Assembly (NCBI RefSeq): GCF_902652985.1
Contig: NC_047025.1
Location: 29,388,001-29,452,000 of the forward strand
Reading direction: 5' to 3'
Source: Pecten maximus
Taxonomy: Eukaryota
Length of the DNA: 64,000 nucleotides
The notes under the pieces were generated by a model. It had not been told where the DNA came from. It saw only the letters and a program-made list of their open reading frames with translations, and did no database searches. Shown piece by piece: positions 1-64,000 of this stretch (position 1 is the stretch's first letter; each line of letters starts with the position of its first letter). The translations under genes were made by a program, and so were the position numbers.

Positions 1-1548
1 CTATGTGATGTGTTTGGATAACAGATCGAACATGATTATAAAGTAAAAACTCATTGTTGTGACATTTTCAGCTGAATGTGACTTTATTCTAATGGATGGA
101 CAAACAATTTCATAAAGAAAATGATGGGACTCAAGATTTTTCATCTTGTCTATAGAGAGAGCGAGTGTGAAAGGAAAATGTATTTTACTGTAAATAAAGA
201 GTAAAAAAGATATATTCTTCTGTTGAAATTCTGGGGGGAAATTGTCCTGGCATTTATTTTGATTGTTACAGTACGTAAGGGGTGTAGATCAAGTCACAAC
301 CAATCATTTTGTCTGAATATTAATACATTGTTTTATAGAAACATTTTCACAATCCGCAATATACATTAGACTTTGATGTAATTTTTACTATAGATGGTTA
401 ACACTTCGTTAATTATTTCTTTGAAATTGGTTGGTTTAATGAATAGTAAGTAATTTGCTCCATTGCATGTACATGTATTACTGTAGGCGGTTTAGTTAAG
501 TTTTGAATAATAAATAATGGATAAGTCCATTTCATCTTCCTTTTATTTGCATTCTGTTGAGTAATCATAATTCATTAAAAAAGGTTTTGTTGTGAATGTG
601 CATCCAACACTGACTTCCCAAGGATTGAGTTCCTGGTGAAAGTCTGATAAAAGTACTGAGTCAACAGGATTTTATATCATTACCTCGCAAATGGTACACA
701 AGCTATATCAGTGCATGGCTACATGATGATGGACATAGTCATTAGACATGATATGGATCTTAATCATAATTAAAACATCTCATATTAAACTGGGGTCAGA
801 TAAAATACTTCCGAGTTTCATAGTTAATTTAAGGGAAATAACTCCAACATAAAGCTGGCAGAATGCAAAATCTTGACATTATTGATAGTTTACTGAATAC
901 ACTATAAAGCATGGATGTTTTATTTGGAAGATACTGTTAAAATTATTTTACTGAAGTAAATGAGCATGATTTCTTTGAGCTTGAGAAGCTATTACAAATA
1001 ATATACTCTTTCAATGGAATGGGGATAAATGGATAGGCCCTGGATTTAATGATAGATCATCTTTAATTTGTGCATTTACTATTTTCTAGGCAGTTGATTA
1101 GGGTTTCTTGACACAGTTAGTACAGGAAATTCTGTAGTATTTCTAGTTACCTAGCTAAGAGAACCAGATTTGTGTAACAGAAAAGGGAAAATATGTTGCC
1201 AAACAGATTTTAGGGACCTCACTTCCGAACCACAAAGTAGATCAAACTTTTACTCTTACTAAAGATAGATGCTGTTTAATACAAATTTTGAGTTGTAAAC
1301 AGCAGAGACATTGATTTAAACTGTATCGTGATTCATCCTTCCATGACTGTCGGTGATGTGACCGATTACCAGGTAAGACAAATCTGTGGTGATGATAAGG
1401 AACTGAAAAGCGACTGAGGATACTCGATGCAGGTCAACAATGTCACAATCTTGATGGGATATATTAGCCCCATAACTCTTCATTTAATTCAATTTAATTC
1501 TGTTTACAGTTATGAATATGTTTATATAATGTTTTAGGTAATTTCTTT

Positions 1549-1730
1549 TATATATATATATAGATACATGGAAAAATTAAAAAAATGACTCAGACAACAT
1601 CTAACGTTTTCGTCCCGTCTAGGGACGAAAACATTAGATGTTGTCTGAGTCATTTTTTTTAATTTTTCCATATATTTTCTTCCACAAGGACTACTATTAT
1701 TTTTTCTCTATATAGATATATGTATATATA
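1549..1730. mobile_element. Palindromic insertion in a (TA)n tract, possibly a Penelope-like terminal fragment
   Basis: Near-perfect ~104-bp hairpin at 1568-1671 centred on GTCCC-GTCTA-GGGAC, plus a short tail; TA runs on both sides. Confidence 0.5.
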
Positions 1731-2634
1731 ATTACGTCATACTAAGAACGATACCAAAATGTTACACAAATTATGTACGGGTGGCCTCCTGTAGAAGCTT
1801 TCATTGCACATACTGGTCACAAGAAATCAAGAGAAAACATAATATCCCAATAAAGTTACTTCTTATGATCATGCAATGGAGGCAGCACATACAATTCTCA
1901 CACCCGTGTCGTCTGATCTACAAGAGTTAATTCCCTTTAATTCTGAAGACCATTCTTGAATTTTGAATTCTGCTGCAGTTTTATCTTGATTATTAGACCT
2001 ATACATGTATTGCCTTTATATTTATACTATCATACATGTATACATAAAATTGAATTCATATTTAAGGTATGAAAGTGTGACTTTTGTACAATAATTTAAT
2101 TGGCGATTGGTCATTAAAGTAAAATAGAATTGGATTTTAAGTCAGTAAATAATTGACTTGCTTGTGAAATTATGAATGCAGTCTGGTCCACTTGGTAGAG
2201 TAATTTATTTAGCTAACAGTTTACTAACTTAAAAGGTGTGATGAATTATAATTAGTTAATTTAAAGACATCATATGATCAATGATGACCCAACTTTAGTG
2301 TGATAAAAAAAATCATACAGAAGACGAACACCGAGGTTTAGAGTAATGTGAATTTGTGTTTCGGAGAACAATATTATCAATAGGCCTGGGACGGGCACAC
2401 CTTGTATCCATATTGAACAACATGTGCCTTTGTTTACATGGGTATCATGGGATAGATATGACGTCACGAACGGAACTAATATGGCGATCATGGAGACCAC
2501 GAAATGTCATTATGAACGGGAAAAGTGCCACAATGGGGTAGTAATACGCAGTTAGAGCGACTATGAAGTCGCAAGGAAGTTGTTTCGATGAAAATGGAAT
2601 ATCTTACTATTTAATATTTTAAGCTAAAGCGAAC

Positions 2635-5600
2635 ATGGACCGTGTTCGCTTGTTGCTGAGTGCTTGCGAGCATGGCGATATTCCATCTGTACAGGCATTA
2701 CTGGATGAGGGACTAGATGTAGACAGCACGGATGCTGACGAAACAACCCCTCTACAGGTATACTCAGAATACCAATGTAGGATCGTGGTTATCACAAGCG
2801 TATACGTGTGGTATATTGAATACGAATTCTGTATGATTTACCAGCATGTACTTGTATAATGTCATTGTTTACATCTTGGCATTAAATGTTTATACACGGT
2901 TGTTGGCACCAACTAACAAAATTATATTATATATGTTTAGTAAATGTCTCCACGGATACCAGCTAGTGGCCTTGACTTAAATATGTTCAAGTCATATATG
3001 ACGTGTGTCCAAATTCCAAATAACACCGACTTTACATATATTCAACACATCAACAACACTTTTACAGTATAGTTAGTACAAGTCAGAACTTAAATTTTTG
3101 GCAATTTATATAATTACAATTCAGTGTCTGAAGCAGAAGTACAATATTGAAACCTTTAAAATGTTAAATTGATTAGTGATCTGTGACACACCTTACAATA
3201 GCTATACCTGTTGGCTATATGTGGTCATGAATTGATTATGTAATCCTTATCAGGTGAGACACACACCAAACACTTATGGTCTCTTGTGGCAAACTTCAAC
3301 TGATAGGATTTACCTGCTGGACTTTTCATCCACTAAGCTATAATTTTTATCAAACTATATACCAAGACTAAATGGTAACGTTGTTGAAGAGTTTTATCAA
3401 CTTATATCTAAGAGTTATTACATGTACAATTGTATATACTGATTGCAGGTGGCAGCTGCCAACGGACATGATCACATCGTCCGCCTTCTGCTAATGCGTG
3501 GGGCGGCCTTAGACAGACGCAATGTGTATGGGTGGACCCCTCTCATGCAGGCCTCGCGTCATGGTCATGCCAATGTGGTGGCCACTCTTCTACAGCAACG
3601 CCAGGCTGATACCAATGCCAAAAATCGTCTTGGGGCATCATCCTTGACCCTTGCTGCTCGTGGGGGTCATCTACAGGTGGTGCGCCTATTAGTTGATTGT
3701 GGTAGCGACCTGAATGCTTCAGGGAACAGTGCCAGTGGGGAGTGTGAGTTCACTCCTCTCCTTGCGGCAGCTCAGCATGGACATGATACAGTTTTAAGAT
3801 TCATCCTTGACCGTGGCAGTAATGTGAATTATCGGACACCATCTACTGGTCAATCTGCACTTATGTTGGCTGCTCTGAATGGCCATATGAAAACTGCACA
3901 GATCCTGGTTGAGCGAGGATGTGACCCCAATGTTGTGAATGTTGATAACAAGACTGCTCTAGAGATCGCCACACGTAGGAATAGGAGGGAGGTTGCCAGC
4001 TATCTTGACAGGAAGACAATCAACAAGCCAAAAATTGGTCAGTGACTGGTTATCACTTTTTTCGTTCGATGTAGATGCATACATATAGAATAGAATGAAA
4101 AGTTATTTGATTACAATTGCAAACAGGAGTGTCATTTTTATCATGGGAAAAATAAAAGTTCCCGTTGACATGTTCATCAGCCTATAGTATTTGTTCGAAA
4201 AGAAAAAAATGTTACTTTGAAAATTATTCAACTAAAGACAAAATTTTCAGAGCAACCTTAAAAAGCTTCCTACCAGTGTTCTTAATATCTTAACATATTT
4301 AATAATTAAAGTTGAACACTGCTTGCTTATGAAAATTTCATTTCTGATGATTGCCTTATAATTATTTTCTCATAAATACCTATACTTGGTATATGAAATG
4401 TGTCGGATCTAATGTTAGCTATATAGGGTCTTGCTGTTAAAGAGAAGGGGAATTTCGAAACATTATTTACCTGTGATTGCTGGCTGGGATATCAAATTTT
4501 ATTTGTGTCTATAATGTTGGTCGTCTTCCTTTTAGAACCAGAAGAAATAAAGCCTGACATTATAGAAGCAGCCAAACATGGTGACATACTGAGGATCCAA
4601 GCCATACTAGACAAGGATCTAAGTCAGATTGATGCCAGTTCCCCACAGGATGGGGCCACGCCTCTTATGTTTGCTGCCATGACGGGTCAGTTGGATGTGG
4701 CTCGCCTTCTAGTTGCCCGAGAGTGTGATATAAACAAACAGGACAGTATCAGTGGCTGGACTGCACTCATGCAGGCCACCTATCATGGGTATGTCATTTA
4801 GAAAACTGAAATTTAAGTTGATATTATGTCACTGTCTATATTAGCATGTACTTTCTGTTATGGTTTATTGAAATTGACAAAATCACAAAAATATGTGGGA
4901 ATGTTTTCCATTATTTAAAAGAAAGAGACCACTGTTGTTCAATATCCCAATAAACTCTTCATTTAACCCCTTCCAAGGAATGGGTAAACTGCATACGATA
5001 CACATGGTTTTCACTGTATTTCGAAAAATAAAAATGTCGTATTAAAATCTGGCTTTATGGCTAACAAAACTCTTAACGGTAATATTTTTTGAGGATCATT
5101 TATAAAAGTGAAATATACAAACAAAGGATGATGGGACCTTGAAATACTGTATGTTGTAGGTAAATACGTGAATAAGTGGGTTAGCAATTGAATTCTTTTT
5201 AGACATTATTTTATAAAGGTCTTATGTTAATCTACAAATAATTTTTATTTCTAGGAAAAAATCTGTGGCAGTGTTTCTGATTGATCAAGGAGCAGATGTA
5301 ACCATACAGGCCAAGAATGGATGTACTGCTTTTGACATGGCACTCATCATAGGTGGGTGTTATCACAGCTTACCTACTCAGTTCGAAACCACAAATGTAG
5401 CAAATTTAACACGACATTGGTGATTATTTTGCAAACACAGGTAATTTCTTTAAGAATCGTTAATTATAGAAGCTAAATAAATAGCAAATAAAGCCATACT
5501 CATGGAATGTCCATAAAATGAAGGTTTTATTCATTATGCTAGGTTTTTGAAAAGTAACCAACAAATAAATTGTAATGATCCCTGTCATGTCAACAGAGGA

Positions 5601-8600
5601 TGTGGATACGGAGCTGCTACGACTGCTGGCTTCCAAAGCAATGTCGGTGAATAAGGAGGACAAGGGAAAGAAGTCATCTACTAAGCAGAATGGCCTTTCA
5701 AAGACCTTCACTGCTACAGACTCTGGGTAGGTTCATAATAGCGGAACTGGACTGCGCTGACCACCGGTGACCAGCTAGTAGCTCAAATAGCATTCGTCAA
5801 GAGTTTGGAGGTCCTGGTCTTGTTGCATATTCCCTCTTCTGTTACACTAGTTATTATGATTTAAAAAAAAAACGGTGGCCAAAGGCCTTCTTAATGTGAT
5901 TCTCACAACGACTTCACCAGACTGTATGTTATGTAAATATTTTGGGGTAATTTGGTGCTCTAAATATTGTGTATATATTTCATCTGATAGTTTCAAAAAC
6001 AAGGTTTCAACATCTACAGCCGTAATTTCAAATCCATATCATTTTACATAGTAAATAGCAAGAGTTACTGGAATTTTACCTTTTTTTTCAGTGTGGATGA
6101 ACAACCCAAAAGTGGACTAAAAGTAAGTACATGTACTGATAAATGGTTAATTAAAACATGACAGTTTTTGTTTATCAGTTGGATCAGAGTTGTTCATTTA
6201 TGAAATGATGACAGACCTAATGATTTGATGTTGCTTTGAAACAAGCCCTGACAAAAACTGTCAAGGCCTGTATTAATATCAGCAGGTCTTGCAAGATTTA
6301 TGCCTGAAATGTTACATTTAGGAATTGACAAACCGGTTTGTTTTTGCATAATAGGCCCCTGGACTTAAATACAGGGCAAGATACAATTTGTTGATTCACT
6401 TGCAAACTCCTACAGGATGAGACATGGTGTTGTTAGCAATTTGTTTTATCCTATATATATACTGTTAGTAACTGCATGGAAAAAAAATCTTAGTTTTTGT
6501 TTTTTTTTAAAAATCTCTCGTTGTCTGACTCACTTAATCATATGACAACAGTTATCCAAGTTCGAATATATATAATTGAAATAACTTAAATGTCACATTT
6601 TCTGGTTTAAAATATGGAGAGAAAAAAACACAAACAACAAAGTCTTTGTTAAAACATATTTAGTAGTCAACTTCAGATAATCAACAATGACATGGATACC
6701 AGTGTTATACAAACATGTTTTATTTATTGTCTTGTGTCTCAATATTGACATTTTTTTCAGGCCTGGTTGAGTAGATTGACGAGTAGAATTAAGAATACAA
6801 AACTTGGTCGTACAATGAACTCTACAAATCGTCTCACTCCTGTCACTGCCCTACATTCATCAACATCAGTACAGGACCTCACCTTGACCATTCCCAAAAG
6901 TCCTCTGGTGGTAAGTGTTGTGACTTTCCCTTGTATAGAACTTATTGCACAAACAATCTAGACCTCTATATAGCTAGACATCAAGATTAATAACCGATTC
7001 CTTTGGACATGTGGATTGTTAATTCTGACACAATGCTGTCTTCTGGCAATTTGTCTAGGGACTTTGTCAGAAATTACATAAACTTTGCTGCTTTGGTCAA
7101 AGAGTTGTTATAATGTTATTTTCTAGATAAGTTCACAAAAAATTGACTTCATGATACAGATTAAAAAAACCTTTCTGGACGCAAATAATATAATTGCTGC
7201 TATATTTTATAGTTATAGTTTTAATATGCATTTATTTAGTGAAAAGGGTTTAATACTCAAATATTACAAATATTTCTCCATACAAGATTTGGTGGTTACA
7301 TTTGACTCTGAATTACAAACAGAAATTTTAACGACTCTTAATTGGGACTGATATTTGGAACCACAATAATACCAGTATGAAATTTAAACTGTTTACACAT
7401 GTGCAAACATTATCTGGAATTTGTTTAATATTTATGACATTATGAATACTTTAAACTATTTCAGCCCCCCAGGAAAACCAACAATTTCATGGACCAGTCA
7501 CACATCTCCACAAGTTATGATCAGATTCTCCTGGAAAACAAGAAGAGTGCTTCTATGTACACACTGGTCTGTATTTTAGGAGTAATATATATATAGTTTT
7601 ATATATACAGTGTATATATGATATTTATATTTCTTACTTCATTAAAAATAAATCTTTCATTATTGCAAATAATCAATTCAGGGTGAATGTATTCTTGTGA
7701 TCTTTAAAAAAAAATACGTGTTCAATGTGAGTTTGTTACCTTTGTTTTGATATTTTTCAATCAACCTTTTCTTCCATTTCCAGGATATAAATCCACCAAA
7801 CTCGAATTTGACAAGTGAGACTTTAAAGCCCTGTGATCCCACCGTTTCTGCCGACTCCTACATTTGATTTAGATATCTCAAGCCCCCGCAGTAAGCCCCT
7901 GAGTGCCCGAGGCCCTGACACCAGCTCAACCCTACACTCTCCAATCCGTCCAATGATGAAACCGCCAATGATGTTCATGCCTAACAAAACCAGCAGCAAT
8001 CTGAGCTCTAGTCCTGCCAGTCCTTCCAGCTCAGGGAGGTTTGTGGCAGCCAATCAAAACAATGGTAAGACAAGAAAAATACATTCAAATTGGCTCTCCA
8101 GAATTCAAATTTTGTATTACAAATAACCAGAGTGCAGAACTTGAATGGTTCTTGTTTTCAATCTGTGGTCTTATTGAGGATAAGACTTCTTCTACAGCTA
8201 GACATTTTCACAAGATTTGACTGTAAATCAGCAAGAAAATTATATCTCCAACATCTCCTTATTGTGTCGCCTTTGAAAAAGGAGACATATAGGTATTACT
8301 TTTCGGCGGCGTCGGCTTCGTCCGGAAAATGGTTTTCGTGCGATAACTTAAGTAGTTTAGAACGGATTATTTCAAAACTTCATGGGAAGGTTCATTACCA
8401 TGATAGCTCGGACAAGTCCGATAACCAAAATTATTCGCACCTTTTTAAAAGAGTTATAGCCCTTTAATTTTTTGCGAAAATGGTTTCCACTCAATAACTT
8501 GAATAATTATTACAGGATTAATTTGAAACTTCATGGGAAGGTTCGTTACCATAATACTGTGGACAAATTCGTTAACCAAATTTATTTGCACCATTTTAAA

Positions 8601-11600
8601 AGAGTTATGGCCCTTTAATTTTTTGCGAAAATGGTTTCCACTCAATAACTTGAATAATTATTACTGGATTAATTTGAAACTGCATGGGAAGGTTCGTTAC
8701 CATAATACTGTGGACAAGTTCGTTATTGTTTTTTTTTATTCAAGTCCTAATTTTAAAGAGTTATGACCCTTTAATTATTCGCATACACAGGCGACACCTC
8801 CACTTCCGTGGAATTCTTGTATTATCATATACAAGTAACTTAATTTAAATGTATCCTTATTTACTGGTAGGTCTTCATTGTACCAGTCTAATATGAAAGT
8901 TATTAATGAAATTATTTGAAAACTTAAACAACATAGTTCTGTGCATTTCCTTTACAGGTGACTACAATGAGAACGGTATATATTCTCCTACAAATAATAA
9001 AGGACCACTAGTTTTCTTGCCACCACAGACACCATCACGTCTTTTCATGCCACGGTAAGATAGCTCAATTAAACGTCGCAAGTATATTTAAATATTCCTC
9101 TATCTTCAATGAAGTGTTAAATCATTTGAACTTTGATTATATGATGTCAACAGTGATGAAGACCAAAGACTTTTCACAAATGGGGCATTGTATCACAAAA
9201 ATGTCATGGTTTAACATTTCTTCATTACACTGAAAACGAAGAAAAGAATAAAGGTAACATTTTTAGGGCTTGCAAAAAATATGTTCAGTTAACTTGAGTG
9301 TATTTTGAGGCAGAGTATATATTTCTTATTTACTTACAGCAAATCATCCGTACCATCGGCCTTCAGGACAGCGTCCAACACAACTTCACCAAATAGTTCA
9401 ACAAGTGGCAGTTCCTCCGTCACACCCCAGCGATCACATTCTCATGGTCGTAGCACTTCATCCAAGGAGAGCACCACTTCAACTCTCACCCCATCCCCCT
9501 CGCCTACTCCAGGAAAGGTAGGCTATATGAAAGCTAACAGGATACAAATTAGCTATGTACACGCAAACACCAGGAAAGGTAGCTTATATGAGCCAACACG
9601 AGGAACATTAGCTATACACAAACCTACACCAGGATAGGTAGGTTATATGATTTCTTACATGATAAAGATTAGCTATACACACACCTACACCAGGATAGGT
9701 AGCTTATATAAGCCAACATAAGGAACATTAGCTATACACACCTATGATTGCTTACATGATACAGATTAGCTATACACAAACCTACACCAGGAAAGTTAAA
9801 TATACTGTCTCATTCACTTGGAGGATATGACTCGCCAGCACATAAACAAATTTGAATTAAATTTTTCTGTCTTTTCTGCACTGTTAATGGTTATAGTGTT
9901 AATTAATGGCTGTTTTGAACAAACACATTTTAATTTTATTTATGGTTGCTTCTCTTGAAACCTTAAAATATGCAGCAATGGAATGTGACTATTTAAACTT
10001 GTAATATTCAATCAATTATTGATACATCATTTTTATAGTTTTAAATATTTCAATACCAAACAATGATTACCCCTTTAGTTTTAAAACTGTTAAAAACTAC
10101 TTTGTTACATCATGTCGTAATAAAAAAAATCTTCTTTACAGTTCCAAGAAGATCCTGGACATATACTCAGCTCTCTGCATGAGAATGAAACTAACACGAA
10201 TGGTGAGTGCCATCATGGTTTTGTTGTCCATCGTTAGCTCACCTGATCTTGTGGTATTTAACTTATGCCATAGTGCGGTCCATCTGTCGGCCGTCAACTT
10301 TTCCTTTAAATTGTTACTAGTCATTAAGTACTAAGTGGATTGGGACCAAATTTAGGATGAAGTTTCCTTTGGGGCTCTGGAAGCAGAGTGGTTAATGTGT
10401 CCCAGACACTTAATCACTAGCCCTCCTTCTCTGGGTTGCGAGGTCGAAACTCACGTGGGGCAGTTGCCTGGTACTGACCGTAGGTCGGTGGTTTTTCTCC
10501 TTGTACTCCAGCTTTCCTCCACCTCCAAACCAGGCACATCCTTAAATGACCCTGGCAGTTAATAGGACGTTAAACAAAATAAACCAAACCAAATCCAAGT
10601 CATCTGACTTTTTACTAGCCTTATAACCTCCCCAAGAATGGTAGTTCTTATTGTTGATATGAGATTTCACATAATAACAATGTTCTCAAGTTTTAGTTTT
10701 GTCCAGCTGAAAAAAAAAAGTCAGTCTATATACCTGTTCACTGAAATAGAATACATACTTGAAATACAAGTCGACTATTTCCCTACCAACCACTTGGATT
10801 TGTGGACCAGTTTAAATAAATATCAACTTTTTAATCAGATGTTTACTCTCTTTTTTTTATTATTTCAGATGAACTTTCGGGAATTTTAAAGAAATTATCC
10901 CTGGAGAAATACCAACCAATATTTGAAGAACAAGAGGTAAATTTAAATTGGAATATAATATGTCTGTCTGTAATCATGTAATACCCGTGATTGGCGTTAT
11001 GATAGCTTTCTGCTGTTGCTGTTCCAAAGAATGATAAAGATGGAATTATTAAAAATGGAAATGGTTTGTAGTTTGTTTACATGCACCTGTCTAGATTTCA
11101 AACCCGCTGATTCGATAGTAAGCACTGATGAACCATTGAACACTACCAGGTAACGCCTTGTTTAACTGTTATTTGTTTAGGTGGACATGGAGGCATTCCT
11201 GACCCTGAATGATACTGACCTGAATGAGCTTGGTATCTCTCACACACAGTCACGACAGCAGATCCTGAAAACTATATCTGAACTTAAGACGGGAAAGGTA
11301 TGAAAACGAAGCCCTAAAACTAAATGCAAATCTTCAAAGCAAGCTTTAAAAGAATTTGTTCACATTCTAAAAGAAAAGACAAGGCATAGACTGTTCATTA
11401 AAGAAAAAAAGAACTGCTTTTTCAAAAATCCATAAAGCCAACCCTAATATTGAATAAAATGTTCAGTAAAATGAGTTATTGATCATACTACCATCAGTAG
11501 GTTGTGTACAATCTCACCTTTGTTTTATTTAACTGTTTCAATTATTTATCATCAGGGTAAAGAGCGCCAGCAGTTTGTTGATACAATGACCACCTTCCAG

Positions 11601-12954
11601 TCAACACTACGAGTTCGACCAGCAGACCCTTCTAGTAGAATCAATGGGTATTGACTTATAACACAAAGGAGATGCTTGAGGGACATTAGCCAATCTTGTG
11701 AAATAGTATTAAAAAAAGATTGTAATGACACTCTACAGTAATCAGGGAAATTATCTTCCTATCAAACATTAGACACTTTTCCTTGTAATCAGGACCTGTA
11801 TCACACCAGAATGATACTTCCGATGATTTATTCTGCGAGTTGTTTTTAGTCCTGATCATTTTGATGCCCTTTGTGACTTTATTTGAGGTTTACTGTTTTA
11901 CTGATTGCCTTGTCCAATGCTGCTCTACAGATTTTACTTTTTTTTGAAGCCTACAATTGAAACAAAATAGTCACAATACTAATTACTATCATTTATATAT
12001 CACTTTGGGGTCGCACATATACGACTGCTGATTGATAAGTTGTGAGCCTCATAGTAAGGATTTGAATTTTGCCGAAAATATTGTATTATTTTTCAACATA
12101 ATCCCCTTCAATATTTATACACTTTTGCCAGCGGTGTTTAAGGGCCTCATTGCCACTTTTATAGAACTTCTTTTCTTGGCTGTTTAGAAAGTCATCCACT
12201 GCAAGTTAGGGTTAGGGTGCCAGAAATAGCTGTTTTCAGTTTTGGAAATAGATTAAAGTCTGATGAAGTGAGATTGGGTGAATAAGGCAGATACTCAATC
12301 AATTTAAAGCCACAATCGTGAACGGCAGCCATGGCAATGACAGACTCTTTCACCCTAGCCCTAACCGATTTTGTCCATTTTGCAAAAAATGCTTGCCTTG
12401 TTTACTTCGGAGTGCTACCTCATCAATATAAACTTACCAAATGAGGCACCATTTATGAGATTTAATAACATTTTGGATTTTCTTGGGGGTCAAAAGTGGT
12501 AAAACAGCCAAAACTAACTAATTACTTGCAGAAATGCTTGAATTAAAAAAAATTTTGAAAAGTGTTCCAAACCTTTGTAATTTAGTAGGATCACTGCATG
12601 CTTATTCTTCAGTAGTCATGTTTTTCATATATGTATAATCTTGCAGTTATTTGTAGGATGCAGAATAAAGCGAGGTGTGGCGGCATTCATGTTGTACCAA
12701 CATATTTCTAGTGAACAGAATTAGTCCTATGCATACATGTACACTCTTCATGATTCCTTATTTTTAAATAGTCTATAGGGAAAAAAATTACGATTATTCC
12801 ATGTATGTCTCCATATGATAAAAATGACATTGTGAAAATGATATTTAAAATTCAAGGAAAACTAGCTTGATTACTCAATTCAAATTAAACCTCCTGTCTT
12901 TTTTGTTATAGGTGGTCACACCCCTCATCATCAGGGGACACGGATCATTCTTGA
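2635..12954 (+). CDS. ANKS6: Ankyrin repeat and SAM domain-containing protein 6 (ciliary inversin-compartment protein), 16 exons, ~803 aa if one extra base in exon 9 is removed
   Basis: Exons 2635-2757, 3449-4037, 4536-4788, 5255-5352, 5597-5726, 6092-6122, 6761-6910, 7465-7566, 7784-8064, 8958-9054, 9340-9517, 10142-10202, 10869-10936, 11181-11297, 11556-11647, 12912-12954 (last exon least certain); all GT-AG and phase-compatible. N-terminal ankyrin array ([41 protein letters not shown]), GLKAWLSR motif, Ser-rich region, and SAM domain [32 protein letters not shown]...GKGKERQ closely matching vertebrate ANKS6. Confidence 0.93.
8259..8820 (+). mobile_element. Non-autonomous Helentron/HINE-type element with ~150-bp internal repeats (x3)
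   Basis: 5' subterminal TGTCGCCT pairs with 3' AGGCGACA; CGGCGGCGTC microsatellite-like tract; three ~150-bp units; 3' hairpin TCCAC-TTCC-GTGGA followed by TTCTTGT. Confidence 0.75.
9503..9795 (+). repeat. ~60-bp degenerate tandem repeat containing the ANKS6 exon 11 3' end and donor
   Basis: CC-AGGA(A/T)AG-GTAG recurs at ~9509, 9570, 9629 and 9690, with a partial copy at 9787. Confidence 0.8.
10371..10596 (+). mobile_element. tRNA-derived SINE (V-domain-like core)
   Basis: A-box-like GCAGAGTGGTTAA, B-box-like GGTCGAAAC, core GGTTTTTCTCC..TACTCCAGCTTTCCTCCACC and an (AAACC)n tail; follows a HINE 5' fragment at ~10233-10370. Confidence 0.7.
12019..12350 (-). mobile_element. Tc1/mariner transposase 3' remnant
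   Basis: Minus strand reads [34 protein letters not shown]...[14 protein letters not shown]...[18 protein letters not shown], matching the mariner YSPDLAPSDF and RW.KC...GDY motifs. Confidence 0.85.
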
Positions 12955-13038
12955 AAAACTTCCTCTGCATTTTCGTGATCTTTGTGGGATGAGGAATTTA
13001 CCCGAGTTAAGGCACCTTCAGCACAAAATGGAGTCTGA

Positions 13039-14275
13039 CATTACCTTACACATCTCTGGAAGTGATTCTAGGGTAAACCTTACATACTCCGGAAGGGTGA
13101 CATTACCTTACACATCTCTGGAAGTGATTCTACGGTAAACCTTACATACTCCGGAAGGTTGGCATTACCTTACATACTCCGGAAGGTTGGCATGACCTTA
13201 CATACTCCGGAAGGTTGGCATTACCTTACACATCTGTGGAAGTGATTCTACGGTAAACCTTACATACTCCGGAAGGTTGGCATTACCTTACACATCTGTG
13301 GAAGTGATTCTAGGGTAAACCTTACATACTCCGGAAGGTTGGCATTACCTTACACATCTCTGGAAGTGATTCTACGGTAAACCTTACATACTCCGGAAGG
13401 TTGGCATTACCTTACACATCTGTGGAAGTGATTCTACGGTAAACCTTACATACTCCGGAAGGTTGGCATTACCTTACACATCTGTGGAAGTGATTCTAGG
13501 GTAAACCTTACATACTCCGGAAGGTTGGCATTACCTTACACATCTCTGGAAGTGATTCTAGGGTAAACCTTACATACTCCGGAAGGTTGGCATTACCTTA
13601 CACATCTCTGGAAGTGATTCTACGGTAAACCTTACATACTCCGGAAGGTTGGCATTACCTTACACATCTGTGGAAGTGATTCTACGGTAAACCTTACATA
13701 CTCCGGAAGGTTGGCATTACCTTACACATCTGTGGAAGTGATTCTAGGGTAAACCTTACATACTCCGGAAGGTTGGCATTACCTTACACATCTCTGGAAG
13801 TGATTCTACGGTAAACCTTACATACTCCGGAAGGTTGGCATTACCTTACACATCTGTGGAAGTGATTCTACGGTAAACCTTACATACTCCGGAAGGTTGG
13901 CATTACCTTACACATCTGTGGAAGTGATTCTACGGTAAACCTTACATACTCCGGAAGGTTGGCATTACCTTACACATCTCTGGAAGTGATTCTACGGTAA
14001 ACCTTACATACTCCGGAAGGTTGGCATTACCTTACACATCTCTGGAAGTGATTCTACGGTAAACCTTACATACTCCGGAAGGTTGGCATTACCTTACACA
14101 TCTGTGGAAGTGATTCTACGGTAAACCTTACATACTCCGGAAGGTTGGCATTACCTTACACATCTCTGGAAGTGATTCTACGGTAAACCTTACATACTCC
14201 GGAAGGTTGGCATTACCTTACACATCTCTGGAAGTGATTCTACGGTAAACCTTACATACTCTGGGAGGGTTAACC
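13039..14275. repeat. 62-bp minisatellite (~20 copies, 34+28 bp related subunits) just after the ANKS6 stop
   Basis: Unit CATTACCTTACACATCT(C/G)TGGAAGTGATTCTA(C/G)GGTAAACCTTACATACTCCGGAAGGTTGG. Confidence 0.95.
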
Positions 14276-14699
14276 ACGTATTGAAGAGCTCCTCCACAAA
14301 TATATATCCATGATTTATAGGGATGGGACCACTCGTAGGGTTGTGTTATAAGCATTCCATGTGCCAGGCTGGACTGGTCATGTGACTGGTCATGCTTCTC
14401 ATCACATGATGAAACAATTTATGATGGATTATGTGATGTATCATTATTTATTACAGAAAGATATTTAGTGAGGAAGGAACTAAGATTTGTGAAAAACTCT
14501 ATATCATTGTGGATATGTTAATGAGGAATACAGGAAAGGAGAGGTCACATGACGGATCATATGGTTAGAATGTACCTCTGACAAGACTCCTGGCATATAG
14601 GACTACTGCCAAATACTACCTGATGTAATTGTATGATGTGGTGTAGCACCAGCCAAACACTACTCGTTTAACAGGTATATCCAATCAGTATGATAGTCC

Positions 14700-15020
14700 C
14701 TACCTGCTGACGTATGACATATATATACTAGTTGGGAGCCCCTACCTTTTGTCAGGACTACCTACTGACGTATGACATATATATACTAGTTGGGAACCCC
14801 TACCTTTTGTCAGGACTACCTACTGACGTATGACATATATATACTAGTTGGGAACCCCTACCTTTTGTCAGGACTACCTACTGACGTATGACATATATAT
14901 ACTAGTTGGGAACCCCTACCTTTTGTCAGGACTATCTACTGACGTATGACATATATATACTAGTTGGGAACCCCTACCTTTTGACAGGACTACCTACTAA
15001 CGTATGACATATACTAGTTT
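14700..15020. repeat. 58-bp tandem repeat (~5.5 copies)
   Basis: Unit CTACCTACTGACGTATGACATATATATACTAGTTGGGAACCCCTACCTTTTGTCAGGA. Confidence 0.9.
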
Positions 15021-17924
15021 GGAGTCGAGGACTCCTGTGTTTAATTTCTACTACATGACAAACCTGTACATGTGTTGTCCATGCTACAGTCAGGCAAAGT
15101 TTCAAGAGGGGCAAGGTATTTCTTGATATACCGCTGGAAATACTAGATAATATTTGTGTCACCATCGTCCATTTGTTTTACTGCTGATAGTTCATCATAT
15201 TAGCAACATGTTTTTGCATACTCAAAGTAACACTATTTGTATATTTCAGTATTGTAAAATGATAATGATTGGCAATGCATTTATTCATGTCAGATGTATA
15301 ATTTTTCATTTCCATAATTAGAATGAGTCCATTGTAAGATTTCCAGTTAGAACTCACTGTTACGTGGCCATAAATTCTGTCAACAATAAACTTAAGTGCT
15401 ATGGTGACTTTTATAATTTTGTCATTAATATAATTTGTTATGAAGTACAGAGCAGAATTTTGCTGTAAATAATTTTTGTTTTCACAAATGAGGCTTCACT
15501 ATTGGGATGTAAATGATCAATAAATAATGGTTGTTAATGATGAATTTATATAATGGTTGACTAATTGGTTGTTAAAGGACATATAATGGTCAATTAATTA
15601 ATGGGTGTAAATGATGGTTATACATTTAATAATGTGATATGTGCTGTTAGTATTCCTCCTAAGAGAAATATTGCTTATACTCAATATAGCAAGTTAGATG
15701 GAAATGTCAGGCCTTTAGTGAGAAATGTAAGAGGTGCACAGAGCGAGTGAAATACTTTATTCGAGTTTGTTGTTTACTTGTTTACAAGTACATGCTAGTG
15801 GAATGTGCAATCTACAATGATCCATTCACAAGGTATCAACTTATGTCATCTCATGAAAAATGTTTATTCAAATGATTTAAAGAATATATAGCTTTATAAA
15901 AACCATGTTGAATTGATCTGTATAATTTTAGTTCCATTATCATTTATTTTATGTTTAATAGTATTTTATCTTATATTTCCAAGTTGTGTCAAATGTTCTA
16001 AAAATGTTTGTGTCATAATGCAATGCTTGAAAATGGTTGACATATTGTACCCTGGGAGTGTTCACAACAGCTGATAAATGTCTTCTGTCCACACAAGTTG
16101 TCCGTCCACAAGGTCCTACCATAACAAAGATTTATACCTATAAAGAAATCTATGCACAAACAATTACATATTATCGTAATGATTTTATTTTATATTTTAA
16201 TAACCCATGTGTTTCTATCAAGCCCCCTAGTAATTATGCCATATATCTAGATAGTTTATGTCTTGTATATATATATGTCTATATTTAATTGTGTTCAGTA
16301 CATGTATCAGGGTCTTAAAGTTCTACATTCTTCAAACAATCACATTTTGTTACAACATTATAATTAGAATCTTAATATCTTAAGTCTCTAATAGAAAAGT
16401 GAAAATAATAATAAAAAATGATATATATTTGTACAATGTATAAGGAAAATGAAAGTAAGATATGATTACATATAAGTTGTATTGTAGATGAAAATTTTAC
16501 TCCTCAAGTTAAGGAAATTGTTATGATTTAGATAAATTTATAAGGTGACAGGTTTGTGTAGTGCTACTTCTGTCTATAACATGCAAAAATATATTGGTTT
16601 TTACACATAACACTGGATAGTTGTAATTAAGCACATGAGAATTAGCATGAAAAACTCAAAATACTGGTACAATTAATAATAAATTTATAATTTTAGCATA
16701 AAAGCTCAAAATACATTTTTGCTAAATTTAGAATTTTCACAGAAATAATTTATACGAAATTCAAGTTGTATTAATAAGTCTTTGATCATGAGTATGCCAT
16801 GAATGATTCTGTCGAGAACTATGAATTTTCATTTGAATAGATAGAATGTGCTAAGTTATAATTAGGCACACATATATATTGTGCCATGAGGTGTCCAAAT
16901 TAAACGTATCCTTATGTTTGGTAGTATAGTGACAATTTTCTGGTCGTGTTGAAATCAATGTTACAAAATGATAAATTTATTAAAGATCTTTGAAATAAGA
17001 GGCTCGACTTGAAGATGATGATGTGAATAGCTGTGATAAATACCTAGTATTGATTCTTTATTTTGGTGTTCTTGTGTGTTATCTTGTACTTTTTCCAGTT
17101 TTACTTTTTTTTGGCTTCTATGCAAGTATACACCTAGCTATGGTCTAATTCTTCATCCTTTGATAAGCCTTTTGGATGCTATTGGATATTTGTGGGCTGA
17201 TCTGATAATGCATATGGGTGGGAACATAAGACTATGTGGGTACCAACCGTGCGACTGGCTAAGCGGGCGTGTTTGCCTAAAATAAGTGATATTGCTTATG
17301 CCTGTAATCTGCCAAATTTCATCAAGTTGAGAAATGTTCCCACCTAGCAAGTTAATGATCAGGTTAATGATGATCAGATAACCTCTAAGAACGATTTGAA
17401 CGGCCTATAATGGTTGCTAACAAGATGAATTTGTCTTTTCTGAGTGATGATGTTGTAATATGTAAGGTGATTCCACAATAAGAAATCCCTACACCTTTGC
17501 CCTTAGGTTTTCACAATTTTACTTCAAATGTACAGTGTAATAATGTAAAGTGTAGTAGAATTCATGTCAATTCGTTCATTACTTGCAAAATATACAAAAA
17601 CATCCCTGGATAAAGTTTTGTAAGACACAGTGCTTTTGAATATGATATTGATATTTTTCGCACATGAACTTCATAATTAGAAGGAAAAAAACTGCAAAGG
17701 TAACAAGATGAGGACATTTTTTAACCAACATTGATAACCAAAGTTATTTATATACAGATTCACACTTGTATAATTTTATTATTCAAAATCAATCACAAGG
17801 ATTTAAGTTGTGTGTAATATATGATAATTTTCTAATATTCCCAATCCAAATCATATATAGTACGTACACAGGCTCATGGTAAATCATCACCAATATATTG
17901 ATATGTCATAGAGATGACCATTTA

Positions 17925-18108
17925 CTTTTTCAACCAATCAAAGGCAACCTTTATGCTTTATTTCCATGGAATGTTTAAACCATTCAATGACACTTTTTTT
18001 TCAATGAAAACTTAACTTTTCATAGAATGTTAACCAATCAAAGGCAACCTTACTTTTCATGAAATGTTTAAACCAATCAAAGGCAACCTTACTTTTCATG
18101 AAATGTTT
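17925..18108. repeat. ~40-bp degenerate tandem repeat
   Basis: AACCAATCAAAGGCAACCTT recurs at ~17932, 18032 and 18071. Confidence 0.7.
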
Positions 18109-18970
18109 CTTGAAAGGGTTGATTGTGTGAGATGATGTTTTTTTTTACTATTTTATAGATGTTTAAACATCATTATTGTATCTGTGATGTGTATGACCTA
18201 ACTTTGTTGTGATGACTGTATACCATGACCTAAAACTACAGGGTACGTAGCACTTGTAGAATAAGATTTCCTGTGATGTCACAATATTGCCTGATTTTAG
18301 AATGGTGTTTTTTAGATGCATTTTCAATATCAATTTTTAATAGTGATCAAAATTACCTTTAAGTTTTCATTTTGTAAAATTTTCATGAAACTGGAGTCCA
18401 ACTTTACATCCTATATAACCTAAGTTATCAAAAATGGAAGGTTTTGTTCATTATGTTCTTATGATATGATTAACAATAATGTTTTTTGCCATTGCTAGTT
18501 TAATTTTTAATGTAAACTTGCACTTTTTTGATATACAAATCTTAACCAAGTTTCAGAATCGAGCCGTCCTGTCTACTTTTAGAAATGACCTTTATAGCTA
18601 TATTTTATCTTTTTATTAAGAGTTTGTATATCATGTGCCGTCCAAATTGTTGCATTTTTTAACAAAAACATGTTTTTTTAACAGTGTAACATACTGTAAT
18701 GCTGCTGGTTATGCTCGCAGAATGTACAACGATAGTTCCCACTGGTTAGCTCAATGAGACGAGAGATATAAGTCGTGGTGTAATGTACATGAATTAGATA
18801 TACATACAGTGTATCTGACACCCCTATGTGACAGAAAAAAACAAAATACGATGTTTAAAATAACTTTTTGCCATTGTCCACAAGGATTATGCTTTTACTT
18901 ATCTATCATTAATACCAACATCTACTCAAAAATACTTTAATTTGGAAAATGTATATTACATTATAACAAT

Positions 18971-19114
18971 CACAGGAGGTAGGCGCGGACGTACGTCACA
19001 AAAAATAATTGTCAGATTAAAAAAATAGCCTCTCCCGAATATGGCCCGTCCCACGACTTGACACTTTTTTGACAATTATTTTTTTGTGACGTAGGTCCGT
19101 GCCTATCCCCTGTG
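18971..19114. mobile_element. MITE with ~45-bp TIRs and 8-bp TSD (P- or hAT-like)
   Basis: Ends CACAGG...CCTGTG; ATAACAAT directly repeated at 18963-18970 and 19115-19122. Confidence 0.85.
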
Positions 19115-20191
19115 ATAACAATGATTAAATGTTAACCTTAACAAGGTTTCGAATCTTAAAGGTTTCTGATGTTTATTCAGCCTTTTAGAAAATATATGGA
19201 CCCATATCATCAAGACCAATAAAATGTCAGAAACCTTCAGATTAATGTACATGTAGCTTCTTTCAGAAAAACAGTATTGAAAAGAGGTAATATGTAACAA
19301 CGCTGTAAATTAACGTTGCTGAAATCCTGGAGTGTAAAAAAGGAATTATTATTTTATATTCTATGTCTGCCCACATTCAAAGATCGCCAATGTTAACTTT
19401 TACAAGGCATTGTATTGCAGATGAGGATGTATACCTAGAATTTGTTTTCATATATAAATATCTTACTATATCAATTCAAATATCAGAACTTGAGGTATGA
19501 ACCGGAGTAGGCTAGGAAGATAGTTCCTTGAACAAGGCCAAAAGTAATGATTGGAAGTAAGAGTAGGAATTAAGTGGGGAAATGTCTACGCAGTGATGTG
19601 AGCTGGTGTATGGATGCTTATGTGATATGTGTACGAATGATGCTTCGAGAGTGCTATTGTTGATTATTTGAATACCATTAAATTATCACATCAGTTCACT
19701 TTGTGTTCTTTTTTAATTAAAACAACTTCAAGCTTGTAGACTTTGTGATTTTCACATGTTTGCCATTAGGAATATTTTGTACTCTGGCATGTGATCCGAA
19801 GTGTACAGAAATGATAATTTTGTAGTGTCACAGCCATGTACAGAAACAAGTTTGTACAGAGTGTCGTATGTACAAAATCATGTGGAACATTTGTAAAGTG
19901 TCGGACATTTATACTACAAACACCTGAGCAGCAGTGTAACTGTACAGAACTGTACACATCGTCGTGTGCATGAAATCTTGTGGTATATGTATAGTGTCTG
20001 GTAATCGTTCTACAAACACCTTTACAGCAGTGCTAATGTGTAGTGTTGGATTACCACTAACACCAGTAGTGTTCTGGACATGTAAGCTGAGACAAGCATC
20101 CAGTATATCTCTGTCCAAGGATGTTAAAACAAAATACCGAATTGTACTGTGTCTATGACATTTATTTCATCATAATTACGGACTATCTGTG

Positions 20192-23100
20192 TTAAGTACG
20201 GTAGTCTCCTGTGGAGTCTTTTAAATCGTCCTTGTCAACTGAATCTTCTCTTCTTGAGTCTACAGAATTGTACAAGTAGTCTGTATTTGAACTGTCATCT
20301 GTTTGGTTACCAGGTTCTGACAGACTTTCGTCTGGATTGGCTGATTTCATATGATCTTTCCACTTGTCCATTATATTGTCCAGATCACCAGAACTGTCTA
20401 GCATCAAGCCAGTTAATAAGGATTCCGTTTGCATCTGTTTGCGTTTGGATTTGTTTTTCGTCTTTGTTTTTTTTCTGTAATTAACTCCTTCCTCAGAATT
20501 ATACAGTGCTCCCTCTGTGCTGGCATTTGTTAGGTCGACTGGCACTTTGTCTCCCCAGTAAGAACGTCGTAGGATCTCATACACTGGTCTGAAACACAAA
20601 AATTTGCACAGAAAAACATCATTTATCATATGATTTCTTGTCAGTGAGGATTCAAACTTCATTTACGTTACAACAATTATGAAACAAGTTATCACTTAAT
20701 TGCACTTGTTGACCAAAGAGATGTGACAGGGTCTTGATTTGGAAAGGAAGGTGAAAAGACCCGTGATGCTTTTGAAATGAAAATGTTGCACGATACTGTC
20801 AGTGAGGATGTTGGTGACCTACCTCATTGTTTTTTTCTTTGTAACGATGTAGTGTCGAAGACTAGCGTCATGGCAACACATGCGACAGTGTGTGTGATGA
20901 TCTTTATGATTCATAGCCTGGACGATTCGTGGCCACTTTGCATCTACAAGCAACACAATAAAACAGAAAAAAATAACAAGCAACATTAATCTTAGTCAAA
21001 GCCTGGACAATCCATGGTCACTTTGCATCTACAAGCAACCCATTAAAACAGAAAAAAATAACACCCGACTCAAAGTTTACGAAAGTGGCCGGTGTCCGAT
21101 AGTGTACCTATATACCAAATCTCATCAAAATCATACAATATCTAAATTTGGATCAATCAGAGGCCAGTAAATGGCAGCCATTTCGTTGAAATGTGAAAGT
21201 GAGGTTACGAGAGTGACCGATGTCAAATGATGTACCTACATACCAAATTTCATCAAATTTAGACATAATATCTAAATTTCGACCAATAAGAGAACAGGAA
21301 ATGGCGGCTATAATGGTTGACCAATCGGGGGAAAAAAAGGGGTCTATTTTCATAAAGCTCTTTTGCATAGTTTTGACAAATGTGTTGAACAAAATTACAT
21401 TGGAAAAAATTATGATAGCTTACGTACTAAAGAGAGAAATTCAGCTCGATGTGGAGCTAAAAGGAAAACTTTTAAAATGGCCAAATTAATTCAGTCCAAT
21501 TAACATTAGTATTTTTGTTAAAATTATGAATCTGAAATGTGTGTTTTGTATGGTTATATATAGATACAAGTTGCCATTATGATAGCTTAATATCTACTTA
21601 GAAAGATGTTTAGAGTTTAACAGAAATGTTTGTGCCTCCACAACTGGAAAGTAACACCTAAGTCTCGCTTAACGACACTATCGCATGGGAGACAAAAAAT
21701 GTTTATAGCGACCACCTGTTTCAGTTACCAATTCTCATGTTTCACTCTATATATAAACCTGTATAGAAAGGCCACCTGCTAAAAAAAAACCATTTTTCCT
21801 CTGCTCCACAGAGTGGTCTATGATATGTTTGATCATACTCGGTAAGAAATCTACAAGCGAGTCCTGTACTCATAGAATATTGACATGACTCACATAATTT
21901 CTGGAATCTCTTAAATTTAGCACTGTTGGACTTCTTTTCAAAGTAATACAGCTGAAAAGAACTCATGAAAATAAATTGTAGATTCATCAGTGTGTAGTTT
22001 TAGACTTAAGAACATTTTACTAAATCTCACCTGGATTATCCACTTTTCCCCGTTTCAAAATTACATACGAGTAAGAAGTTGTCTTCTTGTTGGAATCCAT
22101 CTGGCAAAAAAATTAATGTATTATGACAACATGTTATAGTTTTGCTAAGAAAAAGACAAATCAGTCTTTACCAGGATAGGGAAAGACAGCCGACACCATA
22201 CAATTGCTGAGAATGAGGAATCCTCTGTTTAAACGTTTGTTTTGGGTTGGGCTTTTTTTACTTCGGACAAAGAGACAGAGGTTCTTTCCATCTTGAAGCA
22301 ATCTAATTTAAATAATCTCCTGTGGGGAATTCTTAAATCTTTTATTGCTGTTCATTGTAGAAAAGAAGAAATTTCAAGGCTAATTTTAATAAGATTGGAC
22401 TAAAGGTGGTTATTTCTAAGTATTTGAGAAAAATAATCAAACATGGGTCTGTTCCATAGACAGGAACATCTCAACCCTCATATAAGAGTTTGTCTGACCA
22501 GCACTCAACAATTCTTGTACTTGCCAGCCAAACTTACACTCAGGTTGAAAAATCCCTGTCTATGGAACAGACCTACATAAGACTGTTAATCTTATACATT
22601 ACATCCATGTTAAAATTTGTCACTTCTTAAAAATTTTTCTTTTGTGTCAATAGACCCTGGTGACCTGATACATACCTTAGATTGCTTCAGCGGCTCATAA
22701 CTGGCACTAAATGTACAAGCAATTTTCATGTCTTTGAAGGCAAACTTAGGACATTTCATATCATGAGGACACTGGAAAAAAGTTTTCATTTTTAGAATAT
22801 CATGTAATTACACAGAAAAAAATGCTACCAGGCATTTGTTAATGCATGGCAGAGCCACTTAACAAAAATAACTTATCATACCGGCTTTGATAATCTTTTT
22901 CGGTGCAATTTCTCCAATACATTGACCTTGCTCAACCTCCCCTCAAGTAGAGCAGGTTGCCAGGCCTAATTATAACATTCTTATGCACACATTGACACTT
23001 CAGAACTGCATTAATCCTCCCCACCCTCCTACTAATATACGTTTTACCTCAACAATTGAAAAAGGAGTAGATAAACTGATTAATAAATGGAGGTTTCTGT

Positions 23101-26100
23101 AATTATAACCCAGAATGTTTGAACACTTACTGGAGCAAATACATGGGCTTCCTCATCAGCTGTGGTGCCTGATGATGACTGGAAAACAAAACTAATGTTA
23201 GTTATCACAGGGAAAATATTATAAATATAGACACAATTAACTACTAAAAGGTTGATTCAGTCAGTCAGTGCTAATACTACTCGGCTTGCACCAGGCCTCA
23301 CACAACTAAATATTTTCATATGTTATTACTATTGACTCCGTCCCCTCATTTGCTCATTTGAAGTTCCCGCCTTTTTACACCTGTAGTCCTATACATTCTA
23401 TACTCAGAAGGAGTGTAAATTTTCAAGTATGAATACATTACTGTTTATTCTCGTGTATAGGAAGTACGTATTCCATATATTGATTACAAAAGAAAATACC
23501 GGTAGCTATGAAGATCAGAAACACATTTTCGTTAGGGACTTGGTTCAGATGAAGAGCAGCTAATTGGCTGATTTAGTTGTGTAATTTAGCAGTACCTGTG
23601 GGGGGCTATGGGTACCTTATAATTTATGAAGATTAACCTATAAACTACACAGCCTTCATGTTCATGGTGAGTAAAATGTACTAGGAATATAATGTTTACC
23701 TCTAGAATCCACTCTTTTGCTTCCTGTATCACAGTGTGACCTGCATATGACCCGTTCTCTATCAACACCTGGAAATACAAAACTCACATGTTATACCTAA
23801 TGACAAATTACAACAACAAACAATGATCTCAGAAGACATGTATAAAAAGGTTTACAAGGTACTTAAAGAGGTCACGTTAGAAAAGGTCACAAGTACACAG
23901 AGGTCACATTAGAAAAGGTTACCAGGTACACAGAGGTCACATTAGAACAGGTTACCAGGTACACAGAGGTCACATTAGAAAAGGTTACCAGGTACACAGA
24001 GGTCACATTAGAAAAGGTTACCAGGTACACAGAGGTCACATTAGAACAGGTTACCAGGTACACAGAGGTCACATTAGAAAAGGTTACCAAGTACACAGAG
24101 GTCACGTTAGAAAAGGTTACCAGGTACACAGAGGTCACATTAGAACAGGTTACCAGGTACACAGAGGTCACATTAGAACAGGTTACCAGGTACACAGAGG
24201 TCACGTTAGAAAAGGTTACCAGGTACACAGAGGTCACATTAGAAAAGGTTACCAGGTACACAGAGGTCACATTAGAACAGGTTACCAGGTACACAGAGGT
24301 CACATTAGAAAAGGTTATCAGGTACACAAAGGTCACATTAGAAAAGGTTACCAGGTACACAGAGGTTGCACTAGAAAAGGTTACCAGGTACACAGAGGTC
24401 ACATTAGAAAAGGTTACCAGGTACACAGAGGTCACATTAGAAAAGGTTACCAGGTACACAGAGGTGGCACTAGAAAAGGTTACCAGGTACACAGAGGTCA
24501 CATTAGAAAAGGTTACCAGGTACACAGAGGTTGCACTAGAAAAGGTTACCAGGTACACAGAGGTCACGTTAGAAAAGGTTACCAGGTACACAGAGGTCAC
24601 GTTAGAAAAGGTTACCAGGTACACAGAGGTCACATTAGAAAAGGTTACCAGGTACACAGAGGTCACATTAGAAAAGGTTACCAGGTACACAGAGGTTGCA
24701 CTAGAAAAGGTTACCAGGTACACAGAGGTCACATTAGAAAAGGTTACCAGGTACACAGAGGTCACATTAGAAAAGGTTACCAGGTACATAGAGGTCACAT
24801 TAGGAAAAGTTACCAGGTACACAGAGGTCACATTAGAAAAGGTTACCAGGTACACAGAGGTCACATTAGAAAAGGTTACCAGGTACACAGAGGTCACATT
24901 AGAAAAGGTTACCAGGTACACAGAGGTCACATAAGAAAAGGTTACCAGGTATTCCGAGGTCATATTCCACAGGTGGTTAACTAGCTCTAGGCGGTCCAAC
25001 AGGCTGGGCTGCTCCAGTAAGGTGAAAGCACTCACAACTAATGGAAAAGGCAGCTGGAAACCAACCAAAGAACATATTATTGTACATAATATAGTGACTT
25101 TAAGGAGGAAATTATATTCATTGAGATGGAGATGTAGAAATATAGTTTCAATATTGCTCAAAAGTTTGACAAAAAGCCCATGGGTCTTAATGGTCAACCC
25201 TTTGCTGATAGTGTTTAGTTTTTAGATTTCAACACATCTGACCCCCATAACCTTGAAAGTAGGTCAAGGGTGTTATTTCAACAAGATTACTAGCCCTTCA
25301 TTCTAGCTTGCTACTGACCAAACATCATGACCCTGAACTTCTAGGTTATTGAGAAGATGTTATTTAAAATGTAAGTAAAATGATGTGACTCCTGTAACTT
25401 TGAAAGGAGGTAAAGGTCATTAATTTCAACAAACTTGGTAGCCCTTCATCCCAGCTTGCTACTGGACTAATATTATGACCCTTGGTCTCCTGGTCATTGA
25501 GAAGAATTTACCAGTATTTAAAGATTTTAATATGATGTTGTGACTCCTCAGGTCTGTTACTTACAGAGCTGTGTGAGGGGGCTTGTTACTTACAGAGCTG
25601 TGTGAGGGAGCTTGTTACTTACAGAGCAGTGTGGTGAGGGGCTTGTTACTTACAGAGCTGTGCGAGGGGGCTTGTTACTTACAGAGCTGTGTGAGGAGGC
25701 TTGTTACTTACAGAGCTGTGTGAGTAAGCTTGTTACTTACAGAGCAGTGTGGTGAGGGGGCTTGTAACTTACAGAGCTGTGTGAGGGGGCTTGTTACTTA
25801 CAGAGCTGTGCGAGGAGGCTTGTTACTTACAGAACTGTGTGAGTGAGCTTGTTACTTACAGAGCTGTGTGAGGGGGCTTATTACTTACAGAGCTGTGTGG
25901 GTGAGCTTGTTACTTACAGAGCTGTGTGAGGGGGCTTATTACTTACAGAGCTGTGTGAGGAGGCTTGTTACTTACAGAGCTGTGTGAGGGGGCTTATTAC
26001 TTACAGAGCTGTGTGAGTGAGATTGTTACTTACAGAGCTGTGTGAGGGGGCTTGTTACTTACAGAGCTGTGTGAGGGGACTTGTTACTTATAGAGCTGTG

Positions 26101-29100
26101 TGAGGGGGCTTGTTACAGAGCTGTGTGAGGGGGCTTGCTACTTACAGAGCTGTGTGAGGGGGCTTATTACTTACAGAACTGTGTGAGGAGGCTTGTTACT
26201 TACAGAGCTGTGTGAGTGAGCTTGTTACTTACAGAGCTGTGTGAGGGAGCTTATTACTTACAGAGCTGTGTGAGTGAGCTTGTTACTTACAGAGCTGTTT
26301 GCCGAGGCTTATTACTTACAGAGCTGTGTGAGGAGGCTGGTTACTTACAGAGCTGTGTGAAGGGGCTTATTACTTACAGAGCTGTGTGAGTGAGCTTGTT
26401 ACTTACAGAGATGTGTGAGGGAGCTTGTTACTTATAGAGCTGTGTGAGGGGGAATTGTTACTTACAGAGCTGTGTGAGGAGGCTTGTTACATACAGAGCT
26501 GTGTGAGGGGGCTTGTTACTTACAGAGCTGTGTGAGGGAGCTTGTTACTTACAGAGCTGTGTGAGGAGACTAGTTACTTACAGAGCTGTGTGAGTGAGCT
26601 TTTTACTTACAGAGCTGTGTGGTGAGGGGGCTTGTTACTTACAGAGCTGTGCGAGGGGGCTTGTTACTTACAGAGCTGTGTGAGGAGGCTTGTTACTTAC
26701 AGAGCTGTGTGAGTAAGCTTGTTACTTACATAGCAGTGTGGTGAGGGGGTTTGTTACTTACAGAGCTGTGCGAGGAGGCTTGTTACTTACAGAACTGTGT
26801 GAGTGAGCTTGTTACTTACAGAGCTGTGTGAGGGGGCTTATTACTTACAGAGCTGTGTGGGTGAGCTTGTTACTTACAGAGCTGTGTGAGGGGGCTTATT
26901 ACTTACAGAGCTGTGTGAGGAGGCTTGTTACTTACAGAGCTGTGTGAGGGGGCTTATTACTTACAGAGCTGTGTGAGGGGGCTTGTTACTTAAAGAGCTG
27001 TGTGAGGGGGCTTGTTACTTACAGAGCTGTGTGAGTGAGCTTGTTACTTACAGAGCTGTGTGAGTGAGCTTGTTACTTACAGAGCTGTGTGAGTGAGCTT
27101 GTTACTTACAGAGCTGTGTGAGGGGACTTGTTACTTACAGAGCTGTGTGAGGGGGCTTGTTACTTACAGAGCTGTGTGAGGGCGTTTGTTACTTATAGAG
27201 CTGTGTGAGGGCGTTTGTTACTTATAGAGCTGTGTGAGGAGGGTTTTTACTTACAGAGCTGTGTGAGTAAGCTTGTTACTTACAGAGCTGTGTGAGGGGG
27301 CTTGTTACTTACAGAACTGTGTGAGTGAGCTTGTTACTTACAGAGCTGTGTGAGGGAGCTTATTACTTACAGAGCTGTGTGAGTGAGCTTGTTACTTACA
27401 AAGCTGTTTGCGGAGGCTTATTACTTACAGAGCTGTGTGAGGAGGCTGGTTACTTACAGAGCTGTGTGAAGGGGCTTATTACTTACAGAGCTGTGTGAGT
27501 GAGCTTGTTACTTACAGAGCTGTGTGAGGGGGCTTATTACTTACAAAGCTGTGTGAGGGAGCTTGTTACTTACAGAGCTGTGTGAGGGGGCTTGTTACTT
27601 ACAGAGCTGTGTGAGTAAGCTTGTTACTTACAGAGCTGTGTGAGGGGACTAGTTACTAACAGAGCTGTGTTAGGGGACTTGTTGCTTACAGAGCTGTGTG
27701 AGGGAGCTTGTTACTTACAGAGCAGTGTGAGGGGGCTTGTTACTTATAGAGCTGTGTGAGTGAGCTTGTTACTTACAGAGCTGTGTGAGGGGGCTTGTTA
27801 CCTACAGAGCTGTGTGAGGAGGCTTGTTACTTACAGAGCTGTGTGAGGGAGCTTGTTACTTACAGAGCTGTGTTAGGGGACTTGTTACTTACAGAGCTGT
27901 GTGAGGGAGCTTGTTACTTACAGAGCTGTGTGAGGGGGCTTGTTACTTACAGAGCTGTGTGAGGGGGCTTGTTACTTACAGAGCTGTGTGAGGGGACTAG
28001 TTACTTACAGAGCTGTGTGAGTGAGCTTGTTACTAACAGAGCTGTGTGAGGGAGCTTGTTACTTACAGAGCAGTGTGGTGAGGGGGCTTGTTACTTAGAG
28101 CTGTGTGAGTAAGCTTGTTACTAACAGAGCTGTGTGAGGGGGCTTGTTACTTACAGAGCTGTGTGAGGGAGCTTGTTACTAACAGAGCTGTTTGAGGGAG
28201 CTTGTTACTTACAGAGCTGTGTGAGGGAGCTTGTTACTTACAGAGCTGTGTTAGGGGGCTTGTTACTTACAGAGCTGTGTGAGTGAGCTTGTTACTTACA
28301 GAGCTGTGTGAGGGGACTAGTTACTTACAGAGCTGTGTGAGGGAGCTTGTTACTTACAGAGCTGTGTGAGGGAGCTTGTTACTTACAGAGCTGTGTGAGG
28401 GAGCTTGTTACTAACACAGCTGTGTGAGGGGGCTTGTTACAGAGCTGTGTGAGGGCGCTTGTTACTTACAGAGCTATGTGAGGGGCCCTGTTACTTACAG
28501 AGCTGTGTGAGGGGGCTTGTTACTTACAGAGCTGTGTGAGGGGGCTTGTTACTTACAGAGCTGTGTGAGGGGGCTTATTACATACAGAGCTGTGTGAGGG
28601 AGCTTGTTACTTACAGAGCTGTGTGAGGGAGCTTGTTACTTACAGAGCTGTGTGAGGGAGCTTGTTACTTACAGAGCTGTTTGGGAAGGGGGGGGGGGGC
28701 TTATTACTTACAGAGCTGTGTGAGGGAGCTTATTACTTACAGAGCTGTGTGAGGGAGCTTATTACTTACAGAGCTGTGTGAGGGAGGCTTGTCTCTGAAA
28801 TAAACTCCAGGTATTACCATCTTTTTTTGCTCCTCTCCCTCTGTAAAAACAAAACACCATTCCTGTAGCTAGTATCAATACTTCCTATATAACAAAACTA
28901 TATTATTATTAAAGATAACAACATGCATTATTACTGAGAGACATCATCTTTACCAGGGATTAATAAATATTGATTATATTTATTGTATTGTTTATCAAAT
29001 GGTAGGTTCCTAATCCACACATGCTTCCTTTAAGTAGAGCATCACAGTGTAACAAATAATGTAACTGTAAATGGAGCGGGTTACTGATGCTTGTTGAGTG

Positions 29101-32100
29101 TTAAAAAGTGTTTCTCACTCAGCTTCAGGTGGTATGGCCATGAATTAGCATGCTGGAGACCAGGGTGAATTCCTGTCAGGGCACTTGTTTTCCCTGTTCT
29201 TTCACATTCAAACAACTAAAAACCCATGGTACTAGGTATGAAGAGTCTCGAGTTGAGCTTTTATGTTAAGAAAAACAGGAGGAGTATTGTACAGTAAAAG
29301 GAACGGTCAACGGTGCTTGTACATAGTGTTAAATAAAGTCTCTGTCACACAGCTGACGGAGTATGTTTCTTTAGCTCGGGATTCCTTGAAGTACCCCCCT
29401 GGTGCCCCAGTATTTGTGGTATCATGCAGTTAACTGTGTAGTAAACCCTTCTGGTGCCAAAGGATTTGTGATAACATGTGGTAAACCCTGTAATACACCC
29501 CAGTGGTTACCGCAAACTTGTGATGACTGTGTAGTATACCCCACTGGTGCCCCTAGACTTGTGATGACAGTGTACTATACCCCACTGGTGCCCCAAGACT
29601 TGTGATGACTGTGCACTATACCCCACTGGTGCCCCTAGACTTGTGATGACTGTATAGTATACCCCACTGGTGCCCCTAGACTTGTGATGACTGTGTAGTA
29701 TACCCCACTGGTGCCCCTAGACTTGTGATGACTGTGTAGTATACCCCACTGGTGCCCCTAGACTTGTGAAGTCTTACCCTGTAGTAATAGCCTGGCCAGA
29801 GTTGACATGTCTGTAGCTGGATCCTGACAATAGAACTGTGTTATAGCTGACCCCCAAACAGTGTTACCGGCCCTGGAGATATAGATCAGAATTACATATT
29901 ATGGAATATTATAAAACATCACAGGCTAAAAAGTACAAAAAGGCCCAAAGTACATGCATACACAGAAATAAATCAAAAGATAATTATCACTTTCTTCTAT
30001 GAGTTTCCTTTTTTGTTGCTCCATTCCGTGCAAGATTAGGCCTACTTAAAATCAAAAAAATATTGTATAATATTTTGTGTTTTTATACAAATTTAAATCT
30101 CAAAGCTTTGTATTTAAGTACTTAAATACCTCTTTGATACTACTAAACAGCCCTAAAACTAGATTTGAAGGAAATAATAGTGAGGTTTTCCCCAAACTCT
30201 ATCTTTATCATGAGTACAACCTGTACTCACCACACTGCTGTTCCCAGTCCGCTCCCTACATTATACATCGCACTAGGCTGGAAGTCTGGATTACGTTTCT
30301 CAATCTACAGCACAAAACAGTGAGGTAGTTGTTATATTACATATATCAAAATATAACACATGTCTATATCAATGTGTTTCTAGATATATATTAACTACAT
30401 TCATACAAGTAATATATTTCAAATGCTATGCTAATAAAAGTGAACAGTAGAGACTTGATTGACTGGTGTAGGAGGTGATACCTGGTATATAAGTGACTCG
30501 TGTAGGAAGTGATACCTGGTATATAAGTGACTCGTGTAGGAGGTGATGCCTGGTACATAAGTGACTGGTGTAGGAGGTGATACCTGGTATATAAGTGACT
30601 CGTGTAGGAGGTGATACCTGGTATATAAGTGACTCGTGTAGGAGGTGATACCTGGTATATAAGTGACTCGTGTAGGAGGTGATACCTGGTATATAAGTGA
30701 CTCGTGTAGGACGTGATACCTGGTATATAAGTGACTCGTGTAGGAGGTGATATCTGGTATATAAGTGACTCGTGTAGGAGGTGAAACCTGGTACATAAGT
30801 GACTCGTGTAGGAGGTGATACCTGGTATATAAGTGACTCGTGTAGGAGGTTATACCTGTTATATAAGTGACTCGTGTAGGAGGTGATACCTGGTATATAA
30901 GTGACTCGTGTAGGAGTTGATACCTGGTATATAAGTGACTCGTGTAGGACGTGATACCTGGTATATAAGTGACTCGTGTAGGAGGTGATACCTGGTATAT
31001 AAGTGACTCGTGTAGGAGGTGAAACCTGGTATATAAGTGACTGGTGTAGGAGGTGATACCTGGTATATAAGAGAGTCGTGTAGGAGGTGATACCTGGTAT
31101 ATAACTGTCTCCTGTAGGAGGTGATACCTGGTATATAAGAGAGTCGTGTAGGACGTGATACCTGGTATATAACTGTCTCCTGTAGGAGGTGATACCTGGT
31201 ATATAAGTGACTCGTGTAGGAGGTTATACCTGTTATATAAGTGACTCGTGTAGGAGGTGATACCTGGTATATAAGAGAGTCGTGTAGGACGTGATACCTG
31301 GTATATAACTGTCTCCTGTAGGAGGTGATACCTGGTATATAAGTGACTCGTGTAGGAGGTTATACCTGGTATATAAGTGACTCGTGTAGGAGGTGAAACC
31401 TGGTATATAAGTGACTGGTGTAGGAGGTGATACCTGGTATATAAGAGAGTCGTGTAGGAGGTGATACCTGGTATATAACTGTCTCCTGTAGGAGGTGATA
31501 CCTGGTATATAAGTGACTCGTGTAGGAGGTTATACCTGTTATATAAGTGACTCGTGTAGGACGTGATACCTGGTATATAAGTGACTCGTGTAGGAGGTGA
31601 TACCTGGTATATAAGTGACTCGTGTAGGACGTGATACCTGGTATATAAGTGACTGGTGTAGGAGGTGATACCTGGTATATAAGTGACTCGTGTAGGAGGT
31701 GATACCTGGTATATAAGTGACTCGTGTAGGAGGTGATACCTGGTATATAAGTGACTGGTGTAGGAGGTGATACCTGGTATATAAGAGAGTCGTGTAGGAG
31801 GTGATACCTGGTATATAACTGTCTCCTGTAGGAGGTGATACCTGGTATATAAGAGAGTCGTGTAGGACGTGATACCTGGTATATAACTGTCTCCTGTAGG
31901 AGGTTATACCTGGTATATAAGTGACTGGTGTAGGAGGTGATACCTGGTATATAGGTGACTCGTGTAGGAGGTGATACCTGGTATATAAGTGACTCGTGTA
32001 GGTGGTGATACCTGGTATATAAGTGACTCGTGTAGGAGGTGATACCTGGTACATAAGTGACTCGTGTAGGAGGTGATACCTGGTATATAAGTGACTCGTG

Positions 32101-35100
32101 TAGGAGGTGATACCTGGTATATAAGTGACTCGTGTAGGACGTGATACCTGGTATATAAGTGACTCGTGTAGGACGTGATACCTGGTATATAAGTGACTCG
32201 TGTAGGAGGTGATACCTGGTATATAAATAATAAGTGACTCGTGTAGGTGGTGATACCTGGTACATAAGTGACTCGTGTAGGAGGTGATACCTGGTACATA
32301 AGTGACTCGTGTAGGAGGTGATACCTGGTATATAAGTGACTCGTGTAGGAGGTGATACCTGGTACATAAGTGACTCGTGTAGGAGGTGATACCTGGTATA
32401 TAAGTGACTCGTGTAGGAGGTGATACCTGGTATATAAGTGACTCGTGTAGGAGGTTATACCTGGTATATAAGTGACTCGTGTAGGAGGTGATACCTGGTA
32501 TATAAGTGACTCGTGTAGGAGTTGATACCTGGTATATAAGTGACTCGTGTAGGAGGTGATACCTGGTATATAAGTGACTCGTGTAGGAAGTGATACCTGG
32601 TATATAAGTGACTCGTGTAGGAGGTGATGCCTGGTACATAAGTGACTGGTGTAGGAGGTGATACCTGGTATATAAGTGACTCGTGTAGGAGGTGATACCT
32701 GGTATATAAGTGACTCGTGTAGGAGGTGATACCTGGTATATAAGTGACTCGTGTAGGAGGTGATACCTGGTATATAAGTGACTCGTGTAGGACGTGATAC
32801 CTGGTATATAAGTGACTCGTGTAGGAGGTGATATCTGGTATATAAGTGACTCGTGTAGGAGGTGAAACCTGGTACATAAGTGACTCGTGTAGGAGGTGAT
32901 ACCTGGTATATAAGTGACTCGTGTAGGAGGTTATACCTGTTATATAAGTGACTCGTGTAGGAGGTGATACCTGGTATATAAGTGACTCGTGTAGGAGTTG
33001 ATACCTGGTATATAAGTGACTCGTGTAGGACGTGATACCTGGTATATAAGTGACTGGTGTAGGAGGTGATACCTGGTATATAAGTGACTCGTGTAGGAGG
33101 TGATACCTGGTATATAAGTGACTCGTGTAGGAGGTGAAACCTGGTATATAAGTGACTGGTGTAGGAGGTGATACCTGGTATATAAGAGAGTCGTGTAGGA
33201 GGTGATACCTGGTATATAACTGTCTCCTGTAGGAGGTGATACCTGGTATATAAGAGAGTCGTGTAGGACGTGATACCTGGTATATAACTGTCTCCTGTAG
33301 GAGGTGATACCTGGTATATAAGTGACTCGTGTAGGAGGTTATACCTGTTATATAAGTGACTCGTGTAGGAGGTGATACCTGGTATATAAGAGAGTCGTGT
33401 AGGACGTGATACCTGGTATATAACTGTCTCCTGTAGGAGGTGATACCTGGTATATAAGTGACTCGTGTAGGAGGTTATACCTGGTATATAAGTGACTCGT
33501 GTAGGAGGTGAAACCTGGTATATAAGTGACTGGTGTAGGAGGTGATACCTGGTATATAAGAGAGTCGTGTAGGAGGTGATACCTGGTATATAACTGTCTC
33601 CTGTAGGAGGTGATACCTGGTATATAAGTGACTCGTGTAGGAGGTTATACCTGTTATATAAGTGACTCGTGTAGGACGTGATACCTGGTATATAAGTGAC
33701 TCGTGTAGGAGTTGATACCTGGTATATAAGTGACTCGTGTAGGACGTGATACCTGGTATATAAGTGACTGGTGTAGGAGGTGATACCTGGTATATAAGTG
33801 ACTCGTGTAGGAGGTGATACCTGGTATATAAGTGACTCGTGTAGGAGGTGAAACCTGGTATATAAGTGACTGGTGTAGGAGGTGATACCTGGTATATAAG
33901 AGAGTCGTGTAGGAGGTGATACCTGGTATATAACTGTCTCCTGTAGGAGGTGATACCTGGTATATAAGAGAGTCGTGTAGGACGTGATACCTGGTATATA
34001 ACTGTCTCCTGTAGGAGGTTATACCTGGTATATAAGTGACTGGTGTAGGAGGTGATACCTGGTATATAGGTGACTCGTGTAGGAGGTGATACCTGGTATA
34101 TAAGTGACTCGTGTAGGTGGTGATACCTGGTATATAAGTGACTCGTGTAGGAGGTGATACCTGGTACATAAGTGACTCGTGTAGGAGGTGATACCTGGTA
34201 TATAAGTGACTCGTGTAGGAGGTGATACCTGGTATATAAGTGACTCGTGTAGGACGTGATACCTGGTATATAAGTGACTCGTGTAGGACGTGATACCTGG
34301 TATATAAGTGACTCGTGTAGGAGGTGATACCTGGTATATAAATAATAAGTGACTCGTGTAGGTGGTGATACCTGGTACATAAGTGACTCGTGTAGGAGGT
34401 GATACCTGGTACATAAGTGACTCGTGTAGGAGGTGATACCTGGTATATAAGTGACTCGTGTAGGAGGTGATACCTGGTATATAAGTGACTCGTGTAGGAG
34501 GTGATACCTGGTATATAAGTGACTCGTGTAGGAGGTGATACCTGGTATATAAGTGACTCGTGTAGGAGGTTATACCTGGTATATAAGTGACTCGTGTAGG
34601 AGGTGATACCTGGTATATAAGTGACTCGTGTAGGAGTTGATACCTGGTATATAAGTGACTCGTGTAGGAGGTGATACCTGGTATATAAGTGACTCGTGTA
34701 GGACGTGATACCTGGTATATAAGTGACTCGTGTAGGACGTGATACCTGGTATATAAGTGACTCGTGTAGGAGGTGATACCTGGTATATAAATAATAAGTG
34801 ACTCGTGTAGGTGGTGATACCTGGTACATAAGTGACTCGTGTAGGAGGTGATACCTGGTACATAAGTGACTCGTGTAGGAGGTGATACCTGGTATATAAG
34901 TGACTCGTGTAGGAGGTGATACCTGGTACATAAGTGACTCGTGTAGGAGGTGATACCTGGTATATAAGTGACTCGTGTAGGAGGTGATACCTGGTATATA
35001 AGTGACTCGTGTAGGAGGTTATACCTGGTATATAAGTGACTCGTGTAGGAGGTGATACCTGGTATATAAGTGACTCGTGTAGGAGTTGATACCTGGTATA

Positions 35101-38100
35101 TAAGTGACTCGTGTAGGAGGTGATACCTGGTATATAAGTGACTCGTGTAGGACGTGATACCTGGTATATAAGTGACTGGTGTAGGAGGTGATACCTGGTA
35201 TATAAGTGACTCGTGTAGGACGTGATACCTGGTATATAAGTGACTCGTGTAGGACGTGATACCTGGTATATAAGTGGTATACCTGGTATATAAGTGACTC
35301 GTGTAGGAGGTGATACCTGGTATATAAGTGTCTGGTGTAGGTGGTGATACCTGGTATATAAGTGACTCGTGTAGGAGGTGATACCTGGTATATACATTAT
35401 GTACCTTGATGGATATGTTGATGTATTGTACCTACCTCATTTAGACATGTCCGGATGATACTATAGTTCTTGGCCAAGCGAGCAACGAGATACACAATAG
35501 TGGTATAACCTGTGTAGCTAACAAAGAAAGTCACAGAATTCATGATTAGTATATTGAATACCACAACTATAAATGTTTGATATAGCTATACAACCTTACC
35601 AGATACCAAGGCACATGTATGTCTAAATCTGGATGTAACACTGGATATAATGTTTTGGTCAGGATTTTTAATGCTTTGCATAAATCCACAATTTTGTTTC
35701 CATACGAAATGTACATGCATCAAAAAATAAAACATTCAAAATAACTGGTAAGATATAAAACATCTCAGATTGTATTTTGACTTTTCTTTTTAAGTTGTCA
35801 AAATATCTTGTGATTATCACTCTTTAAAATAATTGATAATTTTGAGTTTTATATATAGCTACTATAAATCAAAGCAATATAGCCATCTAAAGCAGTTCAC
35901 AAAGTATCATCTGTGGTTAGTGGGCCTTTATCAACTAGACAATATCTTTCTCACCTCCCTGGGGAGCATACAGCTGGAGCTGCCATTTCAGCACAAACAG
36001 CTTACACATGACATTTCTTACACTGCCCTATCACCTACTTCTTGTTTTCTTCATGAATGTTTATGATAGTATATGTAACAAGTTTAAAGTGTTTCAACCA
36101 CAACAACTTGAATCTTACTCGACAGACTTCTGTAAGTGTGTAGTGTGTCGGAGAATCTGCTGTATTTTACTTTTCCTGTTCAAAAGGAAAACTTTCCGTT
36201 CCTCCTCACTCATAGTGGATGGGTCTTTTTTATCTGAAACACAAACGATAACAATTGATAAATGCTTCTTCATGACAACAAGTCTTCATTCTATCACAGT
36301 GTCAATTCTGTTTACATTACAAGGAGTTACTTCCCTTCATTTCAATTTATTGCAACAATGTACAAAATATATTTATCTCTACTAAATATATATGCTTTGG
36401 ACATTTTGTTTTACATAATAGCCTACATCTCTGTACTGTATTTTATTTTGCAGATATATTCTTTACCCAGGATTTGGTTTCCTGGTTCCAAAGATCATTC
36501 AAATCAAACATTCAATGAAAACATTCAATATCACTTCCCAGTCTATATTTTGTCTATTGGGTAATAAGTTCTGCCTCCAGTTCTGCTCCATACTTAAGTT
36601 ATACAATATACTGGTACCTATCATGGAATGAGGTTATATACATGTATTACTTATATAAATGATGCGTTTACTTTTCTTTTCCAATTTCTGATTGATCACA
36701 GCCACTTTATCTCGCAACACCTCTGGTTCTGGTGGGGGATGACGACCCATGATGCTAGCGTCAAACTTCTTAGCTTCCTCTGCTGTAGATCTCTTTCCAT
36801 ACTCTGTAACATTGTGTTAAGGTAATTTACTATACATCTGCAATTAATGTTCATACACACATGACATTAGAACCTTGTCATCAACTTCCTTTTGTGTGTC
36901 ATTTTTCATATATTCTATATTTTACCAATTAACAAAAATTTGATTTCCTTGCTACCTTTAACAAGTGCAATCAATGATTGCGAAAGCTCACCGGCAGCAG
37001 CAATCACACTATGCATTCATTTTTTATGTATGTATAAGCATGTCATTTTGAAATTGTATGTCACATAATATCGCTCCTAGACCTCTAAACCAAATAAGAA
37101 GGGTGTGGACTTACAAGCTTTCCAAAACTAACCCTTAAAAACTTTAAAGTGGGTTTTGGTGCCAAAAAAGTTAAGTCCACAAAATGGTAAAATGCGAAAA
37201 AATCACAATTTTTTTCTGCAGGATTTTGCCATAACATCACTCCTAGACCTCTAATGAATGTATAAACCAAATTAGAAGGGCATGAGGTATATACTTTTGG
37301 AATACCAGCTTTCCAAAAACTTCCCCAAAAACTTTAAAGTTTTGGGGTGGGACGCAGACGCCGGGGTGACAGCATTAGCTCTCGATTACTCGTTACCGGT
37401 GAGCTAAAAATGTTGTCAAAAAAGGAGATGATTTCTAAAAAAAAAAGTTATTGGAAGCAAACTATCTTGATCATGCAACTCGGAACTCATCCTGGAAGTC
37501 TTTCAACCAATGAATGGTCGGGTGGCAGTGCTAACACACTTGCCTTTCACCTAGGTGGCTGGGGCTCAAATCCCTGATCGGAAATATAAGCTGATATAAC
37601 TAGTTTCGCAATTGTCGAAAAATAACTATATATCTAAATAAAGCTGACATTTTTCTTCCAATAAAGGGTCCTTAGTGAGGTTATTTCATATTGAAGCCAA
37701 TTTCTCCAATCACTAATTTTCTTCTCTAAAAGAAGCAAGAAGAATGCCATCTCTATATATAGCCCTGCAGCTACAAGGTTATAGAGAAGAAAAATAAAAC
37801 ATTAGTTACATAAGTACTCACTTTGTGTTACAATATCTACAGCATTCACTAACTTAGTAGGTAAAGGAAGTAGCTTATTTTGTGCCAAACGTCCTGGATG
37901 GTTTCTTCTTTTAATATTGTCCATTTCCATTTTTTCCAGGACTTCCTCTTCAATGTTAATATCATGTGGAAACTGAAGTTCATCCTGAGCATACTGTCAA
38001 ACATACCAAACAAAAACACATTATTACAGAACACAGAAATCACATGACTCTCATTCCAGGTGACCTATTGTTTTCAAAAACATTGCCATATGATGTACTA

Positions 38101-38436
38101 AAATGTAGCCAGACAATGAACCTTGGAGAGAATTGATCACAATAAAATACCGGTGTTATCCCAGCTAATGATGCTGCGTGGAAAGAATGTGTGTTTAAAA
38201 AGGTCTGTTTTAGTGTATGTCATAGTATGTATTTGTTTTAATTTATGTTCAGGCTATGGAAAGTACAAACAAAATCTTGAATAAATTATCGGTAGTTTCA
38301 AGTCAATGTTCAGTGGAGTGGAAAACCTTCAAATCATATGGCACCTTACCCCTCTTCTAAACACTCCGTGTAGTAATTTACTGTATGTCAATGACAAGCG
38401 ACAGGATGCCATGCGCCCCTGCATGGCGGCTGCCAT
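20192..38436 (-). CDS. METTL17: Methyltransferase-like protein 17, mitochondrial (Rsm22 family, mitoribosome small-subunit assembly factor), 15 exons, ~578 aa
   Basis: Exons (minus) 38436-38350, 37993-37822, 36803-36672, 36233-36119, 35517-35436, 30304-30231, 29872-29778, 28840-28770, 25053-24946, 23768-23700, 23178-23131, 22771-22676, 22100-22031, 20943-20823, 20588-20192; total 1737 nt, in frame. Arg-rich mitochondrial-targeting-like N-terminus, RNPDFQP..GSGLGTAVWA, IPGVYFR, VVSAFTLLEQPS, LVLIENGSYAGH, HVFAPCPHDMKCP, KWPRIV..HTHCRMCC, WGD. Confidence 0.92.
21063..21698 (-). mobile_element. Helentron/HINE-type remnant
   Basis: Repeated TACCAAAT(C/T)TCATCAAA...AAATGGC units; ends in CACCTAAGTCTCGC...GGGAGACAAAAA, which is a HINE 5' end on the minus strand. 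Confidence 0.55.
22442..22578. mobile_element. Short inverted-repeat element (MITE-like)
   Basis: GGTCTGTTCCATAGACAGG...CCTGTCTATGGAACAGACC arms of ~30 bp. Confidence 0.7.
23860..24966 (-). repeat. 33-bp minisatellite (~33 copies) built from the METTL17 exon 9 end and donor
   Basis: Sense unit TACCTG|GTAACCTTTTCTAATGTGACCTCTGTG; the exon ends ATGACCTCGGAATACCTG|GTAACC at 24946. Confidence 0.95.
25555..28790 (-). repeat. 29-bp satellite (~110 copies) built from the METTL17 exon 8 end and donor
   Basis: Sense unit AAGCTCCCTCACACAGCTCT|GTAAGTAAC; the exon ends AAGCCTCCCTCACACAGCTCT|GTAAGT at 28770. Confidence 0.96.
29395..29772. repeat. 41-bp tandem repeat (~6 intact plus degenerate copies) abutting the METTL17 exon 7 donor
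   Basis: Unit GACTTGTGATGACTGTGTAGTATACCCCACTGGTGCCCCTA. Confidence 0.9.
30460..35394. repeat. 34-bp satellite (~145 copies, ~4.9 kb) filling METTL17 intron 5
   Basis: Unit GTGACTCGTGTAGGAGGTGATACCTGGTATATAA with variant units and a ~2.1-kb higher-order duplication. Confidence 0.97.
36960..37410 (-). mobile_element. Non-autonomous Helentron/HINE-type element
   Basis: AACAAG plus hairpin GCAATC-AAT-GATTGC and AGCTCACCGG at the left end; CCGGTGAGCTAAAAA at the right end; internal ~170-bp duplicated unit. Confidence 0.7.
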
Positions 38437-38628
38437 ATTGTTTTCTGTTCGGAAGCTCTTTATCTTAACCCATATAATTACGGAAAAGTCTTAATGTATT
38501 CCGAAAAATAATTGACTCTAGGTCTTTTGCGTGTTTTAAAGGAACGCTTTTATGCTATAGCCATTTGAACGCAGAATTGACACCGAGACGAGAAAGTTGG
38601 AGCTGTTGCTGTTTCTTCACTTAAGAAG
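38437..38628. promoter_or_regulatory. Probable bidirectional promoter shared by METTL17 and MVD
   Basis: Divergent start codons only 192 bp apart. A YY1-like CATGGCGGC core lies at 38422-38430 at the METTL17 start, and there are ETS-like CGGAA motifs near 38450 and 38481. Confidence 0.7.
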
Positions 38629-41600
38629 ATGCAATGTGTAACTTGTTCTGCTCCTGTAAATATTGCTGTAATTAAATATTGTACGTATTGGCGAAACTAA
38701 TTAACAACTTCTGATTTTATATCTGATTAGCTGACATACATCATTAGCTGCAATTTAGTGCTTTTAATTGTAATATTTTGCCATGACTGGTTAATTATGT
38801 CTGTAGTTTATTTAGAAACAATTTTTAATACGTACATGACGTAAACACATGTAAAGGAATATTCATGGATAAGTCTTTAAAAGAAAGGGTATTTTTATGC
38901 GGATTGTTGATTATAAGGTTCCGCAACTAATGAACTATGTGTTTATATATAGTAGGCCTATGTGTTTGTCAATTTTGTACAATGTTATGCAACATATTTT
39001 TAGGGGGAAAGAGAGATGAGACACTGATACTCCCAGCCAACTCATCAGTCAGTGTAACTCTTCATCAGGATCAGGTAACACAATACAGTCAAACCTGCGA
39101 ATTAAGACCACTCAAAGGACTAAAGAGAAATACCTTTATAGGCAGGTGACTATATATTAATAGAAAGAGAAAACCTGGGACTTACAAACTCTAGATGGAT
39201 ACTCTAACCATTTGAGCTACCTTGCCACCGGCAATCAGCCCACTCTCGCTCTGCTGACAATGGATTTTGTTACATTAGTAACTGAAGCATGTGGCCTTTA
39301 TAGACAGAGTTTCTTTATATATATCTATCATATAGTCAGAGTTTCTTTATATTTAGACGAATTACCTTTATAGACAGGTTGTTGCATTGTATGCTATCAG
39401 ACAATATTGCCAGTATGGAATTATTTGCCACTGTGAACCCATTTCTAAATATGATTATTATATCCCCTGCAACAACGTTAAGGGGGTAAACTGGAATCAG
39501 GTTTTCTGTCCATCCGTCCATCTGTCGTCCCATAATGGTTGTCCATACAACTCCTACTAAAGTACTGTTCCGATTTCAACAGAACCTAGCATGTAAAATC
39601 AGTCGGCATCCCAACTTTTTTTTACGATAATGCATTTTTCAAAATGGCCGCCAACTTTGATTGGTTGAGGCTTGTCCGGAGAGCTCATACTAAAGTACTG
39701 TTCCGATTTCAACAAAACTTGGCACATGTATAATCAGTACAACATGTAGTTTTGCATCCCAACTTTTTTTTACGATATTGCATTTTTCAAAATGGCCATC
39801 GACTTCTGATTGGTTGAGGCTTGTCCAGACAACTCCTACTAAAGTACTGTTCTTATTTCAAAAAACTTGGCATGTATAATCAGTACAACAGGTAGTTGTG
39901 CATCCAGACTATTTTTTACGATATTGCGTTTTTCAAAATGGCCGCCTACTTCTGATTAGATGAGGCTTGTCCAGACAACTCCTACTAAAGTGCTGTTCCA
40001 ATTTTAACAAAAATTGGCATGTAAAATCAGTACAACACGTAGTTGTGCATCTTCTCTAGCCAAGGCTTCTGATTACGTTTCACTACACGAATGTGGAGTG
40101 AAACGTAATCAGAAGCCTTTATGGCTAGCAAAGATGGTTAGTTGTGCATCCCAACTTTTTTTTTACGATAATGCCTATTTCAAAATGGCACCTTCTGATT
40201 CGTTGAGGCTTTTCCGGACAAGTCCTACTAAAGTACAAAACAATTAAAACTTGGCTTGAAGTTATGCCCAACTAAAATAAACACAAGTCAATTACCTCCC
40301 CTTATATATATATAACAAAAACATAATTTAAGTTTTGCCATTTAATGAAATAATGAAATGAGATAATAAAGTACATGTATACAAAAAGCCCTTTCACCCC
40401 AGATCAAATGTCTCGAATATTAAAAGTCCATCAATATTCACTAATACCTATATATGGAAGGAGGTGAAAGGGCTATACACAGATTGCAATACATTTTAAT
40501 ATTATAATATCCTTCACTTTCTGCACTCACAAGCAGCCATTCATTCCTAGACACATAATATTTATCAGATTGAACAATAGTTGTATAGTTTAGTTATTTA
40601 CATGTAAATGCAATTAATTCAATATGTTAAATACATTATTGCCAATTAAGCAACTGAAAAATACTGTACAAAGTTTATGCGACGCCTTAGCAAAAATTAC
40701 CTTAACTTATTTATTTAAACCATTGAGGGATCCTCATTAATTTCATACAAATTTAGTCTCAAATAGGGAGGGAAAGGTGGGTTTTTCAAGAAAGGAGATA
40801 CAATTGTATCTGTCCTGACACCTCAGTATTCTAAATGGAAGTGAGAGAAAAAATTGGAAGGCGCTTCTCCAAAAAGGTGCCTAAAAGCTGGCCACTGAAA
40901 ACTTTATGCTAATGAGGGGTAAAAATATCCAAATTATTGAAATTAACAATGTTATCAGGAGTATTAAATATTTGTTACCGAACCGATGTACAATTGCAGT
41001 ATTGGATGGTGTATATCATGTATATTTATGAATTGGAACTGGTTTTGGATCGATTGGTGTCTTAATATTGTCATTCATAAAATGTAATAACTGACTGGAT
41101 TAGATATGATTACACTCACCAATAGCCTACTCAACTATAGACGCCCACGGGGTATAAGTTATCCCTTGGGATACAACTCTTGTTGTTTCAATTATGTAGT
41201 GTAAAAGATAAACAGTTGTATTAACCGTTATCTCTTTAACATGTCTACACAGCTTCAAGCACAGACCAGTGTTGCAGCCAGTTGTCATTTTGAGAAGGAC
41301 AGGATATGGCTCAATGGACAGTGAGTTGGGTTTTATTAATCCTCCTGAACATTACTTTGATAGTTATTTTTAGAACATAGACATTTGAGTTCTGGATCCA
41401 GCTTCGGCTGTAGGCTCACCTTTTTGAAAACCGATATCTGTTAGTATTTGACTTGTCAAAAGTTTGAATCCGACATGATCACTTTAAAATAATGATTGTT
41501 GTATTAGGTCTGTTTACAGTTGCTTTAATTGGTTAAAATAAAGAATAAAAAGGGGTAAACTTTGATATCAGGATGTAGAATAAGTATCAACCAATTAAAG

Positions 41601-44600
41601 GTCTTCTTTGCCATCCTATATGAGATGTTGAATAGGAGAGAAGTTATAACACACTATATACTAGTAGTTATTTCCTAGCAGTGTGTATTTCCTGTAAGTT
41701 ATAACACACTATATACTATTAGTTATTTCCTAGCAGTGTGTATTTGCTGTAAGTTATAATACACTATATATACTAGTAGTTATTTCCTAGCAGTGTGTAT
41801 TTGCTGTAAGATATAATACACTATACATATTAGTAGTTATTTCCTAGCAGTGTGTATTTGCTGTAAGTTATAACACACTATATACTAGTAGTTATTTCCT
41901 AGCAGTGTGTATTTGCTGTAAGTTATAACACACTATATATACTAGTAGTTATTTCCTAGCAGTGTGTATTTGCTGTAAGTTATAACACACTATACATGTA
42001 TATACTAGTAGTTATTTTCTAGCAGTGTGTATTTGCTGTAAGTTATAACACACTATATATACTAGTAGTTATTTCCTAGCAGTGTGTATTTGCTGTAAGT
42101 TATAACACACTATACATGTATATACTAGTAGTTATTTCCTAGCAGTGTGTATTTGCTGTAAGTTATAACACACTATATATACTAGTAGTTATTTCCTAGC
42201 AGTGTGTATTTGCTGTAAGTTATAATACACTATATATACTAGTAGTTATTTCCTAGCAGTGTGTATTTGCTGTAAGTTATAACACACTATATATACTAGT
42301 AGTTATTTCCTAGCAGTGTGTATTTGCTGTAAGTTATAATACACTATATATACTAGTAGTTATTTCCTAGCAGTGTGTATTTGCTCTAAGATATAACACA
42401 CTATATACTAGTAGTTATTTCCTAGCAGTGTGTATTTGCTCTAAGATATAACACACTATATATACTAGTAGTTATTTCCTAGCAGTGTGTGTTTGCTGTA
42501 GAAAGAGATGACAGCCAATAAATGAAATGGAAGGCCTGATAGACAATTTGGTGAAAATATAAATTGTTTTTTGTTACAGAGAACAGTCTATTGACAACCC
42601 AAGGATCCAGAATGTCATCAAGGAGAGTAAGTAATAAATAGACAGTGTCTACATAGTATTGTTACATTGTTCGTATTCCACTATCGTCAGATGGTGAACT
42701 GTTCAAATCTGTGGTCCTCTATCAACCATTCAAAGATAATTTTGATATCTATTTCTTGAAAAGAACTGCTGGTAGATGAATCTTTCTCATATTTTCAGAT
42801 AAAAACAGATGGTCAAAATGCTGCTGTCCTGGATTTTATCATTCAAAGATTATTTTTGTTATTTCTCAGAAGTTATTACAGGAATTCCTCTTTAATTGCA
42901 TATTTAGGTACCTCTTGGTCCCACATAAACAATAATCATAGCTTATATAATTTATAGTCAAAAGAAGAGCAAGGAAACAAAAGGCAGGTAACCGGGACAA
43001 TGCTGCTGAGAAATTGAACTGGAAAATCCATATCTGTTCCAAGAATAACTTCCCTACAGCAGCAGGACTAGCCTCATCAGCAGCGGGATATGCCTGTCTG
43101 GGTTTGTTAATCTGTGTTCAAACTTAAAACATTAGTTTCATTTACATTATCTCATATGAAAAGAACACTTACATAAGTTTGATATTCAGAAACTATTTGG
43201 TAAAGTAGATTTCCTTTTAATACTTTCTCCATTTGTTTTTAATTTTACAAAATAATGCACAGATTATATGTACGGTGGGTTTGTCTTCTGGAATACCAAT
43301 TTTTGTTGGTGTCAGTTTGGCTTTTTGTCTTCATAGCAATTGAAGTAAGTCTTGGATGCACAATAGCATTAATTCAATGAAACAATCCAAAGTCTCCATG
43401 GTAACAAAAATTGTATAGGTTGATGAATATTTGACTCTCACTTTAAAACCAGAATGGTTATCTCTGTCAGTGTTCTGTCAGTTCTCAGGCATCGTGGTAC
43501 AGAAAAAAATAATAAAATAAGAGATCTGATTTTTTTAGATTAGACAGTAAGAAATGACAAGATCAAAGAATGACTTTGATTTTAAGCACCTGATTGTATT
43601 GAATGTTGTTTGTTTTAGTGTATGCCCTCCAGTGTCTTTATCAGATAGATGGGGACATCACTGCAATCGCAAGGTACTGTAACATTTTACATCCTGTCAT
43701 AACAAGACATCTAATACTCAAAGTTAAAGCATACTACAAAATCAGACATCAAAATACAAATTGAAATTTGATTACTAAAACTGATAGTTAACATAACACC
43801 TGTTAATCACGTGATTGACATGGTGTTCACAGTAGCAGCTGATTGTGCTGTAGACTTCTGTGATAAAATTATTCATATTCACATGGAAAAAAGACAGTGT
43901 TTTTCAGGAATATTATTTTTAACTGGTCTACAAAGTTTTATTTTTTTCTCAGTTTGTGTCCGAGAAACAGAATCTATAATATTGATTACAGAAGTGATAT
44001 CAGGATGTCACAGTTTTATGAATATTTAATGTATTAACAACAAATTTAAGGTAATTAGATTATGTGTATTACTCTTAATGGTTTCTAATTGATCACATGT
44101 ACCATACCTTGTGTGTGATAAAGTAAGGTATTGTATACGTGTATTCTGTATCACCTATAGTTGCCTAGCTCTTTGAGAGTACCACTTTTGATAGTAAGTT
44201 GTTGCATTCTGAAATTGTGTAAATTTATTTTGAAGTTTCTTATATATATTGAGGACTAGAATTTCTCACAGAACTCTGGCTTGTTTGATAGCCTTTTCCT
44301 AATACTACACTGTTAGAAATCTATAAAGTTGATTTATTTATATATTGTTATTTTTCAAATAAATTATCAACCACAAATGACCCAGTCTGGTTATGTATCT
44401 TTATACTTGTACATGCAAAATAACTTTCTAGTTGATTTTATGTTTTAGGCGTGGATCTGGGAGTGCCTGTCGGAGTGTACATGGAGGGTTTGTTATGTGG
44501 GACAAGGGACAGAAACACGATGGTACAGACTCAATAGCTAGACAGATACAGCCACATACACACTGGTCAGATCTACGGGTACTTATACTGGTGGTAAGTC

Positions 44601-47600
44601 TCACTGGTCAGATCTATGGGTATTTATACTGGTGTTAGACTCACTGGTCAGATCTACGGGTACTGATACTGGTGGTAAGTCTCACTGGTCAGATCTATGG
44701 GTATTTATACTGGTGTTAGACTCACTGGTCAGATCTACGGGTACTTATACTGGTGTTAGACTCACTGGTCAGATCTACGGGTACTTATACTGGTGTTAGA
44801 CTCACTGGTCAGATCTACGGGTACTTATACTGGTGGTAAGTCTCACTGGTCAGATCTACGGGTACTTATACTGGTGGTAAGTCACACACCAGACTCATTG
44901 GTAAGATCTACGGGTACTTATACTGGTGGTGAGTCTCACACCAGACTCACTGGTCAGATCTACGGGTACTTATACTGGTGGTAAGTCTCACACCAGACTC
45001 ACTGATCAGATCTACGGGTACTTATACTGGTGGTAAGTCTCACACCAGACTCACTGGTCAGTTCTACGGGTACTTATACTGGTGGTCAGTCTCACACCAG
45101 ACTCACTGGTCAGATCTACATGTACTTATACTGGTGGTCAGTCTCATACCAGACTCACTGGTCAGTTCTACGGGTACTTATACTGGTGGTAAGTCTCACA
45201 CCAGACTCACTGGTCAGATCTACGGGTACTTATACTGGTGGTAAGTCTCACACCAGACTCACTGGTCAGATCTATGGGTACTCATACTGGTGGTCAGTCT
45301 CACAACAGACTCACTGGTCAGTTGTACGGGTACTTATACTGGTGGTCAGTCTCACACCAGACTCACTGGTCAGATCTGCGGGTACTTATACTGGTGGTCA
45401 GTCTCACACCAGACTCACTGGTCAGTTCTACGGGTACTTATACTGGTGGTAAGTCTCACCCCAGACTCACTGGTCAGATCTACGGGTACTTTAACTGGTG
45501 GTCAGTCTCACACCAGACTCACTGGTCAGATCTATGGGTACTCATACTGGTGGTCAGTCTCACAACAGACTCACTGGTCAGATCTACAGGTACTTATACT
45601 GGTGGTCAGTCTCACACCAGACTCACTGGTCAGTTCTAATGGGAAGGCTGATTCTCTTTGTCCTGTCTTGCAAGAAATGAAAACAAGATATTTAGGTCAA
45701 ATCCTTTGTACTTTGATGAACTAAAATGACCATGGTCCTTGTCTGAGTGAAGGAAAATGTACGGTATACATTGTCAGGTGAATGAGCAGAAGAAACACAC
45801 GGGGAGCACAGAAGGGATGCAGGTTACCATGGAAACCAGTGAGTTACTGAAGGAGAGAATCCAGAGTCTTCCTAACAAGACAGAACAGATAACTCAGGCA
45901 ATCTGTGACAGAGATTTCAAAACATTTGCAGAAATAACAATGAAGGTAAATATTCCTTTTGTTTATACACTTACTGTTCAATGTGGAGCTTCAACAGTAT
46001 TATACTACATTTCTTTCATGAAAAAAATACGGATATACAAAAATGTATTAATAATAGACGTCTCTCAGAATTTTACCGTCAGGGGAGTAGCATGTGTGTT
46101 GGCCTCAGTATATCTGGTGATTTACAGAAATTTGTTGTCTGTTTTGACTGACAGGACAGTAACCAGATGCATGCCTGTTGTCTGGACACCTACCCACCAA
46201 TCTCCTACCTAACTGACGTATCCAGGAGGATCATTCAGCTGGTCCACTGTTTTAACAGGAAATATCAGGAAGTCAAGGTCAGTGTATGTCAGGAAGTCAA
46301 GGTCAGTGTATGTCAGGAAGCCAAGCTCAGCATGTGTAAAAAAGTCAAGGTCAGTGTATGTCAGGAAGCCAAGGTCAGTGTGTATCACAAAGTCAAGGTC
46401 AGGATGTCAGTGTCAGTGTATGTAAGAGAGTCAAGGTCAGTGTATGTAAGATCAAGGTCAGCATGTATCATGTTAATGTCAGTGTATGTCAGGAAGTCAA
46501 ATTCAGTGTATATCAGTTGGTCATGGTCAGTGTATGGCGATAAGTCAAGGTCAGTGTATGTAAGAAAGTCAAGGACAGTGTATGGCGATAAGTCAAGGTC
46601 AGTGTTTGTCAGAAAGTCAAGGTCAGTGTATGTGATGGAGTCAAGGTCAGTGTATGTCAGTAGGTCAAGGTCAGCATATGTCATAAAATCAAGGTCAGTG
46701 TATGTCAGGAAATCAAAGTCATTGTCGATCATTAGAGAGCTGAGAGGTGAAGTTATCTGGTTAGAGTTATAGGGAGTGGAACACTTCTAAGTCCTTACCC
46801 ACTATGATGACAGCCATCCATTGGTTTGTTTATATGTTCAAATATTATATTTGCTCAGTTTAAACAAGAATTGCAAACATCATAAGTTCATTATTCCTAT
46901 TCTGTTTGTGAGTTGAATGTAATAAACAGGCTTTCTTTAATAGGAATTATCTTATGTAATTAAGAGGTTGCTTGTATTCGAATAATCTTACTTTAATTAA
47001 CAGGTTGTCTGTAATCAGAATTATCTGGTGTAATTAACAGGTTGTCTGTAATCAGAATTATCTGGTGTAATTAACAGGTTGTCTGTAATCAGAATTATCT
47101 GGTGTAATTAACAGGTTGGGTACACTTTTGATGCTGGTCCAAATGCGTGTCTGTTCCTCCTAAAGAAAGATGTCCAAAAGTTTCTTCATCTTGTGAAACA
47201 CTTTTTCCCTCCAACGAGAGAAGACAAAGATTTCATTCGAGGAAACACTGCAGAGTTAATGGAGACTGAATCAGATGTAAGTATAATGTATAACTTTGTA
47301 AACAGGATATCAGAAGTACAGCTATGTTAATGTCCAAAATTTTATTTTCTTCCTTTTGAAATCAGATTTCACTTCTAGCATTACAAACTTTTCCTGTTGT
47401 AGAGTTTGGTATTTTACACATATAGATTGGTATAAATAATGAAAATAAATTTCTATGTATTTATATCTGGTGCATAATTAATATCAAATTACCTGTGACA
47501 TATTTACTTGTGTATTAGGATATTACACAAACTGATGACCTGATCTGCAGTCACATCCATCAATCAATATCGAATATATTTTGATTCAGGACAGTGAAGA

Positions 47601-47742
47601 AGATCTGAGTTACTTCCCCTTTGATCCAATGGATGACAGTTTGAAATATATTATATACACAATGCCAGGCCCCGGCCCTCAGGAACTACCTTCTGATCAA
47701 AGTCTCCTGGATGAGGATGGCTTGCCAAGGAAACGGTCTTGA
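38629..47742 (+). CDS. MVD: Diphosphomevalonate decarboxylase, 11 exons, ~395 aa
   Basis: Exons 38629-38680, 39004-39074, 41253-41320, 42580-42626, 42958-43101, 43619-43673, 44449-44593, 45778-45945, 46155-46277, 47115-47276, 47590-47742 (1188 nt, in frame). Motifs [35 protein letters not shown] (GHMP ATP loop), [33 protein letters not shown]. Confidence 0.96.
39455..40260 (+). mobile_element. Helentron/HINE-type element with ~140-bp tandem units, interrupted by a MITE
   Basis: TTATTATATCCCC start, (GTCC) microsatellite, about five units containing CTCCTACTAAAGTACTGTTCC...TTTTCAAAATGGCC. Confidence 0.75.
40048..40136. mobile_element. Palindromic MITE (family also at 49753-49821)
   Basis: CATCTT..CTAGCCAAGGCTTCTGATTACGTTTCAC / GTGAAACGTAATCAGAAGCC...GGCTAGC.AAGATG; host TAGTTGTG is duplicated on both sides. 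Confidence 0.8.
41641..42500. repeat. ~57-bp tandem repeat (~15 copies) in MVD intron 3
   Basis: Unit CTGTAAGTTATAACACACTATATATACTAGTAGTTATTTCCTAGCAGTGTGTATTTG. Confidence 0.95.
44561..45637 (+). repeat. 40-52-bp minisatellite (~22 copies) built from the MVD exon 7 end and donor
   Basis: Unit CACTGGTCAGATCTACGGGTACTTATACTGGTG|GT(A/C)AGTCTCACACCAGACT; the first copy encodes [11 protein letters not shown]. Confidence 0.95.
46262..46722 (+). repeat. 24-bp minisatellite (~19 copies) built from the MVD exon 9 end and donor
   Basis: Unit TCAGGAAGTCAAG|GTCAGTGTATG; the true junction is at 46277/46278. Confidence 0.92.
46920..47118 (+). repeat. 37-bp tandem repeat (~5 copies) built from the MVD exon 10 acceptor
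   Basis: Unit TAATTAACAG|GTTGTCTGTAATCAGAATTATCTGGTG; the last copy is the real acceptor at 47114/47115. Confidence 0.88.
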
Positions 47743-47784
47743 CATTCATTATTTTCATAATTTTTGTTAGCATAAGATATTTTT

Positions 47785-47790
47785 AATAAA
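47785..47790 (+). terminator. Polyadenylation signal of MVD
   Basis: AATAAA about 43 nt after the MVD stop, followed by a T/GT-rich tract. Confidence 0.55.
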
Positions 47791-48176
47791 ACATAGTTTA
47801 ATTGTCTTCTGTATTTTTAATTGTTTGATCAACTTCTATGCCTAATTTGAGTTTGGTGGTAATCAATGAAGGTAAAGGTCACACTTCACCACTTTTGAAT
47901 TAAAAAGCTTGTGTACAAAATATCTCTTTAAATCATGGTCAAATTAAGTCTATATTCACACCATAACACCACACCATCAAACTCACCCGATACTGAAGTG
48001 AGGGGTATATTTCTGTGTGCCCCTAGGCCAACTCGATTTGCACTCTTCTTGGAAGAGAAGCCTTCTCAGTAGATCGCATTCAAAATATCAAACAACAATT
48101 ATTACAAGGCACATCCAGTGTAAATCTTTGAAAACTACCATAATGATCAAATAAAAATCACATTGCTAATTGAAGT

Positions 48177-48350
48177 ATAGACTGACCACCAGCCCCTGAA
48201 TTTTTGTAAAGAATTGTTCAGCTGAATTTCAATACTAGATTATCTCTGCCAAGCTTAAAAATTAGAACCAGACATGTCTTATAGACCAACATTATAAAGC
48301 TCAATTTTATTCCTAATTTCAATATTCTACAGACAAGGGGACCAGTCTAA
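48177..48350. mobile_element. ~170-bp MITE-like element (second copy at 57026-57192)
   Basis: TAGACTGACCACCAGCCCCT...AGACAAGGGGACCAGTCTA; related internal sequence in both copies. Confidence 0.65.
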
Positions 48351-48486
48351 TTGAAATACAGTGGTTGCAATCCTTATTTTGTACAGAATTCTAATGAAAA
48401 CAAAACACAAAATGAGCAATGGAGATATCAAAAATGTATTTGGTTTGTCAAAAATGACAATAAAAAACTGTTAACATATTATATGA

Positions 48487-60300: not shown

Positions 60301-62204
60301 GGTAGCTGCAGCAAATGCCCTCCGAAATTGGCTCCTGTCCGCTGTCTGTCCCAGGGCAACTATTGTGTTGGTCACAGTTGTACCAATGTTAGTACCCATT
60401 ATGATTGGTATGGCAGGCTTTACTGTCAGAACTGAAGATATCAAAACGACAAATCATGTTCAAATATATTCTCATACGTTATAATAGAGTACGGAAAGGA
60501 AAACTCTCAACTCGCAATTTTGACCTCGTAACTCACATTGTCCTACAAAAGACTCGTGGTGTTCCGTTAGAGCCAAATTTCCTATATCGCTCGTTCGCTC
60601 CTTCGACCTAAACGCGAAGGAGCAAAGGAACGAAAACACGATGGCGAAGGAGCGAAAATACGATGGCGAAGGAGCGATGGAACTTCGCTCCTTCGCCATC
60701 GTTTTCGCTCCTTCGCCGTCGTATTTTCGCTCCTTCACTCCTTCGCTTCTCAGCTTCTCCGCTTCTCCACTCCTTCTCGTTTAGGTCGAAGGAGCGAAGG
60801 AGTGATATTGGAAATTTGACCCTAACGGAACACCATACATACTTGTCAACACACAACTTAATAATTCCCGTATTTTCTTACAAATTTGTTGAAAATATAC
60901 TGATTTTGTTTCTTTCAGCTGTATGGGAGAATAATTACGAACGGACAAAAAGTGATGACTTACTTTCAGCGGATACCATAGAGACCACGATGGAGGTTGA
61001 TGTGGAAGAACTCTGCACGAGCACGGTCACAAGTATTCCAATCATGAGGCCCGCCACAGGGTTCTGAAGGACCTCATTATTGGACAGAGCTTCGCCTGCA
61101 GCCTTCCCTGTAGAGGAGCGGTGACAAATATACAACTACTACCAATAATATCAATTCGTGGATACTACAGCAGTTGGACACTTACATTGAAGGTTTACTG
61201 ACTACAGTTTGTCATTTTTATTGGTCAACTGACCAGTAAACATTGGTGTAATGTAGGTCAACTTGTACCATACGTTATCTGCTTGTGACATATAAATATA
61301 TTTAGACTGTATGGAAAATTGAAATTGCGGAAAGCATTGTCCTTTCGCGTTTAAATGTTATGATTAATGAAACTAGTCCTAAATTATTATCTTTAGTTAT
61401 ATTGACTCATGATGAATACAAATAATTCAAATACAAATCATCACACGTTCCCAATATAAATCTCATAATTTACAGAGGTGTTAACGCATTTTCTAATTTG
61501 ACGAATTGCAGGCACTATACAGAATATTTAAAAAGAAACACGGGCATAATTTACATAATCGGCGTAAACTTGCGTCCTTACCTCCCAGCAATTTGAATGC
61601 TGCACTAAGAACATCCAGTGAACAGATAAACAGGTACAGAAGTCCGACTAAAACAACTGGCTTCAGGATTGCTGCTATGACCCATTTTAACCGTTCTTGG
61701 TATGACAGGTCTGAATCAGAAATAGCATACACTAATGTTAGATGATGTGACTACCAATATAATTAGGTACCTATACTGTTATATACCACCTAAAATCTAC
61801 AGACAAGTACCTGTACACCGTCGTTAACAGGTACGTGTATGTGGTCGGGTATGAAAATGAATTTCTTATGTTTTACACCATGTTTTCCTATATGTTATCG
61901 ATTGGATTTCAAAAATATGCATCGTTATTCCTGTAAAATTGTCGTATTATGTATATATACCAAATCACAAATGTCACAAGTACTGTACATGGCCTTTATT
62001 GAAATTCAATTTTAACCTAGTTTAAAACTACGTCAGCTGTTGTGTATAGTAAATTTTGACACCTTTCCATTTCTTGTCATCGTCCGGTATATCGGCGAGG
62101 GCATAGAGGTCGACATCATTTGGGGTAGACTCCGCCTCAGAAGTCGAACTAGTATCATAGGGTGATTCCACCAATACGGACATCGAGGCAACCGATTTCA
62201 TCAT
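57353..62204 (-). CDS. SLC34A: Sodium-dependent phosphate cotransporter, SLC34/NaPi-II family (2B-like), 6 coding exons, ~578 aa
   Basis: Exons 62204-62063, 61710-61582, 61107-60964, 60431-60115, 58804-58735, 58287-57353 (1737 nt, in frame). [12 protein letters not shown], both QSSS repeats ([20 protein letters not shown]), [47 protein letters not shown]. Confidence 0.95.
60557..60835. mobile_element. MITE with ~55-bp TIRs and internal GCGAAGGA subrepeats, in SLC34A intron 3
   Basis: TGGTGTTCCGTTAGAGCCAAATTTCC / GGAAATTTGACCCTAACGGAACACCA; the internal repeats are mirrored (CGAAGGAG versus CTCCTTCG). Confidence 0.8.
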
Positions 62205-64000
62205 AACTTTAATCGCAGGGAATGTCTACAACAATCAAGTACTATTTTTATTATATTAAGTTACAAATACAACATAACATGGAATATAAGCGTTGAGGTA
62301 TATTGTATATATATCCAATACTATACATTATAATGGGAAATGATACTTGATATTTCGCGATGAATTCAATAGTAAACCAAGGGAGGAAACGGAACAATCA
62401 AGACAGAGCTAAACTATATAGCAAACAACACAATGATTAACACTATTGAGAATGAAAATGAACAAATGGGTCTTTATAGAATGTTCAAAAAGAAATGAAA
62501 ACTTAATTATAAATCTTTTTTATAATAGTATAAAAGTAATCAGCTATACGTTTCGGCACGGTTATCAAATGCATCTAACAAATAAATAAAATGACAATGT
62601 ATATGTAGTAGATAAATGGAAAAAAAATGTAAGAACATCGGTTATATCATTGTTGAAAAGGTTTTGCATTTTTCAGTTTGATTTTAACTCTGTTTTGTTT
62701 CGTTGAAGATTCAATAGATTGCAAAAACAGAAAAACAGAGAAAACCCTAATGAAATGTATCACCGGATTTAGACAAACTATTGAATTGTCAATTCTTAAT
62801 GCATTGATAATCAGCGCAATATCATTACTGTATGGGAAAAACAAACAAATAATAATAAACGAAATTGGACAAATAGCAAATGCAAAACAATAATACAAAA
62901 AAATAAATTCGAGATATATAATAAGTGTATATACCAGGGAGGTCGGTGGCTGTGATGGGTGAACGCCCGCCTCGTGGTGGCCGTCTCTAGTCGTCGGGAA
63001 TAAAGTAGTCCCCCACACACTTGGCTCGAGTTTGGAAATGTCTCATGCTTTGTCAGTAGTCGTATTTATATATCAGATCGAATGACCTTCACAGGATGAT
63101 CATGTACTGTGCATGTTTCACTCGTGTGAAAATCGGGATGCCAAGGTTTTGTCTAGTTCCTTTCATGTCAGTGCATAAATTATACTGTCTCTGGTTATAG
63201 AATCTTCAATATTTACTTTTACAACAGTTCTTTGTATTGTAAACATACAGGAAAGAGAAGAAGCAACGATGTTAGAGCATTCCTCGTGACCGGTGATCAG
63301 AGAGCAATCAAGAGGAAGTTCATTTCTTGTCCTTTACGATTATGTTGTTATGTTAAGCAATTTGACCGATCTTTCTAATTACTTTATATTGTCCATATTT
63401 TCAAAACATCTGTACATTTGCCCGTATAAGTAATCTGGAAGTGTTTACACATTTTTTTATATCAGATATACATATAAACTGGTATTGGATAGGATATGAG
63501 ATAGTCAATTAGGTACAGTGACATTTTGTAATTAAAATGCAACAATTTTTAGTGGAATTTTGTTGTTACGTGTCTATAACAATTAGGCTTTTTATGGTAT
63601 GTATCTGTGTAGATTTTTATGTCGAAGATTAATTGTGGCTGGCATCTGATTCCAACGTACTTCTTGCAGACTATCTGTGTGGATCAAAATATGATGAAAA
63701 TAAAGTTTAAGTATGTACAGTGTCTATCTTACGAACTAATAAAGCTTAATTTCAACTAAACAAATAATAGCTTATGTTATCAAATATACAAAAGAAAAAC
63801 AAAAGTCCATTCCATAAATGATATTCATCTGATAGGAACAAACTTTAAAAAACATATATTCTATTTTAACAGCAGCAAGACTACTTGTTAAAACGGATAT
63901 AAAACACTTGTATATTGGAACAGTCTTTGAACATATGTTTTTAAAATAAGTGCTGTCAACATTTTATTTTTTTATGGAAATTCTTACTTGAAACGGAGGT

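What the first reader, a model, noticed from the sequence alone, without database searches (positions are those of the whole stretch)
44561..45637. MVD exon 7 end (11 codons plus donor) amplified ~22 times, with unit growth from 40 to 52 bp
The unit contains 33 nt of coding sequence ([11 protein letters not shown]) plus the donor. Proximal copies are 40-41 bp, some with the donor altered to GTTAGA; distal copies gained ACACCAGACTC and alternate GTAAGT/GTCAGT. It is the clearest case of coding sequence turning into satellite.
Basis: seen in the sequence. Interest (0 to 1): 0.7.

Follow-up and report, generated by a model that had tools for sequence, protein, structure and literature searches.

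The report
Repeated splice donor in MVD intron
The last 11 codons of one exon of a sterol-pathway gene, together with its splice signal, sit in 22 back-to-back copies that fill most of the next intron, yet the assembled RNA uses the first signal, so this is an ordinary new example of a repeat type already described in human and lancelet genes.

Summary
The array is real: 22 full units and a 15-nt stub (44561-45638), seven of 40-41 bp then fifteen of 52 bp, each starting with the last 33 nt of MVD exon 7. The unit occurs only here and the exon is conserved in solved MVD structures, so the repeat came from the exon. RNA contigs join the first donor to exon 8; none shows a downstream donor, and any such use would stop at residue 209 of 395. 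This is a known kind: amphioxus 'mirages' and the human F7, CBS and 6-16 minisatellites. It is not exceptional here: 9 of 223 predicted donors elsewhere in the genome carry such arrays, and this scan has reported several on other DNA of the genome. 'Growth from 40 to 52 bp' is not shown; two deletions from a 52-bp unit need fewer steps. It is a single-locus minisatellite, not satellite DNA, and no coding sequence was lost.

The parts
38629..47742 (+). MVD (diphosphomevalonate decarboxylase) coding span, 11 exons, 395 aa
   Evidence: Exon model with GT..AG introns translates without internal stop; Pfam PF22700 and PF18376; 5 of 10 introns (4-8) seen in RNA contigs
44449..44593 (+). Coding exon 7; its last 33 nt (44561-44593) are the core of the repeat unit
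   Evidence: Aligns over 48 of 48 residues to chain 3d4j_A, E 2e-17; single match in the genome
44594..44599 (+). Authentic donor GTAAGT (copy 1)
   Evidence: RNA contigs leave the stretch here and continue into exon 8 in 4 of 4 runs
44561..44843 (+). Short-unit block, units 1-7 (41/40 bp); includes an 81-bp dimer repeat (units 1-2 and 3-4); 4 dead donors, 2 intact decoys
44636..44638 (+). In-frame TAG in unit 2, reached by any transcript that uses a downstream donor (stop at residue 209)
   Evidence: 21 of 21 downstream positions
44844..45623 (+). Long-unit block, units 8-22 (52 bp); 15 GT decoy donors; trace of a 5-unit (260-bp) duplication
   Evidence: units 10/15 and 16/21 identical, 12/17 and 14/19 differ by one base
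45624..45638 (+). Terminal partial unit, 15 nt; either the microhomology that seeded the duplication or the stub of a truncated copy
   Evidence: 15 of 15 match to unit 12, 14 of 15 to the exon copy
45639..45777 (+). Unique 139-nt tail of intron 7 with the acceptor; the array makes up 1045 of the intron's 1184 nt
45778..45945 (+). Exon 8
   Evidence: RNA joints on both sides in 4 of 4 runs; MDD_C match
46265..46725 (+). Second junction array in the same gene: 13 nt of exon 9 plus donor GTCAGT, 24-bp unit, about 20 degenerate copies
46918..47118 (+). Third junction array: acceptor of exon 10 plus 4 exon nt, 37-bp unit, about 5 copies

Best explanation
A tandem minisatellite built from the MVD exon 7/intron 7 boundary fills most of intron 7; the RNA contigs use the first donor, and the array likely arose by local duplication and is likely tolerated as neutral intron filler. 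Shown: anatomy, uniqueness, exon origin, use of the first donor in the assembled RNA, and a stop at residue 209 for every downstream donor. Inferred: a segment spanning the donor was duplicated by slippage or unequal exchange, which leaves copy 1 with an intact exon and donor; later unequal exchange expanded it in blocks (81-bp dimer, 260-bp pentamer); the 52-bp unit probably came first (about 60-65%) and the 41- and 40-bp units were cut from it by two deletions. The decoys likely stay silent because the donor nearest the exon wins, as shown for human F7 (PMC1557585), and rare mis-spliced RNA would likely be cleared by nonsense-mediated decay (general knowledge, not tested here).
For: Unit structure. 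DNA search gave 9 of 9 matches and the 23-nt pattern 14 of 14 matches inside the array, reversed-pattern control 0. Exon conserved and single-copy. Seven runs laid: in 5 (X2, X3, X6, X10, X20; four study labels) one contig runs from exon 7 through the copy-1 core into exon 8; on the distal stretch the joined contigs carry the copy-1 base at 45588, not the copy-22 base, in 4 of 4 runs. No spacer-bearing contig joins exon 8 in the tables shown. 21 of 21 downstream positions give a stop at residue 209. Genome sample: 9 of 223 predicted donors (4.0%, bootstrap 1.8-6.7%) and 5 of 218 predicted acceptors start or end such an array. 186 of 195 copies in 13 arrays keep GT, so silence does not need dead donors. 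Arrays cover 24% of this window.
Against: Only Logan contigs were available; they drop rare forms, and in X1 and X19 (apparently one data set) the contig breaks inside the shared core, so decoy use is not excluded there. In human 6-16 and CBS two proximal pseudo-sites are used (PMC1557585, Introduction), so leakage to copy 3 is plausible. Donor-spanning arrays are 2.7 times the deep-intron rate (95% interval 1.1-4.9), a mild excess over a flat neutral expectation. The direction 52->41/40 has no outgroup, and the higher core diversity of long units (2.23 vs 1.40) is not significant (p 0.13). Six of 7 runs are not on record as RNA (guessed or unlabelled); their GT..AG joints show spliced RNA.
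Confidence: 0.85

Rival explanations
1. The array acts as a tuning knob: proximal decoy donors are used at a low but real rate, make a stop-bearing RNA, and copy number lowers MVD output, as reported for the human CBS repeat.
For: Copies 3 and 7 have donors identical to the real one (score 11.1); all downstream use is unproductive; repeat-bearing contigs exist in X1 and X3; CBS repeat number is reported to lower activity (passage in PMC5188458).
Against: No decoy junction in any table; the repeat contigs (depth 3-11) come with intron 5 and 6 contigs of like depth, which points to unspliced RNA or DNA; X6 and X20 show no repeat contig on the distal stretch.
Confidence: 0.1
2. One reading: a 41-bp unit came first, gave the 40-bp unit, and the 52-bp unit grew from them by a templated insertion.
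For: The unit next to the real exon is 41 bp; the 52-bp spacer region is close to the reverse complement of the 40-bp junction (14 of 16, read), so a template switch could supply the extra bases.
Against: Needs about five events against three for shrinkage (my count); the 11-nt difference lies exactly between two CTCAC words, the usual mark of a slippage deletion; the unit at the unique 3' flank is 52 bp.
Confidence: 0.35
3. Selection has been disarming the decoys, by mutating the donor (TT, GTCAGT) or hiding it in a hairpin in the 52-bp unit.
For: 13 of 21 copies have a weaker or dead donor; the +3 change is the most widespread variant in the long block; a stem can form over the donor in 52-bp units (-8.9 to -12.7 kcal/mol locally).
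Against: 8 of 21 decoys are identical to the real donor, including the nearest live one; the real donor is predicted to be as paired as the decoys (unpaired probability 0.0002 vs 0-0.004 for GT copies); folding z-scores are -0.3 to -1.6 for 4 of 4 array stretches; 186 of 195 copies in the sampled arrays keep GT.
Confidence: 0.1
4. The array, or its copy number, is an assembly artefact.
For: No DNA run was laid; copy number of short arrays can be mis-assembled.
Against: Independent contigs hold the 81-bp dimer, the 52-bp unit, a 115-nt exact match over units 20-22 and the array's 3' exit (X1, X3); units carry private variants in patterned blocks.
Confidence: 0.02

Closest known systems
Amphioxus 'mirages' (globins BflGb6 and BflGb9, Adh3); PMC3087553, passages read
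   Same: Minisatellite-like tandem copies of an exon-intron boundary; many but not all copies keep the splice signal; normal splicing is not disturbed; unit within the reported 10-72 bp (Adh3) range; both donor and acceptor sides occur in one gene.
   Different: A different animal (earlier scan notes call it a scallop; not checked here); two unit lengths in one array; allele-length variation, reported for mirages, was not tested.
Human F7 intron 7 37-bp VNTR; PMC1557585, abstract and Introduction read
   Same: First monomer spans the exon-intron boundary; identical pseudo-donors follow; only the most upstream donor is used.
   Different: F7 copies 4 exon nt and has 5-9 units; here 33 exon nt and 22 units, 13 of 21 with a changed donor. 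The upstream-first rule was shown by mutation for F7 and is only inferred here.
Human CBS intron 13 31-bp VNTR and interferon-inducible 6-16 intron 2 minisatellite (seen second-hand in PMC1557585 Introduction and a passage of PMC5188458; the primary papers were not read)
   Same: 15-25 pseudo-donors after the real one, a similar size of array.
   Different: There two proximal pseudo-sites are also used; no such use was seen here, within the limits of contigs.

Membership tests
Junction-spanning minisatellite ('mirage' / F7-type VNTR) | First unit of a tandem array spans a real exon-intron boundary | tested here: met
   33 exon nt plus donor; donor used in RNA contigs
Junction-spanning minisatellite ('mirage' / F7-type VNTR) | Minisatellite-size unit derived from the gene's own boundary, confined to the locus | tested here: met
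   40-52 bp units; all matches inside the array; exon conserved
Junction-spanning minisatellite ('mirage' / F7-type VNTR) | Copies keep splice signals, many but not all | tested here: met
   17 of 21 copies keep GT; 8 of 21 identical to the real donor
Junction-spanning minisatellite ('mirage' / F7-type VNTR) | Regular splicing persists from the authentic site | tested here: met
   One contig from exon 7 to exon 8 in 5 of 7 runs; broken at the shared core in the other 2. Rare forms are not visible.
Junction-spanning minisatellite ('mirage' / F7-type VNTR) | Copy number varies among alleles or cells | not tested
Junction-spanning minisatellite ('mirage' / F7-type VNTR) | Turnover by unequal exchange, with shared variants in blocks | tested here: inconclusive
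   81-bp dimer and a lag-5 minimum of 2.6 differences against 3.4-3.9 at the other seven lags; no significance test was run
Satellite DNA proper | Very long or multi-locus arrays (definition recalled) | tested here: not met
   1.08 kb at one locus; unassembled arrays cannot be seen
Intron gain by tandem duplication (Rogers model as described in PMC3087553) | A copy is recruited as exon, making a new intron | tested here: not met
   No copy is included in the spliced contigs; simple downstream donor use gives a stop at residue 209

The most novel reading that the evidence does not exclude
Intron ends in this genome are hot spots of minisatellite birth (two to three times the deep-intron rate), so several thousand genes carry rows of live decoy donors; the genome would then be a natural, genome-wide test of 'first donor wins' outside mammals, and arrays such as this one could tune gene output by allele length through stop-bearing mis-spliced RNA.
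Probability: 0.2. Interest if true: 0.5.

Novelty: new member of a known kind. Interest (0 to 1): 0.17.

Why it matters
As a single locus it matters little: it is one more junction-spanning minisatellite with no sign of an effect on MVD. Its value is as a clean case within a genome-wide habit. About 1 in 25 sampled donors has such an array and most copies keep GT, so rules of donor choice worked out on a few human genes could be tested on many loci at once with raw RNA reads. It also warns that position along an array does not give its history: the short units next to the exon are probably the younger ones.

Tried and rejected
Hairpin masking of decoys: rejected, the real donor is predicted to be as paired as the copies and the array folds no better than shuffles. 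Systematic killing of decoy donors: not seen, 186 of 195 copies keep GT in 13 of 16 arrays examined; 2 gave no copies with the anchors used and 1 row (13073) was set one base off and dropped; the MVD intron 7 row caught only 2 of its 21 copies because of the spacer length change. Unit dispersed in the genome: rejected. Junction-specific duplication mechanism: not supported, array starts are also enriched 15-95 nt inside introns (2.0 and 3.0 times), and the acceptor excess at the junction is not significant (1.8, interval 0.4-3.9). Age from diversity: p 0.13. A unit tree was not built: copy 1 equals the consensus core and gives no root. Orthologous intron: the genome tool holds no relatives of this genome. 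The top 30 kinase loci and 13 AMP-binding loci were mostly long single-exon matches and were not used. Regions without RNA cover are no evidence. Literature searches that found no mollusc or bivalve report of this repeat type: 4 hits, none on it by title and abstract start; 0 hits; one search listed two amphioxus-related papers. The library lacks most subscription journals; the primary 6-16 paper was not held. No supplements were read.

Full report
Observation. Splitting 44561-45638 at the unit start gives 22 full units and a partial 23rd. Units 1-7 are 41, 40, 41, 40, 40, 40 and 41 bp; units 8-22 are 52 bp. Each begins with the last 33 nt of MVD coding exon 7. An 11-exon model gives 395 aa without internal stops, and 5 of 6 MVD exons scanned match Pfam MVD-like_N or MDD_C. 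Of the 21 copies after the real donor, 8 read GTAAGT, 1 GTGAGT, 8 GTCAGT and 4 have lost the GT. The array supplies 1045 of the 1184 nt of intron 7.

Origin. A DNA search of the genome with the first four units gave 9 matches, all in the array. A 23-nt pattern across the 52-bp unit junction, one mismatch allowed, gave 14 matches, all in the array, and 0 for the reversed control. Exon 7 has one match in the genome and aligns over all 48 residues to chain 3d4j_A, where [11 protein letters not shown] faces HWPELRVLILV. The exon is therefore old coding sequence and the repeat was copied from it.

Splicing. Twenty of 24 listed runs hold part of the region; seven were laid, all Logan contigs. In X2, X3, X6, X10 and X20 one contig runs from exon 7 through the copy-1 core into exon 8. 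In X1 and X19, whose tables are identical and which are probably one data set, the contig breaks inside the 33-nt core because repeat-bearing contigs are present, so those two cannot tell copy 1 from copies with the same core. On the distal stretch the joined contigs carry the copy-1 base at 45588 in 4 of 4 runs, and no contig with spacer sequence joins exon 8 (14 and 5 pieces were not shown in the two tables). Repeat-bearing contigs at depth 3-11 come with intron 5 and 6 contigs of like depth, which fits unspliced RNA or DNA. Contigs drop rare forms, so low-level decoy use stays open. Any downstream donor would meet an in-frame TAG at 44636-44638 and stop at residue 209 (21 of 21).

History of the units. 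52->41 is an exact 11-nt deletion between two CTCAC words; 52->40 is a 12-nt deletion with one substitution; 41->40 needs one deletion and two substitutions. By my count shrinkage takes three events and growth about five. Against this, the unit beside the real exon is 41 bp, the 52-bp spacer resembles the reverse complement of the 40-bp junction (14 of 16), and the greater core diversity of long units (2.23 vs 1.40) is not significant (p 0.13 over 54,264 regroupings). I put shrinkage at 60-65%. Block duplication is visible: an 81-bp dimer and a five-unit repeat, with units 10/15 and 16/21 identical. The 15-nt stub matches unit 12 exactly and may be the seeding microhomology or a truncated copy.

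How common. I sampled exons of myosin, CCT, aldehyde dehydrogenase, kinesin, SLC6 and kinase genes across the genome: 124 of 137 ready-made loci (13 dropped as duplicates, unplaced copies or multi-exon matches) and 134 further matches, 258 in all. Junctions were predicted with a matrix trained on the same set, not checked by RNA; 223 donors and 218 acceptors passed the score and duplicate filters. With at least two further copies and tandem spacing, 9 of 223 donors (4.0%, bootstrap 1.8-6.7%) and 5 of 218 acceptors (2.3%) sit in the edge unit of an array; with one copy enough, 12 and 8. Against positions 100-1000 nt into introns the ratio is 2.7 (1.1-4.9) for donors and 1.8 (0.4-3.9) for acceptors, but positions 15-95 nt inside introns are enriched as much (2.0 and 3.0), so the excess is not specific to the junction. 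Arrays cover 24% of this window. MVD itself has two more junction arrays, both in intron 9. Most decoys stay live: 186 of 195 copies in 13 arrays keep GT (three arrays left out, see Tried and rejected).

Mechanisms rejected. A stem can form over the donor in 52-bp units, but the real donor is predicted to be equally paired and four array stretches fold with z-scores of -0.3 to -1.6. Sequence decay alone cannot explain silence, since copies 3 and 7 are identical to the real donor.

What is known. PMC1557585 (abstract and Introduction read) describes the human F7 intron 7 minisatellite, whose first unit spans the exon boundary and whose pseudo-donors stay silent because the most upstream site is chosen; it lists 6-16, CBS, lamin B2 and PDGF as further cases, with two proximal pseudo-sites used in 6-16 and CBS. 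PMC3087553 (five passages read) describes amphioxus 'mirages', tandem copies of exon-intron boundaries that do not disturb normal splicing. PMC5188458 (passages) mentions the CBS repeat. PMC10078293 (passages) added nothing on this type. Four searches for a mollusc or general report of this type found none, in a library that lacks most subscription journals. Earlier notes of this scan report the same kind at four other places in this genome; I took the term 'mirage' from them and checked it in the paper. They call the animal a scallop, which I did not test.

Verdict. A real, well-formed junction-spanning minisatellite: a new member of a known kind, likely neutral. Interest 0.17.

Noticed in passing
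window 25555-28792, minus strand: A 29-bp unit, about 111 copies, that starts 23 nt before a GTAAGT at about 28770; the upstream frame reads EGEEQKKMVIPGVYFRDKPPSHSS after a plausible acceptor, so this is likely a much larger donor-spanning array (85 of 88 scored copies keep GT). Exon not checked against RNA; the donor scores low in my matrix.
   Followed up: partly
window 13039-14268, plus strand: A 62-bp unit, about 20 copies, that likely spans a weak donor (AGG|GTAAAC near 13072) of an open-frame exon without a Pfam match; the two halves of the unit resemble each other, as if it were an old dimer.
   Followed up: partly
window 9503-9741, plus strand: A degenerate 61-bp array whose first unit holds 15 nt of a predicted Ser/Thr-rich exon and a donor at 9517 (score 10.3).
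   Followed up: partly
window 30460-35394, minus strand: A 34-bp unit, about 141 copies (4.9 kb), that starts roughly 45 nt inside an intron after a likely exon and contains CAG|GTATCA; near a junction but apparently not spanning it.
   Followed up: no
window 41641-42500: A 57-bp array, 15 copies, inside MVD intron 3, ending about 80 nt before the exon 4 acceptor; it does not span a junction.
   Followed up: no
L099, L228, L231, L288 (donors) and L075, L105, L229 (acceptors): Junction-spanning arrays of 12-32 counted copies at predicted junctions of kinesin, SLC6, CCT, aldehyde dehydrogenase and kinase genes; one kinase exon (L229) has one on each side.
   Followed up: partly
window 42956-42987, run X10: A low-depth contig (2.9) joins 28 unrelated letters to the start of MVD exon 5; may be an adapter, chimera or another organism.
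   Followed up: no
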